This document shows positions 1 to 64,000 of a stretch of DNA of 64,000 bases, piece by piece. A program made the translations under genes and the position numbers. The notes under the pieces were generated by a model. It saw only the letters and a list, made by a program, of their open reading frames with translations. It had not been told where the DNA came from and did no database searches. This DNA comes from a virus (lineage: Duplodnaviria > Caudoviricetes): IMG/VR virus record IMGVR_UViG_3300046167_000709, positions 2,243-66,242 of that record; one strand, given 5' to 3'. Numbering within the stretch: position 1 is the stretch's first letter; each line of letters starts with the position of its first letter.

Positions 1-618
1 ACGGAGTGCGCGGTATCGGATTATTGGACACAGAAAGTAGTTGGTTGGTTTCCTAAGCACGAGATACAACAAATGGCTATGATGTTTGGGTCACAAGAAA
101 CTATTCACGCTGTAGCGTATAGTTATTTAAACGAAACATTAAAACTAGAAGACTATGAAGCATTTTTACATGAGCCTGCTACGGCTGCTCGTTTTGATAA
201 CCTTGTTGCTTACGATGGCAATGATCCAATTGGCATTGCTAAGTCGCTTGCTGTCTTCTCTGCATTCGCTGAAGGAGTTAGTTTGTATTCTGCTTTTGCA
301 GTGCTGTATTCTTTTCAGTTACGCAATTTGCTTAAAGGTATTGGACAGCAAATGAAATGGTCTGTAAGAGATGAAAGCTTGCACAGCAAAATGGGTTGTA
401 AACTATTTCGCGATATGTGCAGTGAAAATGGGCAATTGCTGAACTTATGTCGAGAAGATATAATAAAAGCTGCAGATACTATGATTAAACTAGAAACTAA
501 ATATATTGACAAAATGTTTGAAGCTGGTGATATCGAAGGTATATCAGCTAATGATTTAAAACATTTTATAAAAAAGAGAACAAATGAAAAACTTGTGGAA
601 CTTGGTTACGTTGACTTG
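1..618. repeat. Terminal direct repeat / circular overlap, copy 1 (matches 63383-64000)
   Basis: ACGGAGTGCGCGGTATCGG... at 1 recurs at 63383 and matches to the window end apart from 3 substitutions noticed; unit length 63,382 bp. Confidence 0.97.
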
Positions 619-771
619 GGTTCGTATTTTGCGTATGACTCCAAAGCAGCAGGCAATCTTGATTGGTTCTATCATCTTACCGGCGGGGTCACTCATACTG
701 ATTTTTTCGCGACTAGGCCGACAGATTACTCGAAAGCTGGGGAAGGCGAAGACTTTGAGGACATTTGGTAA
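1..771 (+). CDS. nrdB: Ribonucleotide reductase class I beta subunit, 3' part (gene starts at 63185)
   Basis: Ferritin-like di-iron motifs ETIHAVAYS, EGVSLYSAF, RDESLH and C-terminal DFF; lies just upstream of nrdA. Confidence 0.95.
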   Translation, partial: TECAVSDYWTQKVVGWFPKHEIQQMAMMFGSQETIHAVAYSYLNETLKLEDYEAFLHEPATAARFDNLVAYDGNDPIGIAKSLAVFSAFAEGVSLYSAFAVLYSFQLRNLLKGIGQQMKWSVRDESLHSKMGCKLFRDMCSENGQLLNLCREDIIKAADTMIKLETKYIDKMFEAGDIEGISANDLKHFIKKRTNEKLVELGYVDLGSYFAYDSKAAGNLDWFYHLTGGVTHTDFFATRPTDYSKAGEGEDFEDIW

Positions 772-810
772 TGTCATAACTGAAGACGAACTATACGAAC
801 AATTATATAA

Positions 811-1050
811 ATGAAAACACAAAAACAAAGTAGAACAGATCTATTAGAAAAAAAAGTACAAGCATTGATTGGTGTAGTACAGCAACTATTAGATGAAACA
901 GCTTATCTAAAAGATCTAGCTGTAGGAACATTAGAAACAATTAAACAGATGGACGACTATGAACAAGCGATCGAAGACCTTAAGAAGAAAATGGCTGAAG
1001 AGTCTAGTAAGGCAAAAGAAGCTGACGCCAGTAGAGAGACTGTCGAGTAG
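811..1050 (+). CDS. Hypothetical coiled-coil protein
   Basis: 79-aa ORF with AT-rich leader, in the nrdB-nrdA interval. Confidence 0.6.
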   Translation: MKTQKQSRTDLLEKKVQALIGVVQQLLDETAYLKDLAVGTLETIKQMDDYEQAIEDLKKKMAEESSKAKEADASRETVE

Positions 1051-1237
1051 ATTAGGATATATGGGGACGGCATTTATGATGATGTCTCCCCATTTATTGC
1101 CAGATCAAACAGGAATAATTACATACATAATAGCAGGTACATTATCGATACCTCAAGTGTTTGTAGCAAAACAATGGAACTTAGTAGCAGTTAATTTAAA
1201 CGTAGCAATAGCCTACATAATATTATATTTATCATAA
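959..1237 (+). CDS. Small membrane protein (start uncertain)
   Basis: Hydrophobic segments GYMGTAFMMM, IITYIIAGTLSIPQVFVA, LVAVNLNVAIAYIILYL; stop abuts the nrdA ATG. Confidence 0.55.
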   Translation: MNKRSKTLRRKWLKSLVRQKKLTPVERLSSRLGYMGTAFMMMSPHLLPDQTGIITYIIAGTLSIPQVFVAKQWNLVAVNLNVAIAYIILYLS

Positions 1238-2956
1238 ATGTGGAATGAAAATTGGAAAAAAGGAGAGGATTACCCTGCGTGGGGTAATACGGACGTATAC
1301 AAGAAGACTATATCCGGGGGATATCTATTTGACGGAGAGTCACCTAGAGAAGCATACCATCGCGTCGCTAAAACGGTTGCTCGTAGATTATATAAGCCGG
1401 AAATGGCAGAGACTTTCTTCGAGTACATATGGAACGGTTGGCTTTGCCTCGCAAGTCCAGTATTATCTAATACCGGTACTGATCGCGGCTTGCCTATTAG
1501 CTGCTTTGGTATCGATGTTGCAGATAGTATACAAGACATAGGGCAAAAGAATTTAGAGATGATGCTACTCGCTAAGCACGGCGGTGGAGTTGGTATCGGA
1601 GTTAATCAAATTAGACCCGCTGGCGCAACAATAACAGGAAATGGAACATCAGACGGAGTTGTACCCTTTTGTAAAATATATGACTCAACAATACTCGCGA
1701 CTAATCAAGGATCAGTCAGAAGAGGAGCAGCATCGGTTAACATCAATATTGAACACGATGATTTCGAAGAGTGGCTTGAAATCAGAGAACCTAAAGGGGA
1801 TGTTAATAGACAATCGCTTAACTTACATCAATGCGCAGTTGTGGGTGATAAGTTTATGCGACGCCTTGAACAAGGAGATGCGAATGCTAGGACTAGATGG
1901 AGTAAACTACTTAGAAAGCGAAAGGCAACTGGAGAGCCGTATATTATGTTTAAAGGAAACGTTAACAAAGCAAATCCAAAAGCATATAAAGAAAACGGAT
2001 TAAAAGTACATATGACGAACATATGTTCAGAAATTGCATTACACACCGATGAGAACCACAGCTTTGTCTGTTGCTTATCATCATTAAACTTAGCAAAATA
2101 TGAAGAATGGAAAGACACTAACCTTATTTACGACGCCATATGGTTTCTTGACGGTGTTATGGAAGAATTTATTCAAAGGGCGAAGGGATTACGCGGATTC
2201 GAGAATTCTATACGATCTGCACAGAAAGGGAGAGCATTGGGATTGGGAGTCCTCGGCTGGCACACTTACTTACAAGAGAAGGGTATTCCTTTCGAAGGTT
2301 TATTATCTCAGTTTGAGACTAGGAAAATCTTTTCGCAAATTAAAATCGAAAGCGAAAGAGCTTCCATGGCGCTTGCTGAAACTTACGGTGAGCCTTTGTG
2401 GTGTGTTGGTACTGGTTATCGCAACACTCATTTGCGCGCCGTTGCTCCTACTGTCTCTAATAGTAAGCTCTCTGGAAATGTCTCCGCTGGAATAGAACCT
2501 TGGGCTGCCAATGTATTTACAGAGCAATCAGCTAAAGGAACTTTTATAAGAAAAAATCCTACGCTTTTAAAGTTATTAAGGAAACATAAAATCAATAACA
2601 ATGAAATATGGAATAAGATCCTTGCTGATGGTGGTAGCGTTCAAGATATTGCTGAGCTTGATGATATCACTATGGGACACGACATCCCCGCAAAAGAGGT
2701 ATTTAAGACTTTTAAGGAGATTAATCAACTAGAGTTAGTCAATCAAGCTGGACTTAGACAGCAGTATATAGATCAGTCAGTTAGTTTAAACTTAGCTTTT
2801 CCTAGTGAAGCAACACCTAAATGGCTTAACAAAGTACATTTTGAAGCTTGGAAAAAAGGGGTTAAAACCTTGTACTATACAAGAACAGAGTCAGTGCTAC
2901 GAGGAGATATAGCACAACAAGCAATGAACGAAGATTGTTTAGCTTGTGATGGTTAA
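1238..2956 (+). CDS. nrdA: Ribonucleotide reductase class I alpha subunit (short, no ATP-cone)
   Basis: ASPVLSN, ISCF, GGGVG, TNICSEI (thiyl Cys), APTVSNS, DQSVSLN, KTLYY and C-terminal CLAC. Confidence 0.97.
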   Translation: MWNENWKKGEDYPAWGNTDVYKKTISGGYLFDGESPREAYHRVAKTVARRLYKPEMAETFFEYIWNGWLCLASPVLSNTGTDRGLPISCFGIDVADSIQDIGQKNLEMMLLAKHGGGVGIGVNQIRPAGATITGNGTSDGVVPFCKIYDSTILATNQGSVRRGAASVNINIEHDDFEEWLEIREPKGDVNRQSLNLHQCAVVGDKFMRRLEQGDANARTRWSKLLRKRKATGEPYIMFKGNVNKANPKAYKENGLKVHMTNICSEIALHTDENHSFVCCLSSLNLAKYEEWKDTNLIYDAIWFLDGVMEEFIQRAKGLRGFENSIRSAQKGRALGLGVLGWHTYLQEKGIPFEGLLSQFETRKIFSQIKIESERASMALAETYGEPLWCVGTGYRNTHLRAVAPTVSNSKLSGNVSAGIEPWAANVFTEQSAKGTFIRKNPTLLKLLRKHKINNNEIWNKILADGGSVQDIAELDDITMGHDIPAKEVFKTFKEINQLELVNQAGLRQQYIDQSVSLNLAFPSEATPKWLNKVHFEAWKKGVKTLYYTRTESVLRGDIAQQAMNEDCLACDG

Positions 2957-2960
2957 AATC

Positions 2961-2993
2961 AAAAAAGGGGTTCACGTAATGTGGACCCCTTTC
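2961..2993. terminator. Probable bidirectional intrinsic terminator at the convergence of the two gene blocks
   Basis: AAAAAAGGGGTTCAC-GTAAT-GTGGACCCCTTT hairpin just after the nrdA stop, A-tract on the left and T-tract on the right. Confidence 0.8.
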
Positions 2994-3042
2994 TGGTTAC
3001 AGGAACTTTAGGTATGGTACGCCTATTTTATTTTGTTCCTTT

Positions 3043-3483
3043 TTATTTTTGTTTAGTTATTTCAAAGCTTTTATCGCCTGTTTTTTTAGTTTTGTAATCT
3101 CCTCCCATTAAATAACCGTCTTGGATGAGCTTATTTAATTTGTTAGGTATTCTTATAGTATCACCTTCAGCACCAGCTACACTACGCTCGCTGCGTAATA
3201 CATATTTTCCTTTTTTATCTTCTTTAACCTCACCAGTATTTTCACCAACTGTGTTTTGATTCAAAGGAGCACTATTTTTAGCGGCGCTACGTGCGTTGTC
3301 TATATGTGTTTTAGTTCTGGTCTTTGTTTTATTTTGCTTGTTTAAACTAGCTTCACTTTTAGAGCATTCAAAACCTTCACAGTCTTTCATAGGCTGTCTC
3401 TTTTTAGTTTTTCTGCTAGAATTTGCTTTTCTTAAATCGTTTAAAGGACTTTTAAACATGAATGGGCTTGAGAAATTGCTCAT
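3043..3483 (-). CDS. Hypothetical basic protein (SP-motif family)
   Basis: 146-aa ORF in the minus-strand operon; Lys-rich, SSPF/KSPL motifs. Confidence 0.6.
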   Translation of the reverse strand: MSNFSSPFMFKSPLNDLRKANSSRKTKKRQPMKDCEGFECSKSEASLNKQNKTKTRTKTHIDNARSAAKNSAPLNQNTVGENTGEVKEDKKGKYVLRSERSVAGAEGDTIRIPNKLNKLIQDGYLMGGDYKTKKTGDKSFEITKQK

Positions 3484-3486
3484 AAT

Positions 3487-3759
3487 TTAATGATTATATT
3501 TTCTAGATTTCATTTTTTTTATCTCTTCAGCAGTTAGTTCGGTACTAGGTTTAAAAGGCCGTGTATCTCTCTTAGATAGTTTATCAACAACAGTAGGCTT
3601 AGGCTTACCCATTGACTTTTCTCTTTTCTCTATTGCTTTTTTTATTTCAGCATTAATTACTTCTCTAGGTCTCTTGTCGTTTTTAAGAATCAATCCTTGA
3701 TTTAACGGTGATTCTTTAGTTAAATACTGTGCGCAGTGTTTTGATGTAAATGGTTTCAT
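3487..3759 (-). CDS. Hypothetical basic protein (SP-motif family)
   Basis: 90-aa ORF tightly packed with its neighbour; ESPLNQ. Confidence 0.6.
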   Translation of the reverse strand: MKPFTSKHCAQYLTKESPLNQGLILKNDKRPREVINAEIKKAIEKREKSMGKPKPTVVDKLSKRDTRPFKPSTELTAEEIKKMKSRKYNH

Positions 3760-3892
3760 TTTTTTTATTTTTTAGTTTTTGGTACTATTGTACCACAGTT
3801 TTTATTTTTTATTTTTGTTTTTTCTTTTTTAAACATTAACCAGTACATTAAAGAGTTCCATTCACCCTTTAAAAAATCTATTATTTTTATCA

Positions 3893-4318
3893 TTATTTCC
3901 ACATGTTAGTTATGTTATCGTATTCTTTTGTTGCGTTAAAACTAGGACAAGCTTTATTAGCAAAATCATTATGACCGTGTATCGTAGCATGAGCGTGTTG
4001 TATCTTCAAATACTCTAGTATATATACTAAAGTTTCTTTCTGCTCTTCAGTTCTAGTATCTTTAGGTTTAAAATTAACCTTATCAATTCCTCCAACATAA
4101 GCTATTCCAATAGATCCTTTATTATGACCCTTGCAATGAGCTCCTGTCTTTTCAACAGGTCTTCCCGTGTGCAGAGAGCCATCTAGATAGATTAAAAAAT
4201 GATATCCGATATCAGACCAACCTCGATCTAAATGCCATCGTCTAACGTCTTCTACGGTAGTATGTCTACCTTCAGGCGTAGCTGTACAATGAACTATGAT
4301 CTTGTCAATTTCTCTCAA
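3893..4318 (-). CDS. Endolysin, N-acetylmuramoyl-L-alanine amidase (T7 lysozyme / Amidase_2 type)
   Basis: IIVHCTAT, DIGYHFLI, GAHCKGHN, HGHNDF and KACPSF zinc-amidase motifs. Confidence 0.93.
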   Translation of the reverse strand: MREIDKIIVHCTATPEGRHTTVEDVRRWHLDRGWSDIGYHFLIYLDGSLHTGRPVEKTGAHCKGHNKGSIGIAYVGGIDKVNFKPKDTRTEEQKETLVYILEYLKIQHAHATIHGHNDFANKACPSFNATKEYDNITNMWK

Positions 4319-4321
4319 CCT

Positions 4322-4726
4322 TTATTTTTTTACAAAATCTTTGTACTTCATTTTATACAAGTCGCTTCTACTAGCTTTAACACCTTTAACGCCAGACTTA
4401 CCTCCTTTGCCGATTTCAATACTTACAGCGTGTCTTTCTGGAGTAACAATAGTTTCAGGTGAAGGTTTTATGTAGCCATCTTCTGGATCTGTATACCCTT
4501 CTTTTTTTCTTTTAACATATTTCTTGTATCTATCCTTAACTCCAGGTAATTTTGTTATTGAGTCAAAGTAAGATTTATCGTCTTGCTGCTCTAGAGGAGA
4601 TCCATAATTATTTGGCGAAGCTTCAATAGCCGTTTTTAAAGCTTCAGGTAAATTAGCTTCCTGCTTAGCTGTTAATTCTTTTAGTGGAGATTTTCCACAA
4701 AACTTTTTTTCAAAAGGTGATTTCAT
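4322..4726 (-). CDS. Hypothetical basic protein (SP-motif family)
   Basis: 134-aa ORF; MKSPF, KSPLKE, GSPLEQ. Confidence 0.6.
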   Translation of the reverse strand: MKSPFEKKFCGKSPLKELTAKQEANLPEALKTAIEASPNNYGSPLEQQDDKSYFDSITKLPGVKDRYKKYVKRKKEGYTDPEDGYIKPSPETIVTPERHAVSIEIGKGGKSGVKGVKASRSDLYKMKYKDFVKK

Positions 4727-4729
4727 AAT

Positions 4730-5020
4730 TTATTTTTTTGATTTATTTTTTTGACAAAAGTTTCTAGCAGCTTCTACACTACCAAAACCCCATTTTTTTA
4801 AAGCCATTGCTTTTTTCGTTGGTTCACCTTTAGCATCTTTCATTGCTCCAGCCATACCTGCGAATCTACATGCAAATGAAACTCGACGTTTGTTAGTTCC
4901 AGAAGTTAATCTTTTACCTAGTGACTTACCTGTTTCAGATTTATACTCTGATCGCATTTTTTTATTTGATTTTTCATAAGCTTCTTCTTTTATGAAAAGT
5001 GGTGATTGTTTATACGCCAT
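4730..5020 (-). CDS. Small basic phage protein (resembles DUF6321-type RRxSFxxRxxGM proteins)
   Basis: KRRVSFACRFAGMAG...KKAMALKKW motif; family assignment from recall. Confidence 0.6.
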   Translation of the reverse strand: MAYKQSPLFIKEEAYEKSNKKMRSEYKSETGKSLGKRLTSGTNKRRVSFACRFAGMAGAMKDAKGEPTKKAMALKKWGFGSVEAARNFCQKNKSKK

Positions 5021-5176
5021 TATTTATCTTTTTTTAATTCGATCCACTTAGATATAGTATAACCTATAGTCACTAGTAGTAGAAATATTTTCAAACCGTC
5101 TTCTATTCTGTGTAAATGTTGTTACGCCTAATGCTCCAGCATTCATTGCGTATATTTTAATATCTGATATACTCAT
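5020..5176 (-). CDS. Small membrane protein, possible holin (apparent extra base near 5106)
   Basis: Manual translation gives MSISDIKIYAMNAGALGVTTFTQ / IEDGLKIFLLLVTIGYTISKWIELKKDK after removing one base; close to the endolysin. Confidence 0.5.
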
Positions 5177-5177
5177 T

Positions 5178-5471
5178 TTATTCTCCACATTTTTTTGATG
5201 GATCACCAACTTGTCTCCAGTCTTGCTCCAACCATTTTTTTAAACTACCACCACTACTAGTTCCAGTGACATTACTTTTACTAGATCTTTTATATTTGCC
5301 TTTAGCGCCCGCAGCTCTCTTAGCGTTTATGACTTTCTGTCTCTCCTCTTTACTCATACTAGCTATCTTAGCTTTAGGTAGGCACACTTTTTTAGTACCA
5401 CCGCCTTTTGCTTTGACTTTCTTTACTTCTTTTTTATGTAGAGGTGTATTACCTGGTTGCACAAAAGCCAT
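5178..5471 (-). CDS. Small very basic protein
   Basis: MAFVQPGNTPLHKK...CLPKAKIASMS...SLKKWLEQDW; TAATG coupling to the upstream ORF. Confidence 0.6.
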   Translation of the reverse strand: MAFVQPGNTPLHKKEVKKVKAKGGGTKKVCLPKAKIASMSKEERQKVINAKRAAGAKGKYKRSSKSNVTGTSSGGSLKKWLEQDWRQVGDPSKKCGE

Positions 5472-5611
5472 TAGCACTTACCTTTTTTCTGTTGCTTTGA
5501 AGCCCAGATGTTAGCATATGCACTAGGATATACATCGAATTTTCTTCTCGCTGCAGCTTTACACTTAGCTGTTAACTTGACGTATAGCGGTGAACTTTCA
5601 TTATTTTTCAT
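5471..5611 (-). CDS. Small basic protein, 46 aa (not in ORF track)
   Basis: Manual translation MKNNESSPLYVKLTAKCKAAARRKFDVYPSAYANIWASKQQKKGKC; overlaps the end of the giant ORF. Confidence 0.6.
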   Translation of the reverse strand: MKNNESSPLYVKLTAKCKAAARRKFDVYPSAYANIWASKQQKKGKC

Positions 5612-8600
5612 CTTTATCTTTTTTTTGTAGTTCTAATATTTTTTTAACTCTATTGTTTTCGTTTTTAAGCTCTCTAATTTGCTTTTTAGTTAAGCCAAAG
5701 TCTAATAATGTTTTAACTTGATCAGGTTTGTTAGTGTCTTTCTTCATTTTATCAACCTCAAGTTGCAATTCTTGCTTAGGTGTTAAAGGTTCTTTTTTAT
5801 CAAAACCTCCGTAATACCCAAGACCTAATTCCCAAGTTCCCCATCCAAGACCTAAAGCTACTTTTTGCCAAAGTGAAGATCTTTCATTTACTAAACCTCT
5901 TAAGTTATTTATTTTCTTAGCAACTCTATCAAGTGGAATATTGGTAAAACCAGTTACAACTTGAGCGCCCGCCATATAAGCTGGGTTATCTAAGCTAAAG
6001 CCTTTCTCTTTTATATCCTTCATATTCCAGCTAAAACTTCTCAATCCACCTTTTATTTTACCTATTTTAGATCCAAGAGGCGGTGAAAAACTTAGTAAGT
6101 CATCTACTGCGTTTTCATATTTAGAACCTTTCTTACCATACTCTTCATAAAGAGTCATTAAAGTGTTTTTAATAGCTGCACTTGCAGCTCCAAATATACC
6201 TAAACCTTTTAACTGAGAATCAATCATTCCATTAGCTACTTTATAAGCTTTATCGTTTCTCTTCTTAGCTTTTGCCTCGTCAGTTTCTTCTTCATCATCT
6301 CCAAACCCTAAAGCAAATACTGCTTGTTGCAGCGAGTTAAATATTAAATTCTGAATAGCACCGTAGTAAACTATCTTAGATACATTGCTTCTCCAGTCAC
6401 CTCGACCATTTATAAGATCCTGCGCAGCGCGTTTTTGAATACGAGCATACTGCATTGGAGTATTAGCCCAAGCAAGTATAACACGCCCCGCTGCAGAGGC
6501 TTGTTGTTGGCTAATTTTACTAGGTGAACTAGACTGTTGGTTTTCTTCCGCTATAGCTTTAAAATCTTCAAAAGCTTGCGTCTCAGCATCAGCATCGCTT
6601 AAACCTTGTTTCTTTAAAGCTTCTAATCTATTTCTATAGAAAGTAGATCCACCAGATGCAATAGCAAAACTATCTGCAAATCTAGTCATAACAAAACCTT
6701 TACTAAGTAAGAAAGCAATAGCTGCTTTAGGTTTGTTCTTAGATTCTCTTACAGCATCAGCAATTTCAGATTCACTTACGTTAATCTTAAGACCGTTTCT
6801 ACGTTCCACTAAGTAATCAGAATTCATAAGCGTCATAAAATCACCCCAAAATTGTTTTTGGTTTGCAAACGCTCTTCCTGCCTTTATTATATTATTATCA
6901 CCTAAGTTTATGAAGTTTACCGCAGATATAGTTTGTAGTAGTGCAGATCTTGTATTTAAGAACATTACAGCACCAACAGAATTGTTTAACCAGTTAAGTA
7001 ATCCTTCTGTCACTCTGTTACCTCCGATTGGTCTATTGCTACCAGATTTCATTCTACGTATAGAATCTTCCATAGCTTCACGCCATCTAGTTCCGTACGC
7101 AGCTTCCATCTTGTTCATATTATCTTCTGAGAATATAATGTCGATGTTCTCTCTCCACTCTTGCTGATACTCAGCTCTATTAACTTTGTTAATACCACCA
7201 ATAATATCTGTAGTAATGTTTCCACCTAACCAGTCTTTATCAGGTTTTGGATATTCTTTACCTTTTTGTATTTTAATAAGCTCGTCAGTAAACACTCTAA
7301 GCTTAGCGTCTTTGTTTACAAAATCATTTAATTCTTTAATATCTCTTTTAGATAAACCAGGTATATCCATACCTTGCTTAGTCCAAGCAGCGACACGCAC
7401 TGCGTGAGAATAAGTGAATTTACCAATACCAGTTTGTTTGCTTAAGGTTTTAGGTAATGTTTTTAGTTTTGTTTTTAAAGCTACAAAATCATTTGCAGCA
7501 GATATCTTAGCTTGCGTAACCGCAGACTCAGCTCTATTGTAAGTATCAAGCAAGTTTGTTTTTAAGAAAGCCATTTGAGCATCTCCTTTCTTACCTTTGC
7601 CTATCATCTTATATAGTAAACCTGTAAAGTCTTCAGCGGATGGTGGAATAAGGAAATTGTACTTACCTTTGCTAGCACCAACTGTTTTAGCTCTAGCTGC
7701 AGAATACTTTTTATAAGTTTCAATACCAGACGAATCCTCGATCATATCATTTACAACAGTATCAAAGGTTTGTCTTTTACTAGCTTTTGCTAATTGAACT
7801 TTAGACTTAACATCTATTTGACTTAATACGTCTTTAACTGCTTTAACGTTTCCTGTGTGATCGTCTGCGAAATAAAAGTCATTATAACCTTCAGCTGCTT
7901 TACCCATAATCCACCCAGCTTTAGCCTGTGGAGTACCATCACCTAAACCAGTTATGTTAGCAAGTGGAATATCTAATCCCATGCTAGCTAAAAATTCTTT
8001 AATTGGTCCAGCTGCATCTGCAGGTCTTGCCGTTAAAACAAATACGTCTTTAGTTCCACGTTTTTCTGCTATAATTTTAGCTACATCTAATAGTGGTCCT
8101 TTACTTCCTTGCATTACTTTACTAAACTCAGAGAAATCCCATTGAGCTCCTTCAGCTTCCATATTACCTGCTTCTTTAGCAAATGTAGCAGCGTCTATAG
8201 CTCCAGTAGTTCCATCAGGCATTGTATATAACACATTGCTTTTAGTTCGAGCTAATGTATCATCAAAGTCAAATACTCTAATCTTTTTAACAGGTTGATC
8301 TAGTTTTCTAGCAAGCTCTAGAGACTTGTCAGTTTTTTCTAAAGCGTTTATAGCTGTTTGTACAGTTATAGGTCTGTCGTATTTTATAGCATCAGGAATT
8401 AAATCGCTATCACGTTTTGAAGCCATAGCTTTTCCTGGTGCTAATTCTGTATATACTTTAATATCTTGCTTAGCTTTCTCAGCTGTAGTTTCACCTATAA
8501 ACTGCTCGTATATTAATCTTTGTTGTTCCGCTTGAACATCTAGATTATTTCTAAACTTAGCATCAACTTCTACGTTGTATTTAGCAGCGTCTGAAACACC

Positions 8601-11600
8601 ATTTATAGATCTATTATTTGGGTTTAACGCGAAATATTCATTGTATTTTCTTATATCCGCGGGAGGTACTTCACTAAAATCACCAGTCTCAAAAGCTTCA
8701 TTTAGTTTTTCATGAAGATAGGGATGTTCTTCAGATTTAGCTTTCCACGTAGTACCGTCTTTAAAATAAGTAGCATCTACTATAGCTTGAGTTTCTTTAC
8801 CTGTAACTTCTTGATAATAATTATCATTAACCCATTTAATCCAGCCGTCTAAAACTTTTGGGTTATCGCTGGATATAGCTTGAAGTGTTCTATTAGCAAA
8901 GTTTCCAAATTGATAAACGTGCTCTTCCCAAGACTTAGAACCAGCTTCTACACCTTGTTCTAAGCCAAGAACCGCTGCCATTTTTCTACCAAAACTATAA
9001 TTAGCATTTTGATTATATATCATAGCTGCTATACCTCTGATGTTTTTAGGATCTAACTTATAAAGTTCAGCAAGTTTCTCTATAATAAGTCTAACACCCT
9101 TGTCGTGTAGTGATTTATTTTTAAGATTACCTTCTATGTTTTTTATAGTTTGGCTAGATATAGCTTGTTTTATAGCTTTTAAATCTGATTCTGATATAGC
9201 ATCTAAACCTTCTAAAGCGCTTATAGTATTGTTTATTACTTTTAAATCTCCTAACTCTCCAGATTCTAAAGCTTCTTTGGTTTCTTTTATATATCTTTTA
9301 GTCTTATTAGCGTCACTTATAAACAAAAATTTTCTACCTTTAGCTCCACTAGTTGGCTTGCTACCTATGTAGGAGTTTCCAGCACCCGCTAAGTTTGATG
9401 CAACTGCAAATAAGCTAGCGTTTTTTCCAAAAACTTTAGTTAAATCATCGACAAGGAAATTACTTAAATCAGTAACACCTTCAACTCCAGGTTTTATAGG
9501 TTTATAACCTGCATTAACAACGTTAGAATCTACGTTGTATTGAGATCCAGCGCTTCTCTTACTAAACTTAGCTTGCTGAGAAACCTGCAGCCTTTCTGCT
9601 ATTTTAGCTTTATCTAATTGAGGCTTGGCTTTAAAGGCTTCTGTGCTAGGTGTTGCTTCTGCTATAAATTTGTTAGCTATCGCTTTTGCTATAGCTCTTT
9701 TTCTATTGCTATTATTTTGAGGTGTACTTCCAAAGAAATTATTTATTACAGCTGCGACTTTAGGGTTTAATCTATTGTAAAGAACTGCACCAGCTTTTTG
9801 TTGAGTAGTTGTAAGATAAGGAATTCTACCCTGCATCATAAACTTTTCAATATCAGCTTGCTTTGTTAACCTTCTATTTGGTTCTGTAAAAAGTCTAGGT
9901 TGACCCTTCTTAACTCTACCATCGTCAATAGCAACTAAGTCTGTTATACTCAAACCTTTATAAAACGTAGGATTAGAATTTAAAAACTCTCTAAATTGTT
10001 TTGGATTTCCTATTAAGTCTTTAACAATAAAATCTACAAAATCTTTAGATGGTTTAAAAACTTGTTTTCTAAACTTTTCACTATTAATATCTACATTCTT
10101 TAGCTGTTCTGTTACAAAACCTCTAACTTTATCCTTAAACGGGATATCTAGTGGCTTTCCATCTATTTTAATATTATCAACAAGCTTGACATCTGTGTCT
10201 ACTTCTATAGCTGGACCTCTTGATGTGTCTTCTATAGATTCAAGTTCTTTTTGTCTTTCGTCTGAAATACTAGTTTCAACGCTTTTAGTTCCAATTTCTT
10301 GCTCATAAAACTTAGCTTGCTTTGGCTGTATGTTTCTATAGACAAAAGTAGATATTTGCTGAGGCACGTCTTTACCATCTATGTTCTTAACAGGCTTAAA
10401 TCTTCTAAGTATTCCAGGTATATAATCATTAACAAATCCTAGAGCTTTATCCCTAGATACTGTTCCTTTTCCTTGCTTATAACCTAAAGCTTCTATAGCC
10501 ATTAATTGAACTTGCTCAACTAAATTGTCTTCTTCTTTCTTGGTTAAACCTTCTTTTGATTTGGATTTTACAGCTAAATCTTGAGCGCTAGTAGATGCTA
10601 TAGCACCTGTATCTTTTTTACTTTCTTTAGCTACTATGCTTTCAATCTCTTTAGTGTTGTCAACCATTGCTTCGTTAAGAGCTTTCACGGCTTTACCACC
10701 TTTTTTCCTACCGTCAATTTTTACATCTCCACTAACCAACTCGCCTTTAGCTCCTTCTTTAGCTATTCTAACTTGATCTTCGGTTAGTTTACCGCCAGAT
10801 TGTATAGTGTCGTTAAAGTCTTTAATAAAATTAAAAGCATCTAAACCAGTGTCAAATGTTATACTTAGCTTTTGTTGGTTCGCTGGGTTTTTAAATAAGT
10901 TAGAGATTTTATTGCCTATCGACTTCCAAAAACTATCTTGTTTCTTGTTATATACAATGTCTCCATCGGTAAGAGATTCACTTAATAAAGGAATAACTTC
11001 TTCCCACGTGTTTTCTGCTGAATAATTTTCATCACTTAAGTATTCGTTGAACCTGTTCATGAAAGTAAATCCACCTGTTATATCAGGGTTATTAACTATT
11101 TCATTAATCAGTGCTTGGCCAAATTTAATTGCAGCGTCTGGATTTGTTTTGAACGTTTGAAGGAAGAAATGATGTAAAAGCTCGTGTTGATCCGTGGTAT
11201 ACTTGAAGTCTTCTGCTTGCGCTTGGTCGTTTATTAGTATTACTTTTTTACCATCTAAAACCAAAGCTTGACCGTAACCAGTAGACTCTAAAACGCTACC
11301 TCCTTGTTCTTTTATTTCTTTTACTCTTTCATCTATTTTAGCTTGGTCACTAAAAGTTTCTAGTGTACTTTCTATTTGATCAGATATATTTTTAGCACCC
11401 GCTCTTGACTTAGATTCTGCTATTTTAGTTTTATTGATTTCAACTATTTGCTCATCTACTTTTGCTATTTTTTCATTTATAGGTCCATGAAAAGATGAGT
11501 CTACGTTTTCTTTTTCTTTTAATAGCTCTGTTTTCTCCATTAACAAATCAACTTCCACTCCAGTAACATCACCTGGAGCTTTACTCATAGCTTTAGATAC

Positions 11601-14150
11601 ATTGAAAGCAAGTTGCTGCGCTTTTATTATTTGCTGTATTGTTTCAGGATTGCTACTAGATTTTTTCATTGTATCAAGATACATCATAGTAGAATTTATG
11701 TTGTTATGTATCTGATTGTATATTAAGGTTTTTTGATTATTAAATGTTTTAACAGCACCAATAGATCCCATACCTCCGCTTAACATTAAAGTTCCAGCAA
11801 TTAATTCTATTTGTGAATTTAAAAACTCAGAAGACTTAGGTAGAGCTAATCCAAAAGAAGCATCAGTAACTATATTCATAGCCGCGTTTATTTCTTCTTC
11901 ACCAAGTTCTTTTAATATATTAACTGTAAACTCTTTTCCAGCTGCTTTAAAACCTTCTTTAGTTGCTATGTTTTTTAATTTACCTGAAAATATATCTTTT
12001 ATTTTCTTACCTCCAACTCCTCTTAGAAACTGAGCATCTGGCATTATAGTCTGAACTAAACCTTCTGTCAAAGAAACAGCACTAGCATACGCAAGCCCAC
12101 GCCCTCCAAACAATCCTTTAGCTTCAGCATCTTTAACGTTGTCCATTAAAGTTGCTCTAAAAGTAGCGTCCGCCATTAATATACTGTCTTTTAATTTACT
12201 AGAAACAGGTGATAAAACTTTAGACTTAGATCCAAGCCCAGTAATTGTTTTACCTATTCCTTTTTGAAAAGATGTAACATTACCTTTTCTAACCTCGTTC
12301 ATTAAATGTAAAGTAAAAGGAAGCATTTGACCGCCAAGTTTTAGGTAATTTCTAGCACCAGCATCTGTGTTAAAACCACCTTCTTCAGTTGTGATTTTAA
12401 ATTTTTCGTCTTCAGACTTAGGTACTAAACTATAATCCGTAAAGTTGTACACTGTATCTCTCCAAGCGTCATAAACCGAATAATCTTCTTCGTCTGTAAA
12501 AAGATCTCCAAAGCCAGCCATTAAAGCGGCAGGAAAACCAATAGAAGCTTTTTTAGCTAAACCATATAAGCCACCAACAATTTCTCCACCTACAATATCC
12601 ATTGTGCCATTCCAAAAACCTTCTCCTGAAAAGCTTTCTCTGTAAGCTTCAACTTCATCAGATAATTTAAAATTATTTCCCAAGGTTTCTCTAGAAAAAC
12701 TCATGTTTAAATCTCCTTCAATACTGCTTTTAGTCGCGGCTATATTAGATAACTCTTTCTTATAAAAACTAAGCTTTTCGTTTCTTATTTTAGAAGTCTC
12801 TGTGTAAGTTGAAACTAAGGAATTATAGTTTTGTACTTGCTCAGGAGTGTTTAATCCAGACTCTTTGAGAGCTGTCATTTGAGAATTTATAGTGTCTAAA
12901 TCAGAATCTAATTGAATAATATCCTCATCGTATTTTAGTTTAACGTTTTCAAATTGAGAACTTAAAAATTTAGACTTTCTTTTTATTACAGGTATTTTAA
13001 ATTTATTTATTAAATCTTCTTTTTCCTGTAAATTAAAAGTTCCTTTAGCTAGTTTTTGTAAAGATCTTTTGTCTAAAGAATTTACTATATTTAACTCTAT
13101 CTCATCGTTTATTTCTATAGTTTCACTAGGTTCACTGAAGTCTACACCAAAGCCTTTTAAAGCAGAGTTTAAATAGTTTGTTACGTCTCCAAAACCACCT
13201 CCTGTGCTAGCGTTGTTTCCAGTGTCTTTTCTAAGCTCTTCAAGAGCCTTTGACTGAGTGTCTGTTAAACCATCTAACTCTTTAATTAACTCTATTTCTT
13301 TAGCATTGTTTTCGTCAAAATTAGCTAGCTCTTTAGCTATAAATTGATCTCTAGACGCTTGATCTTCAAAGTTTTTATTAGCAAATCTAGTTGACTTAGA
13401 TTCTAGGTCAACTCTTTGTTGCTCTATTTCTTTAAGTTTGTTTTTTTGAGCAGTGTAATATGTAAGTTCAGGGCTTTGCTCTATATCTTCTTCTATAACG
13501 TCACCAACATATTCCGACATAGGCGGAGCGTAGGTTTGAGTTTCCCATAAAGCACCCTCTTCTTGATTCACACCTAAGTCTATGGGTTGATTTCTAGCTT
13601 CTTGAAGCTCTTTTTTAGTTATATCGTCTCTATGACCTAACTCTAATTGAACTGCTGCTAAGTTTATTTGAGCATCTTGAGATCCATTGTTTTCACTTAG
13701 ATTTGACCAATTATCGGTTTCTTGCTTTTTAGTATAGTACTTTATTTTGTTATCGTCACCAACCTGCCATTTGTAGTCGTAGTTGTCAGCAGAATAGGTT
13801 TCATTTTCCTTCACTACACTGTTCAACTTAGCTGTTTGTTCTGTGTATTGTTTCTGTGATTTTCTAGCTTGATCCATCTCTTGATCAGTCATTCCAGGAC
13901 CAAAAAATCTAGGTTCTTGAGATGCTAATTTTCCACTTCCAGAACTTGAACTCTCGGATGCTACCGGGGTTGTTGCTGCAGTCGCATCCTCTTCCACAAC
14001 AACTTCTGTCTTTACTTCTTCAACAGGTGTTTCAACAACCTCTGCCTCAGCAGTTTTTGTTCTACCTTTAAATTCTTGAGCTTTAGCAAATATCTCTTCT
14101 TGAGATAACCCAGTGTCTTGTAAAGAAGTTACGTATTCTAGTAATGTCAT
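5601..14150 (-). CDS. Giant polyvalent internal virion / ejection protein (zincin-like HELLH, HAD phosphatase domain, possible sigma-2-like segment)
   Basis: 2849 aa following tail/internal virion genes; HELLH at ~11172-11186; HAD motifs VFDFDDTL, VLTAR, K, FADD at ~7790-8290. Confidence 0.75.
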   Translation of the reverse strand: MTLLEYVTSLQDTGLSQEEIFAKAQEFKGRTKTAEAEVVETPVEEVKTEVVVEEDATAATTPVASESSSSGSGKLASQEPRFFGPGMTDQEMDQARKSQKQYTEQTAKLNSVVKENETYSADNYDYKWQVGDDNKIKYYTKKQETDNWSNLSENNGSQDAQINLAAVQLELGHRDDITKKELQEARNQPIDLGVNQEEGALWETQTYAPPMSEYVGDVIEEDIEQSPELTYYTAQKNKLKEIEQQRVDLESKSTRFANKNFEDQASRDQFIAKELANFDENNAKEIELIKELDGLTDTQSKALEELRKDTGNNASTGGGFGDVTNYLNSALKGFGVDFSEPSETIEINDEIELNIVNSLDKRSLQKLAKGTFNLQEKEDLINKFKIPVIKRKSKFLSSQFENVKLKYDEDIIQLDSDLDTINSQMTALKESGLNTPEQVQNYNSLVSTYTETSKIRNEKLSFYKKELSNIAATKSSIEGDLNMSFSRETLGNNFKLSDEVEAYRESFSGEGFWNGTMDIVGGEIVGGLYGLAKKASIGFPAALMAGFGDLFTDEEDYSVYDAWRDTVYNFTDYSLVPKSEDEKFKITTEEGGFNTDAGARNYLKLGGQMLPFTLHLMNEVRKGNVTSFQKGIGKTITGLGSKSKVLSPVSSKLKDSILMADATFRATLMDNVKDAEAKGLFGGRGLAYASAVSLTEGLVQTIMPDAQFLRGVGGKKIKDIFSGKLKNIATKEGFKAAGKEFTVNILKELGEEEINAAMNIVTDASFGLALPKSSEFLNSQIELIAGTLMLSGGMGSIGAVKTFNNQKTLIYNQIHNNINSTMMYLDTMKKSSSNPETIQQIIKAQQLAFNVSKAMSKAPGDVTGVEVDLLMEKTELLKEKENVDSSFHGPINEKIAKVDEQIVEINKTKIAESKSRAGAKNISDQIESTLETFSDQAKIDERVKEIKEQGGSVLESTGYGQALVLDGKKVILINDQAQAEDFKYTTDQHELLHHFFLQTFKTNPDAAIKFGQALINEIVNNPDITGGFTFMNRFNEYLSDENYSAENTWEEVIPLLSESLTDGDIVYNKKQDSFWKSIGNKISNLFKNPANQQKLSITFDTGLDAFNFIKDFNDTIQSGGKLTEDQVRIAKEGAKGELVSGDVKIDGRKKGGKAVKALNEAMVDNTKEIESIVAKESKKDTGAIASTSAQDLAVKSKSKEGLTKKEEDNLVEQVQLMAIEALGYKQGKGTVSRDKALGFVNDYIPGILRRFKPVKNIDGKDVPQQISTFVYRNIQPKQAKFYEQEIGTKSVETSISDERQKELESIEDTSRGPAIEVDTDVKLVDNIKIDGKPLDIPFKDKVRGFVTEQLKNVDINSEKFRKQVFKPSKDFVDFIVKDLIGNPKQFREFLNSNPTFYKGLSITDLVAIDDGRVKKGQPRLFTEPNRRLTKQADIEKFMMQGRIPYLTTTQQKAGAVLYNRLNPKVAAVINNFFGSTPQNNSNRKRAIAKAIANKFIAEATPSTEAFKAKPQLDKAKIAERLQVSQQAKFSKRSAGSQYNVDSNVVNAGYKPIKPGVEGVTDLSNFLVDDLTKVFGKNASLFAVASNLAGAGNSYIGSKPTSGAKGRKFLFISDANKTKRYIKETKEALESGELGDLKVINNTISALEGLDAISESDLKAIKQAISSQTIKNIEGNLKNKSLHDKGVRLIIEKLAELYKLDPKNIRGIAAMIYNQNANYSFGRKMAAVLGLEQGVEAGSKSWEEHVYQFGNFANRTLQAISSDNPKVLDGWIKWVNDNYYQEVTGKETQAIVDATYFKDGTTWKAKSEEHPYLHEKLNEAFETGDFSEVPPADIRKYNEYFALNPNNRSINGVSDAAKYNVEVDAKFRNNLDVQAEQQRLIYEQFIGETTAEKAKQDIKVYTELAPGKAMASKRDSDLIPDAIKYDRPITVQTAINALEKTDKSLELARKLDQPVKKIRVFDFDDTLARTKSNVLYTMPDGTTGAIDAATFAKEAGNMEAEGAQWDFSEFSKVMQGSKGPLLDVAKIIAEKRGTKDVFVLTARPADAAGPIKEFLASMGLDIPLANITGLGDGTPQAKAGWIMGKAAEGYNDFYFADDHTGNVKAVKDVLSQIDVKSKVQLAKASKRQTFDTVVNDMIEDSSGIETYKKYSAARAKTVGASKGKYNFLIPPSAEDFTGLLYKMIGKGKKGDAQMAFLKTNLLDTYNRAESAVTQAKISAANDFVALKTKLKTLPKTLSKQTGIGKFTYSHAVRVAAWTKQGMDIPGLSKRDIKELNDFVNKDAKLRVFTDELIKIQKGKEYPKPDKDWLGGNITTDIIGGINKVNRAEYQQEWRENIDIIFSEDNMNKMEAAYGTRWREAMEDSIRRMKSGSNRPIGGNRVTEGLLNWLNNSVGAVMFLNTRSALLQTISAVNFINLGDNNIIKAGRAFANQKQFWGDFMTLMNSDYLVERRNGLKINVSESEIADAVRESKNKPKAAIAFLLSKGFVMTRFADSFAIASGGSTFYRNRLEALKKQGLSDADAETQAFEDFKAIAEENQQSSSPSKISQQQASAAGRVILAWANTPMQYARIQKRAAQDLINGRGDWRSNVSKIVYYGAIQNLIFNSLQQAVFALGFGDDEEETDEAKAKKRNDKAYKVANGMIDSQLKGLGIFGAASAAIKNTLMTLYEEYGKKGSKYENAVDDLLSFSPPLGSKIGKIKGGLRSFSWNMKDIKEKGFSLDNPAYMAGAQVVTGFTNIPLDRVAKKINNLRGLVNERSSLWQKVALGLGWGTWELGLGYYGGFDKKEPLTPKQELQLEVDKMKKDTNKPDQVKTLLDFGLTKKQIRELKNENNRVKKILELQKKDKDEK

Positions 14151-14160
14151 TTAATTAAAT

Positions 14161-15256
14161 TTATAGGTTATTATCGTCAATAAACTTTTGAGCTTTAGCT
14201 TTCTTAGCTTCAGCTAAATCAAACACCGCGGCATCTGCCTGAACCGTAGGCAATTGGTTTGTAGTAAATTGTTTCAGATAATTATTCATAAAGTATTCTT
14301 TATATTTCTTTTCAAATAAAACTTTTTTATCTTGCATAAGTGGCAAGTCTTCTGTGTAGCTCCAAGAGCTCTCTCCAGCATTAGCGTTTCTGTACCATTT
14401 GATCGTCCTCTTCAACGCTTGTGCCTTTAGATATATAAACGTTCCAAGCTGCAACTGCGTCTTGTTCAGAGCTAAGTAAACCAGCAACCTCAGCGTTTAT
14501 AAACGGAGTTACTTTCTTTTCGATTTTATCTAAATCGTATTTAAGTATGTTTCTACCTTTTCCATTTCCGATGTCTACGATCTCATAATCAGGGGTTCCA
14601 TCAGGATTAATAATCACATATTCTTCAATTATTTTAGCTTGAGCTGCAAGCTCTCCATTTTCATTAACCATGTCAGGTGAAAATACACCAACTTCAGTCA
14701 ATAGTCTTAACATGTTTTTATCTATATCTGGGGTCGGCGCTACAAGCGAAGTGTTTGATTCAATTAAAGCATTTAAAGCTGTATTGTTTATAACTAATGG
14801 CTCTTGAAAAGCAGGGCCAGTGAAAACAATCTGTTGAGAACCACCTGGTAGTAAATCTAAATAAACATTATAACCATCTGACTTAGAAAAACCAGGTTTA
14901 GCTGTCATAATGCTATTAGCTGCTTTATACTTAAAGTCATTGTTTGGATCAAAGTTTGAATCATCTGTTACGCTTAATTCTGCTAGTAGTGAAGATAAAA
15001 AATCTAAAGATAACTGTGGAGCTTCTTGCAGATGTTTAATTTCTGACAACTCATAAGCGCAAGTTTCGTCTTGACAATTGTTTGAGTCTACAGCTAATTT
15101 TAATTTAGCATAAACTCTTCCCTGTGTTTCTATAAGCATTGTCTAGTATTTGAAAATTGTAATCGCTAACACCTGACGTAAAGTCTTTGTTATAAGCAAT
15201 AGCATCACTTTCGTTAAACTGCTGTAAAAAAAGGTTTTGATTTAAGTTGTTTTCCA
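14161..15256 (-). CDS. Probable internal virion protein, one gene split by frameshifts (~15140, ~14390)
   Basis: Overlapping ORFs 14381-15139 and 14161-14487 plus an upstream ATG near 15256 read as one acidic protein. Confidence 0.55.
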
Positions 15257-15267
15257 TTTTTTATTTT

Positions 15268-15993
15268 TTAATTTCCACCACCTATTAAACTACCACCAAT
15301 AGATGCTAGTGACCCAAACATCCCAGTTATAGCACCTGTTTGATCTGCTCTAGCCTGTGCTGTGGCTTGTGCAGCACCAGTTAACTGCGAAAGAGTTCTG
15401 CTTATGCGACCTTCTTCTCTAGCTTCTTTAGCACTAAATTGAAATTGTTTTCCGGCTGCTTGAGCTGCTTGAACTCTAGCTGCTTCAGACATTTGAATTC
15501 CTTGAATTCGTATTTTTTCAGCCATTTTAGCTTCTTGCATTTGACGTTCGCCTTCTGCTCTTTTTTCTTCGTTAGATTTTTCTTGTTGTTCTATATTAGC
15601 CGCAACACCTTTTTTGCTTCTTAAAGCGGCGTTAGCTAAAGCGGTTGCACCACCTGCTCCAGCACCTGTAGCTCTCATTGTATCTAGCGAAGCTGCTAAA
15701 GCTAAGTCACTTTCTTCCATTTGAATTTCGGCAGCTTGAGTAGCTACTCCTAGATTAGCGAAAGGGTTAGATATTTCACTAGACATGTCTTTAGAAAATC
15801 CAGCTACGCTTTCAACACCTTCATAAGGGTTAACAATCTTTCCTCTATGCGTTTCTAAATGATGCAATCTTTTTGCTAACCTTGCTTTTGCTGCGGCTGC
15901 TTCTCTAGCAGCTCGCTTAGCTGAGCTAGATCCAAATAATCCACCTATTATACTAGCGCCTGCTCCTATTATTGCTCCTGCTCCTATTGGCAT
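15268..15993 (-). CDS. Internal virion / DNA pilot-type protein
   Basis: Gly-rich hydrophobic ends (GAGAIIGAGASIIGGLFG; GMFGSLASIGGSLIGGG) around an Ala/Gln-rich helical core, typical of podovirus ejection proteins. Confidence 0.7.
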   Translation of the reverse strand: MPIGAGAIIGAGASIIGGLFGSSSAKRAAREAAAAKARLAKRLHHLETHRGKIVNPYEGVESVAGFSKDMSSEISNPFANLGVATQAAEIQMEESDLALAASLDTMRATGAGAGGATALANAALRSKKGVAANIEQQEKSNEEKRAEGERQMQEAKMAEKIRIQGIQMSEAARVQAAQAAGKQFQFSAKEAREEGRISRTLSQLTGAAQATAQARADQTGAITGMFGSLASIGGSLIGGGN

Positions 15994-16023
15994 ATTTGTA
16001 TATTTTTATATTTATTATTCATT

Positions 16024-17493
16024 TTAAAATCCGTTTGAAAAAGTGTAGTTAGAAGAAACCGCGAAAACCTCTTTATACCCTCCCACATTTGTAGCTGTGT
16101 CTGTAGAAATAGTTACGTTTGTATAAAAACCTTTTAAACCAGAAGATTTACCAACCAATGTTCCATCTACTTGTTCACTAAAAATAACTTCGCCATTAAA
16201 AGCGGTTGGTGAACCAACTATGTTAGCTACGTATTTATTTTCTTTTCTATTAAAACCTGCTCTATTTATAGGAGGTATTAATGGTGATGGATATTCATTT
16301 CCAAAATTGTCATAACTTCCTTGTTCGTAACTATATATTTTATTAGACGTATCATAAGCGTATCCAAAATTTTCATTGTAATTAGGTATAAAACCTGTTG
16401 CATCAGAAGTTATAGATGTAACTTCCCAACCATTAGTTCCTTCATAACTAATAGTACTAAATACTTTTTCACTACTAACCTGCGGGTTAAATACAAATGA
16501 TATAGATGAATTACTAGCTAATCCATAAAACAAATTATAGTTAACGTTTTGATCGTGGTGTTTGTACATTTTACTACCATTCGTTGTGTAGTAATTATTA
16601 GATAAACTAAATATCTGGCTAGGTTTATAAGTGTAAAAACTAACCCATCCTTTAACGTTTTCATCAAAAGTTAACGTTCTATAAGGTAACTTAGGATTTG
16701 ATGGCTGAATAGATAAAACATATTCTTTAGAATATATATCCCATCCACCTATTATTTTTCCTTTACCAAAAGCTGGAGAGTCAACAGAAGATATTGTATC
16801 TCTAAAAAACGCTCTCATTCCTGTATTTGATATTTCAACTAAACTTCCATTACCACCTAATCTCATTACAACGTTGTGTGTTGGGTCTACAAAGTATTTA
16901 TGAAAACCATAAACTGCAAAACTTTCAGGGTGAGTACCTATTCCGTATTCACCACCGTAAGGTTGTATTGTACCAATTACTAAGTTTGAAGATGTTACGG
17001 TTCCTCCACCTTCTGCAGAATATATAGCGTCTTTATCTATTAAAGCTCTTGATACTTTTAATTCTTGAAAAACAATAAGATTTGTATCTTCAGCGTATAA
17101 TAGCTGTATTGAGCCATTAGCTGGATCAACACTTTTAGTTATTTCTTCTCCTACGCTAAAAACATTGGTTTGATTTATAGAGGTTCTAGAGTTAAATACA
17201 CCAGAATATATCAACCCATTTGGCTTAATAGAAGACTTAGGAGCGTCTTCAACTATATACGCTCTAACACCATAATCAGTCGACGTATTGTTGTAACCCG
17301 CTCTTATTCTACTTTCTTCAATAAACCAAACCTTATCTTCAGAAACCGCTTGCTGTTCAAACCCACCAATAGACTGAGGTATACCCATAGATCCATTCCA
17401 CAGTATACCGCCAATTGTTATAGGCGTAGGGTCTTTTACTTGCTTTTTAAGTAGAAAACTATTAAAGTATTTAACTTCTATTATTGCTGCCAT
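16024..17493 (-). CDS. Tail tubular/nozzle-type structural protein
   Basis: Beta-rich 489 aa (GEYGIGTHPESFA, GWVSFYTY) in the tail gene position. Confidence 0.65.
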   Translation of the reverse strand: MAAIIEVKYFNSFLLKKQVKDPTPITIGGILWNGSMGIPQSIGGFEQQAVSEDKVWFIEESRIRAGYNNTSTDYGVRAYIVEDAPKSSIKPNGLIYSGVFNSRTSINQTNVFSVGEEITKSVDPANGSIQLLYAEDTNLIVFQELKVSRALIDKDAIYSAEGGGTVTSSNLVIGTIQPYGGEYGIGTHPESFAVYGFHKYFVDPTHNVVMRLGGNGSLVEISNTGMRAFFRDTISSVDSPAFGKGKIIGGWDIYSKEYVLSIQPSNPKLPYRTLTFDENVKGWVSFYTYKPSQIFSLSNNYYTTNGSKMYKHHDQNVNYNLFYGLASNSSISFVFNPQVSSEKVFSTISYEGTNGWEVTSITSDATGFIPNYNENFGYAYDTSNKIYSYEQGSYDNFGNEYPSPLIPPINRAGFNRKENKYVANIVGSPTAFNGEVIFSEQVDGTLVGKSSGLKGFYTNVTISTDTATNVGGYKEVFAVSSNYTFSNGF

Positions 17494-17534
17494 TTTTTAT
17501 ATTATCACTTAATTTGTTATTTAATTACTAAAAC

Positions 17535-20500
17535 TTAAGGTTCATTAACTATTATAGCTGTAGCTTGAGTTACGCCTTCTGTTGGTAAAGTAGGGAAATT
17601 TTGTGAAATACTATTTATTGTTATTTCATAAGTGTAACTTCCATCAAATAAGTCTACAGTTTCAGATTCGTTATTTTCAGAGACTGTATCTGTTCCAGTT
17701 ACTAAAACAGCTACTTCTGTACCAACATTATTAAATATCCTACAAGTATAACCGATTTCTAAATCCGGGTTATCAGGTCCACTAGCGGAACCTCTAAGTT
17801 TAAACGGAGCTCCTTCAACTGAATCCGCATTAATTATCGTAAAACTACCAGGGCTTACTACTTTGGGGGGAGTTCCACAGACTCCTACACCATTGCTCAT
17901 ACAAGCAGAGTTTTTTCCGTCAGCGTATTGTATATTAAGCGCGTATATATATCTTACTTTAAAAGGACACTCTATAAAAAGCCCGCCACCATCTGTTAAA
18001 GTAACTACGATATCATATTCACCTTCAGGTGTTTCGGTTTGAGTTGGACGGACGTGACCCCAGTCAGTTAGAAATGGAAATTCTTCGTTTATAGTATTCC
18101 CTATAGTAAAAAAAGTAGGATGTGATTGACACTCTAAGCTCCAAACTAAATCCAATTGATCTACATCCGGTGAATAGCTACCGTTTCTACCTGAAAAAGT
18201 AAAAATAGTATCTTGTGGGCTTGTTTTGATGCCAAATTCAATCGTAGCTTGGGGACAAACATCTATTATTGGCGCTACGTTGTTTAAGACTACAGGTAAG
18301 TGTGCTATAAAAGGTGGTGCATTTGGCGGATCAGGGTCTTGGTTGGGATGGTTGAAATGTATTTCAAAAACCAAGTTGTTTACACCAGTAGTAACAGCTA
18401 GATTACTATAAGGAGCTGCTACTTGCATTTTAAAACTTCCGTTATTATTAGATATTGGTTGCTCAAAGCTGTCTATGTATGGATCGCCTAACAAGTTGTT
18501 TGTATTAGACGGGTTTCCTTCCTCATATACACTGACTAGTTCCGCCGTCGCAAGGTTTAGTGGCTGTATTGAGCTTTCGTTAAACAAAACAGCTCTAAAG
18601 CTTTGAACAAAAACTCCATCAGTATTATCACCTTGATGTGTTGTCTCAAATAATTCATCATTCCAGTTGCGTACTTCTGTGTAAATTTGTCCACCAGGAT
18701 TATCAGATATAGCTTTATTTAACTCACTAACCAAACCGCTTGTTGATGTTTCCCAGTATATATCTAGCAAAGATTTTTGAGCTTCTACTTCATATATATT
18801 TAAAGCTCCCCCAGCCGTAGGATATCCGCTTGCTGGAACCTGAACGCCTGCCTGTTTAGTTGTGCTAATTCTAGCAATTAAAGGGTCTGAATCTTGATTA
18901 TAAAAGAAATCAGGTTGTCCTGGTTTTGAAAAACCAATAAAAAGACCCCCTGGACTAATATATGAAGTTGAGTCTTGAATGTTAAGGTCTGGTGGGTCTG
19001 ATAATATACAACGAAAAGCTGGCCCATTCGACACTGCACCAGAGTCAAGAGTGTAATCATTGGGGTCTTGGCTGGATTGTATACTAGTAATAAACGTTTT
19101 ATTAGTCGGGTATATAGGGCTATTAACTACGTCTCCAACTTTAAGGGTTAAATTAAGTCTAATTCTGTCTTGGATTTCTAGCGGTGTTGGTGCTGGAGTT
19201 CCACCTCCTGGGCTAATTAAGGTAAGTTGATTAGCAGGGGTTGATGGACCTGGTTGCCAAAGAATGTTGCTTTGACCTATTCTTCTTTTAACAGGGTCTG
19301 ATTCTGGTATCTCAAATAAGTCATCTATAGTTCCAATAGCTGAAGCTATATCTCCAACTTTATCCGGAAAGAATTGAACATTATCAAAAAAAGCAGAGCC
19401 ATATGTAAAGTTTATTTCCGTACCAGCGCTACATTCAACTGCGCCACTGACTGTGATTTGCCCGGCATTTGTGTCTATGGCTTCTATAACCAAACCAGAA
19501 GGAATCGATATAGAGTCTAAACCCATACCAACTTCCATGCCCGTAAGATCTATTAATGCAAAACTCAAAATGTTAGAACCTCCAAGTGGAGAAGTATCAT
19601 TAGTGTCTCTGGTAAATGCTATGTCTGTTTTTTTATCACAAGCTACTCTAGGCCAAAGCTTAACGCTACTTCTAAACTGCTTTTGAGTAGGTCCAAGTTC
19701 TTGTAAATCTCTAGGTATTTTATTTATATTGTCACCAAATAAAGATATGTGAGATGTTTCAAAAGCTTCTTTTCCTGCGTCTAAAGGATAGCCTTCCATT
19801 ATTGGGGCTACATACGCATTATAATAATCTTGTTCTGTTTGCTTTACAACTACTTTGAAAGAATACCAACCAAGTGGGTTATAGTCGTTAGAGTTTTGAT
19901 CTCCATTGTAAAGACCTGGACTACCTAAGTAGGTGGATGGTATTAAACTATTAAATACGACTTTAAGTGACTCTCCATCAAATGCTGATGGATTATTTTG
20001 TTGGTCTGAAAGATCTCTAAAAGGATTGTATATAGTAGAAGCTAAGTAAGAAGGTATTGAGTTGAACTCAGACTCTGAAAGTATAACAGTAGACTGTCTA
20101 CCAAACCTATCTGCTAATACTATACCTACTTCGTAGTTTCTGTTTTGTTTTAAAGAAGCATTTGGATATTCTATTTTACTAGTTCCAAATGAATTTAAAA
20201 TACCTGGTCCAAAACCAAACTTTTCATTCGCAGCAAGGTTGTAGTTCAGAAAATTAGGCGGCATATGTTTATCTTGATAATTAGCATATACAACTCTATT
20301 ACTTATTATTTCTTGAGACTGAGCCCTTACCGGTACTTTATCATAAACCCTAGTGTTTTCACTTTCTGGAATTGTTTTAAAAGGAGACTTAGAACCATAT
20401 TCGTAAATAAAATATGTATCATTTCCAGAGAAGTTAGTAGAATTTACAGGTATAGTATCTACTACTTTTATAGCTATTTCATTAGATTCTTTATACAGTA

Positions 20501-21974
20501 TATCTATTTCTTGTATCTTAAGATCATTTTGTATATCACCAGCTTTGTAAGGTAATGGTACGTTTAAAGTTATTTTGTTAACTTTATTTTCCATAAAAGA
20601 AACCTCTGTACTTTGGTACGCTCTCTTTTCATCACTAATCTCAACGTCTTTTTTATAATCAAACTCTGATGCATCTTTAGGTATAAAATCATTTTCTAAA
20701 AAATAACCATCTTGTTGAGGTATAAAGCAAGGTTGTGTAAACGGAGCTATTAAAGAATACTCGCCGTCATCAAACTTAAATCTGTAAGAAAATCTAACAA
20801 ACTTATCTCCTAGATAATCAACGTTAGCAGTTGATGCAAATTGAGAGTCGTAATAAGGGTTTGGTATAGCAAATAAAATTTCTTCATTTAAAGATAAGGC
20901 GGGGTTAGGCGCTTGATCTACAATTACTTTTAAAGTTGGATAAAAAGCACTTCCGTCAGACGTAGAGTCTTTTTCTACGGAAACAACTTTAGATCCAGTA
21001 TCTACGATACTTGTACCAAGTACTTTAAAAACACTAAAACCTATGCCTCCATTTACTGTTCCAGCTAAATTTACATAGCCAGTGTAGTCTGTTAAATAAA
21101 ACTCTGTGTTTGGTGGGGGTGTGGCTGGATCAAAAACAAAACCGCTACCTCTTGGTGGTAAGTATTCTGATATAGCATCCTTCATTGTTGTTTCTGGTGA
21201 AGAAAAAACAAGAGTTTCAGATAAAGCAATTGTTACGTTTTGACTTAAAGTTACAGTTAAGTTATCTATACCTGTGACAAAAGTATTAAAAGGAACTCCA
21301 GCTCCACCACTTATTAAAACATCTCCAATACTTAAAGTGCCAACATTATTGCATACAACTGTATTTACATCAGCTGAGGCGGATGTGGACGTGGTTGTTA
21401 AAACTTCAGCATCAGAAACTTGACTTCCTTGATACAATTCTATTGATTGGTAAGGATAGTACTTAGCAACTGATATTTGATCTTCAGTTGTATAATAACC
21501 AGTTTGGTTGTTTATATTTACTTTTCTAGGCTGATTTCTATTGTCTGTAAAAAACAATAAATCTTCAAGAAGATTTGCCACTATAGGATTTAATGTTGAA
21601 AAGTTTAACCAATTACCTTCAGCTATTATTTTAGCACTAGTTGTAGCTTGGTTTACGTTCCATGAAACTATAGCGCTGTACTTAGTTGACTTATATGATT
21701 GTTTTTCGTTGTTTGTTAAAAAAGCAAAAACAGTATCAGAAGCTTCATCATCTAATAAACCTATAACCTGTAAGTCATCAACACCAGTTACGTTGACGTT
21801 GAAATCTATAACTTGCAAGTTACCTCTAACCGTTTGAGCAGTACCCACGTCTTCACCATCAGAATTATTTATAGTTATGTTGACAGCGTTTCTGTATTCA
21901 CCGTTAGGTAACAATCTATCGTCGAGATCCTTGTTCATCTTCGACCTTAAGAAACTATTTTTTACTTCAGCCAT
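17535..21974 (-). CDS. Large tail 'stabilization'-type structural protein
   Basis: N-terminus MNKDLDDRLLPNGEYRNAVN, LFFTDNRNQPRKVN, FSYRFKFDDGEYS, as in crAss-like/Bacteroidota podovirus tail proteins (from recall). Confidence 0.7.
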   Translation of the reverse strand: MAEVKNSFLRSKMNKDLDDRLLPNGEYRNAVNITINNSDGEDVGTAQTVRGNLQVIDFNVNVTGVDDLQVIGLLDDEASDTVFAFLTNNEKQSYKSTKYSAIVSWNVNQATTSAKIIAEGNWLNFSTLNPIVANLLEDLLFFTDNRNQPRKVNINNQTGYYTTEDQISVAKYYPYQSIELYQGSQVSDAEVLTTTSTSASADVNTVVCNNVGTLSIGDVLISGGAGVPFNTFVTGIDNLTVTLSQNVTIALSETLVFSSPETTMKDAISEYLPPRGSGFVFDPATPPPNTEFYLTDYTGYVNLAGTVNGGIGFSVFKVLGTSIVDTGSKVVSVEKDSTSDGSAFYPTLKVIVDQAPNPALSLNEEILFAIPNPYYDSQFASTANVDYLGDKFVRFSYRFKFDDGEYSLIAPFTQPCFIPQQDGYFLENDFIPKDASEFDYKKDVEISDEKRAYQSTEVSFMENKVNKITLNVPLPYKAGDIQNDLKIQEIDILYKESNEIAIKVVDTIPVNSTNFSGNDTYFIYEYGSKSPFKTIPESENTRVYDKVPVRAQSQEIISNRVVYANYQDKHMPPNFLNYNLAANEKFGFGPGILNSFGTSKIEYPNASLKQNRNYEVGIVLADRFGRQSTVILSESEFNSIPSYLASTIYNPFRDLSDQQNNPSAFDGESLKVVFNSLIPSTYLGSPGLYNGDQNSNDYNPLGWYSFKVVVKQTEQDYYNAYVAPIMEGYPLDAGKEAFETSHISLFGDNINKIPRDLQELGPTQKQFRSSVKLWPRVACDKKTDIAFTRDTNDTSPLGGSNILSFALIDLTGMEVGMGLDSISIPSGLVIEAIDTNAGQITVSGAVECSAGTEINFTYGSAFFDNVQFFPDKVGDIASAIGTIDDLFEIPESDPVKRRIGQSNILWQPGPSTPANQLTLISPGGGTPAPTPLEIQDRIRLNLTLKVGDVVNSPIYPTNKTFITSIQSSQDPNDYTLDSGAVSNGPAFRCILSDPPDLNIQDSTSYISPGGLFIGFSKPGQPDFFYNQDSDPLIARISTTKQAGVQVPASGYPTAGGALNIYEVEAQKSLLDIYWETSTSGLVSELNKAISDNPGGQIYTEVRNWNDELFETTHQGDNTDGVFVQSFRAVLFNESSIQPLNLATAELVSVYEEGNPSNTNNLLGDPYIDSFEQPISNNNGSFKMQVAAPYSNLAVTTGVNNLVFEIHFNHPNQDPDPPNAPPFIAHLPVVLNNVAPIIDVCPQATIEFGIKTSPQDTIFTFSGRNGSYSPDVDQLDLVWSLECQSHPTFFTIGNTINEEFPFLTDWGHVRPTQTETPEGEYDIVVTLTDGGGLFIECPFKVRYIYALNIQYADGKNSACMSNGVGVCGTPPKVVSPGSFTIINADSVEGAPFKLRGSASGPDNPDLEIGYTCRIFNNVGTEVAVLVTGTDTVSENNESETVDLFDGSYTYEITINSISQNFPTLPTEGVTQATAIIVNEP

Positions 21975-21980
21975 TTAATT

Positions 21981-23201
21981 TTAGTGTTTAATCCATTTAG
22001 ACTTACCTCTCATTACTTGAGCAATTTCACCAGTCTTTATATTAGATAATCTTATTTTTGCATTCCTTAATTTAGCAGACCTTTCTTTTTTCAATCTTTG
22101 AACTACATACTCTGGTTGATTAGCACGTGTAGATATAACAGCATGCAATATATGCGCGTATAAAGCCTCCTCTGCCATTTTAGGTATCTTAGTATCTGTA
22201 TCATATGCTAAGCCATCAGAGATGTATTCTAGCAATATAAGCTCACCAACTAATCCACTAGAAAAAGACATTTTACCTTCTCTTTCGTTTAAATTAAAAT
22301 AACCATTTTTTTGAGCATATTGAGGATCTAAACCATATTGTCCTCTATAGTTTCCATATATAAAATCACCGTTACCTCTAAATTTAAAACCTAAAGTGTC
22401 TGGGTTTTCTGCTAAATAATCATTAAGATCTGGATCGCTATTACTATGCCATCTTTCTTGTATAATAGAGGTTCCTTCTACGTTTTCTCCAAAGTTATCT
22501 TGAGTTGGCACTCCTTTTGAGTCTTGAATGTTAGTGTAAAAAGGACTATCAGTTAAGTTGTTAGTTGGGTATATAATATGTTTAATACCATTTCTATCTG
22601 TCCAAGAAGTTCTAACATAATTAACATAGTCTTGTGGTAAAGCTAAAGTTAAATTTTGAGGTATAGTTAGCTCTGATTTTTTAACACTCTTAAGAGTATC
22701 GTAACTAAACTCTTGTAAACCTCTTTTAGCGAAAAAAAGTATATCTGATTTTTTAGCCCTTTGTATTAACTTGCCACTTCCTACATAACCAACCATAAAG
22801 TTGTCTATAACATCTTCTAATGTAATATAAGAATAACCTCCATAGTTATCTTCAACTGTTTGGCCAAAAGCTTTATCAATCTCATCGTTACCATAAAGAC
22901 CTCCGTCTAGTTTTTTTAACTGAACAACTATGTATAAACCAGCGAGTGGAGGGTTAGAAAACTCTATAGCATTGTTTACAACAAAAAACTCTGTAATATA
23001 CTCTTCATATTCACCTGGTAAGCCAGTGCTACTTGTGTATAGCTTGAAGTTGTTTAAAGAATAATTTATATTTTCAGGATCAAAATGCCCTAGTATTAAA
23101 TCTGTATTAAAAGTGGTTGGAAAAGTTAGCGTAGTGCCATCACCTCTAAAGCTTTGAGCGCCTTGATAATATTGTTGGTTTGTTTCCGTTATTAAACTCA
23201 T
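21981..23201 (-). CDS. Head-tail connector / ring structural protein
   Basis: Position between capsid and tail genes; LPQDYVNY, LEYISDG motifs. Confidence 0.6.
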   Translation of the reverse strand: MSLITETNQQYYQGAQSFRGDGTTLTFPTTFNTDLILGHFDPENINYSLNNFKLYTSSTGLPGEYEEYITEFFVVNNAIEFSNPPLAGLYIVVQLKKLDGGLYGNDEIDKAFGQTVEDNYGGYSYITLEDVIDNFMVGYVGSGKLIQRAKKSDILFFAKRGLQEFSYDTLKSVKKSELTIPQNLTLALPQDYVNYVRTSWTDRNGIKHIIYPTNNLTDSPFYTNIQDSKGVPTQDNFGENVEGTSIIQERWHSNSDPDLNDYLAENPDTLGFKFRGNGDFIYGNYRGQYGLDPQYAQKNGYFNLNEREGKMSFSSGLVGELILLEYISDGLAYDTDTKIPKMAEEALYAHILHAVISTRANQPEYVVQRLKKERSAKLRNAKIRLSNIKTGEIAQVMRGKSKWIKH

Positions 23202-23204
23202 TTA

Positions 23205-23945
23205 TTAGCTTTTTTCGTTAATTTCCATTTGTTGAGCTTCTTGAGAAGCTGCTTGAATTATTGTTGGATCATTTATTACTATTCCAAAATATTTTAATAT
23301 TTCTAATATCAAAAGACTTTGTTCAGATACATCTAATTCAAAGTCAGTAGACACGCTTGGACTTGAGTTGTAAATATATTGACCTAATCCACCAATAGTA
23401 AAACCCCATTTTGGTGGTGTTGGCGTTATTATTGTATTTACTGTTATAGAGTTTGGAGTAGGTGTTACTTTAAGTGTTAAAGCACCTACTGCGTTTCCTG
23501 TGAAGAATAAAGGATTTTTTTTGTTTGGAGCTGTAAGTTTTGATCTTGATATTTTATTAAACTCTGCTTTACTAACTAATTGAGTTGTAGAGTTTATAAT
23601 AGGATTTACGTCAGTGTAGTTTGATATTACTTCACCTATTTTGTAAACATTAGCACTAGTAAGAAAAACATCTTTATTATCATTATAAGTAAAAATTGAT
23701 TCTTTTTCAAAAGGGTATAATTTATACTCTATATCTTTAAACATGTTGAAAAACTCTGTATCGTTTTGAGAGTTTGTTTGATCTTTACGGTATTGTTGAT
23801 TGCCATCTGGAAAATAAGATTCAAATATTTGAAACTGAACTTGCTCAGCAACACTGTTAAACTCAGCAGGTGTTACATAACCTCTTTGTTCTTTGTTTAG
23901 TACAAACAAGACTGTTTTATATACTTTGTCTACGCTTACCGCCAT
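23205..23945 (-). CDS. Head-tail adaptor / ring protein
   Basis: NKEQRGYVTPAEFN...PPKWGF motif; position downstream of the capsid genes. Confidence 0.6.
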   Translation of the reverse strand: MAVSVDKVYKTVLFVLNKEQRGYVTPAEFNSVAEQVQFQIFESYFPDGNQQYRKDQTNSQNDTEFFNMFKDIEYKLYPFEKESIFTYNDNKDVFLTSANVYKIGEVISNYTDVNPIINSTTQLVSKAEFNKISRSKLTAPNKKNPLFFTGNAVGALTLKVTPTPNSITVNTIITPTPPKWGFTIGGLGQYIYNSSPSVSTDFELDVSEQSLLILEILKYFGIVINDPTIIQAASQEAQQMEINEKS

Positions 23946-24014
23946 TTTTTATTTTTTATTATAATATATTGGAGACCACTTGCGTAGCCTCCATTATATT
24001 AGTATTACTTGTTT

Positions 24015-24839
24015 TTATAGTTTTTTATCTATAGACTTATAGATTTCTACACCTTCGTCAGTTTTTAAGAAAGCCGCGAATGCAGAATAAGGGTTTTCGT
24101 CAAATGGTACATTCATTAATTTCCTACCATTTGATCCCCATGTAAATGTTCTTTGATCTCCTGATAAATTTATAATACCAGATTCAGATGCTCTAATAGC
24201 AAAATTACGCAGCATAACATTTTCATCATTAGCAAGACTTATAAAAGTTGCTGGATTACGTCTAGCAAATAACAATAAATCTCTTTTCAATTCCTTAGAT
24301 CCCATAGTTGTTACTTTAGACCCTAACTCAACTCTCAGTATAGCTTCTGCTTGATCTATATCCATTGTCTTTGCAGCAGACATCGCATCAAACTCTAAGT
24401 TTAAATAATCAAGTTCATCAACAGCTTTTTTAACTGAATCAAACTCACTGTATTTAACATCCTTGTAAGGGTGGTAAATAGATAGTAATTTTTGTAAGTT
24501 TTGTTTTTCCTTTGGTACCGTTAAAGTTCCATTTTTAAATATAATATGACCTAATGTAACTTGACCTTTTTGTTCTTGAACAAATACAGAGTTTTGATTA
24601 GTAGCATACCTAAGTTCTTTTTGAGTGTTTTCATCTTTATCAAACCAAATTAATGGATATCTAGAACTATGTTTTGAAGGTATTGTGTGTGTGAGTGGGG
24701 TTTGTGGACCTTTTAAAAAATAAGTCCTATCTTTAATTTCCCACGTTGGTTTTGTGGGTTTTTGTGGTGCAGTTTTAACTGCTACCTCTTGAGTTGCAAC
24801 CTCAATTGTTTCTTCTGCTTTAGTAGCTTTTTTAGCCAT
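24015..24839 (-). CDS. Conserved capsid-adjacent hypothetical protein
   Basis: 274-aa ORF directly after the major capsid gene. Confidence 0.6.
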   Translation of the reverse strand: MAKKATKAEETIEVATQEVAVKTAPQKPTKPTWEIKDRTYFLKGPQTPLTHTIPSKHSSRYPLIWFDKDENTQKELRYATNQNSVFVQEQKGQVTLGHIIFKNGTLTVPKEKQNLQKLLSIYHPYKDVKYSEFDSVKKAVDELDYLNLEFDAMSAAKTMDIDQAEAILRVELGSKVTTMGSKELKRDLLLFARRNPATFISLANDENVMLRNFAIRASESGIINLSGDQRTFTWGSNGRKLMNVPFDENPYSAFAAFLKTDEGVEIYKSIDKKL

Positions 24840-24869
24840 GATATAATAAAATTAAATAGTTTAAAATTG

Positions 24870-24911
24870 TGACAATAGCCATAGTATATAAATAGTAAGG
24901 GGCTAATGTCA
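24870..24911. promoter_or_regulatory. TGACA...TGTCA palindromic site, copy 1
   Basis: TGACAATAGCC-N20-GGCTAATGTCA in the intergenic gap after the capsid gene. Confidence 0.7.
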
Positions 24912-24974
24912 TATAAGAGTAATAATTACCCCCGTCAGTTCAACGAGGGTAAGAATTACATTTGTTTAGTTTAA

Positions 24975-26450
24975 CTATGCAGCGTTAAATAACACGAAGT
25001 TATTAGCAGCTTGCACACATAAACATCTTTCAGTTAAGAAATGTACTTGCATCGCGTCTAGTGAAGAAGTGTAAGCTCCACCTGCAGAACCAGTGATCCA
25101 AGACTTCATACGACGATCATCAGCTTGTGAAGCTCTGTATCGTACATGTAAGAATGGTCGACGGATGTTAGTTCCTAAGATTTGATCGTAAACAGTAGAA
25201 GTTCCAGCTGGTACTAATATACCATCTATACTAGCAACTGCAACACCACCACGAGTAGAAGCATCGTTAAGATATTTCCAGTCAGTCTTATAGAAATCGT
25301 AAGATCCTCTACGGAACCCGCTAAATCCTAAGTTCAAAGCCATTTCTTCTGAGTTTTCAAACAAACCAAAAGCAGTTCCACCGTTAGTTCCATTAGAAAT
25401 ACTAGCTAACATATCATCAAAATCTAAAGAAGTAGCTCTATTTAAGAAAAGCATATTCTCTTCAATTGCTCCTTGAGTATCTAAGTTTTTAAGAATCTCA
25501 TCGAAAGAACCTAAACGATTTGCATCAGTTTCACCAGCAGCGCTGAATCCAGTAACAACGTTACCACGATCTTTTACAGCTGCAAATAAACCTTCAGTAC
25601 CTTTATACCCAGCAGTAGCAAGTGTTCCACCAGCTTTTGCTAGTTCACCTTCAACTACAGACATTTCTAAGTAATCTTCAAAACGTAAACGAGTTTCAGA
25701 TTCAGCTTTTAAATACCATAAGTACCCAGATGTTCCGTCTTCAGTAGCAACTTCAACCCATCCAATCTGTGCCATATCAGATCCATTGATCTCATATTTA
25801 GACCTAATAATTATTGGAGAATTGCTAAATTGTGTAAAAGATGGTTCAACAGAAATTAAATCATCGTCATGAGAACCTTTTTTGAACTCAGAACCGTATA
25901 CGAAAATTTTCAAAGTTGTTGAGTCTGATAAATCAACTTCACCAGCACCACCACCTGCAAGAGTATCTTGAGTGTAAGGAGTTACTTGTAAAACACCAGC
26001 TGCTAAAGCAGATCCTGGAGTAGCGCCAGAGGCATCTACAAAACACTTTAATTCAACGCCAGTCGCTGGGTCAGCTACTACAATTGTTTGTCCTGGAGAC
26101 ACAACGTTTTGAACGAAAGCAGTTCCAGCTCCACCAACAGTGATAGTAAGTTCTGTTCCAGCTACGTTAGAAGCTACACCATCGTATGCGACGTGTAATC
26201 TGTTTTGCTCTGACCATACAACTTGATCAGAAGTCATTGGCATTTCAGCTCCTACCATACGTAAGAATCCAGATAAAGTTCTGTTTCCGTAACGCTCTAC
26301 TTCTTGCTCATAAATCTCAGGTAGATACTGTTGTGCAAAGTCATTTCCTCCACCATCTGTGAAGTTTAAGTAATTTGATTCAAGCGTCTGCTGTTTTTGA
26401 GACGGCTTGATTGATCCTAAAAAAGGATCTGGGCTATAAGTTATTGCCAT
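24975..26450 (-). CDS. Major capsid protein
   Basis: 491 aa in terminase-portal-scaffold-capsid order; FAQQYLPEIYEQEVERYGNR, GTEGLF, GFRRGSYDFYK. Confidence 0.85.
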   Translation of the reverse strand: MAITYSPDPFLGSIKPSQKQQTLESNYLNFTDGGGNDFAQQYLPEIYEQEVERYGNRTLSGFLRMVGAEMPMTSDQVVWSEQNRLHVAYDGVASNVAGTELTITVGGAGTAFVQNVVSPGQTIVVADPATGVELKCFVDASGATPGSALAAGVLQVTPYTQDTLAGGGAGEVDLSDSTTLKIFVYGSEFKKGSHDDDLISVEPSFTQFSNSPIIIRSKYEINGSDMAQIGWVEVATEDGTSGYLWYLKAESETRLRFEDYLEMSVVEGELAKAGGTLATAGYKGTEGLFAAVKDRGNVVTGFSAAGETDANRLGSFDEILKNLDTQGAIEENMLFLNRATSLDFDDMLASISNGTNGGTAFGLFENSEEMALNLGFSGFRRGSYDFYKTDWKYLNDASTRGGVAVASIDGILVPAGTSTVYDQILGTNIRRPFLHVRYRASQADDRRMKSWITGSAGGAYTSSLDAMQVHFLTERCLCVQAANNFVLFNAA

Positions 26451-26464
26451 TTTTTTTAATTTTT

Positions 26465-27643
26465 TTAGTTAAATTTTCTTGTTTTTACTCTTAGTTTTGT
26501 AGAGTCAGCGCCTGAAATCGCTTTAACTTTAAATCCGTTAACAAACACATCACCTTGTGAAGACCTAGCTTTGGTATCACTTAAGTTTTTTGATTTGTTC
26601 ATAACGTCTTTTACAGCGTCGGCTTTTCCTTGCTCATAAAAATGAGCGGCAATCTTGTCTACGTTTTCAGCTGCATACATAGCTTTGTGATAACCTTTCG
26701 TGTCACTAACATTACCATCAGAGTCTAGGAACTTCCCGACAAGGTTGTTAATATTTGATTGGTTTTCTGCAACTCTATCTCTGTTTTGAATATTGTACTT
26801 ATAATTCTTATCACCGACTTTGATATCGAAACCTTCGAAACCATCGCTAAAAAGTTGTTTAGTACTTTCTTTAAATTGTGAATGTTGTTGCTCGGCTAAT
26901 TCCTGCTGCTTATTATATCGGTTGAAAAAGTCCATTGCTTTTTGCTGATCCTGAGTAACGCCCGGTCTCAACTTGATCTCGTCGTAATATTTACTCTTAG
27001 TCTCTTCTAAAAAGCCTTTGGCCTTTGCAACTTCTTCTTTAAACGCAAGTTTTTTCTTACGTATATCTTTATCCTCGTCTAAATCTTCATCATAATCAAA
27101 GTCTTCTAATAACAACTCAAGATCTGAACTATCTAAATAAGGTTTATTTTTTTTGTAATATTCTTTTAACAATGTTTTGTCATCTACATTAGAGTAGTCC
27201 GCATTTAAACGAGTGTAATCCTCTATAGTTCCACCTGTTTCTTCCATAAATGAAACTAATTTTTCGATGTTTTCTGGTAATTGCCTACCTAAAACTTTTT
27301 CGTCTCTCAAAGCCTCTTTAACCTCAGCTTCTACTTTAGCTACTTCAACTTCTTTGATTGGTGTAAACTCTTTAGCATCTTTGACGGGCTCTTGTACTTG
27401 TTCTCCCACCTTAGCGCTATCTCCGGATGGTTCTTCCACAAGAACTTCCTTTGTTTCTCCGATTTGAATGGCATCTTCTACTTTTGTTTCTTCTTTAGGT
27501 ATCACCACTTTGGTAACTTCCTCTTCAACTTTTTTCACTGGTTCTTTTAATTCAACCTTTGTGATTTCATTTTTTTTACCTAAGTTTTTAGGTTTTGGTT
27601 TTGACTTTATTTTAAAGTCACCTTCTTGTTTTACTTCTGACAT
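26465..27643 (-). CDS. Capsid scaffolding protein
   Basis: Glu/Lys-rich low-complexity N-half; HFYEQGKADA near the C-terminus; between portal and capsid genes. Confidence 0.75.
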   Translation of the reverse strand: MSEVKQEGDFKIKSKPKPKNLGKKNEITKVELKEPVKKVEEEVTKVVIPKEETKVEDAIQIGETKEVLVEEPSGDSAKVGEQVQEPVKDAKEFTPIKEVEVAKVEAEVKEALRDEKVLGRQLPENIEKLVSFMEETGGTIEDYTRLNADYSNVDDKTLLKEYYKKNKPYLDSSDLELLLEDFDYDEDLDEDKDIRKKKLAFKEEVAKAKGFLEETKSKYYDEIKLRPGVTQDQQKAMDFFNRYNKQQELAEQQHSQFKESTKQLFSDGFEGFDIKVGDKNYKYNIQNRDRVAENQSNINNLVGKFLDSDGNVSDTKGYHKAMYAAENVDKIAAHFYEQGKADAVKDVMNKSKNLSDTKARSSQGDVFVNGFKVKAISGADSTKLRVKTRKFN

Positions 27644-27675
27644 AATATAATATAATTAAAAAAATTGTTTACTTT

Positions 27676-30063
27676 CTACATGAAAGCTTGCATACCCATA
27701 TCGGGTTCGTTTTCAAAGTCCTTAGGTAAGCTATCGTTTTGTCGTTGGCTTATCATTTCACTTTGTTGTGTAGCTTCCATTTTGCTACGCTTGTCTTTTC
27801 TATCTTCTATAGCTGCTTCTTTCTGCTGCATAGCCTGAACCTCTAATTGCTTTAATTGCATGTCGTATTCAAACTTTTGTTGCATTTTAATTTTTTCTAA
27901 ATCAGCTGCTATTTGCATTTTGTTTATTTCCATTTGAGCTTTAGCTTGCTCGTATTGCACTTTAGAACCTGATATAGCTTCTTGCTTTTGAACTTCAGCC
28001 ATAGCTGTTTTCTCAGCAGTACTAGCTTGAGCATCGGCTTGAGCTTGTATATTAGCTTGTTGGTTGGCTTGATCTTGAATAGCTTTTTGCTTGCGCTTAA
28101 CCTTAAGCATTTGATTAGCTAGCTTAAGATTTTTAATTTGTCTTAAATCTATAGCATCTTCTAAATCAATACCACCTTGACCTAATGCAACTTGAATATT
28201 TTGTTCTAACTTAGCCTGCTCTTCATCATCTGGCTCTAATTCTAAGAATATACCAAAGTCATATAAGTTTAAATCAATAACCTGTTGAAGCGTTTCAACA
28301 TTAAAAGTTGATATAGAGTTTTTAAGCGACTCAGCTGTTAACGGAAAGTGTAAAGCGTCTGCTATTTTAAGAGACACGTTTTCTGCTAGCTTTAATGTTA
28401 GATATAAACTAGCTTGTTTAATATGTCTAGTTGCAACATTAGATGCGTTAGCTGCCATCTTTTGAAGACCTACTAACGAGTTTTTATCTTGTGAACTTCC
28501 ATCTCTAGCTTCGTTTAATCCGGTCACATCGCGTATCATTTGTAAATAATATTGATACGTTTGTATAAGCGCTTGTATCTTACCTAAACCACTTGAGCTG
28601 TTAAGTTCTTGAATAGGTACTTTACCTGGATTTATATCACCGTCTTGTGTCATTGATCTACCTACGATAGAACCAGTTTGGAAATACATATTCAAAGCCT
28701 CTGCAGGATTATAATTAGTACCATTTCCAAGATCTACCTCAGCTAAACCATCCATATCCAAATAAACACCATCTGGTACCATTCTAGACATTACCTGTTG
28801 CAGTTTAAGATGCGTTAGTTGAATCATATCTGCAAATCCAATACATTTGCTTACAACAGACTCTATGCGTCCCTTATACATTCTAGGAGCACATATCGTG
28901 TAATTCATTTCAACTTTAGTTGTATCTGCCATTGGTCTAGACATGTTCTCTGCTAATTTCCAGTCTAATATAGTATTAGTTCCTAAAACTTTAGCTCCAG
29001 TATATAAAACCTCTATTGATCTAGATACTCTTTCAAAGTTGTCATTTTCAGGTGGATTAAATGTATCTGGCTTTTCTAAAGCTTTTAATAAACCTGAATC
29101 TGTTTGTTTTATTTTAAACACTTGATTGTGGTAAGTCTTGTATTCAAAGTACATAACCTGCACAGTGTTTTCATCATAGTTACCCCAACCAGTTATATAT
29201 TGCCTGTTGCCAGGTGTTTCTTGTATTTTCTTTAACTCTTCCTCTGATATATTAGGAAACTCTTTTTTAAGCTCTGGAATTGTTATAGACTTAACCTCAC
29301 CTACGTAATATATGTCTTCAAAGTTTGGATCTTCTGTGTATGAATAAACCATGTAAGAAGGATCAACGTAGTCAACTGTAATTCCTTCAGCTGTATTGAA
29401 GTTGGTTTTACCAGCAGCAATACCAATAGTTGTAAGATCCATGTTTAATCTACGTCTTACAAGATCATATTTATTTTGAGCAAATACTGTTGATATAGCC
29501 TCTTCTTCTGCTATTTCAATTGACTGCTTATAGCTAAGCTGCATATGCAGTTCTAACTCTTCTTTAGATTCTGGAACTACAACTCCACTTGGTGATTGGT
29601 GTAAATCAATACCTAGTGTTTGTTTTAAGTTGTCTAAATACTCTTTAGCAACCATATCTTCTTGAAGCTTGCTAGCGTATTCGGTTCTTCTTTTAACTGA
29701 GCTAGGATCTTGAGAGTAAGCTTTTATGTCGTAAGACTTTTGTGATATGCCGTTAACTACTATGTCTACGAACTTAGATAAAATAGGTACTGGCTTCCAG
29801 TCTAAATTAAGATAAGACAAATCACCGTTTATAGATAATTCATCTTTGTATTTTTGCACAGGTTGTTCACCTCTAGCATATAGTCTTAATGTGTGGAAAT
29901 TATTCCAATTAGTTAAGTATCTGTTACCTCCAGTTCGCCCTTGGTCAAACCACTCGTACTCTATTGCTTGAGCAACTTGAGTTCCGTATTCCCAGCTGTC
30001 TTTTTCAGCATCGCTTACTACTTGGCTTGGAAAAGCGCTATTGGTGTTAGTGTATATACCCAT
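27676..30063 (-). CDS. Portal protein
   Basis: 795 aa directly after terminase; PILSKFVDIVVNG, TGLNEARDG and a Gln-rich coiled-coil C-terminus. Confidence 0.85.
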   Translation of the reverse strand: MGIYTNTNSAFPSQVVSDAEKDSWEYGTQVAQAIEYEWFDQGRTGGNRYLTNWNNFHTLRLYARGEQPVQKYKDELSINGDLSYLNLDWKPVPILSKFVDIVVNGISQKSYDIKAYSQDPSSVKRRTEYASKLQEDMVAKEYLDNLKQTLGIDLHQSPSGVVVPESKEELELHMQLSYKQSIEIAEEEAISTVFAQNKYDLVRRRLNMDLTTIGIAAGKTNFNTAEGITVDYVDPSYMVYSYTEDPNFEDIYYVGEVKSITIPELKKEFPNISEEELKKIQETPGNRQYITGWGNYDENTVQVMYFEYKTYHNQVFKIKQTDSGLLKALEKPDTFNPPENDNFERVSRSIEVLYTGAKVLGTNTILDWKLAENMSRPMADTTKVEMNYTICAPRMYKGRIESVVSKCIGFADMIQLTHLKLQQVMSRMVPDGVYLDMDGLAEVDLGNGTNYNPAEALNMYFQTGSIVGRSMTQDGDINPGKVPIQELNSSSGLGKIQALIQTYQYYLQMIRDVTGLNEARDGSSQDKNSLVGLQKMAANASNVATRHIKQASLYLTLKLAENVSLKIADALHFPLTAESLKNSISTFNVETLQQVIDLNLYDFGIFLELEPDDEEQAKLEQNIQVALGQGGIDLEDAIDLRQIKNLKLANQMLKVKRKQKAIQDQANQQANIQAQADAQASTAEKTAMAEVQKQEAISGSKVQYEQAKAQMEINKMQIAADLEKIKMQQKFEYDMQLKQLEVQAMQQKEAAIEDRKDKRSKMEATQQSEMISQRQNDSLPKDFENEPDMGMQAFM

Positions 30064-32274
30064 TTAACTTATTATTTTTGATGTGACACCTTTATTGTCA
30101 TATTTTTTAATTCCTAAATTTACAGCTTCTCTTCTAACTGGAGCAGACGGAGCGTATCTATGTTTGTTACAAGCCATTAAAGCAAGTCCAGAACTAATAG
30201 AAGCATCATGCTTTGTTCTATTGTTTATGTTAAACTTTGCCCAGTCTTCTAATGTTCTTTGAAAATACATATCACCGTAGCCTGTAGTTTTTAAACCTAC
30301 AAAGTCTTCTATATAAGATTCTATTGCAGCGGCGTGAGCTTGTTTTATATCTTCACTTGAATTTGGTATTCCACCTAATTCTCTTTCTGTTACTGATAAT
30401 TTATTGTGTTTTCGATCTGGTCTATTTATAGAGAACTTTCTATAACCTCTTCTTTTTAAATGATATAATAATCTAGGCTTATTGTTTTCCGCTAGTATTG
30501 GCATACCGTAAAAAACCAAAGCCATTAAAACATCTTCAAAAAATATTTCAGCGGTTTGTGGTCTAGCTATATATTCTAAAAAGAAATGATTCGGAGGCAC
30601 ATCCTCCATACTAAACTTAGTTAAACCGTGTAAAGATCCATTTGATCCTCTTTTATCAACTGTACCTGATATATCATAGCTATCGCAGCCAAAGGCTCCA
30701 CAGTGTTCATTACCTGGATATTTAACTCCTCCCTTTATTATCACACGATTTTGGAGATTTAAAGGTGGAACCCAGGAAACTCTGAATCTACCGTTTTTAT
30801 TTGGTACAAATATAACCTTTGTATCTTTAACTCCGTTTTCCCATTGAAAGCTTCCTTGAGTAACTGATATTGAGTTTTTAAGATCTTCATTAAAATCTAT
30901 TTGCTCGTATATTTTTGTTAGGTTAAATAAAGATTCTTTAGACTCATCTCTAAATGCGTGTTTAGTTGTGCGAGGAAATTGTCTATAAAATTCATTTAAA
31001 CCATCTTGATCGTTCTTAAGACCTTCAACTTCATTGTCCCAATATTCTATTACCCCTTGTGCTATAACGTCTCCAAAAGGACCTACTACTTCTTTTTTTG
31101 GTGTGTTGAATACAGGAAAGCCATAAGAATCAATGTAGCCTTCGTAGTTCCATTCCATAGGTATGAACAAAGAATAGAGTCCTGAGCGAGTCTGTCCATT
31201 GGCGTTTCTTTGTGTAACGTCTGAGTCATTGTAAAGTTTTTTAAAGTTATCTCCTCCTTTATCTAAAGCATTTGATGTTGATCCCATCATACACTTGCCT
31301 ATAATTCTAGAACCTAACCTTAAACAAGTTTTAGTTACCCTCCAGTTGTTTAATATGTTTGTTGGTCTTTCCCACTTTCCACTTTCATCGTGTACTAGTA
31401 GTTTTAATTTCTCACCGTCATATGAGTTGTCGCCCGTGTTTTTCCAGTCGATTGTTGTGTCGAGGCCGGTGATTTCCTGTAGCTTCTCATTTGAGTCGAG
31501 TTTACGCCTTGTGAACTTTGATGCTGGTACCCTGTACGCAAGTTCTGTCTTCGGCCTGTCCATACCGTCTTGTATTGGTTTGAAGAAGAAGGGATAGTTA
31601 ACTGATATTGGGACAACTTTGTCAGTAAACATCTTCTTTGCATCGGGTCCAGATTTCGAGAGTATACCAAAGCGTGAATCTGTAGATATTGTTGCTTGGT
31701 TAACCGTTTCCCCACTTGCCATAAATGAAAAACCTGACCGTCTATTTTTAAGGTAGCACATGCCGTAGCAGCGCGGGTCGGCTTTACAAGCTTCCCAGAA
31801 TAAATAGAATAATCTGTTTGATTCCCTAAAGTCTGGCTGCCCGACGTCAATTTTACTCCACTGCAAGTACATATAGTTAGTACCAGTAATGTAAGTAGCC
31901 ACACCCTTATTATAGAACCAAAAGCCTTGTTCTCTTCTATTAAATTCTTCATCAATGTAATCATACCATTTTTCTTTAAAGTCCAAAGGGTATTCTTCCC
32001 AATCAAATACTGATTTGATTTTACTAAGCTCCTTTGGGTATTCAGTGTGCTTCCACCTGTCCTCTTCAAATGTATGTACATTTTCAGCTTTTGGCAAAGC
32101 TATTTTTAAATCTTGTATTTCATAAATCTCACCTATTTGCCCGGTTTTACTTATAACAACCATATCGTGTTCTTCGTTATAACCGTACTCCCATTTCTTA
32201 TACCTATTAGTTCTTTTTATAACCTTAGGCTTAACGTGGTCTTTAAGTATTTTATATAAAGTCTGCTCGTACAT
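30064..32274 (-). CDS. terL: Terminase large subunit
   Basis: Walker A-like KNRRSGFS, Walker B LLVHDESGK, GSTSN, nuclease motifs GCDSYD and HDASIS. Confidence 0.92.
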   Translation of the reverse strand: MYEQTLYKILKDHVKPKVIKRTNRYKKWEYGYNEEHDMVVISKTGQIGEIYEIQDLKIALPKAENVHTFEEDRWKHTEYPKELSKIKSVFDWEEYPLDFKEKWYDYIDEEFNRREQGFWFYNKGVATYITGTNYMYLQWSKIDVGQPDFRESNRLFYLFWEACKADPRCYGMCYLKNRRSGFSFMASGETVNQATISTDSRFGILSKSGPDAKKMFTDKVVPISVNYPFFFKPIQDGMDRPKTELAYRVPASKFTRRKLDSNEKLQEITGLDTTIDWKNTGDNSYDGEKLKLLVHDESGKWERPTNILNNWRVTKTCLRLGSRIIGKCMMGSTSNALDKGGDNFKKLYNDSDVTQRNANGQTRSGLYSLFIPMEWNYEGYIDSYGFPVFNTPKKEVVGPFGDVIAQGVIEYWDNEVEGLKNDQDGLNEFYRQFPRTTKHAFRDESKESLFNLTKIYEQIDFNEDLKNSISVTQGSFQWENGVKDTKVIFVPNKNGRFRVSWVPPLNLQNRVIIKGGVKYPGNEHCGAFGCDSYDISGTVDKRGSNGSLHGLTKFSMEDVPPNHFFLEYIARPQTAEIFFEDVLMALVFYGMPILAENNKPRLLYHLKRRGYRKFSINRPDRKHNKLSVTERELGGIPNSSEDIKQAHAAAIESYIEDFVGLKTTGYGDMYFQRTLEDWAKFNINNRTKHDASISSGLALMACNKHRYAPSAPVRREAVNLGIKKYDNKGVTSKIIS

Positions 32275-32549
32275 TATTTAGATCTCCCTTCTGCAAAGCC
32301 TCTAAAAGATTTCTCTTCTTTAACTTCCACTGGTTTTTCATTTAACATATTCTCTTCAGCTTCTATTCTACTTAGTATTTCAAAAGCATCAAATATAGCT
32401 AACTTTTTTGTAGCCGCAGCATTCTTCAATCTATCAGCTGATATATCGTCATCTGAATCAACAATAGCTTCTTTAGCTACTTTGATTAACTCCTCCACTG
32501 CTCTCTGCCCAGCTTGGATTATATTCAACTTCGTTTCCTTGGTGTTCAT
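32274..32549 (-). CDS. Possible terminase small subunit
   Basis: 91-aa helical ORF coupled to the terL start (TAATG); assignment is positional. Confidence 0.45.
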   Translation of the reverse strand: MNTKETKLNIIQAGQRAVEELIKVAKEAIVDSDDDISADRLKNAAATKKLAIFDAFEILSRIEAEENMLNEKPVEVKEEKSFRGFAEGRSK

Positions 32550-33099
32550 ATTTAATTACGATATCATTAGATTTCATACAGTATAGTCTTTTACCGTCTA
32601 TTAAAAACTCCCATTCTCCGTTTGGCGTATAGCCAACCAAATCTCCTGAGTTAATTCCTAGTGCATTTAAAGAGCTATTGTCATATTTTAATATACCAAC
32701 AAGGCTTTTTTCTTTATCTAGCGTTAAAGACTCTGTATCTTTTATAGGTGAAATAAAGCATCTGTCTCCAAAAGATTTCCACTTATCACCTTTATTATAT
32801 AAATAGATTTGATCTATAGCGCAAAAATATAAATCATCTTTGAACCAAGATCTACTTTTCTTTTTTTCTCCTCTCATGTCATAGAATACTCTAAACACGT
32901 TTTGGTGTATAACAATTATATCACCAACATCAATACCAGTATTAAAAGCTTTAGGTGTTTCTACTACTTTAGCTAATCTATTTACAAACTTGAAGTCTTC
33001 AATTTTTGTATTTAAAACTAACTCTTTATTACCTACTTTTATTTTGTTACTGTATTTATCACCTAATGGCTCTACTATAAAGTCATATAAACTTTTCAA
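32473..33099 (-). CDS. Protein with two tandem GroES-like domains
   Basis: Repeat 1 MKSLYDFIVEP...AKVVETP...IDVGDIIVI; repeat 2 KSFGDRCFISP...GINSGDLVGY...IDGKRLYCMKSNDIV. Confidence 0.6.
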   Translation of the reverse strand: MKSLYDFIVEPLGDKYSNKIKVGNKELVLNTKIEDFKFVNRLAKVVETPKAFNTGIDVGDIIVIHQNVFRVFYDMRGEKKKSRSWFKDDLYFCAIDQIYLYNKGDKWKSFGDRCFISPIKDTESLTLDKEKSLVGILKYDNSSLNALGINSGDLVGYTPNGEWEFLIDGKRLYCMKSNDIVIKYEHQGNEVEYNPSWAESSGGVNQSS

Positions 33100-33323
33100 T
33101 ACTCTAAGTCATATTCAACAGATATTGCCATGTTAGAGTTAAATTTCTTCCATGGCATTACCTCGTTGTTTTTCTTAATGTGAATATTGTAAGAGTTATC
33201 CTCTTCGTCTAGAAGTATATGTGATATCTCGTGACCGCCATAAACTTGTTGACCTACAGAATAATGCATAGCATCATTTTTGTAGTCAGAACCAATACTT
33301 ATTTTTCTTACAATAGAAGACAT
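33096..33323 (-). CDS. Hypothetical protein
   Basis: 75-aa ORF with ATGA coupling to the next gene. Confidence 0.6.
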   Translation of the reverse strand: MSSIVRKISIGSDYKNDAMHYSVGQQVYGGHEISHILLDEEDNSYNIHIKKNNEVMPWKKFNSNMAISVEYDLEY

Positions 33324-33324
33324 A

Positions 33325-33576
33325 TTATGCTTTTTCTAGTTTAGCATCTTCTTCAATAGTTTCGTATTCTCCAGTTTTTAAATTTATATTAACTGGTCCA
33401 TACTCTGCTTCTAATTCAGCCTTTACTTCTTCCAACTCTTTATTAGCCTCTGCAACTTGGTGTAACAACCCATGTTTTTGGGTTTCTAAAATACCAATTT
33501 GATTAACTAAAGCTGACAAGCTTTCTTGACTTTCGTTTACTTTTTTTAATTGTTCTTCTGTGATTTTTTTACTCAT
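33325..33576 (-). CDS. Small coiled-coil protein
   Basis: 83-aa heptad-rich ORF ending YGPVNINLKTGEY. Confidence 0.6.
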   Translation of the reverse strand: MSKKITEEQLKKVNESQESLSALVNQIGILETQKHGLLHQVAEANKELEEVKAELEAEYGPVNINLKTGEYETIEEDAKLEKA

Positions 33577-33586
33577 TTGATTTAAT

Positions 33587-33982
33587 TTAATTATTTGTTA
33601 TTGATTTTGCTTTTTCCCAAGTACGACCTACAAAGTAAGCTCCGTAAACAGTTACTAGTAAAGTTTGAAATATTGGTATATATTCTTTGGCTAATCCAAA
33701 CTCACCGATATTACCATCAAAAAAAGCTAAAGACGTAAAAATTACAGTCAGATATATCAGTATCATTGGTCTAATGTTTTTACTTAAAAAACTATCAGAT
33801 TTCATATCTGCTTCCCAACGCCTACTAACCTCTTCTTGAGCTTTATTATCTGCGTCTTCTAATATCTGCTGTATTTGCTTTTTTACTTCTAACCTTTCTT
33901 CCTCGGTTGTAGTAAGCTTATCGATGACGTCACCAACTTCTTTGATAACGCCACCTGTTAGCCATTGAATTATTTTTTTCAT
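33587..33982 (-). CDS. Holin (3TM / GTA-holin-like)
   Basis: VIDKLTTTEEER, RWEADMKSDSFLSKNIRP, two transmembrane segments and YFVGRTWEK. Confidence 0.75.
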   Translation of the reverse strand: MKKIIQWLTGGVIKEVGDVIDKLTTTEEERLEVKKQIQQILEDADNKAQEEVSRRWEADMKSDSFLSKNIRPMILIYLTVIFTSLAFFDGNIGEFGLAKEYIPIFQTLLVTVYGAYFVGRTWEKAKSITNN

Positions 33983-34324
33983 TTATTCTCTTTTCATTAA
34001 TACAGTACTGTTTTCATCTCCTGTAAAAACACATTGTAAAGTGTCTTTATCTATAACAGTGTAAGACATTCCAATAGTATAACCATTTCTTGGGTTGTGT
34101 ATCGAAGTAGTCATAGTAGTATCTGTTTGGCTTAGTATAACCTCATTTAGTGTAGCATCTTCTTTAAAACTATAATTAATAATTTTAACAACAGCGTAAT
34201 CGCTAGCTAAAATAACAGTTTTATATGTTGATCCTTTCGTAACCCAAACACCTTCAAATGCTTCTTGAGCTTTAGAGGTTAGTACTGTAAAAAATAAAGC
34301 TATTGTAATAAGTAATTTTTTCAT
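33983..34324 (-). CDS. Exported beta-rich protein with a signal peptide
   Basis: MKKLLITIALFFTVLTSKA|QEAFEGVW: type-I signal peptide followed by Gln and a lipocalin-like GxW. Confidence 0.65.
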   Translation of the reverse strand: MKKLLITIALFFTVLTSKAQEAFEGVWVTKGSTYKTVILASDYAVVKIINYSFKEDATLNEVILSQTDTTMTTSIHNPRNGYTIGMSYTVIDKDTLQCVFTGDENSTVLMKRE

Positions 34325-34382
34325 AATATTAAATTTAATTGTTATAATATTATAATTACACATAATTACTAATGTTTATTTT

Positions 34383-35084
34383 TTAGCCTTTTTTCTTATC
34401 TCTCTCTTGTTTAGCTTTTCTAGCTGCGTCTAATTTTGCTTTGTTAGCTTCTCTTTTAGCAACGTTTTCAGGTTTATTAAACTCTTTCTCTTTTGTTGCT
34501 TTATATCTTTTTTTAGCTTCAGAACCTTTTGGGTTTCTAGGATCTTGATCAAAATCAGAAGCTTTTTGAGCTGCAGTTTTAGGTATAAATTTACCACCAG
34601 AGTCATAACCACCTCCAATAACAACTTCACCTGATTTACGGTCTTTCACAACCTGGCTATCACGTGTAAGTCTAGTAGTTTTATCTAACTCAACGTTTGC
34701 TCTATTTGGTTGAAAACCGCCTCTTATATCTTGATATAAAGGACTTTTTCCAGATCCTCCTAAATGTACTGGTGATCCAGCTGCAATTGAGTGTTTTGAA
34801 ATCCAAGATCCGTGAGAAGCGATTGGATTGTCTTTTAATAAGTTTTTCTTTTCTTGTTTGTTAGATTCCATATTTGTTTTTTTGATGGGTGTTTCTGTTA
34901 CGTATTTAGCTCCAGGAAATTTATAATCATATCCTGGTTGCATTATTTTTGTATATCCTCTGTCGTCAGTACCTAGTACTTTAAAATCGACTCCTTTCAT
35001 TGTTATATCGCCTCCTTGTATAATATTTTGAGGCTTGTTAACATCAGGGCTGTTTCTTAAATAACCTGTCTTAGACGTCTTCAT
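34383..35084 (-). CDS. Hypothetical basic protein (SP-motif family)
   Basis: 233 aa; ITMKGVDFKVLG...MQPGYDYKFPG N-domain, then GSPVH/KSPLYQ. Confidence 0.55.
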   Translation of the reverse strand: MKTSKTGYLRNSPDVNKPQNIIQGGDITMKGVDFKVLGTDDRGYTKIMQPGYDYKFPGAKYVTETPIKKTNMESNKQEKKNLLKDNPIASHGSWISKHSIAAGSPVHLGGSGKSPLYQDIRGGFQPNRANVELDKTTRLTRDSQVVKDRKSGEVVIGGGYDSGGKFIPKTAAQKASDFDQDPRNPKGSEAKKRYKATKEKEFNKPENVAKREANKAKLDAARKAKQERDKKKG

Positions 35085-35394
35085 TATGATCTTCTATAAG
35101 CCTCAGCTTCCCAAGGCAAGGTTTTTAGCACCTTCTTGCATTTGTGCTCGTGAATATTTTTTACCTTTCCAGTATACGTATTTATCGTCGTAATCTAAAT
35201 CACCCTCTATCCATTTGTTCTAAATGAATTTTTTCGTGAGCAACTACATCTTCTACATCGTCTGGGTTTAAATTTTTGTTTATGGTTATAGAACCATTAT
35301 TATTAGCTTTTCCCATAACACCATCCTCCATATCTACTCGATATATTGGAGTGTTGTCCATGCGGAAAGGAGGGTTATTTAGTTTGAAAGCCAT
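35084..35394 (-). CDS. Small zincin-like metallopeptidase (frameshift near 35205)
   Basis: VVAHEKIHLEQ (HExxH), continuing in another frame as DLDYDDKYVYWKG...LPWEAEAY (third ligand Glu). Confidence 0.65.
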
Positions 35395-35396
35395 AT

Positions 35397-35639
35397 TTAT
35401 TTTTTATAAGGAAATGCTTTATTTAACATTTCTTTTCTTTTATTACAACCGCAAGGTTTTCCTATTTTTTCAGAAGCTAATTTAACTAGTTGTTTAACTC
35501 CTGTTGCTGTAGTTATTTTTTCAATAGTATCACCTAAACCTTTTGATGGGTTATTGTCCGAATTTTTTAAAATAATTTCCATCAGCTTGGTTTTTTTCAA
35601 AATTTGATATACTAGGTATTTGGTATTTACCATCTTCAA
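35397..35639 (-). CDS. Small conserved phage protein with CGC motif (true start probably downstream)
   Basis: SKGLGDTIEKITTATG...PCGCNKRKEMLNKAFPY. Confidence 0.55.
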   Translation of the reverse strand: MKMVNTKYLVYQILKKTKLMEIILKNSDNNPSKGLGDTIEKITTATGVKQLVKLASEKIGKPCGCNKRKEMLNKAFPYKK

Positions 35640-36090
35640 AACCTTTAAACTCCTTTTCAGTTGTTTCTTTTAGCTTTTCTGCTACTTTTTCAGTTTCACC
35701 TTTAAACTCAGCTTCTTTTTCGGCTTTTGTTTTACCACCAGTTTGTGAAAAAGCTCTAGCTATATTATCTTGAAGTCTTTGAAAATGTGGAGCGGTAGAA
35801 ACGTAAGCATACATACCTAGTGGCGAATCTTCTTGTTTTCCATAAGTATAAGTGTCATCTCCGGCAAATTTCTGAGGATCTTTAGACTCGTAATCAGGAT
35901 TACCTGGTCCTTCTACTTGAGGTAAAATAGCCGCGCTTTTTTTCATTTGCTTTTCGGCTTTTTTAGAAGACTTTTCTAGTTGATCCATAGTAAATCCTTT
36001 TATAGGATTTTTAGATGTAAACTTTTGTTGGAATGGTGAACTCATATTATTTATATACTTTAGCGCGTTGTGTAATTGGCTCTCCACCAC
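35551..36090 (-). CDS. Hypothetical protein (SP-motif family; probable start MSSPF)
   Basis: MSSPFQQKF...DSPLGM. Confidence 0.55.
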   Translation of the reverse strand: MVESQLHNALKYINNMSSPFQQKFTSKNPIKGFTMDQLEKSSKKAEKQMKKSAAILPQVEGPGNPDYESKDPQKFAGDDTYTYGKQEDSPLGMYAYVSTAPHFQRLQDNIARAFSQTGGKTKAEKEAEFKGETEKVAEKLKETTEKEFKGFEDGKYQIPSISNFEKNQADGNYFKKFGQ

Positions 36091-36289
36091 AGTGGCAAGG
36101 ATATTTAGAGACTTCTAATCCATTTTTACCTGAACTAGAACCTTTACCCATTGGAAAACCTTCTTTGCTTAATGGACCGTCCCATACAGCGTTTTCACCT
36201 ACTTGACCTGCAAGATCAGCTTTTAGTTGCTTGATGTTTTTCATATTAGTATTTTTTGTTACATTTTTTCTTAAACATAGGAGTTGCAC
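36047..36289 (-). CDS. Hypothetical protein
   Basis: ORF in a tightly packed operon (GQVGENAVWDGPL). Confidence 0.5.
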   Translation of the reverse strand: MQLLCLRKNVTKNTNMKNIKQLKADLAGQVGENAVWDGPLSKEGFPMGKGSSSGKNGLEVSKYPCHCGGEPITQRAKVYK

Positions 36290-36605
36290 CTACTGCGTTT
36301 TGTCTCTGCTCTATTCCACCATAAATACCTTGAGCTGCTTGTTGAGCTTGAGGTTTAAAAACCGGTTGAGCAGTACCTAATGTATTAGCTTGTTGAGGCG
36401 GCACGTTTGTCATTTGCTGAACTGGTTGACCCGTCAAAGGATCAACAATACCAACTTGTTTAACTGGCGAATCGTAATGAGCTGGAGAACATTTTTTAAT
36501 AGGATTGTCCTGATCATTTCTAGCGTTTTCAAGATAATGAAGTCTAGCCTTAGCTGTTAGGTTTTTATTGTAAGCTTCTTTGTAATCGTAATTCTTACCT
36601 TTCAT
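36246..36605 (-). CDS. Hypothetical protein (SP-motif family)
   Basis: YNKNLTAKARLHYLEN, CSPAHYDSPVKQ. Confidence 0.55.
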   Translation of the reverse strand: MKGKNYDYKEAYNKNLTAKARLHYLENARNDQDNPIKKCSPAHYDSPVKQVGIVDPLTGQPVQQMTNVPPQQANTLGTAQPVFKPQAQQAAQGIYGGIEQRQNAVGATPMFKKKCNKKY

Positions 36606-36606
36606 T

Positions 36607-37053
36607 TTATCTGTTTTTATCTTTATTGACGTTTTTAATAGAAGTTATAAGAACTTTATCAGTGTACGTCTTACCCTTCATAATACTGTTTCTGTGATTG
36701 CTAGTCGGTAGATCATCTTGACCTAGTATAATTCTATACATATGCTTGATTAAATGCTTACACTTAAACGATGTTTTGTATATATGATACTTTTGAGTTG
36801 TTCTATTTCTTTTTCTCCAAACAACTATCCAACCTTCTTTCAATAAACGATTCCAGCGGCGGTTATCCCAACTATAGGAATAACTACCAGCCTCGAAATC
36901 TTTTTTTGTAAACATATCCATGCAGTCTAAGTAAATCAATAACTCTAGATCAGCATCGTTAAGGTTGTTGTTTCTGCAAGCCCACTTACGTATTATACGA
37001 TAATGTTTAAACAGATTCATGTTCTTTATGTCATCTGCGTCTAGCCTTTTCAT
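36607..37053 (-). CDS. Probable winged-helix DNA-binding protein
   Basis: LNDADLELLIYL...RRWNRLLKEGWIVVW...YKTSFK resembles a MarR-type wHTH. Confidence 0.5.
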   Translation of the reverse strand: MKRLDADDIKNMNLFKHYRIIRKWACRNNNLNDADLELLIYLDCMDMFTKKDFEAGSYSYSWDNRRWNRLLKEGWIVVWRKRNRTTQKYHIYKTSFKCKHLIKHMYRIILGQDDLPTSNHRNSIMKGKTYTDKVLITSIKNVNKDKNR

Positions 37054-37313
37054 AAAACAACAACTACATCTTGCGCTTTAATAACGTGATATGTTTTTTT
37101 ATCTATTTCTATTTTATGCCCAGCGTGTCGATCAAAAAAGATCTTATCACCTTTTTTTATCCCTTCAACTTGCTCACCTACCGAAAACACAAATGCTTCT
37201 GTGTAGCGTATATCTTCACGTTGGTTTTCTGCAAGAAGTAAACCACCTTTCGTTTTGGTGGTTCCTTCTTTTATTTTTTCTATTATTAAGTTTCTACCTA
37301 TCGCTTTCATCAA
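37050..37313 (-). CDS. groES: Co-chaperonin GroES
   Basis: TKTKGGLLL mobile loop, SVGEQVEGIKKGDKIFF; directly downstream of groEL. Confidence 0.92.
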   Translation of the reverse strand: MMKAIGRNLIIEKIKEGTTKTKGGLLLAENQREDIRYTEAFVFSVGEQVEGIKKGDKIFFDRHAGHKIEIDKKTYHVIKAQDVVVVL

Positions 37314-38847
37314 TTCTTAAATTATTGATTACACAATCGGTTGATAATATCGTTGTCGCTACTGAAGCTGCGTTCTGAAGAGCGCTCTTGGTAACTAGTA
37401 AAGGGTCAATAATACCTGAGTTAATCATATTTACCATTTTTCCTGTAACCACATTTAAACCTCTTCCTTTAGCTTTTGGCAGTTCTACGTCTGTTATGCC
37501 GGCGTTCTCTAGTATTGTCTTAAATGGTGCTCTAATTGCTTCTAATAGCAGCTTCTCACCATCTGATTTTGGTACTATACTTTTCGCAGCATTTAACAGT
37601 GCTATACCACCTCCAGGAACGATACCTTCTTTAATAGCAGCTTTTGTAGCGCAGATAGCATCTTCGACTCTATCTGTTTTTTCTTTTAATTCAATATCAG
37701 AATTAGCACCTACTTTTACAATCGCTATTTTAGCAGCAAGCATTGCTAATCTTTTTTCAAGTTTAATTACTTTGTGAGGTGGGTTATCTTTTGACAACTC
37801 ATTTTTAATCTCATCTATAATATCTAATATTTCCTGTGAAGATTCTCCAAACTGAAGAATAGTCTCTGTGTGTGTTGTAACACTTTTTAAGCAACTACCT
37901 AAATGCTCTACTTGGATTAAATCCATATCATCGCCTAGGTCTTCATTTATTATAGTAGCTCCAGTTAATAAAGCTAAATCATCTAAAACTTCTTTCTTGC
38001 TAATACCATAAGTAGGTGCGTTAATTACATTGACTTTGATATTGCCTTTGTTTTTATTCATAGCTAAAGCAGATAAAACACCTTGTTCTAAATCGCCGAT
38101 AATCAGCAAAGGTTTATTGTTTTTTATTACATGCTCCAGCACTGATTGAATTTGCCTAATTGTATCAATAGGTGATTCAACTAGTAATACTAATGCGTTT
38201 TCAAGTTCAGCTGACTTGTTTTGCTTGTTTGTTATAAAATGAGAGTTCGTAAGACCTTTGTCATATTGAACACCATCTATAACTTCTACTTCTGTTTTAC
38301 CCTCTGCTGAGGTTTCCATCATTACAATCCCTGTATTATCTACAGCTCTAAAAGCGTCAGCTATAATGCTACCTAGCTTTGGATCATTATTTGTAGATAT
38401 AGTTGCGATCTGATCGATCATACTACCTTCTACAGGTACTGATGCAGATTCTAAGTAAGTAATTACTTTTTCTACAGCTTTGTTAATACCTTCTTTTAAC
38501 TCTCTTGAGTTTGTTTTATCTGAAACCTTATAAGCTTCAGTTAATATAGCGTGAGCTAAGACTGTGGCTGTGGTTGTACCATCGCCTGCTTCTCTCACTG
38601 TTTTTCTTGCTGCTTCTTTCAAAAGTGTCGCACCCATATTTTCTACTGGGTCTCGCAAGATTATTGAATCTGCTACTGTAACACCATCTTTTGTAATAAT
38701 TGGTTTTCCAGTATGATCCTCAAGCATCACACATTTGCCGCTAGCTCCGAGTGTGGAGCTAACAGCTTTTGTGAGTTTTTCTATTCCTTTAAATACATTA
38801 ACTCTAGCGTCTTCGCCGAAGTTAAGGTTTTTGACAATTGCGTCCAT
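37294..38847 (-). CDS. groEL: Chaperonin GroEL (no GGM tail)
   Basis: ITKDGVTVA, AGDGTTTATVLA, EGIVPGGG, GIIDP. Confidence 0.97.
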   Translation of the reverse strand: MDAIVKNLNFGEDARVNVFKGIEKLTKAVSSTLGASGKCVMLEDHTGKPIITKDGVTVADSIILRDPVENMGATLLKEAARKTVREAGDGTTTATVLAHAILTEAYKVSDKTNSRELKEGINKAVEKVITYLESASVPVEGSMIDQIATISTNNDPKLGSIIADAFRAVDNTGIVMMETSAEGKTEVEVIDGVQYDKGLTNSHFITNKQNKSAELENALVLLVESPIDTIRQIQSVLEHVIKNNKPLLIIGDLEQGVLSALAMNKNKGNIKVNVINAPTYGISKKEVLDDLALLTGATIINEDLGDDMDLIQVEHLGSCLKSVTTHTETILQFGESSQEILDIIDEIKNELSKDNPPHKVIKLEKRLAMLAAKIAIVKVGANSDIELKEKTDRVEDAICATKAAIKEGIVPGGGIALLNAAKSIVPKSDGEKLLLEAIRAPFKTILENAGITDVELPKAKGRGLNVVTGKMVNMINSGIIDPLLVTKSALQNAASVATTILSTDCVINNLRIDESDR

Positions 38848-38879
38848 ATTTTATTTAATTTAATTTAATTGAGTGTGGT

Positions 38880-39215
38880 TTATTTAAAGGTTTTTATTAC
38901 TTTGGGTCCGTTGATAAATTCAACTTTCTTTAAGTAATGCGCTACTGTTTGGTCGATAGCTGTTTCAGCTCCTTCTAAAGTTTCACGCCGGGTTACATCA
39001 TGCCATGTTTCTGGATCTTTGATGTCTTGGTACTCTGTTTGGTAAAAGCCGTTAATAAGCTGGACAATTCTCCAGTTTTCTTTATTAGCTATGTGTTTCC
39101 ATAGTTTAACTTGGCTTTTGCCTGGTTGTGGGTGACTACTCCACGATTCAGTCTGGTAAAATAGTGTCATTGGTTTTGGTTTTAAATTACTATTGGTTTT
39201 ATGCTCTTGTAGCAT
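38880..39215 (-). CDS. Hypothetical protein
   Basis: ORF (probable start MTLFYQ) upstream of groEL. Confidence 0.55.
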   Translation of the reverse strand: MLQEHKTNSNLKPKPMTLFYQTESWSSHPQPGKSQVKLWKHIANKENWRIVQLINGFYQTEYQDIKDPETWHDVTRRETLEGAETAIDQTVAHYLKKVEFINGPKVIKTFK

Positions 39216-39245
39216 ATGGCTATTATTACTCGTTTTACTCGATAT

Positions 39246-39566
39246 TTACTCTCCTATTGTCATAGTTACAGATACTGGGTTTTTTTGATCTTCAATTTGA
39301 CCAGCTATGCTAGCTTCTATTTGATCTACTTGATCTTTACCCATAGCGTCTTTTGTCCAACCAACAACTATTTCGTTTGTTAAGTCTTCAAAAGGTATAA
39401 ACGCGCCGCCCTCGCTTAAAGAAACAACTTGAGTACCTATGTTAGTAGCTGAATAATCTCCATCAACTCCTGTCACTATCCAGTGTACGTTATACACTAC
39501 ATTTGTTTCACCTTCTTCTTGAGGGTGTACATCTACTGTTTTACAATTCCAATCGTATGTTATCAT
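39246..39566 (-). CDS. Small acidic tail-fibre-associated protein
   Basis: VVYNVHW...FIPFEDLTNEIVVGW motif; follows the fibre gene. Confidence 0.6.
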   Translation of the reverse strand: MITYDWNCKTVDVHPQEEGETNVVYNVHWIVTGVDGDYSATNIGTQVVSLSEGGAFIPFEDLTNEIVVGWTKDAMGKDQVDQIEASIAGQIEDQKNPVSVTMTIGE

Positions 39567-39572
39567 TTTTAT

Positions 39573-42170
39573 TTATTTTGATGGTGCAAAATTATACACC
39601 GTTCCACCTATATTAACTTGTAACTTATTAGCTTTAGGGTTAAATACTATGCTAGTTACATTGCTTAAATGGCTATTACCATCTGCTCCGTTTTTTCCAT
39701 TAGAACCATCAGCTCCCGCTGGACCAGTTGCACCAGTAGCACCAGTAGCACCAGTAGTACCTTGTGAGCCTGTCGCTCCTGTATCTCCTTTTGGCCCTTG
39801 CACACCTTGCGGTCCTTGTGTTAAAGATATATCTTCAAGTTCTTTTTCAAGTTCAGCTACACGTTTAATTAATAAATCTATATAGCTAACACCTTTTACT
39901 CCATCTTCACCTGTATGAACAAGTTCTGGGTAGTACTGCTCTATATCTTCAACTATAACTCCGTACCTAACTCTCTCGGTGTCTCCTGTTTTGTATTTAT
40001 ACTGCTTAAACGGTATGGCTGTTGCTTTATTTTTATCAATATTAGCAATGTCTTTTTTCGTGTCTGCTTGAGATTGCTGTACTAAAGACGAATAATACAG
40101 TGTGTCTGTAAATCTACCTGTTCCCTTTACGTCTAATTTGTAGCTAGGGTTTATTTGACCAACACCTACGTTTCCACCAACTGGGTTTAATGACATTTCA
40201 TAAGCTGTTGCGGAAGTGTTGCTCTGTGCTTGCAGCCAAGAGGCACCTACATTGTTGACACCTATATTTAAGCCGTAACTATTAGCTGTATTACTAACAA
40301 AAAACGGAGCTGTCGAAGATCCTAAAGACGGATCATCATCACCTGTTAAACCTGATACGTGTAGTTTAGTTCTAGCGCTAGACGTTCCAATACCGACTCT
40401 ACCACCCACTGGCTGTAATAAAAGGTCGTATGACGTAGCTGTTCCGTCTGACCTACCTTGTTGTATTACACCTCTACCTGATGTTAAAGTGCTAAACAGT
40501 GTTCCAAAAGATGAACCACCTATTTGAGCCGCTGAAGCTGCTGCTCCTAGAGAAGGCATTGAAGAAGTAGTCCCGAAAACGTGTAGTTTAGTTGTAGGGG
40601 TAGTAATCCCAATACCAACTCTCTCACTTGTGTCTATTGTAATTGTTCTAGTGGAATCTCTAGCTATAGATATACAATCATTTAATGTGTTATTTGTAAC
40701 ACCACCTATTTCAACAGTTGTGCTTCCATCGTCAAAAGAAAAGTGAGCTCCATAAGCAGTGTTGCTAGGATCCTCTATTTTTAAACCATCAGTGTTGCCT
40801 ATTCCTATACCTCCTATAGTTAGTTTCTTAGCTGGACTAGTCGTTCCGATCCCAACGTTGCCTGTATTCGTAATACGCATTCTTTCGGTTGGAGCGCTTC
40901 CAGTGGTGTTACCTGAAAGTAAAAATCTAAATATTCCACCTCCAGTGTTTCCGCTGCCAGCACCTACAGCTGTAGTGCATATTATTTGACCGTTAGCATA
41001 CCCATTTGTTTGATCGTCTTTACCTCCAAATTGTAATACGCCTAGATCTTGACCAGGACTTATAGTAGTATCTTGATTAATTAATGTTATTACGCCTGGC
41101 GTAAAAGAAGCAAAGTTTAAACCACCAACTACTAAGTTCCCAGCGCCTACGCCGCCATACCCGTAAGTTAGAGCTCCAGATATTGTAGTTTCTATATTTA
41201 AAGTTTCATCTATATATGCATCCCCTGAAACATCTAGTTTAGCTCCAGGACTAGTCGTTCCTATTCCTACATCTCCATCGCCTTTTATGGTTAAATAATC
41301 TTGCTGGTTATTAGACCCAAAACCTAAGTCACCAATATCTCTATTATATATATAAGAATTTACTCCTGTCTTGGATATAAGCAAAGATTCTGAAACACTA
41401 CTACCACTCGCGTCAGCTGATAGATATATCCTACCAGTAGTGTTTGAACCTACAACTTGTAAGTCACCACCTGGGTTAGCTGTGTTTATACCCATACGCT
41501 TATTAGTCTCATCTAAGTGTACAACAGTAGATTCTGCTGTGTTATTAGCTGTACCAACCCATATTTTACCAGTTGTAAGATTAGGTACATCGTTAGATCT
41601 AAGCAAGGCAGCTACAACTATATTACCGTCGGCTGAAGTACTTACTCTACCCACTTGACCTACGTTTTGTATAAGATTTGTAGACCCAGTTGGTTTTATC
41701 AAAGTAAGTCCGCCACCTGATTTTACATATACAGTGTCATTTTCACTTGGAACATTTACACCTATTGGATTTGTAATTAAGTTCCTTAACTTACCAACAA
41801 CAGTTGCTGTACCTTCCCCGTTAGGTGCTAGATCTTGATCTAACAAACCAACGCATGGCATTTTACTATCACCTAAGTTGTTAGTTGCTGTAGAATCAGC
41901 ATCCGCTAAATCAACATAAAGTCTAGGTGAAGCACCTACGCTTCCATATATATAAACTGGATCTCCCTTAGACAAACTAACACCGCCATTTCCTGAAGAT
42001 ATATTTTTTACTTGTATATCTACAACTTCTGAAGAGCCAGAGTGTATTGCGCTTTGGTCTATCCAAGATGTGCCGGCGACTGTAGAAGACAACACTTGCC
42101 CAGATGTACCTGGAGAAGTGCTTGTGTCTTTTATACCAGACTCAGTTTCAATATAATTCTTAAACTTCAT
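39573..42170 (-). CDS. Tail fibre with intramolecular-chaperone (peptidase S74-like) domain and collagen-like C-terminus
   Basis: Repeated xVGIGTTSP units; SQADTKKDI...YGVIVEDIEQYYPELV...GVSYIDLLI; then Gly-X-Y repeats. Confidence 0.8.
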   Translation of the reverse strand: MKFKNYIETESGIKDTSTSPGTSGQVLSSTVAGTSWIDQSAIHSGSSEVVDIQVKNISSGNGGVSLSKGDPVYIYGSVGASPRLYVDLADADSTATNNLGDSKMPCVGLLDQDLAPNGEGTATVVGKLRNLITNPIGVNVPSENDTVYVKSGGGLTLIKPTGSTNLIQNVGQVGRVSTSADGNIVVAALLRSNDVPNLTTGKIWVGTANNTAESTVVHLDETNKRMGINTANPGGDLQVVGSNTTGRIYLSADASGSSVSESLLISKTGVNSYIYNRDIGDLGFGSNNQQDYLTIKGDGDVGIGTTSPGAKLDVSGDAYIDETLNIETTISGALTYGYGGVGAGNLVVGGLNFASFTPGVITLINQDTTISPGQDLGVLQFGGKDDQTNGYANGQIICTTAVGAGSGNTGGGIFRFLLSGNTTGSAPTERMRITNTGNVGIGTTSPAKKLTIGGIGIGNTDGLKIEDPSNTAYGAHFSFDDGSTTVEIGGVTNNTLNDCISIARDSTRTITIDTSERVGIGITTPTTKLHVFGTTSSMPSLGAAASAAQIGGSSFGTLFSTLTSGRGVIQQGRSDGTATSYDLLLQPVGGRVGIGTSSARTKLHVSGLTGDDDPSLGSSTAPFFVSNTANSYGLNIGVNNVGASWLQAQSNTSATAYEMSLNPVGGNVGVGQINPSYKLDVKGTGRFTDTLYYSSLVQQSQADTKKDIANIDKNKATAIPFKQYKYKTGDTERVRYGVIVEDIEQYYPELVHTGEDGVKGVSYIDLLIKRVAELEKELEDISLTQGPQGVQGPKGDTGATGSQGTTGATGATGATGPAGADGSNGKNGADGNSHLSNVTSIVFNPKANKLQVNIGGTVYNFAPSK

Positions 42171-42186
42171 GTATTAAATTTTATTA

Positions 42187-43611
42187 TTATCCTATTTTTT
42201 GTACTAATACTCTAACCGAATTAGTTGGAGTCGCAGAAAATGTAACACCAATTCTAGAAGGGCTAATTCTTTCTACATCAGCATATACAGTTTCGTCTGT
42301 AGTTACGTCGTATAACTGCACAATAACATCTTTAGTGCCTAAGTTATGGTCAATTGTTAAATCTGTGTCTGTGATTGTTTCAGCATAAGTGTTAGCTGAG
42401 TTCGTTTGTGTGTTTGTAACCGTTGCTGTACCAGAAGCGTAAGAAACGCTTATACCAGTACCAGCATCAACAATAACAGCACCTTTTTGTGCAGGTGTTG
42501 AATCAACAACATCTAAAGTAGCAGTTCCACTAGAATATGGTGCAGTTATAGTGTTACTAGATCCAGGCACCACATTTCCAAGCCCAACCACAAGGCTAGT
42601 TGCTAGGTCTATGTTATTTTGAACAGTTGTCCAATCTGATAACGAGGTGGGCGCGTCTATTTCAGCAATAAGTACATCACCTACTCTAACTTGCTCACCG
42701 AAGAAAGTTCCATCAGCCGTAACAGTATACATCCAACCAATCTCTATAATGTTAGGGTTTGGCGGTGTTTGAAGACCGTAGTTGCCCGGTGAAGTTAAGT
42801 CAGTTGTTGGATCATAACCACCTTGGTAGTAAACGCCTCCTGATACAGAGTTGTCGATGTAATTCTTTACTAAAGTTAAAGAGTTTATAGGTATAGTACC
42901 TAAAGTAGTTTTCTTTACATTACTATCAGTATCGTCGCTAAAGTTTATTATATCATCAGAATCTGCAACTGTAGCAACTCCAGCTTCTAGTAAATAGTTA
43001 TCAGAGCCTAAGTAATCAACAGCTACCGTAGGTGATGTAGCTGATCCGGTTACTGTAATACCAGGACCTTCAGTTACACTAGTGACTGTACCTGTAAATT
43101 GATCGTTAGAGGTTACTGTTAAAGTGTTACCGCTTCTAGTTACTGTTGTTGTTCCTGCTCCTACAATTAAAACGTCATCATTAGTAGCGTCTGAACCAGA
43201 TAATCTCACTCCAGCTGTTCCGTTTGTAGAGCCAACACCTTCTAAATCATAAGTAGTACCGGATATTCCAGACACCTCAGCCCAAGTATTACTTTTGGTT
43301 AAATATCTTTCACCCGCTGCAGCAGTTCCATCGACTGCGTTTAAGTCAAATGTTATAATAGGCTTAGGTGTTGTACCTGTTACTGTTCCCGTGACGTAAG
43401 TTCCTGTTGGAAAAGAGTACTCTTTTAGACTTACCCATTGGTCCGCTCCGTTTGAATAGTATTTAGCGGTTAAGTCGCTGGAAGGATTTGTTGTGCTATC
43501 AAAGTAAATTTGACCGGCAGCCGCTGTAGGAGCCGTGGGTGTTACATGTAGTTTAGCATTAAGCAACTGATTGTCGGTAATGTCTAGGTTATTTAAAAAA
43601 GGTATTGCCAT
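42187..43611 (-). CDS. Tail fibre / appendage protein
   Basis: Thr/Gly/Ser-rich beta repeats; C-terminal IDHNLGTKDVIVQLYD. Confidence 0.7.
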   Translation of the reverse strand: MAIPFLNNLDITDNQLLNAKLHVTPTAPTAAAGQIYFDSTTNPSSDLTAKYYSNGADQWVSLKEYSFPTGTYVTGTVTGTTPKPIITFDLNAVDGTAAAGERYLTKSNTWAEVSGISGTTYDLEGVGSTNGTAGVRLSGSDATNDDVLIVGAGTTTVTRSGNTLTVTSNDQFTGTVTSVTEGPGITVTGSATSPTVAVDYLGSDNYLLEAGVATVADSDDIINFSDDTDSNVKKTTLGTIPINSLTLVKNYIDNSVSGGVYYQGGYDPTTDLTSPGNYGLQTPPNPNIIEIGWMYTVTADGTFFGEQVRVGDVLIAEIDAPTSLSDWTTVQNNIDLATSLVVGLGNVVPGSSNTITAPYSSGTATLDVVDSTPAQKGAVIVDAGTGISVSYASGTATVTNTQTNSANTYAETITDTDLTIDHNLGTKDVIVQLYDVTTDETVYADVERISPSRIGVTFSATPTNSVRVLVQKIG

Positions 43612-43613
43612 AG

Positions 43614-44465
43614 TTAGTTTATGTATGCTTTACCGGAAACAGCTCCGGAAAATGTTATTGTTAAGTTATTTTCGTCTATAAAATTTACATCTCCATAACC
43701 TTGTTGTCCTGTAGAAAGAACCATAGTACATGAAGGGAATTTATCTAAGTTATGTTGTACTGTCCAAGTTATGCTAGCTACTGGTTGATCGTGTACATAG
43801 TTTTTATCGCCCATGTCAACTACATCTATCAGTATACTATTACCCGTGTTAGTTAATGTCACATTGGTTCCAGCTTCTAAAGTTACAATGTCAGTTGTTG
43901 AGTCGCTACCTATAAGCCTTATATCTGAGTTAGGTCCATTTTGAATTGAGTCTAAATCATATGTCGTGTTATTATCTTCACTAGATAAAACAAATGAGCA
44001 CGCGTTATATATTTTCTTCTTTTCAATATAACCGCTACCACCTATAAATGTTAGGTTTAAAGTGTAAAAAGTAGTTGTACCTATTTGAGTATAAGATTCT
44101 ATATTATAATGGCCAAATGTACTTATTTCATCTTGCTCGCTAATAAGTATTTCAGTACCCACTATATATTCTAGAAACCCAACTGTATTCTGACCGCTGA
44201 TATCAACAACGTTTATATTTAACGATGTTATATCTGAGAACTGCGTAAGGTTTGGAACACCTGTTATATCACCTTCACCTGCGCCTGATATCTCAAACTT
44301 GTATAGCATACATGCAGATATAGATATAGTCCCAGTTATATTTATATACTCACCTACAGCTTCAGCGGTAAAATTTCTAGTGACTAGATTTTTAGCTCTT
44401 GTTCCAATCCAATAATCCTCTGGCTGTACAGGTAAATTCTTAGGGTACGCGCTAATTCTAGCCAT
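43614..44465 (-). CDS. Tail fibre / appendage protein
   Basis: MARISAYP N-terminus; C-terminal WTVQHNLDKFPS...SGKAYIN. Confidence 0.65.
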   Translation of the reverse strand: MARISAYPKNLPVQPEDYWIGTRAKNLVTRNFTAEAVGEYINITGTISISACMLYKFEISGAGEGDITGVPNLTQFSDITSLNINVVDISGQNTVGFLEYIVGTEILISEQDEISTFGHYNIESYTQIGTTTFYTLNLTFIGGSGYIEKKKIYNACSFVLSSEDNNTTYDLDSIQNGPNSDIRLIGSDSTTDIVTLEAGTNVTLTNTGNSILIDVVDMGDKNYVHDQPVASITWTVQHNLDKFPSCTMVLSTGQQGYGDVNFIDENNLTITFSGAVSGKAYIN

Positions 44466-44480
44466 ATATTAGTTTATAAG

Positions 44481-46493
44481 TTAAGATATTATTATCCATT
44501 CGCCTCCACGGTTCCATATTTCAACGACACTATATCCTGCAGTTGGTATAGTATAAGAAGATACTCCATTTATTGTCTGACTTAAAAAAGGTGTGATAAT
44601 TACGTTTCTACCGCCCACGCTAAAGTCACCACTTAAAACAAACTTAAATTTTCTATAGTAGTTAGCAGTAATAGTAGCGTCTGGAAGCAACAAGTCAAAA
44701 TCACCATTTACACCACTCCATGTTATAAATGTTATACCCGCACTATTTATATCTAGAGTTAATCCTGCGCCTGATGCCGCTGTAACAATTTGACCTGTTG
44801 TGTAGTTTGGTGCGTCTGCTGTTATAATTTTTCCAGTATCTTTGGAAACCGCAAATCCAGTTTGTCTAACATTTGAACCGTAAAAAGGAAGAGTTAATTC
44901 ACCGTCGTCGTTTAACTCAAGAGCATTTGATCTATTTACAGTGCTAGTTCCATTACCTACTATAAATAAATTATTTGGTGGTGTAGATGGTCGTATTGTT
45001 TGACTACCTGTGCTTACTTTATTATAGAGCCCGAAAACAGTTTCACCAAAATCATGCGCTTCTGTATAATAACCGCTACATATTGCGTAGTTTCCAGAGG
45101 CATTTGCGTTAAAACCCGCCATAACTTTAGAGCCGTGGCTTCCAGTTGCTGTGCTAAAACTACCAAAAACCATAGACGTAGATCCAGACGCTTCACCGCC
45201 TATACCTATTATAATAGATGCAGCACCACTCGCAATAGGCACGTTAGATCCCACACCTATTGCTACGGAGTAATCTGCAGAAGTTTCCACTTTAGCTCTA
45301 CCTATGGCTGTGCTAGCTAGACCATAAGCTTGAGAGTCACTCCCTATTGCTGTAGAGAAACGTCCAGTACTTTCTGAATTATAACCTATAGACACCGTAG
45401 AATCAGCTCTAGCTGCGCTATCATAACCTATAGCTATAGGTCCAGTTCCAGTTTCAGCTGTAGCATTATCACCAAAAGCTATAGCACCGATGCTTGTCGA
45501 TGAAGCATTATTACCAAAAGCTATAGAATTTGTTGCCGTAGCAGTAGCGTTAGAAGTTTTTATCGATGTTTGTGAAGTTCCTTTTTGTAAAAAGCTATTA
45601 CCTAGTTCAGTATTACCAGTCCATATAGCTAAAGTGCCAGGCGTACCAGAGCCTGTTAATCCAAACGGAACGTTTGCACTTACTATTGGGTTTGCAGGGT
45701 CGCTAGCATCTACGGTTACATTTGTTCCAGCAACTACTGATTGCATAACACCATCAGCTCCATCAACCCCGGGCTCGCCTTGATCACCTTTTGCGCCAGT
45801 ATTTCCTGTTAGTCCTTGAACTCCCTGAGGTCCTTGTGACCCCGTAGCTCCAGGAGCTCCATCCGTACCGTTTGTACCGTCCACACCATCTACACCGTCT
45901 GCGCCAGCAGGACCAGTTGCCCCAGGAGCACCATCTGTACCGTTCGTACCATTTGTTCCATTAGTACCTGCGGTACCTTGTATTCCTTGAGGTCCTCTTA
46001 AAGGCCCGATGTTTAACCACGTGTTTCCAGCAGTCCAAACATAGCCATCACCAGCTGTAGCACCACCACCGGTTTGATCTATAACCCATAAATCACCAAC
46101 TGTATTACCAGTCGCAGGTAGATCAGCCACCGTAGGTTTAGTACCTAATATATTTATTGACGTTCCATCTGCACCTGCAGGGCCTTGAGCTCCGTCTTGT
46201 CCGTCAGCACCATCTGCTCCATTAGCGCCAGGTGCTCCGTCTTGTCCGTCTACTCCGTTGGTTCCGTTAGTTCCGTTAGTACCATTAGCTCCATCAGCAC
46301 CGTCCGCGCCATCTGCTCCTGCTGGACCTGGTACGCCTTGTGGTATTTCAGTTGCTATTAAAGTTGATATACCACTAACTGGAAAGTTAACAGTTTTTGG
46401 ATCGTCGTTTGTGTTAGGATCTGGTATCGATGTACCTATTATTAAGTCGCTGGACTTAGGTGTGCTTATTGGGTATTTTTGTGCTATTGCCAT
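44481..46493 (-). CDS. Collagen-like fibre with YadA-head-like (Hep/Hag) repeats
   Basis: Long Gly-X-Y runs (GADGADG, GTNGTNG), then ~14-aa SIAFG/AIAFG/STAIG repeats. Confidence 0.8.
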   Translation of the reverse strand: MAIAQKYPISTPKSSDLIIGTSIPDPNTNDDPKTVNFPVSGISTLIATEIPQGVPGPAGADGADGADGANGTNGTNGTNGVDGQDGAPGANGADGADGQDGAQGPAGADGTSINILGTKPTVADLPATGNTVGDLWVIDQTGGGATAGDGYVWTAGNTWLNIGPLRGPQGIQGTAGTNGTNGTNGTDGAPGATGPAGADGVDGVDGTNGTDGAPGATGSQGPQGVQGLTGNTGAKGDQGEPGVDGADGVMQSVVAGTNVTVDASDPANPIVSANVPFGLTGSGTPGTLAIWTGNTELGNSFLQKGTSQTSIKTSNATATATNSIAFGNNASSTSIGAIAFGDNATAETGTGPIAIGYDSAARADSTVSIGYNSESTGRFSTAIGSDSQAYGLASTAIGRAKVETSADYSVAIGVGSNVPIASGAASIIIGIGGEASGSTSMVFGSFSTATGSHGSKVMAGFNANASGNYAICSGYYTEAHDFGETVFGLYNKVSTGSQTIRPSTPPNNLFIVGNGTSTVNRSNALELNDDGELTLPFYGSNVRQTGFAVSKDTGKIITADAPNYTTGQIVTAASGAGLTLDINSAGITFITWSGVNGDFDLLLPDATITANYYRKFKFVLSGDFSVGGRNVIITPFLSQTINGVSSYTIPTAGYSVVEIWNRGGEWIIIS

Positions 46494-46496
46494 TTT

Positions 46497-46745
46497 TTAT
46501 TTATTTTTTGTAACTCTGTTTGTTTCTGGGTTATATGTAGCTGAAGCTGCGGTTTCACCAGCTCTATCTAGTGCTCTTTCCTCTGCTGTCATACGATTTC
46601 TAGCTTCTCCTTTAGCTGTTAGTTTACCATCAGCTGTCATATCGCCACGTTTCTTTAATAACGCTATAGCAAAGCCTCTGTCTCTAACCTGAGCTGTAAG
46701 TCTATCGACTAATTGCCCGGAACCCATAAATCGTTGTGTTTCCAT
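46497..46745 (-). CDS. Hypothetical protein, first gene of the minus-strand block
   Basis: 82-aa ORF preceded by a GTAAGTATA motif. Confidence 0.6.
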   Translation of the reverse strand: METQRFMGSGQLVDRLTAQVRDRGFAIALLKKRGDMTADGKLTAKGEARNRMTAEERALDRAGETAASATYNPETNRVTKNK

Positions 46746-46789
46746 ATCTATATATACTTACACATATCACCGTTTATTTACCAATAGTG

Positions 46790-46832
46790 TGACATAAGCC
46801 CCTTACTAGTATACATTAATAGCCTATTGTCA
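46790..46832. promoter_or_regulatory. TGACA...TGTCA palindromic site, copy 2 (at the strand switch)
   Basis: TGACATAAGCCCCTTACTAGTATACATTAATAGCCTATTGTCA. Confidence 0.7.
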
Positions 46833-47009
46833 TACTTTTTAAAAAAAATGTTACATATTTGGGGGTATGGTGTTATATTTCTCCTCCGGGAAGCGCGTTC
46901 GACAGGAAAAACGCAACCTTTTAGCCACCCCCGCCGACTTTTTACAACCATTTTTCATATATATCGGGATTTTTTACTGTATATTTCTCTAGCATTTATG
47001 CTTTTTTAT

Positions 47010-47050
47010 TACAAACTAAATACGAAGTATATTGGATAATAATAATGTAA
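47010..47050 (+). promoter_or_regulatory. Early promoter-like repeat, copy 1 of 8
   Basis: TACAAACTAAATACGA-AGTATATT-GGATAATAATAATGTAA. Confidence 0.75.
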
Positions 47051-47086
47051 GTAAAAACAAATATAAACAATAAAACAAAACTCACT

Positions 47087-47287
47087 ATGTCTAAACTATT
47101 AAACACTATTCAATTCTTAAATTCAAATAATATTAAATACTTAAAAATATTCAATTATATTATTTCATTACCAACTCAATCAATACATAATAACTTTTTA
47201 AATCTTAAAAATACAAAACAAATTAATTTTACAATACCATTTAAAAAATCATTTAATTACATAACAATATTAATAACTAAATATTAA
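47087..47287 (+). CDS. Very AT-rich hypothetical early ORF
   Basis: 66-aa ORF after promoter repeat 1; almost no G on the coding strand. Confidence 0.35.
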   Translation: MSKLLNTIQFLNSNNIKYLKIFNYIISLPTQSIHNNFLNLKNTKQINFTIPFKKSFNYITILITKY

Positions 47288-47450
47288 TATTTTTTACAAA
47301 AATAACTATGAAACGAATAAAATACATACAGTCAATTGAATTATTTCTACTAAAAAATCCAGAAGTAATTATACAAAATGTAATGCCGCAATGTATACTC
47401 GATGAATTGTATTACTTTCAAAGATGTCAATACAAACTGTTGTAAAAGTG

Positions 47451-47494
47451 TGACAATAGCCCCTTACTATACTTAGCTTAATACCCTAATGTCA
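47451..47494. promoter_or_regulatory. TGACA...TGTCA palindromic site, copy 3
   Basis: TGACAATAGCCCCTTACTATACTTAGCTTAATACCCTAATGTCA. Confidence 0.7.
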
Positions 47495-47518
47495 CAGTTT
47501 TTAATAACAAAACAAAAT

Positions 47519-47560
47519 TACAAACTAAATACGAGTTATATTGGATAATATAAATGTAAC
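47519..47560 (+). promoter_or_regulatory. Early promoter-like repeat, copy 2
   Basis: TACAAACTAAATACGA-GTTATATT-GGATAATATAAATGTAAC. Confidence 0.75.
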
Positions 47561-47722
47561 TAAATAATAATAATACTAAAATTAAAACTATGCAATTAAT
47601 AAACTACATCGATTTCACTTCAATATGTGAAGATAACAATTTAAAATATGGCGACTTGTCACCAAAACAACATATTGAATTAGAAATAATATTACAACAA
47701 TTTATAAATCAAAATAAATAAT

Positions 47723-47764
47723 TACAAACAAAATACGATATGTATTGGATAATAATAATGTAAC
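47723..47764 (+). promoter_or_regulatory. Early promoter-like repeat, copy 3
   Basis: TACAAACAAAATACGA-TATGTATT-GGATAATAATAATGTAAC. Confidence 0.75.
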
Positions 47765-47796
47765 TAATAAATAATAATAACTAAAATATAATAACT

Positions 47797-48024
47797 ATGT
47801 CAAATTTACAATCAAAACGATTCGTCGTCAGAAAATCTTTAATCGGAAAAAATCAAATTATCGAAGTAACTTTCAAATCAGGTAAAACTTTTACTTACAA
47901 TCATGATATTGTATATGAACTAATGAAAGATAAATTAAATTCTATGAACTGTTTCGAAAAGTATAAATCTTATACATCGTCCACTTCAGTTCCAGTAATT
48001 CTTCGTGACAAAGTAGTAATATAA
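47797..48024 (+). CDS. Hypothetical early protein
   Basis: 75-aa ORF after repeat 3 with an AATAACTATG leader. Confidence 0.7.
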   Translation: MSNLQSKRFVVRKSLIGKNQIIEVTFKSGKTFTYNHDIVYELMKDKLNSMNCFEKYKSYTSSTSVPVILRDKVVI

Positions 48025-48272
48025 TACTACTTGTCATGACAAACTGTCACATCGAGTGTCATACTCTAACTATAAAAATAACTAATAAACTTTTATACAC
48101 CTATAAAAATAACTTATATGAGAAAATTCTTTCACACTATTGTACTCAAAATCAGTAACTTTAAAGTATCTGACTATGTAGAAATTGGTTTCGCTCCGAA
48201 TGAAACTAAGTGGTAATTCAAAATGGTGACTATCCGAACCATGAAGTGGGCACTCAAACTGGATAGGAAATC

Positions 48273-48316
48273 TGAAGTAATGGTTAATGTGAGTTCGATT
48301 CTCACTGCTTCAACTA
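48273..48316 (+). ncRNA. tRNA-derived minihelix-like RNA (acceptor stem plus T-arm only)
   Basis: TGAAGTA-ATGGTTAAT-GTGAG-TTCGATT-CTCAC-TGCTTCA-A-CTA: 7-bp acceptor stem, canonical T-arm, no D or anticodon arm. Confidence 0.55.
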
Positions 48317-48354
48317 CAAACAAAATACGATTATCTTTGGATAATATAATAAAC
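48315..48354 (+). promoter_or_regulatory. Early promoter-like repeat, copy 4
   Basis: TACAAACAAAATACGA-TTATCTTT-GGATAATATAATAAAC. Confidence 0.75.
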
Positions 48355-48512
48355 TAATAATAACTAATAAAATTAAATACTATGTCAAACTATTCTTACA
48401 CACTATACAAAATAAGTATGCGAATATACAAAAAATGTTACTCTAAATTAACTGAAAAACAAAAATCTGAAGTACTAGATATATACTACGACTTCTACTA
48501 AACTAAATAACT

Positions 48513-48725
48513 ATGCGAATAATTAAACACTTTAACCCACACTTTCCAGAGCGTGAAACTTACAAATGTACTATACGATACACTACTAAGTTCGGTTCGC
48601 TCGATGAAGTAAATCAGTGGCGAGATGACCAACTAAAAAACGAAGACTATTACAAATCGCTTGAAGAATCAAATAACAAAGCGGCAGGTGTATTCTACCA
48701 AACATTAACTTATAAAGGCGATTAA
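48513..48725 (+). CDS. Hypothetical early protein
   Basis: 70-aa ORF with TAAATAACTATG leader. Confidence 0.6.
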   Translation: MRIIKHFNPHFPERETYKCTIRYTTKFGSLDEVNQWRDDQLKNEDYYKSLEESNNKAAGVFYQTLTYKGD

Positions 48726-48905
48726 TATGAAATATATAACAATACTAGATTTCTCAACGGGACATGTACACCAATATGAAATACAAGAAGACCAATATGA
48801 AGGAATCAAGACTTAAGATTTCATAATATCTAAAGGTTTTAGCTTAAGTAATATTGAGTGGATGAGTCACACTATGATAAAACAATATACTAACAAAAAA
48901 CTCAG

Positions 48906-49127
48906 ATGAATATGAAGAAAAATTTAAGAAACGTAGTATTTACTACAATGATAGGACTATGCACTTTTCAAATAGGTGTGATATGGAAACAAAATCAAGT
49001 CAATCAAGTAAACGAATGGCGAGAGTCTATAGTAGAATCTTATATTCTACGAACAGATGACGGTACAATGCTCGGATATAATATCAATATTCTTGACGAC
49101 GAAAGACTTTTCACTTATGAAGACTAA
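48906..49127 (+). CDS. Small membrane-anchored early protein
   Basis: N-terminal hydrophobic stretch VVFTTMIGLCTFQIGVIW. Confidence 0.55.
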   Translation: MNMKKNLRNVVFTTMIGLCTFQIGVIWKQNQVNQVNEWRESIVESYILRTDDGTMLGYNINILDDERLFTYED

Positions 49128-49251
49128 GAAAACTAAGCGTAAATTTAGTCACCATAAGATTAAATTAACAGAGATAGAAGCAATCGAGCGCGAATGGGCG
49201 ATGAGATATAACTCTGAAATACCAAAGTGGCAACAAGAAATGTACACTTAA

Positions 49252-49293
49252 TACAAACAAAATACGATTATCTTTGGATAATAATAATGTAAC
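49252..49293 (+). promoter_or_regulatory. Early promoter-like repeat, copy 5
   Basis: TACAAACAAAATACGA-TTATCTTT-GGATAATAATAATGTAAC. Confidence 0.75.
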
Positions 49294-49309
49294 AACTAAA
49301 TAATATACT

Positions 49310-50440
49310 ATGAAAAAAATTAAATTTATCAACTCGACAACTATCAGGTTTGATGGCCAAGATTACAAAGGTTATCCTGTCGGCGAGTTACCAAAACGCT
49401 TTGCGTTTATCTACAACGAAGACAAAGACCAAGAAGGTATCACTGAGTGGTTCAACTACAAAGGTCTAACTTTTGTCGAGTATAACCCTTCAATCTGGTC
49501 TTATGTCTAGTCCTAAAAATATGAAGGAAGCGTGTCAAGCTATGATAGACTCGAGAAGAAATCGTGCAAGAGGGCATAGACTCAAGCACCAACACGAGGT
49601 GTGTAGCGGACTGACTGATAAAGAGTGGAACGCCGTGGTTACAAGGCAGAAAAGCTCTTTCGCTAAAGGCAAGTCGTTCGCTTACACTGCTCGATGGAAT
49701 GATTACAAAGTAAACTATAAAAAAATAAAACTATGAAACTAATAGAAGTAAACAAAAACGGAACATCTACGTTCTTATTAAATGACGGGCGTAAAATAAA
49801 GTCATATCAATCAGGTTATGTAAGAATTGAAACCTCTTATCTTGATCGACTATATCAAATAAACAAAAGAATTGAAGTTAGAGACGAATACTGGACAGGT
49901 TATTGGCATGGTAAAGGCTATACTGATAGAGTTGTAAGCAACTACAAGCGTATACTAATACCAAACGAGATCGACAGGTTGCAATATATTATTAACTGGG
50001 TAAAGAAAAATGTAAAATGACAGAAAAAATAAAAGACTTTGTAGAACACGAGTTAAAAATGTTAGACAAAGGTATCGTGGCAACTCCACAAGATAGAGAG
50101 TATCTAGAATCTTTTGCTAAAGCAAACCAAGGATCTATGGATATACTACTAATGCAAATGAGTATTAACTTTGGCTATAAAATAGCTTTAGAAAACATGA
50201 AAGACAGATTTTATGAGTAAAATGAACGAAATAGATGAGATAGCTCAGTATCAAGCTGATGTTATACTAGAAACCCTGAAAGAACAGGTGGAATGGTCCA
50301 TAGCGGACTATGATGTAAACGGTGATGACTATTATAATCTAAGAGATTACACTGTCTACCAAACTGTAATTAAATTACTAGAACAAGTGGATCTTGTAGA
50401 TGTTGATAATTACAAACAAAATACGATTATCTCTGGATAA
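49310..50440 (+). other. Operon of five small hypothetical early ORFs (49310-49510, ~49503-49736, 49733-50020, 50017-50220, 50213-50440)
   Basis: Overlapping start/stop coupling, downstream of repeat 5. Confidence 0.65.
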
Positions 50441-50452
50441 TATATATGTAAC
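50411..50452 (+). promoter_or_regulatory. Early promoter-like repeat, copy 6
   Basis: TACAAACAAAATACGA-TTATCTCT-GGATAATATATATGTAAC. Confidence 0.75.
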
Positions 50453-50470
50453 AAATAAAAATAATAAACT

Positions 50471-50659
50471 ATGTATTGTAAATGTGGAAATGAAGTACAC
50501 CCTGTGAGGTTGGAATTAGGTTATAAAACGTGTGTTGAGCACTCGACAACTCAAACATATTCGTATGTACCTATTATCGAGCACAAAACAGGTAATACAA
50601 TACAAATTGTCAGCCAAGAAGTAAGTGCATCTGTGCACAGAGCTTGGCGGCGTAAATAG
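50471..50659 (+). CDS. Small Zn-finger protein (DksA/TraR-like C4 variant)
   Basis: MYCKCGNEVHPVRLELGYKTCVEHS resembles the CxxCG..I...RL......C..C pattern. Confidence 0.55.
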   Translation: MYCKCGNEVHPVRLELGYKTCVEHSTTQTYSYVPIIEHKTGNTIQIVSQEVSASVHRAWRRK

Positions 50660-50677
50660 CTAGATAAATCTAGCGGC

Positions 50678-50763
50678 AACTAGGTATGGATGCAACAGGA
50701 GTTATTAAATTAACCAGAGTTCATTACTGCGACGGCATGAGAGTTCGATTCTCTCACTAGTTA
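50678..50763 (+). ncRNA. Degenerate tRNA-like RNA (acceptor stem, T-arm and variable-arm-like hairpin; no canonical D/anticodon arm)
   Basis: AACTAG...CTAGTT-A closing stem; GAGAG-TTCGATT-CTCTC T-arm preceded by TGC-GACG-GCA. Confidence 0.5.
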
Positions 50764-50769
50764 CAAATC

Positions 50770-50848
50770 GTACAGTATCACGGGTTGCAGAGTAATTAAC
50801 TGCATGCACGGTGGAAGTCCGATCGCATAAATGCGGAGATAACTGTAC
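50770..50848 (+). ncRNA. Unassigned ~79-nt multi-branch structured RNA
   Basis: GTACAGT/ACTGTAC closing stem enclosing three hairpins (TGCAG/CTGCA, CGG-TGGAAGT-CCG, CGCA-TAAA-TGCG). Confidence 0.5.
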
Positions 50849-50853
50849 TTTTT

Positions 50854-50934
50854 GGGGGTGATTTGGTTTTGACGTGATAGAAAGCCTATATGGAACTATT
50901 ACGGAAGACAGTTCGAATCTGTCCACCTCCACTA
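50854..50934 (+). ncRNA. Mini-tmRNA: tmRNA tRNA-like domain without the mRNA-like domain
   Basis: 5' GGGGGTGATTTGGTTTTGAC (ssrA-type start); acceptor GGGGGTG/CACCTCC with G3-U and discriminator A; 8-bp CGTGATAG/CTATTACG helix; T-arm GACAG-TTCGAAT-CTGTC. Confidence 0.72.
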
Positions 50935-50947
50935 AAACAAATAAATT

Positions 50948-51202
50948 ATGGAAATTAAAGAAAAAGATTTAATAACTCTAGGTTTCGAGCGAACTGACGT
51001 GTCTGAGAAAGAATCTGGTGCTAATTCGTTTTATTATTATACATTAGATTTTGGTGAAAATAAAGTTGTAAGTCTTATTAGCTCAAGCAATGACGAAGTT
51101 GTGGACGATAATTGGGATTTATCAATATTTGAAGACGATAGTTTAGCAATAAAAAAGCTAGAAGATTTAATTAGTTTTATAACTATAATGAAAAAAAATT
51201 AA
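50948..51202 (+). CDS. Hypothetical acidic early protein
   Basis: 84-aa ORF with AT-rich leader. Confidence 0.65.
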   Translation: MEIKEKDLITLGFERTDVSEKESGANSFYYYTLDFGENKVVSLISSSNDEVVDDNWDLSIFEDDSLAIKKLEDLISFITIMKKN

Positions 51203-51221
51203 TTCAAAAGAGAAATAAATT

Positions 51222-51467
51222 ATGAGTGAATACAACGGATGGACAAACTACGCCACATGGCGTGTAAATTTAGAAATATTAAGCGACATAGAGTTTGAGA
51301 ACAAAACGTCGGTAGATGACCTAAAAGAAATAGTAGAAGACTGTGTATTTAACAATACAGTGGAAAAAGATTGTTTAGCAGCGGATTACGCTAGAGCTTT
51401 TGTATCTGAGGTTAATTTCTACGAAATAGCTCAGAGTATTAACGAAGAATTAGAATTACAATCATAA
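51222..51467 (+). CDS. Conserved small phage protein (YNGWTNYATW motif)
   Basis: MSEYNGWTNYATWRVNL...VNFYEIA. Confidence 0.7.
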   Translation: MSEYNGWTNYATWRVNLEILSDIEFENKTSVDDLKEIVEDCVFNNTVEKDCLAADYARAFVSEVNFYEIAQSINEELELQS

Positions 51468-51498
51468 TACGACGACTATTGGATAATATTAATGTAAC
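51457..51498 (+). promoter_or_regulatory. Early promoter-like repeat, copy 7
   Basis: TACAATCATAATACGA-CGACTATT-GGATAATATTAATGTAAC. Confidence 0.7.
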
Positions 51499-51810
51499 AA
51501 ATAAAAAATTATAACTATGAAAATCAAAGGATTAACAGAACAAGACTGTGCTTTTGTGTACTATGTCTTGCGAGACTGGTCACAAAACCATGAAAATTAT
51601 GACGAACAAGATGTAGATGATGTCTACCAAATTGCTAAAAAATTTAAAACTTACTAAATATGAAATACCTTTATCAAGAGTTAGACAGCTTACTAAGTAC
51701 TATTATGTACTCAGACGAAGGCGGTTTAGATGATCTATATGATGATCTATACTTCGAAGACATTTTAGAAACATGTAAAGAAATTGCAAAATATATAGAA
51801 GAATAAACAT

Positions 51811-53064
51811 ATGAGATCAAATTTATTATCTCGGCTAAAGCCCGAGTTTAAAAAAGGCTTGGAAGACAACAAGGTTAGATATCCTGATATGACTAACGAT
51901 ATTGAGTTCTTACTTACTCAATTATTTTACTACGACGACTTAACTGTTCGTCAAGTGTTAAACATTTTTGTGTTCTCTGACATGGAGTACCTTGACAGAA
52001 AAAGCTTTCGACTGGCGTTATGGTGAAGACGTATTCGAAATTGAAAACAATGTAGCATAATGGCTATGTGCGAATTGACGCTTGCAGATATTAAGAATAG
52101 AGCAAGCAATAAAGCTTTTGCAAAAGTTACAATATTAACTTTAGATATTGAAACTTACAAGAAAGACTTGAGAACAGGTAATATCGGAGGTGTTACGTAC
52201 GAGGAGTTTGAGCAAATAGTAGAAGGTTATAAAAAAGAACTACAAGTATGGAATTACATTACAGAATTAATAGAAAAACAATAACATGAGTAAAAAACTA
52301 ATCACAGACGAACTAATTAACGAAAGACTAGAAGCTAAAGGCTTCGGTGAAAAGCAGATTAATGACGAAGATCTAGCTAAAGAATCAGTATTAAAACATT
52401 TTGGTGTAGAATTTACAGATGACTATTCTAGCAACGCAGACTTTTATATATACGAAGAGTCAACAGCTGATGGCTACTCAGTGTTTATAGCTACGTATGA
52501 CCAGAATTCTATTAATATAAACGAAAACGTATACTATTATGACAGCGATCTAGGCGACGCTCTTGAAGAACATATTAGATATTCTAACGGCGACGAAGAA
52601 TACCCAGAAATTATATATGTAGATGATCTTCACCAGCAATTCATTGACGATGCTATCAACCAGTTATTCGAGTATCTAGCTGAAAGATTCGAAGAAGAAG
52701 TTATAGACGAGCTAAAAGACGAAGGGTATGTATATGATGAACCTACACCTAAAACAACAGCAGAATTAATAAACGAAGTAAATAATATATTAAACTAATT
52801 ATGACAGAGACAGAACAAAAATTACCAAATTGGTTTAACGGTTCTTTATACAAGACAGGTGAATCAGTTAAAAATCCTTTCAGTGGAGAGGTGTATGAAT
52901 TAAACAATGTAGAGTTAAGTATGTATGACTTTTTAGTCGGATGTGCTACATTATTTGAAAGATCATCTAACAGAGTTAACGACAATATGATAAGAGATTA
53001 TGAAAAAGGTATCAGATGGTTTAGGCAAAATAACCCTGAAGCTTACATGGCTCTACTAGATTAA
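51811..53064 (+). other. Run of small hypothetical ORFs (51811-~52060, 52060-52284, 52286-52798 very acidic, 52801-53064)
   Basis: Closely packed plus-strand ORFs from the ORF track. Confidence 0.65.
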
Positions 53065-53065
53065 T

Positions 53066-53105
53066 TACAAACTAAATACGATTAACATCGGATAATAATA
53101 ATAAC
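53066..53105 (+). promoter_or_regulatory. Early promoter-like repeat, copy 8
   Basis: TACAAACTAAATACGA-TTAACATC-GGATAATAATAATAAC. Confidence 0.72.
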
Positions 53106-53123
53106 AATTAAATTAAATAACTT

Positions 53124-53357
53124 ATGAACAAATTAATTTTACCAATGCAGACTGTAGAAGTCAACTCAACCGCTATACAAAAGGCTGATTATGAGTATGA
53201 TAGCTATAAACTAACCTTGACGTATACAAACGGTAGTTCTTACAGCTATACTAAAGTTCCAAACTTTGTATTCGAAGGCTTGAGATTATCTCAATCTAAA
53301 GGCAAGTTTATTAACAAGCACGTACTATCAACTTATAACTATAGAAGAGTATCATAA
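53124..53357 (+). CDS. KTSC-domain protein
   Basis: VNSTAIQKADY...LTLTYTNGSSYSYTKVP...SQSKGKFINKHV. Confidence 0.85.
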   Translation: MNKLILPMQTVEVNSTAIQKADYEYDSYKLTLTYTNGSSYSYTKVPNFVFEGLRLSQSKGKFINKHVLSTYNYRRVS

Positions 53358-53636
53358 ATGACAGATAAAGAAATGAGCAAGTTGGCTGATCTTATTGTAG
53401 ACAAGATAATCGAAAGACAAAAAGCTTATGACGAAGAGTTTAAGGCCGATATTCAATCAATGGTAGATGAAAATACCAATATTGAGTTCGGCACTATAAC
53501 TCAAGACGAGCTTATAATCGAAGAGATTGACAGTCTTCAAGAAACATTAGACAGACTAGAAACAGAAGAAAATTACGAAGCTGCAAGAATCGTAGCAAAT
53601 AAAATTAAACACTTAAAAAACAAATATAAACTATGA
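53358..53636 (+). CDS. Hypothetical protein with UvrB/UvrC-like C-terminal motif
   Basis: EENYEAARIVANKIKHL. Confidence 0.55.
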   Translation: MTDKEMSKLADLIVDKIIERQKAYDEEFKADIQSMVDENTNIEFGTITQDELIIEEIDSLQETLDRLETEENYEAARIVANKIKHLKNKYKL

Positions 53637-54472
53637 TAAAACCAATGCTCGCATACAAAGTAGACAAAAAACCTGTCGACTGGTCCGAGAAAGTATTCAT
53701 ACAACCTAAGCTTGACGGTGTTCGTTGTATATTCACTAAAGACGGTGCATACTCTCGTACAGGTAAAGAATTTAAAAACCTAGCTCACTATTAAGTATGA
53801 TCTAACAGATTTTTTCAGAAAACATCCTAACGTAATACTAGACGGTGAGTTGTATAATCATGCTCTAAAGGACGATTTTGAAAAGATCATATCATTAGTC
53901 AGAAAACAAAAACCGACTGATCAGGACGCGCGTGACGCAGCAGCATCTTGTACAATATCATGTGTATGATGGTATTCACAATATGCTACACGACGTTAAT
54001 TACGAAGATCGTTTTAATTGGCTAACTCGTTACTTGCCTATCGCAGCTACAATGACACTTATTAAAAATACAGTTGTTGATAGCTATGATGAAGCTAAAA
54101 TGTTACACAATGTACACTTAGCTCAAGGTTACGAAGGCTCTATGTTACGTCTTAACAAAAAGTATGAGCATAAACGTTCTTACAATTTGCAGAAGTTCAA
54201 AGACTTCAGTGACACAGAAGCTACTATTGTAGGCTATGAAGCTGGCAAAGGTAAGTTTACAGGTCTTATTGGCAAGTTCTTAATGCTAGATGATGACGGC
54301 AATGAGTTTGGCTGTCCTATTGGTAAAGGTTACAACTTTCGCAGATCGTAAAAATATACTAGACAATATACACGACTATATCGGTCAGCGTGCTACCTTT
54401 ACTTATTTTCAACGAACACAAGCAGGTTCTTACAGACATCCGCTTTTTAAAACATTACGCAATTATGAATAG
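53633..54472 (+). CDS. ATP-dependent DNA ligase (about three frameshifts)
   Basis: Manual reading MIKPMLA...QPKLDGVRC...SRTGK, LDGELY, YHVYD, GYEGSMLR, YEHKRS, GSYRHP across frames. Confidence 0.88.
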
Positions 54473-54671
54473 AGATAAACACATATGGGAAGGCTGGACA
54501 GTCGGTGACTTTATAGACGATATAGAAGTTACATTTAATTATCGATCAAAGTATTCTAACTTTTGGAAATCTAAAGAAGAGCTTAAAAAATGGGTTGCAT
54601 CAGAACAGCCTTATTACAAAAAGCATATACCAGAAGTTTATAACTATTTCTTAAAAAAATCAGGACTATGA
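54465..54671 (+). CDS. Hypothetical protein
   Basis: MNRDKHIWEGWTVGDFI...QPYYKKHIP. Confidence 0.55.
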   Translation: MNRDKHIWEGWTVGDFIDDIEVTFNYRSKYSNFWKSKEELKKWVASEQPYYKKHIPEVYNYFLKKSGL

Positions 54672-54774
54672 GTAAACTTATATGGAAACTATACAATGAA
54701 AATATGATAAGTGAAGAGGTTGTACATCAACTTCTTGACTGTCATTACAACAGAGTTAATAATAAAAAATACTA

Positions 54775-55249
54775 ATGAATATATTTTATTTACACGAAAA
54801 CCCATACTTAGCTGCTACATACTTTTATGATAAGCATAAGGTTAAGATGATACTAGAGTGTGCTCAAATGCTTTGTACAGCTCATCACGTATACGGAAAT
54901 GGTGACAATGTACCTTATAAGAAAGCACATTTAAACCATCCGTCTACAATATGGGCTAGATCAAGTAAGTCAAACTACTATTGGCTATACGATCATATGT
55001 TGAGTATTGGTAAACAATATACTAAGCGATATGGTAAGTATCATCTTAAGTATTGAAAAATGTAGAGAAGCTTTAGCTTTTGCTCCAGCTGGTATGCCTG
55101 ACACTGGTTTTACAGAACCACCACAATGTATGCCTGATGAATATAAAGTTGAAGGCGATAGTGTATCAGCGTATTGGAATTATTATGAAGCTGAAAAAGT
55201 TTCAGTAAGAAACAAAGGTGAAGCTATAATAACAAGACCAAATGGGTAG
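54775..55249 (+). CDS. Pyrimidine-dimer DNA glycosylase-like protein (frameshift near 55045)
   Basis: MNIFYL...DKHKVKMILECAQMLCTAH...HLNHPSTIW...RYGKYH / PPQCMPDEYK...AYWNYY. Confidence 0.75.
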
Positions 55250-55345
55250 AACTAGAGAATTATTTGAACAAATGAGGTTGGAGACAGAAAATGATTATAA
55301 TAATAATCATATTTTTTACCAACAATTAATACCAACCGAGGACTA

Positions 55346-55387
55346 TGACAACAGCCCTCGAATATAAATAGTAATAGGCTTATGTCA
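55346..55387. promoter_or_regulatory. TGACA...TGTCA palindromic site, copy 4, overlapping the ATG of the HTH gene
   Basis: TGACAACAGCCCTCGAATATAAATAGTAATAGGCTTATGTCA. Confidence 0.7.
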
Positions 55388-56002
55388 CACGAAAGAAACC
55401 TTGATTATCTTATCAAGAGACGTATCATATATCGTAGATCACCGATCACAGATCAACCAACAGAGTCGTTTGACTGGGGTGATTACTATGAAGATGGTAC
55501 ATATGAATGCTATGAATTATTTCGTAGCAAAGCTAAGATAACAACATATAAATCTCTTAAGTGGCATATGCTTGTTCTATGGTATTTAAACCCTCAACTA
55601 GATCAAGACGAGTTTCAAGCTTTATTTAAGTATATATGTAACAAGCGCACTGGTTTTATAACATTTAATGTTAATGAATCGTTGCTATACACAATGGTAT
55701 ACGAAGTGAGTATGATGGATCTAGATCAACCACCAAGAAATAAACAACGTAAGATTATCTTCAAAGAGTTTTGTAAACTAACAACTGAAGAAAAATTAAG
55801 TGTTGTAGGTAAAATGGTAGGTAGATCTAAAACAGTACACGAAGATGATATATACCAGTGCATGTTAGATATACACGATATGGGTAAGAAAATAACAATA
55901 GCAAACATAGCTAAATTATTAGATTGCTCAGCTAGAACGATACATAGAAATATGGGTATGGATCTTAAGAAAGAAAAAGAATTACTAAACAAAGAATTAT
56001 GA
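55382..56002 (+). CDS. C-terminal helix-turn-helix DNA-binding protein
   Basis: KITIANIAKLLDCSARTIHRNM HTH. Confidence 0.75.
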   Translation: MSHERNLDYLIKRRIIYRRSPITDQPTESFDWGDYYEDGTYECYELFRSKAKITTYKSLKWHMLVLWYLNPQLDQDEFQALFKYICNKRTGFITFNVNESLLYTMVYEVSMMDLDQPPRNKQRKIIFKEFCKLTTEEKLSVVGKMVGRSKTVHEDDIYQCMLDIHDMGKKITIANIAKLLDCSARTIHRNMGMDLKKEKELLNKEL

Positions 56003-56095
56003 AACAAGACTTTAACGAGTGGATGGCAAGCATAGGTAATATATACTACGCCGATAACAGGCTAATGTCACAAGCTTTTGAAAAACTAGAAGATT

Positions 56096-56859
56096 ATGAA
56101 GAAATATAATGTACCAAATTACGTAAGATATAAAAACGATGTTAAAACATCAATAGCAAATCTTGAAGGTAAAATGTGGGACGAATATACTCGTGACGAA
56201 CTTATAATAAAGTTTATGCCTCTTGTAGAAAATCTAGCACGTAAGTTTTCAACTACGCAGCAAGCGTCAGGGGTTTTAAGTATTAATGATTTATTGCAGA
56301 TAGGTAATGAAGGTTTGATTAAAGCTGTAGACAAGCTTGACTGGGAAATGCTAAATGAATCTGAAGATATTGAAAAGACATTAAAATCATTTTTCAGTAA
56401 ACGTATAAAAGGTAATATAAGACGTAGAATTGATATGATGCGTGGCGATATACGTATACCAGAGCATAAGCTAAATGAAATACGTAAAAACCCAAAAGAC
56501 AAAGTTATGGTTGCTATGTTTTTTAATTCAGTGTTTTTAAGTATCGATGCTCAAGTTACTAACGATGATGAAGATAATATGATGCATCAAATACCTGATA
56601 AATCAGAGCCATATAATATACAGTTAATGAATGTGTATTTAAAAGGTTTAATGCAGAAGCATTTAACTGGTAATGAATACGAAGTGTTGAGACTAAGTTA
56701 CGGTTTAGACTGTGACAAAGCACTCAGCTAAAGAAATTGCTAGCATCTTAAATATAAACGGTGTTAGCTCTTATGTACGAGTATCTGAGCTTAAAAAAGC
56801 AAGCGGTACAGAAATTAATTGACAATGTAGATCACTCGCAAGTGCTTGATATATTGTAA
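56096..56859 (+). CDS. Phage RNA polymerase sigma-70-family factor (frameshifts in region 4)
   Basis: LIIKFMPLVENLARKF...DLLQIGNEGLIKAVDK (region 2), IRIPEH, VLRLSYGL then ..KEIA.. in the shifted frame (region 4). Confidence 0.88.
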
Positions 56860-56900
56860 GTTAAATGTAAATCAATAACCAAATATGTAATTATAATAGT

Positions 56901-57426
56901 ATGACCTTAAACGAAAAGTTAGCAACAATTCAGACAAAGTTTAAATCGAAAAAAAGTAGATTTAACTCATTCGGCAAATACAACTTCCGGTCGGCCGAAG
57001 ACATTCTCGAAGCAACAAAGCCCTTTCTATTAGAGTTAGGAGTATCAGTGACTATTCAAGAAATGTTGGAAGAAATAGCTGGTTTGCCTATAATGGCATC
57101 AACCTGCTATATTGAGTGACGGTGAGAGTGAAATGTCAGCTACAGCTATAGTTGGAGTTGATCTAAATCAAAAAGGTATGAACGTACCTCAGCAGTTTGG
57201 ATCAGCATCTAGTTACGCTAAAAAGTATGCGCTTGGAAATTTATTTCTAATCGATGATACAGCAGACAGTGATGCGACAAACACTCACGGTAAAGGTAAA
57301 GCAGCCAAACCTAAGTTAGAAGGAGCTGCATTAACGAAAGCAAAAGCTTTCATCAAGTCAGGTGGTAGTCTAGAAGCTATTAAGAAAAAGTATGATATAC
57401 CAGCTGCAACATTAAAAACGTTATAA
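56901..57426 (+). CDS. ERF-family ssDNA annealing protein (frameshift near 57110)
   Basis: NSFGKYNFRSAEDILEATKP; QQFGSASSYAKKYALGNLFLIDDTADSDA. Confidence 0.85.
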
Positions 57427-58157
57427 TGAAGAGAAAAGATGAGTTAAACAAGTTGAGAGAAGATGAACATTACTATGGTAAGTTTGGAAAACAATTCCTA
57501 AGTAATTCAGATATCTCGACCTTATTAACAAATCCTTTGGCGCTAGGGAAACCAATGAAACCGATCCCTGCATTCCTAGTTGGAGGCTATTTTCATACAG
57601 CTATTCTTGAACCACATAAGCTCAAGAACTTTAAGATAATAGAAACAACGACTAGGAATACCAAAGCGTACAAAGAGATCTCAGACGGAGAGCTTTGCTT
57701 ATTACAACACGAAGTAGATCAAACAGAGTTACTAGTAGACAAAATGATGTCTAATGAAATCTGTAGAAATTTAATACGTGGTGAGAACGTAGAGTACGAA
57801 GTACCTGGGATTGCTGAAATATTCGGTAACCAATGGAAAGGTAAAGCAGATATTGTTAATCACGATGAGAAGTTAGTCATTGATTTAAAAACAACTGCAG
57901 ATATTTCTAAGTTTCAATATTCAGCATCAAAGTACAATTACAACAGTCAAGCTTATATATACCAAAAGCTGTTTGGTTATGAAATGATCTTTATGGTCAT
58001 AGATAAAAACACACATCAAATAGGTATATATGACTGTTCTGATAAGTTCCTTTCTTATGGAGAGGAAAAAGTTCAGCAAGCAAGTGAAGCTTACAATTTA
58101 TTTTTTAAAAACCCGGACTTTAAACCGGAAAATTATTTTATTAACAAAACCCTATAA
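57426..58157 (+). CDS. RecE/exonuclease VIII-like PD-(D/E)XK nuclease
   Basis: LSNSDI, GGYFHTAILEP, KGKAD...IDLKTT, YNYNSQAYIY. Confidence 0.85.
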   Translation: MKRKDELNKLREDEHYYGKFGKQFLSNSDISTLLTNPLALGKPMKPIPAFLVGGYFHTAILEPHKLKNFKIIETTTRNTKAYKEISDGELCLLQHEVDQTELLVDKMMSNEICRNLIRGENVEYEVPGIAEIFGNQWKGKADIVNHDEKLVIDLKTTADISKFQYSASKYNYNSQAYIYQKLFGYEMIFMVIDKNTHQIGIYDCSDKFLSYGEEKVQQASEAYNLFFKNPDFKPENYFINKTL

Positions 58158-58159
58158 TT

Positions 58160-58472
58160 ATGGCAAGTATTATTAAAGCAAGTATTAACTTAAATGAAAT
58201 CCCAAAGGATAAAATTTATGTTGGCAAAAAAAGGTAAGTATTTACCTATTACAATTACCCTAAACGATGAAGTAGATAACTACGGAAATCAAGGACCAGT
58301 TGTAGTTGAGCAGACTAAAGAAGAAAGAGAGGCTAAAGCGCCTAAAACTTATTTAGGTAATGTCAAAGTAGTATGGACTAATGGAGACAACGTTGCAGCA
58401 GCGCCTCGCGATGGTCAACCTCAACAAGCAGCAGCGGCAGTACCAGAGCCTGCAGATGATCTACCGTTCTAA
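58160..58472 (+). CDS. Probable single-stranded DNA-binding protein (frameshift near 58230)
   Basis: MASIIKASINL...GKYLPITI...YLGN and acidic DDLPF tail. Confidence 0.7.
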
Positions 58473-58582
58473 TGCTCTATATGTGTGAGATGTGCGCTGA
58501 GGATATGTCTAAAGAAGATCACGACTTCTGCGATATATGTCCTAAGTGCTTAGAAGAATGGTAACAAATTAAATTAAATTAA

Positions 58583-60292
58583 ATGCAGACAACAGAGATC
58601 AATGGATTTTTGATTGACGAGTTCAATCAACATAAGCTTGAAGAGGGAAAAAAGCAGGGTATATGTCCTCTTTGTTCTCACGATAGAAAACCCAAGAATC
58701 AAAAGGCAAAATGCGCGTCTTATGATTGGGATCGGGGTCTCGGTACTTGTCACAACTGTAATACATCATTTCAACTACATACGTATCAGCGTAAAGGTGC
58801 TAGCGAAAAGGTATATGTAAGACCTGCAGAGGTCGTAGCATAATCCTCCAGCTAGCAAAGTAGTTGAGTGGTTTAAAACTAGGGGAATATCTCAGCAAAC
58901 TCTCACTGATCTTAAGATTAGTGAGGGTCCTGAGTATATGCCTCAGACCGGTAAAACCGAGAACGTTATAAAGTTTAATTACTTCATGGGCGATCAACTT
59001 ATCAATGTTAAGTATCGCGATGGACGAAAGAACTTTAAATTATATAAGGGTGCTGAAAAAGTATTCTATAATATAAACAGTATAATAGGTTATGAGTATT
59101 GTGTTATTGTTGAAGGTGAAATGGATGTGCTTGCGCTACACGAAGCTGGAATCACAAATGCAATATCAGTTCCAAACGGAGCTACATTAAATAGCAATAA
59201 CCTTGATTACTTAGATGCTTGTATAGATTATTTCGATGACAAAGAAAAAATTATATTAGCTGTAGACACAGACGAGGCTGGTATAGCTTTACAGACAGAG
59301 CTAGTTAGAAGACTAGGATCTGAAGTATGCTACTTAGCATCGTTTGAAGATTGTAAAGATGCAAATGAATATTTACAAAAGTATGGAAAAGAAAAACTAT
59401 CAGAGCGTATTTCGGGAGCAAGACCAGTACCGCTTGAGAATGTTACAACATTCAGGGATATTGAAGATGAAGTTACCGACTTTGTTAAGAATGGCTTTAA
59501 ACCAGGATTTCAAGTTGGCTTGGAAAATTTTGATGATATCTTTTCAACTTACACTGGTCAATTCATTACTGTTACTGGTATTCCTAGTTCCGGTAAGAGT
59601 GATTTCGTCGATCAGATGGTTGTCGGATATAATAATAACTACGGATGGAAAACAGCTTTTGCGTCGCCAGAAAATGTACCGACTTATTTACACGCTCATA
59701 AGCTAATGCGTAAGCATTGGCAAGGTATGCCAACTAGAGATGATATAACGGTGAGAAATGGAATCAAGTAGCGGATCACTGTAATACTAACTACTTTCAT
59801 ATTGACATGGAACGTTACACGCTTGAGTCAGTACTTAGAAAAGGTGCTGAGCTTGTTAAGCGTAAAGGTATTAAATGCTTGGTCATTGATCCATTTAATA
59901 AGGTTAGAGACATTGATTGTAAAACTGAAGACGTTAATCGTTATACTATGGAGTACTTAAGCAAGATCGAGATCTTTGCTAAAAAGTACGATGTATTAGT
60001 ATTCATAGTTGCTCACCCAACTAAAATGTATAAGACACAGGACGGTAAAATCGAAGAGCCTACAATGTACAACATTAAAGGTGGTGGCGAATGGTATGAT
60101 GCTAGTTATCACGGTATACTAGTTCACAGAGATTATGAGCAAAAAACAGTTAAAGCTAAAGTTTTAAAAGTTAAGTTTCAAAACCTTGGTGAAAACGGTG
60201 CTGAAGCTCATTTTAAATGGGAACCAAAGTCAGGTTGTTTTGTACCTCACGAGCAGATAAACTTAGCTGGTGAAAAAATGCCATGGGAATAA
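58583..60292 (+). CDS. T7 gp4/Twinkle-like primase-helicase (frameshifts near 58840 and 59745)
   Basis: Zn ribbon CPLC...CHNC; TOPRIM VEGEMD, DTDEAG, CKDANE; Walker A GIPSSGKS; VIDPFN, VAHPTK. Confidence 0.92.
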
Positions 60293-60535
60293 ATGGCTAA
60301 AAGTAAAGGTATAAACATGGGCGAATATCTAGCTACGCCTGAAGAGTGGAACGCATATAGATGGTGTATAAGAAATGCTATACACATTGCGCCTAAAGCT
60401 TTAACAGAAGCTAGATGGACAATTACAATAACAAATAAAGGAATAACTAATCAAGACCCTGAAAGCTACACGAAGGTAGTTATTTGGGAGACAGTCTTTA
60501 AATACTACAAACATTATTATGACAAATATAACTAA
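60293..60535 (+). CDS. Hypothetical protein
   Basis: 80-aa ORF between the helicase and the TS-like gene. Confidence 0.6.
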   Translation: MAKSKGINMGEYLATPEEWNAYRWCIRNAIHIAPKALTEARWTITITNKGITNQDPESYTKVVIWETVFKYYKHYYDKYN

Positions 60536-61175
60536 CGCAGAATTTAAAACTGCTAGTGAAGCTTATAATTGGCTTTTTCCTAAAATACTTTGGGACGGAG
60601 TTGACTTCGGCGACACTAAAGCTTTGTTTAATGTAGGGTTTACAATACTAGATCCTACAGACAAAGTTATTCATAACAAGAACCGTAAGTGGAATGCTGA
60701 GTACGCAGAAGCTGAATGGCAATGGTATTTATCCGGTGATCCTAGCATTGAAAAGCTTGGTGATATATACGGTAAAGTACCTCAGATATGGAAACGTATG
60801 GCTGATAGCTTAGGTAATGTAAGATCTAATTACGGCTGGCAATGGCAAAGACAAGATCAAATAGATAAAGTTGTAGCAACGCTAAAAGACAACCCGCAAA
60901 CTAGACAAGCAGCAATAAGTATATATGACGGTAAAGAAATTGATACATATAGAAACGATACACCGTGTACGTATGCTGTTCAGTTTACTGTACTAGACAA
61001 TAAGCTTAATATGTCTGTCTATATGCGTTCTAATGATCTCTGGTACGGCTTCTGCAACGATCAGTATCAATTTGCATCATTGCAAGAATTAATTGCAGAG
61101 AGGACAGGATACGAGGTTGGTACTTATTACCATCACGCACATAATCTACATCTGTATAACAATAAAATAACTTAA
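60519..61175 (+). CDS. Thymidylate synthase family enzyme with a dCMP hydroxymethylase-like signature
   Basis: TRQA, catalytic PCT, MRSNDLWYGFCND, NLHLY. Confidence 0.85.
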   Translation: MTNITNAEFKTASEAYNWLFPKILWDGVDFGDTKALFNVGFTILDPTDKVIHNKNRKWNAEYAEAEWQWYLSGDPSIEKLGDIYGKVPQIWKRMADSLGNVRSNYGWQWQRQDQIDKVVATLKDNPQTRQAAISIYDGKEIDTYRNDTPCTYAVQFTVLDNKLNMSVYMRSNDLWYGFCNDQYQFASLQELIAERTGYEVGTYYHHAHNLHLYNNKIT

Positions 61176-61176
61176 T

Positions 61177-61947
61177 ATGTATTATTTATACCACATACCT
61201 GGTAAAAAGATCGGCGTTACACGTAATCTTAGAACTAGGGTAACCCTTATGCAAGGCTATAAGGAGGGTGAGTATGAAGTTCTTGAACAGTCAGACGATA
61301 TAGATTATATATCAGACCGTGAAATAGAACTTCAAAAGTCTTATGGCTACAAGAGAGACAGAACATTATATAAAAATCTATTCAAATTAAATATGAAAGT
61401 AAATCCAACAGAGCAAACAAGCACGTTTCCAGTGCCAATTAATAAATTAAAAGGTAACTTATTAGATAACTTAGGTATGGAGTGGAAAACTCCAGAATAC
61501 AGTTTTAAGCTACAAAAAGAGCATATACCTTGGATATTAGCTAACGCTCGAACCTCGATGTTTAATGATAATCGAAGCTACATTTACAACAAGGCTTTTT
61601 ATGAAGCCTTTTTTAATCAAGATCATAATCCACCAAAGCAAGTTAATTTAACTAATTATTTTCCTTTAATTAGAAACTGGGCTCAAGATCGCGGTATATA
61701 TGATAAAGGTAATTCACATACGCAATATGTTAAGCTTATGGAAGAAGCCGGTGAATTAGCTGAAGCATTACTTAAGAATGATAAGTATGAAATAAAAGAT
61801 GCTATTGGCGATATGGTTGTAGTTCTAACAAATCTAGCTGTATTAGAAGGTATGCAAATTGAAAACTGTATTGAATCAGCGTACAACGAAATAGCTAACC
61901 GTAAGGGTAAAATGGAAAATGGAACATTTGTAAAACAGACATTATAA
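61177..61947 (+). CDS. Fusion of a GIY-YIG-like N-terminus and a MazG-like NTP pyrophosphohydrolase
   Basis: YYLYHI..KKIGVTRNLRTRV...E at the N-terminus; KLMEEAGELAEA...DAIGDMVVVL at the C-terminus. Confidence 0.75.
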   Translation: MYYLYHIPGKKIGVTRNLRTRVTLMQGYKEGEYEVLEQSDDIDYISDREIELQKSYGYKRDRTLYKNLFKLNMKVNPTEQTSTFPVPINKLKGNLLDNLGMEWKTPEYSFKLQKEHIPWILANARTSMFNDNRSYIYNKAFYEAFFNQDHNPPKQVNLTNYFPLIRNWAQDRGIYDKGNSHTQYVKLMEEAGELAEALLKNDKYEIKDAIGDMVVVLTNLAVLEGMQIENCIESAYNEIANRKGKMENGTFVKQTL

Positions 61948-62303
61948 TGAAGATAAAAACTAAAGATGAAATAGTACTAAAAGTACTAAAGAAGATGGAT
62001 CAACGTAGTCTTGTTGGTCAAGAAAAGTACGGAGCTACAATGATGGAAGAGATTGAGGGCGAAGAAAAAGATCTTAATAGGTTTTTAATTGACGTTCAAG
62101 AAGAATTAATGGATGCTTTGTTATATATTGAAGCTGCTAAGCGATGCTTGTCAGATGAGATTGAACAGGCTATGATTAATAGAAATAATATCATTGGTCA
62201 AAACGGTAACGATGGTTTACATTACGATGAAGATCACGCGTTAGATATAGTTTTAAATGATATGGTTAAAGACATAGAAGTAAATGAAGAGACTACCCTA
62301 TAA
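61947..62303 (+). CDS. Second all-alpha NTP-pyrophosphohydrolase-like protein
   Basis: RSLVGQEKYG...QEELMDALLY acidic helix motif. Confidence 0.55.
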   Translation: MKIKTKDEIVLKVLKKMDQRSLVGQEKYGATMMEEIEGEEKDLNRFLIDVQEELMDALLYIEAAKRCLSDEIEQAMINRNNIIGQNGNDGLHYDEDHALDIVLNDMVKDIEVNEETTL

Positions 62304-62745
62304 AAAACGAAGTAGAAAAAAAGGTCCAGTGCAGTCGAAGAAGGTGTCATATGATGGCATCAACTTCGCCTCAGGGCTAGAACGTTATATGTATATGGCT
62401 TTAAAAAAAGCTAAAATAAAATCTAAATATGAAGGAGAAACTTTTGTTTTGCTTAATGGTTTTCATTTTGAAAACGAAGTATATGAAAGACAAGCTAATG
62501 GTAAAGGTGAATACAAAAATAGAGGTTGTAAGAGAATACTTCCTATTAAATACACTCCTGATTTTATTGGCGATGGTTTTATTATAGAAACTAAAGGTCG
62601 TGCAAACGAAAGTTTTCCAATGCGTTGGAAGTTATTTAAACAATTAATTGTTAGGCAATTTCCAAATGTAACATTATACAAACCACAAAATCAAAAAGAA
62701 TGCGACGAGACAGTAAGCATAATCCTTTCGAAGCAAAAAGGATAG
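62284..62745 (+). CDS. T7 endonuclease I-like Holliday junction resolvase
   Basis: FASGLE...YE...KYTPDF...IIETKG. Confidence 0.82.
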   Translation: MKRLPYKKRSRKKGPVQSKKVSYDGINFASGLERYMYMALKKAKIKSKYEGETFVLLNGFHFENEVYERQANGKGEYKNRGCKRILPIKYTPDFIGDGFIIETKGRANESFPMRWKLFKQLIVRQFPNVTLYKPQNQKECDETVSIILSKQKG

Positions 62746-63184
62746 CTAGACAGAAGTATGCCGAGCGTCAAATTGAAAAGTTTGTTAAATGGAGCTGGGA
62801 AATACGAGGTAAAGTAAAGTACAATGAATTAGTAGAATTACAAGAAGAATATAAAATAAAAGTTTATGGATAAAGAAGAAAACAAACCATTATGGTCAAT
62901 TGAACTAGGATTTTACCCTGGAATAGTAATAGGCGCTAGGACATATCCTGAGCCTGATCGAACAACTCACGTGTTGTATATTCCATTTATAGACATTGCG
63001 TTAACTATTTATAAATAATGGAGCAAGATGTAGAAACACAATTCCACACGATAGACCTGTTTATACGGTCTGTTTTAGACGATATGGATAAAGTATCAAA
63101 GTCCACGCGAAAGATCGATATAATGGCTTATATTGATTCCTGGAAGACTGAATTAAAGACTGTACAACACATAATAAATTTATA

Positions 63185-64000
63185 ATGGGATTATTTGATG
63201 AAAGAGTAGCTTATAAACCTTTTGAGTACCCTGAGTACTACACAGAAGGTTGGCTAAAACAAGCACAGGCATTTTGGTTGCACACCGAAATATCGATGCA
63301 AAGTGATATTAAAGATTGGAACGAAAAATTAGATGATAAAGAAAAAAACCTGGTCGGTAACATTTTACTCGGCTTTGCACAGACGGAGTGCGCGGTATCG
63401 GATTATTGGACACAGAAAGTAGTTGGTTGGTTTCCTAAGCACGAGATACAACAAATGGCTATGATGTTTGGGTCACAAGAAACTATTCACGCTGTAGCGT
63501 ATAGTTATTTAAACGAAACATTAAAACTAGAAGACTATGAAGCATTTTTACATGAGCCTGCTACGGCTGCTCGTTTTGATAACCTTGTTGCTTACGATGG
63601 CAATGATCCAATTGGCATTGCTAAGTCGCTTGCTGTCTTCTCTGCATTCGCTGAAGGAGTTAGTTTGTATTCTGCTTTTGCAGTGCTTTATTCTTTTCAG
63701 CTACGCAATTTGCTTAAAGGTATTGGACAGCAAATGAAATGGTCTGTAAGAGATGAAAGCTTGCACAGTAAAATGGGTTGTAAACTATTTCGCGATATGT
63801 GCAGTGAAAATGGGCAATTGCTGAACTTATGTCGAGAAGATATAATAAAAGCTGCAGATACTATGATTAAACTAGAAACTAAATATATTGACAAAATGTT
63901 TGAAGCTGGTGATATCGAAGGTATATCAGCTAATGATTTAAAACATTTTATAAAAAAGAGAACAAATGAAAAACTTGTGGAACTTGGTTACGTTGACTTG
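63185..64000 (+). CDS. nrdB: Ribonucleotide reductase class I beta subunit, 5' part (continues at the window start, ends at 771)
   Basis: MGLFDERVAYKPFEYP...AFWLHTEI...FAQTECAVSDYW, in frame with ORF 73-771 through the repeat. Confidence 0.95.
   Translation, partial: MGLFDERVAYKPFEYPEYYTEGWLKQAQAFWLHTEISMQSDIKDWNEKLDDKEKNLVGNILLGFAQTECAVSDYWTQKVVGWFPKHEIQQMAMMFGSQETIHAVAYSYLNETLKLEDYEAFLHEPATAARFDNLVAYDGNDPIGIAKSLAVFSAFAEGVSLYSAFAVLYSFQLRNLLKGIGQQMKWSVRDESLHSKMGCKLFRDMCSENGQLLNLCREDIIKAADTMIKLETKYIDKMFEAGDIEGISANDLKHFIKKRTNEKLVELGYVDL
63383..64000. repeat. Terminal direct repeat / circular overlap, copy 2
   Basis: Matches 1-618 except G306>T63688, T319>C63701, C387>T63769. Confidence 0.97.

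What the first reader, a model, noticed from the sequence alone, without database searches (positions are those of the whole stretch)
50854..50934. Phage mini-tmRNA: an alanine-identity tRNA-like domain with the tag-reading domain deleted
Seen: the 78-nt element starts GGGGGTGATTTGGTTTTGAC and ends GACAG-TTCGAAT-CTGTC-CACCTCC-A(CTA). The 7-bp acceptor stem has a G3-U wobble and discriminator A. There is an unpaired D-loop ending in GAC with no D-stem, and an 8-bp helix (CGTGATAG/CTATTACG) closed by only a 15-nt loop. Established: G3-U70 with A73 is the AlaRS identity, and a stemless D-loop ending GAC followed by helix 2 is the hallmark of the tmRNA (ssrA) TLD bound by SmpB. In normal tmRNA this helix leads into a few hundred nt of pseudoknots and the tag ORF; TLD-only forms are known from some protist mitochondria. 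Inference: the phage makes an early TLD-only RNA that may sequester SmpB/EF-Tu, release stalled ribosomes without adding a degradation tag, or decoy tRNA/tmRNA-cleaving defence nucleases. CCA is not encoded and would need the host CCA-adding enzyme.
Basis: partly seen in the sequence, partly recalled or inferred. Interest (0 to 1): 0.88.

Follow-up and report, generated by a model that had tools for sequence, protein, structure and literature searches.

The report
Phage tmRNA reduced to its tRNA-like domain
A marine phage carries a 78-base RNA gene that is the alanine-accepting, tRNA-like end of the bacterial ribosome-rescue RNA (tmRNA) without its tag-coding part; one such phage RNA was already described, and here it turns out to belong to a widespread family found almost only in viruses.

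Summary
Window 50854-50931 (+) is a complete tmRNA tRNA-like domain (TLD). It has a 7-bp acceptor stem with G3-U70 and A73, a stemless D-loop analogue, an 8-bp helix 2 closed by 15 nt, and a T arm. Rfam tmRNA matches it end to end (65.7 bits, cut-off 47) with 304 model positions deleted. ARAGORN calls nothing there.

It is not a one-off. Pattern scans found the same form in at least 144 IMG/VR contigs, giving 111 unique sequences with the window and one MAG contig. Only one contig matched among 185,579 prokaryotic species genomes. Helix 2, the T stem and acceptor pairs 5 and 6 covary, and U70 is kept in 110 of 111 sequences. No conserved tag ORF exists.

The kind is already known. Mycobacteriophage DS6A has a 'TLD only' tmRNA (Mao 2009, as cited by Hudson 2014 and Nawrocki 2025), and a similar molecule is reported to inhibit E. 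coli tmRNA. A model built here without DS6A scores DS6A at 56.6 bits and an unannotated element in Streptomyces phage LuckySocke at 64.7 bits.

The most likely role is an alanine-charged, SmpB-dependent competitor of host tmRNA that prevents tagging. This is inferred, not shown. Verdict: a real new member of a known kind, whose breadth I did not find reported.

The parts
50854..50931 (+). TLD-only tmRNA ('mini-tmRNA'), 78 nt up to discriminator A73. Acceptor 50854-50860 / 50924-50930 (G3-U70); D-loop analogue 50861-50872; helix 2 50873-50880 / 50896-50903; inner loop 50881-50895; linker 50904-50906; T arm 50907-50923.
   Evidence: Sequence; Rfam RF00023 65.7 bits; fold; own model R1 89.7 bits; covariation in relatives.
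50932..50934 (+). 3' trailer CTA. CCA is not encoded, so 3' trimming and host CCA addition would be needed.
   Evidence: In the family, 10 of 43 unique sequences encode CCA and 8 of 43 have CTA. No CCA-adding enzyme domain (PF01743) was found in the phage genome.
50678..50766 (+). Second, unclassified tRNA-like RNA. It has a 6-bp acceptor-like stem (AACTAG/CTAGTT), GG in a D-loop-like stretch, a long variable hairpin, a small hairpin with a GACG loop, a T arm (GAGAG-TTCGATT-CTCTC) and an A-CAA 3' end. It has no alanine identity (C3-G70).
   Evidence: Found in 24 IMG/VR contigs, 20 unique sequences. Five of the six T-stem pairs (cols 68-73 with 81-86) show compensatory changes in 14 sequences. 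No Rfam match at E up to 10; not called by ARAGORN.
50769..50848 (+). Structured spacer element closed by the stem GTACAGTATC / GATAACTGTAC and followed by TTTTT. It is present or absent as an 85-nt block between the two tRNA-like RNAs in related phages.
   Evidence: Fold -23.5 kcal/mol, z -1.82. Conserved in L019 and L053. One RNA-library contig joins 50768 directly to 50854 (table 5).
50406..50471 (+). Nearest upstream copy of a repeated promoter-like motif (ATTACAAAC.AAATACGA-N7-TTGGATAATA..AATGTAAC). It is a candidate start of the transcription unit orf62 - RNA cluster - orf84 - orf81.
   Evidence: Seven to eight copies, all on the + strand, between 47005 and 53126. A regular expression finds 7 on the + strand and 0 on the - strand in 64 kb. 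Function as a promoter is inferred.
50471..50659 (+). Upstream small ORF (62 aa), no family match.
50948..51202 (+). Downstream small ORF (84 aa) starting 14 nt after the RNA trailer, no family match.

Best explanation
The element is a gene for a DS6A-type 'TLD-only' tmRNA. It keeps the tRNA-like domain of the ribosome-rescue RNA and has lost the pseudoknots and the tag reading frame. The proposed mechanism has five steps, and all five are inferred. (1) The RNA is transcribed on the + strand with the block of small genes, probably from the repeat motif at 50406. (2) It is cut out like a tRNA by RNase P at G1 and by 3' trimming after A73, then given CCA by the host enzyme. (3) Host AlaRS charges it with alanine through G3-U70 and A73. 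(4) Host SmpB and EF-Tu bind it. (5) It enters the empty A site of ribosomes stalled on broken mRNAs and accepts the nascent chain, but offers no resume codon or tag. The net effect would be competition with host tmRNA for SmpB and for stalled ribosomes. Rescue would then be uncoupled from ssrA tagging, proteolysis and the linked mRNA decay during infection. What is shown: the sequence, the fold, family membership, covariation, the invariant U70, the lack of a tag ORF, the virus-restricted distribution, and the lack of phage-encoded partner proteins. What comes from the literature: a similar molecule inhibits tmRNA in E. coli, and a TLD-only RNA accepts peptide in vitro.
For: Identity. Rfam tmRNA matches end to end above its cut-off, and 19 of 19 sampled relatives also score above the cut-off at the mini coordinates, 54.2-79.5 bits.

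Family. Pooled, 146 loci give 111 unique sequences of 63-92 nt, with flanking GC from 0.27 to 0.69.

Structure under selection. 98.2% of cells are paired against 69.9% in shuffles. The covariation score is 0.724 against 0.156 (0 of 500 shuffles reach it) and 0.08-0.16 for slid partners. Eleven of 19 pairs show compensatory changes.

Charging matters. U70 is kept in 54 of 54 hits when the pattern leaves it free and in 110 of 111 unique sequences, while neighbouring acceptor pairs 5 and 6 covary. The members found without the pattern, LuckySocke and DS6A, also have G3-U70.

No tag. The window RNA has no GCN-to-stop ORF, and 35 of 43 unique sequences have none before the T arm.

Virus-specific. 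One hit among 185,579 prokaryotic species genomes with the same pattern.

Discrete size class. With the same end motifs, 54 contigs have a gap of 22-52 nt, 4 have 53-83, 32 have 259-289 and 60 have 290-320.

Dependence on the host. The phage genome has no SmpB, CCA-adding enzyme, RF-1/ArfB, Pth or integrase domain, and no neighbouring protein cluster spans the clades.

tRNA-like handling. A tRNA gene lies within 500 nt in 8 of 43 unique cases, as close as 1-6 nt.

Literature, passages read. [quoted passage not shown] Peptidyl transfer to a TLD-only tmRNA occurs in vitro (PMC3895274). Deleting ssrA restores lambda growth where phage translation stalls, so tagging can restrict phage (PMC6207430).
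Against: There is no direct evidence of a discrete transcript, of alanylation, of SmpB binding or of any effect on tagging. The RNA-library data show only that one contig of one run (X16, depth 48.8) carries the element. Such libraries can contain DNA.

In the E. coli experiment as cited, inhibition did not need chargeability. That fits a pure SmpB sponge and does not explain why U70 is invariant. Conversely, invariance of U70 was measured on sequences selected with G1-G4, C69, C71-C72 and A73 fixed by my patterns.

Whether ribosomes that accept the peptide are then released (helpful to the phage) or trapped (harmful) is unknown.

I could not compare the TLD with the presumed host's tmRNA. The original paper (Mao 2009) was not available, so its result is second-hand.
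Confidence: 0.55

Rival explanations
1. Pure SmpB sponge. The RNA acts off the ribosome by sequestering SmpB (and perhaps AlaRS or EF-Tu). Host trans-translation is simply shut down, and charging is irrelevant.
For: [quoted passage not shown] No phage SmpB is present to compensate.
Against: U70 is kept in 110 of 111 unique sequences while the adjacent acceptor pairs covary freely. A sponge would not need this. The full acceptor/T-arm geometry is also kept.
Confidence: 0.15
2. Tag-free ribosome rescue that benefits the phage. Ala-TLD with SmpB frees ribosomes stalled on mRNA fragments made during host shut-off or by defence RNases. The peptide is then released by host ArfB or Pth, as proposed for the CDS-less tmRNAs of jakobid mitochondria and some plastids. 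This shares steps 1-5 with the best explanation. It differs in that the gain is ribosome supply, not loss of tagging.
For: Conserved alanine identity. A TLD-only RNA accepts peptide in vitro (PMC3895274). CDS-less organellar tmRNAs co-occur with SmpB and are thought to help with incomplete mRNAs (PMC11915505 passage).
Against: The similar molecule inhibited rather than replaced tmRNA in E. coli, as cited. The phage encodes no release factor-like or Pth protein. If it were generally useful, cells should carry it too, yet only 1 of 185,579 species genomes matched.
Confidence: 0.2
3. Decoy or trigger-blocker for host defence. The RNA soaks up proteins or nucleases that recognise tmRNA or tRNA-like shapes, for example the SmpB-like domains of CoCoNuT systems, toxins that cleave tmRNA, or RNase R.
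For: CoCoNuT type II and III-A systems carry SmpB-like OB folds predicted to bind tmRNA-like RNA (PMC10542128 passages). A phage anti-CRISPR uses t(m)RNA fragments that bind RNase R (PMC11662646 passages). A paper title in a search listing reports HigB toxin cleaving tmRNA (PMC3912914). Distribution is virus-restricted. A second tRNA mimic sits next to it.
Against: No defence or anti-defence gene is linked across clades. Invariant alanine identity is not needed for a shape decoy. No experiment links any such system to a TLD.
Confidence: 0.07
4. No RNA function of its own. It would be a decayed tmRNA or tRNA gene, an attP core of a phage that integrates into ssrA, an assembly artefact, or merely an RNase P/Z processing signal.
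For: Many islands integrate into ssrA (PMC11915505 abstract). Two of 5 other sampled carrier genomes encode a tyrosine integrase.
Against: Both halves of the TLD are present and covary, whereas an attP core carries only the 3' part. There is no integrase in this genome. In the two carriers that have one, it lies about 4.8 kb (if circular) and 10.6 kb from the RNA. Prophage copies should appear in bacterial genomes, but only 1 of 185,579 species matched. Fourteen DNA runs hold at least 56% of the words of the region. A processing signal would not need U70.
Confidence: 0.03

Closest known systems
Mycobacteriophage DS6A 'TLD only' tmRNA (Mao et al. 2009, RNA Biol 6:355, seen only as cited; tmRNA Website entry Phage__Mycobacterium.9)
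   Same: A phage-encoded, roughly 80-nt RNA with G3-U70, a stemless D-loop analogue, helix 2, a T arm and an ACTA 3' end. It even shares the inner A-rich loop plus small capping hairpin (JN698994 28478-28560). My model R1, built without DS6A, scores it at 56.6 bits.
   Different: Different host phylum (Actinomycetota rather than probably Flavobacteriia) and different GC. The D-loop analogue differs, so my patterns missed it. The DS6A element is below the Rfam gathering score (43.2 against 47) while the window's is above it (65.7). DS6A was treated in print as a single case.
CDS-less organellar tmRNAs (jakobid and oomycete mitochondria; Mallomonadaceae plastids, about 65 bp)
   Same: A tmRNA reduced to the TLD with no tag ORF, thought to still work with SmpB (PMC11915505 passage; PMC4131195 abstract).
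   Different: Those are the organelle's only tmRNA, vertically inherited with a nucleus-encoded SmpB. Here the RNA is brought by a virus into a cell that presumably has its own full tmRNA, so competition is expected rather than replacement.
Full-length phage tmRNAs (mycobacteriophage Bxz1 group, Bacillus phage G, marine myophages; here Cellulophaga phage phi38:1)
   Same: A phage-borne ssrA homologue lying among small genes and tRNA genes, with the same TLD ends. phi38:1 also ends in A-CTA.
   Different: These are 300-360 nt with pseudoknots and a tag ORF. phi38:1 at KC821614 26803-27164 scores 87.6 bits, and ARAGORN reads a 22-aa tag. They score only 24-37 bits with the mini model R1.
tRNA-Ala
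   Same: G3-U70 with A73, a 7-bp acceptor stem, and a T arm with the GTTCGA loop.
   Different: No D stem and no anticodon stem-loop. ARAGORN of 111 family members a tRNA, and Rfam assigns the window element to tmRNA.

Membership tests
tmRNA (ssrA; Rfam RF00023) | Score at or above the family's gathering score with the covariance model | tested here: met
   65.7 bits against 47, model positions 1-374. 19 of 19 sampled relatives are also above the cut-off.
tmRNA (ssrA; Rfam RF00023) | tRNA-like domain: 7-bp acceptor stem with G3-U70 and A73, D-loop analogue without a stem ending in GAC, and a T arm | tested here: met
   U70 is kept in 110 of 111 family members.
tmRNA (ssrA; Rfam RF00023) | mRNA-like domain with a resume codon and a tag ORF ending in a stop | tested here: not met
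   304 model positions are absent. There is no GCN-to-stop ORF in the RNA, and none before the T arm in 35 of 43 unique relatives.
tmRNA (ssrA; Rfam RF00023) | Pseudoknots PK1-PK4 | tested here: not met
   Only 15 nt close helix 2.
tmRNA (ssrA; Rfam RF00023) | Alanylation by AlaRS and binding by SmpB and EF-Tu | not testable with these tools
   Sequence determinants are present.
TLD-only phage tmRNA (DS6A type) | Complete TLD with helix 2 closed by a short loop, and no tag ORF | tested here: met
TLD-only phage tmRNA (DS6A type) | Homology with the DS6A element | tested here: met
   Model R1, seeded with the window and 31 IMG/VR sequences but not DS6A, scores DS6A at 56.6 bits, E 3.6e-10. The inner motif is shared.
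TLD-only phage tmRNA (DS6A type) | Encoded by a phage | tested here: met
   Terminase, portal and tail fibre genes are present. The record is a virus genome rated 100% complete by CheckV.
TLD-only phage tmRNA (DS6A type) | Inhibits host tmRNA function in vivo | not testable with these tools
   Reported for 'a similar molecule' in E. coli (passages). Not tested for this RNA.
tRNA-Ala | Cloverleaf with a D stem and an anticodon arm bearing an Ala anticodon | tested here: not met
   ARAGORN finds 0 genes in the window and of 111 family members. The fold shows no D stem.
attP core of an ssrA-integrating element | Only the 3' part of ssrA, next to an integrase | tested here: not met
   Both halves are present. 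No PF00589 match in the genome. In 2 carriers with an integrase it is 4.8-10.6 kb away.

The most novel reading that the evidence does not exclude
Mini-tmRNAs are not a curiosity of one mycobacteriophage. They are a widespread, virus-restricted class of alanine-chargeable tRNA mimics that phages of many bacterial phyla use as a general counter-measure against trans-translation, that is, against tagging and decay of phage products when phage translation is stalled by host shut-off or by RNA-cutting defences. In this phage lineage the mini-tmRNA is one part of a cassette of anticodon-less tRNA mimics: the second tRNA-like RNA at 50678-50766 and the 85-nt insert. Together these would retarget host tRNA-handling and ribosome-rescue factors.
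Probability: 0.3. Interest if true: 0.75.

Novelty: new member of a known kind. Interest (0 to 1): 0.55.

Why it matters
Trans-translation is the main ribosome-rescue and quality-control pathway of bacteria. What phages do with tmRNA genes is largely unknown. In the papers I could search, the TLD-only form is mentioned for a single phage (DS6A). Here the same form appears in at least 144 viral contigs with flanking GC from 0.27 to 0.69. With the same end motifs it is about as frequent as full-length tmRNA genes in IMG/VR (54 contigs against 32 and 60 in two full-length size bins). It is nearly absent from 185,579 prokaryotic species genomes.

This pattern points to a common infection-specific function that could be tested with a 78-nt RNA. 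It also matters for annotation. ARAGORN misses these genes or extends them into false full-length tmRNAs (3 of 36 loci). GenBank records leave them unannotated (DS6A, LuckySocke). Two cultured Streptomyces phages that appear to carry it (LuckySocke confirmed with R1; GiJojo by blastn only) offer a tractable system.

Tried and rejected
**Phage identity.**
- blastn of 1 kb around the element against 50,697 phage records gave no match.
- My first guess of an N4-like phage, from the 2849-aa ORF, was dropped. PHROGs gives no virion RNA polymerase hit. Terminase relatives are Flavobacterium, Cellulophaga, Tenacibaculum and Maribacter phages.
- Of 5 relatives scanned whole with RF00023, 4 have no tmRNA-like gene and phi38:1 has a full-length one.

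**Partner proteins.**
- PHROGs on 10 neighbouring small ORFs gave nothing useful.
- Clustering of 1677 ORFs within 4 kb of the element in 56 loci found no cluster spanning all clades. Pfam on 10 representatives gave unrelated functions: NlpC/P60, RusA, DNA ligase.

**Expression.**
- In the four RNA runs laid, X17 and X18 have no cover over 50762-51205 and X15 has next to none. This proves nothing either way.
- Contigs cannot show RNA ends or strand.

**Promoter-like motif.**
- It is not found upstream in most relatives with my strict regular expression.
- One search printed nothing because of a slip in my expression, corrected.

**Other searches and limits.**
- The motif GTAAATAGCTAG is not over-represented (11 matches against 11.9 expected).
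- cmscan on the LuckySocke stretch at E up to 0.01 listed only tRNA matches. The mini there was shown by reading the sequence and by R1.
- The host tmRNA comparison was not possible.
- Mao et al. 2009 is not held.
- Literature searches for a wider description of phage TLD-only tmRNAs returned only the DS6A mentions.
- Complex prediction, structure prediction and the protein-database searches were not used, because the finding is an RNA with no partner candidate.
Full report
**1. The observation**

- The acceptor strands GGGGGTG and CACCTCC give seven pairs, with G3-U70 and discriminator A at 50931.
- Twelve unpaired bases (50861-50872) end in GA before C20.
- CGTGATAG pairs with CTATTACG as an 8-bp helix closed by 15 nt.
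- After a GAA linker comes a canonical T arm, GACAG-TTCGAAT-CTGTC.
- The trailer is CTA, so CCA is not encoded.

RNAfold returns this structure as the minimum-free-energy fold and as the centroid: -26.8 kcal/mol, z -2.86, and 0 of 200 shuffles fold as well.

Rfam's tmRNA model (RF00023) matches 50854-50934 over model positions 1-374 at 65.7 bits (gathering score 47, E 2.3e-23). Of those model positions, 304 internal ones are replaced by 11 nt. It is the only Rfam match at gathering score in the window, and the only one at E up to 10 in 50300-51100. ARAGORN reports no tRNA or tmRNA in the window.

**2. The genome**

The window is bases 2243-66242 of a 66,242-bp IMG/VR virus record that CheckV rates 100% complete. 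The element is its only tmRNA-like match.

PHROGs identifies a large terminase, a portal, tail fibres, a GroEL-like chaperonin and a ribonucleotide reductase.

The terminase finds 87 phage records at 30-64% identity. All are from Flavobacterium, Cellulophaga, Tenacibaculum or Maribacter, plus one uncultured record. With a GC of about 0.35 and 14 seawater or viral-metagenome DNA runs holding at least 56% of the region's words, the host is probably a marine member of the Flavobacteriia. This is an inference.

The structural genes lie on the - strand up to 46493. From about 46.8 kb a block of small + strand ORFs follows. The RNA lies in a 288-nt gap between orf 50471-50659 and orf 50948-51202.

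A repeated motif of 45-66 nt occurs seven to eight times on the + strand between 47005 and 53126 and never on the - strand. One copy ends at 50471. I take it as a candidate promoter for a unit comprising orf62, the RNA cluster, orf84 and orf81. 'Early' is therefore plausible but inferred.

**3. Not a one-off**

A pattern made of the TLD ends, with 22-52 free bases between GAC and the T loop, found 54 IMG/VR contigs. Together with the window these give 38 unique sequences.

Eight of these contigs (L003, L012, L019, L022, L023, L030, L042, L053; contig lengths 34-67 kb) share neighbouring proteins with the window. They carry the same mini form with a few structure-preserving changes.

Pooling all of it gives 146 loci: the window, 144 IMG/VR contigs and one MAG contig. 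These yield 111 unique sequences of 63-92 nt (mode 78-79), with flanking GC from 0.27 to 0.69.

None of the 111 is called a tRNA by ARAGORN. Of the 19 loci I sampled for Rfam, 19 have an RF00023 match above the cut-off exactly at the mini coordinates, at 54.2-79.5 bits.

With identical end motifs the sizes fall into discrete classes:

| Gap between GAC and the T loop | IMG/VR contigs |
|---|---|
| 22-52 nt | 54 |
| 53-83 nt | 4 |
| 259-289 nt | 32 |
| 290-320 nt | 60 |

So the mini form is a separate class, roughly as frequent in IMG/VR as either full-length bin.

The same pattern over one genome of each of 185,579 prokaryotic species found a single contig: a 20.8-kb MAG contig labelled archaeon, with a mini like the viral ones.

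**4. Selection on structure and on alanine identity**

On 32 diverse sequences, RNAalifold returns P1, helix 2 and the T stem, 19 pairs in all. Eleven of them show compensatory changes.

Counting on that structure:
- 98.2% of cells are paired, against 69.9% in shuffles (0 of 500 reach it).
- The covariation score is 0.724 against 0.156 in shuffles (0 of 500), and 0.08-0.16 when partners are slid by 1-3 columns.
- Six of 7 helix-2 pairs and 4 of 5 T-stem pairs change on both sides.

Six of the 7 acceptor pairs and one T-stem pair were fixed by my pattern, so they say nothing.

U70 was left free. It is T in 54 of 54 hits of the strict pattern and in 110 of 111 unique sequences. The exception, L199, is an outlier that also breaks pair 5. 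Meanwhile acceptor pairs 5 and 6 covary (GC 52, CG 23, AT 21, TA 12; and TA 79, AT 14, CG 13, GC 4).

The two members found by other means also have G3-U70. These are DS6A, found with Rfam, and LuckySocke, found with blastn.

G3-U70 with A73 is the established AlaRS identity set (textbook knowledge, recalled). Its invariance suggests that charging matters.

**5. No tag**

The window RNA contains no alanine-codon ORF that reaches a stop. Thirty-five of 43 unique sequences have none before the T arm. The eight that do are inconsistent in place and frame, mostly inside helix 2.

**6. Inner module**

In 70 of 85 unique sequences the loop closing helix 2 folds into a small hairpin, mostly 2-4 bp. 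It often has GNRA-like or palindromic loops. The commonest flanks are AAAG on the 5' side and A or AA on the 3' side. A few members are truly minimal, with a 3-5 nt loop and 63-68 nt overall. In the window this module is AAAG-CC-TATAT-GG-AA. I have no explanation for it.

**7. Context in other carriers**

A tRNA gene lies within 500 nt in 8 of 43 unique cases. It is as close as 1 nt (L018, tRNA-Lys) and 6 nt (L012, tRNA-Met).

No protein cluster accompanies the RNA across clades.

The window's genome has no SmpB, CCA-adding enzyme, RF-1/ArfB, Pth or tyrosine integrase domain.

Of 5 other carrier genomes sampled, 2 encode an integrase. It lies about 4.8 kb (if circular) and 10.6 kb from the RNA.

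ARAGORN misses the minis. In 3 of 36 loci it stretches them into false long tmRNAs whose 'tags' run through protein genes.

**8. Precedent**

Hudson et al. 2014 list 'Mycobacterium phage DS6A (TLD only)'. They state that the DS6A sequence is little more than the TLD, and that a similar molecule, chargeable or not, strongly inhibits tmRNA, perhaps by titrating SmpB, citing Mao et al. 2009 (PMC4131195, passages). Nawrocki et al. 2025 repeat this and add CDS-less plastid tmRNAs of about 65 bp and the jakobid mitochondrial form (PMC11915505, passages). Mao 2009 itself is not held.

I located the DS6A element at JN698994 28478-28560. It scores 43.2 bits with RF00023, below the cut-off, and is unannotated in the record. 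It has the same architecture, including an AAAA-CCGC-AC-GCGG inner module.

A covariance model built from the window and 31 IMG/VR sequences (R1) gives these scores:

| Target | R1 score |
|---|---|
| Window element | 89.7 bits |
| Streptomyces phage LuckySocke, OR725497.1 (in its tRNA cluster, unannotated) | 64.7 bits |
| DS6A | 56.6 bits |
| 12 full-length viral tmRNA loci | 24-37 bits |

The window's RNA is therefore a member of the DS6A kind.

My searches for a broader description of phage TLD-only tmRNAs found nothing beyond DS6A. Supplements were closed, so lists in them may exist.

**9. A relative with a full-length gene**

Cellulophaga phage phi38:1, whose terminase is 36.6% identical, carries a 362-nt tmRNA at 26803-27164 (-). 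It scores 87.6 bits, and ARAGORN reads the tag AQIEANMEAVNAILNLEVAVGV. The gene is unannotated and is overlapped by a 'hypothetical protein' on the other strand. Its 3' end is also A-CTA. Four other relatives scanned whole have none. Phages of this host group thus carry a full tmRNA, a mini, or neither.

**10. Expression**

Six RNA-labelled runs hold 26-38% of the region's words. Laying four of them gave the following:
- RNA-library contigs cover the upstream small ORFs.
- Several contigs end near 50657-50664.
- One X16 contig (603 nt, depth 48.8) runs from the second tRNA-like RNA (50678-50768) directly into the mini-tmRNA (50854-50936), skipping the 85-nt element. It carries A50901G, which turns a U-A pair of helix 2 into U-G.

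This shows a variant phage and presence in an RNA library. It does not prove transcription and says nothing about a discrete small RNA.

**11. Mechanism**

What the sequence preserves is exactly what AlaRS, SmpB/EF-Tu and the ribosomal A site see. What is missing is everything needed to resume translation and tag the product.

In vitro, peptidyl transfer to a TLD-only tmRNA occurs (Shimizu and Ueda 2006, as described in PMC3895274). In E. coli a similar molecule inhibits tmRNA. tmRNA tagging can block phage growth when phage translation stalls (PMC6207430).

I therefore favour a charged, SmpB-dependent competitor of host tmRNA that uncouples rescue from tagging (0.55). The rivals are:
- tag-free rescue for the phage's benefit (0.2);
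- a pure SmpB sponge (0.15);
- a decoy for defence proteins with SmpB-like or tmRNA-cutting activities (0.07);
- no function, or an attP core (0.03).

The near absence from cellular genomes argues that the RNA is useful only to a virus. That fits interference better than housekeeping rescue.

**12. Verdict**

The finding is real and correctly read. The kind is known from one phage, so the novelty class is 'new member of a known kind'. The breadth, the virus restriction, the invariant U70 and the conserved inner module appear not to be in the papers I could search. They make a simple experimental question accessible. Interest: 0.55.

Noticed in passing
window 50678-50766 (+); also L003 4320-4404, L019 1398-1485, L030 2624-2730, L042 4250-4351 and 24 IMG/VR contigs (L260-L277 and others): A second, unclassified tRNA-like RNA lies just upstream of the mini-tmRNA. 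It has an acceptor-like stem AACTAG/CTAGTT, a GG-bearing D-loop-like stretch, a long variable hairpin in place of the anticodon arm, a small hairpin with a conserved GACG loop, a T arm and an A-CAA/CTA end. It has no alanine identity, no Rfam match and no ARAGORN call. The T stem covaries. Fourteen of the 24 loci also have a mini-tmRNA-model match. It recalls the stable tRNA-like RNAs in the T4 tRNA cluster (recalled, not checked).
   Followed up: partly
window 50769-50853 (+): An 85-nt structured block lies between the two tRNA-like RNAs. It is conserved in L019 and L053 with an insertion. It is exactly absent in a related phage seen as an RNA-library contig that joins 50768 to 50854. It may be a small mobile or optional RNA module.
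   Followed up: partly
window 47005-53126 (+), copies at 47005, 47514, 47718, 48312, 49247, 50406, 51452, 53061: A repeated 45-66-nt motif (ATTACAAAC.AAATACGA-N7-TTGGATAATA..AATGTAAC) occurs only on the + strand, in front of small ORFs. It is a candidate phage promoter that does not look like the usual Bacteroidota consensus (that consensus is recalled). It was not found with a strict expression in most relatives.
   Followed up: partly
L062 1503-1862 (-) = KC821614.1 26803-27164: Cellulophaga phage phi38:1 has an unannotated full-length tmRNA (87.6 bits) with an atypical predicted 22-aa tag. The record instead annotates a hypothetical protein (gp041) on the opposite strand.
   Followed up: partly
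L259 1491-1571 = OR725497.1 about 17977-18057; PP725410.1 17035-17092: Cultured Streptomyces phage LuckySocke carries an unannotated mini-tmRNA (acceptor GGGUCUG with G3-U70) inside its tRNA cluster; GiJojo has a similar blastn match (82.8% over 57 nt) that was not examined further and is annotated there as part of a hypothetical protein. Next to the LuckySocke element (L259 1357-1483), Rfam aligns a tRNA with 62 extra nt in the anticodon region.
   Followed up: partly
L167 1501-1583 = JN698994.1 28478-28560: The published DS6A TLD-only tmRNA is not annotated in the GenBank or RefSeq records. It scores 43.2 bits, below Rfam's tmRNA gathering score of 47, so standard pipelines miss it.
   Followed up: yes
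L005 2273-2616, L002 7371-7673, L029 9391-10042: ARAGORN extends three mini-tmRNAs into false full-length or permuted tmRNAs. Their 'tag peptides' run through neighbouring protein genes. One looks like a peptidase/endolysin motif (my reading, not checked).
   Followed up: no
L005 974-1038 (-): A type II hammerhead ribozyme match (RF02276, 44.1 bits against 37) lies about 1.2 kb from a mini-tmRNA in one viral contig.
   Followed up: no
window 5601-14150 (-) and 37294-38847 (-): A 2849-aa ORF has only a weak polynucleotide-kinase-like match (residues 1952-2125). A phage-encoded GroEL-like chaperonin is also present (PHROG 5725, E 2e-135).
   Followed up: no
L071 889-997 (+): One of the four intermediate-size forms (109 nt) holds a possible 11-aa ORF that starts with Ala codons and ends in a stop inside the loop. 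It could be a very short tag or chance.
   Followed up: no
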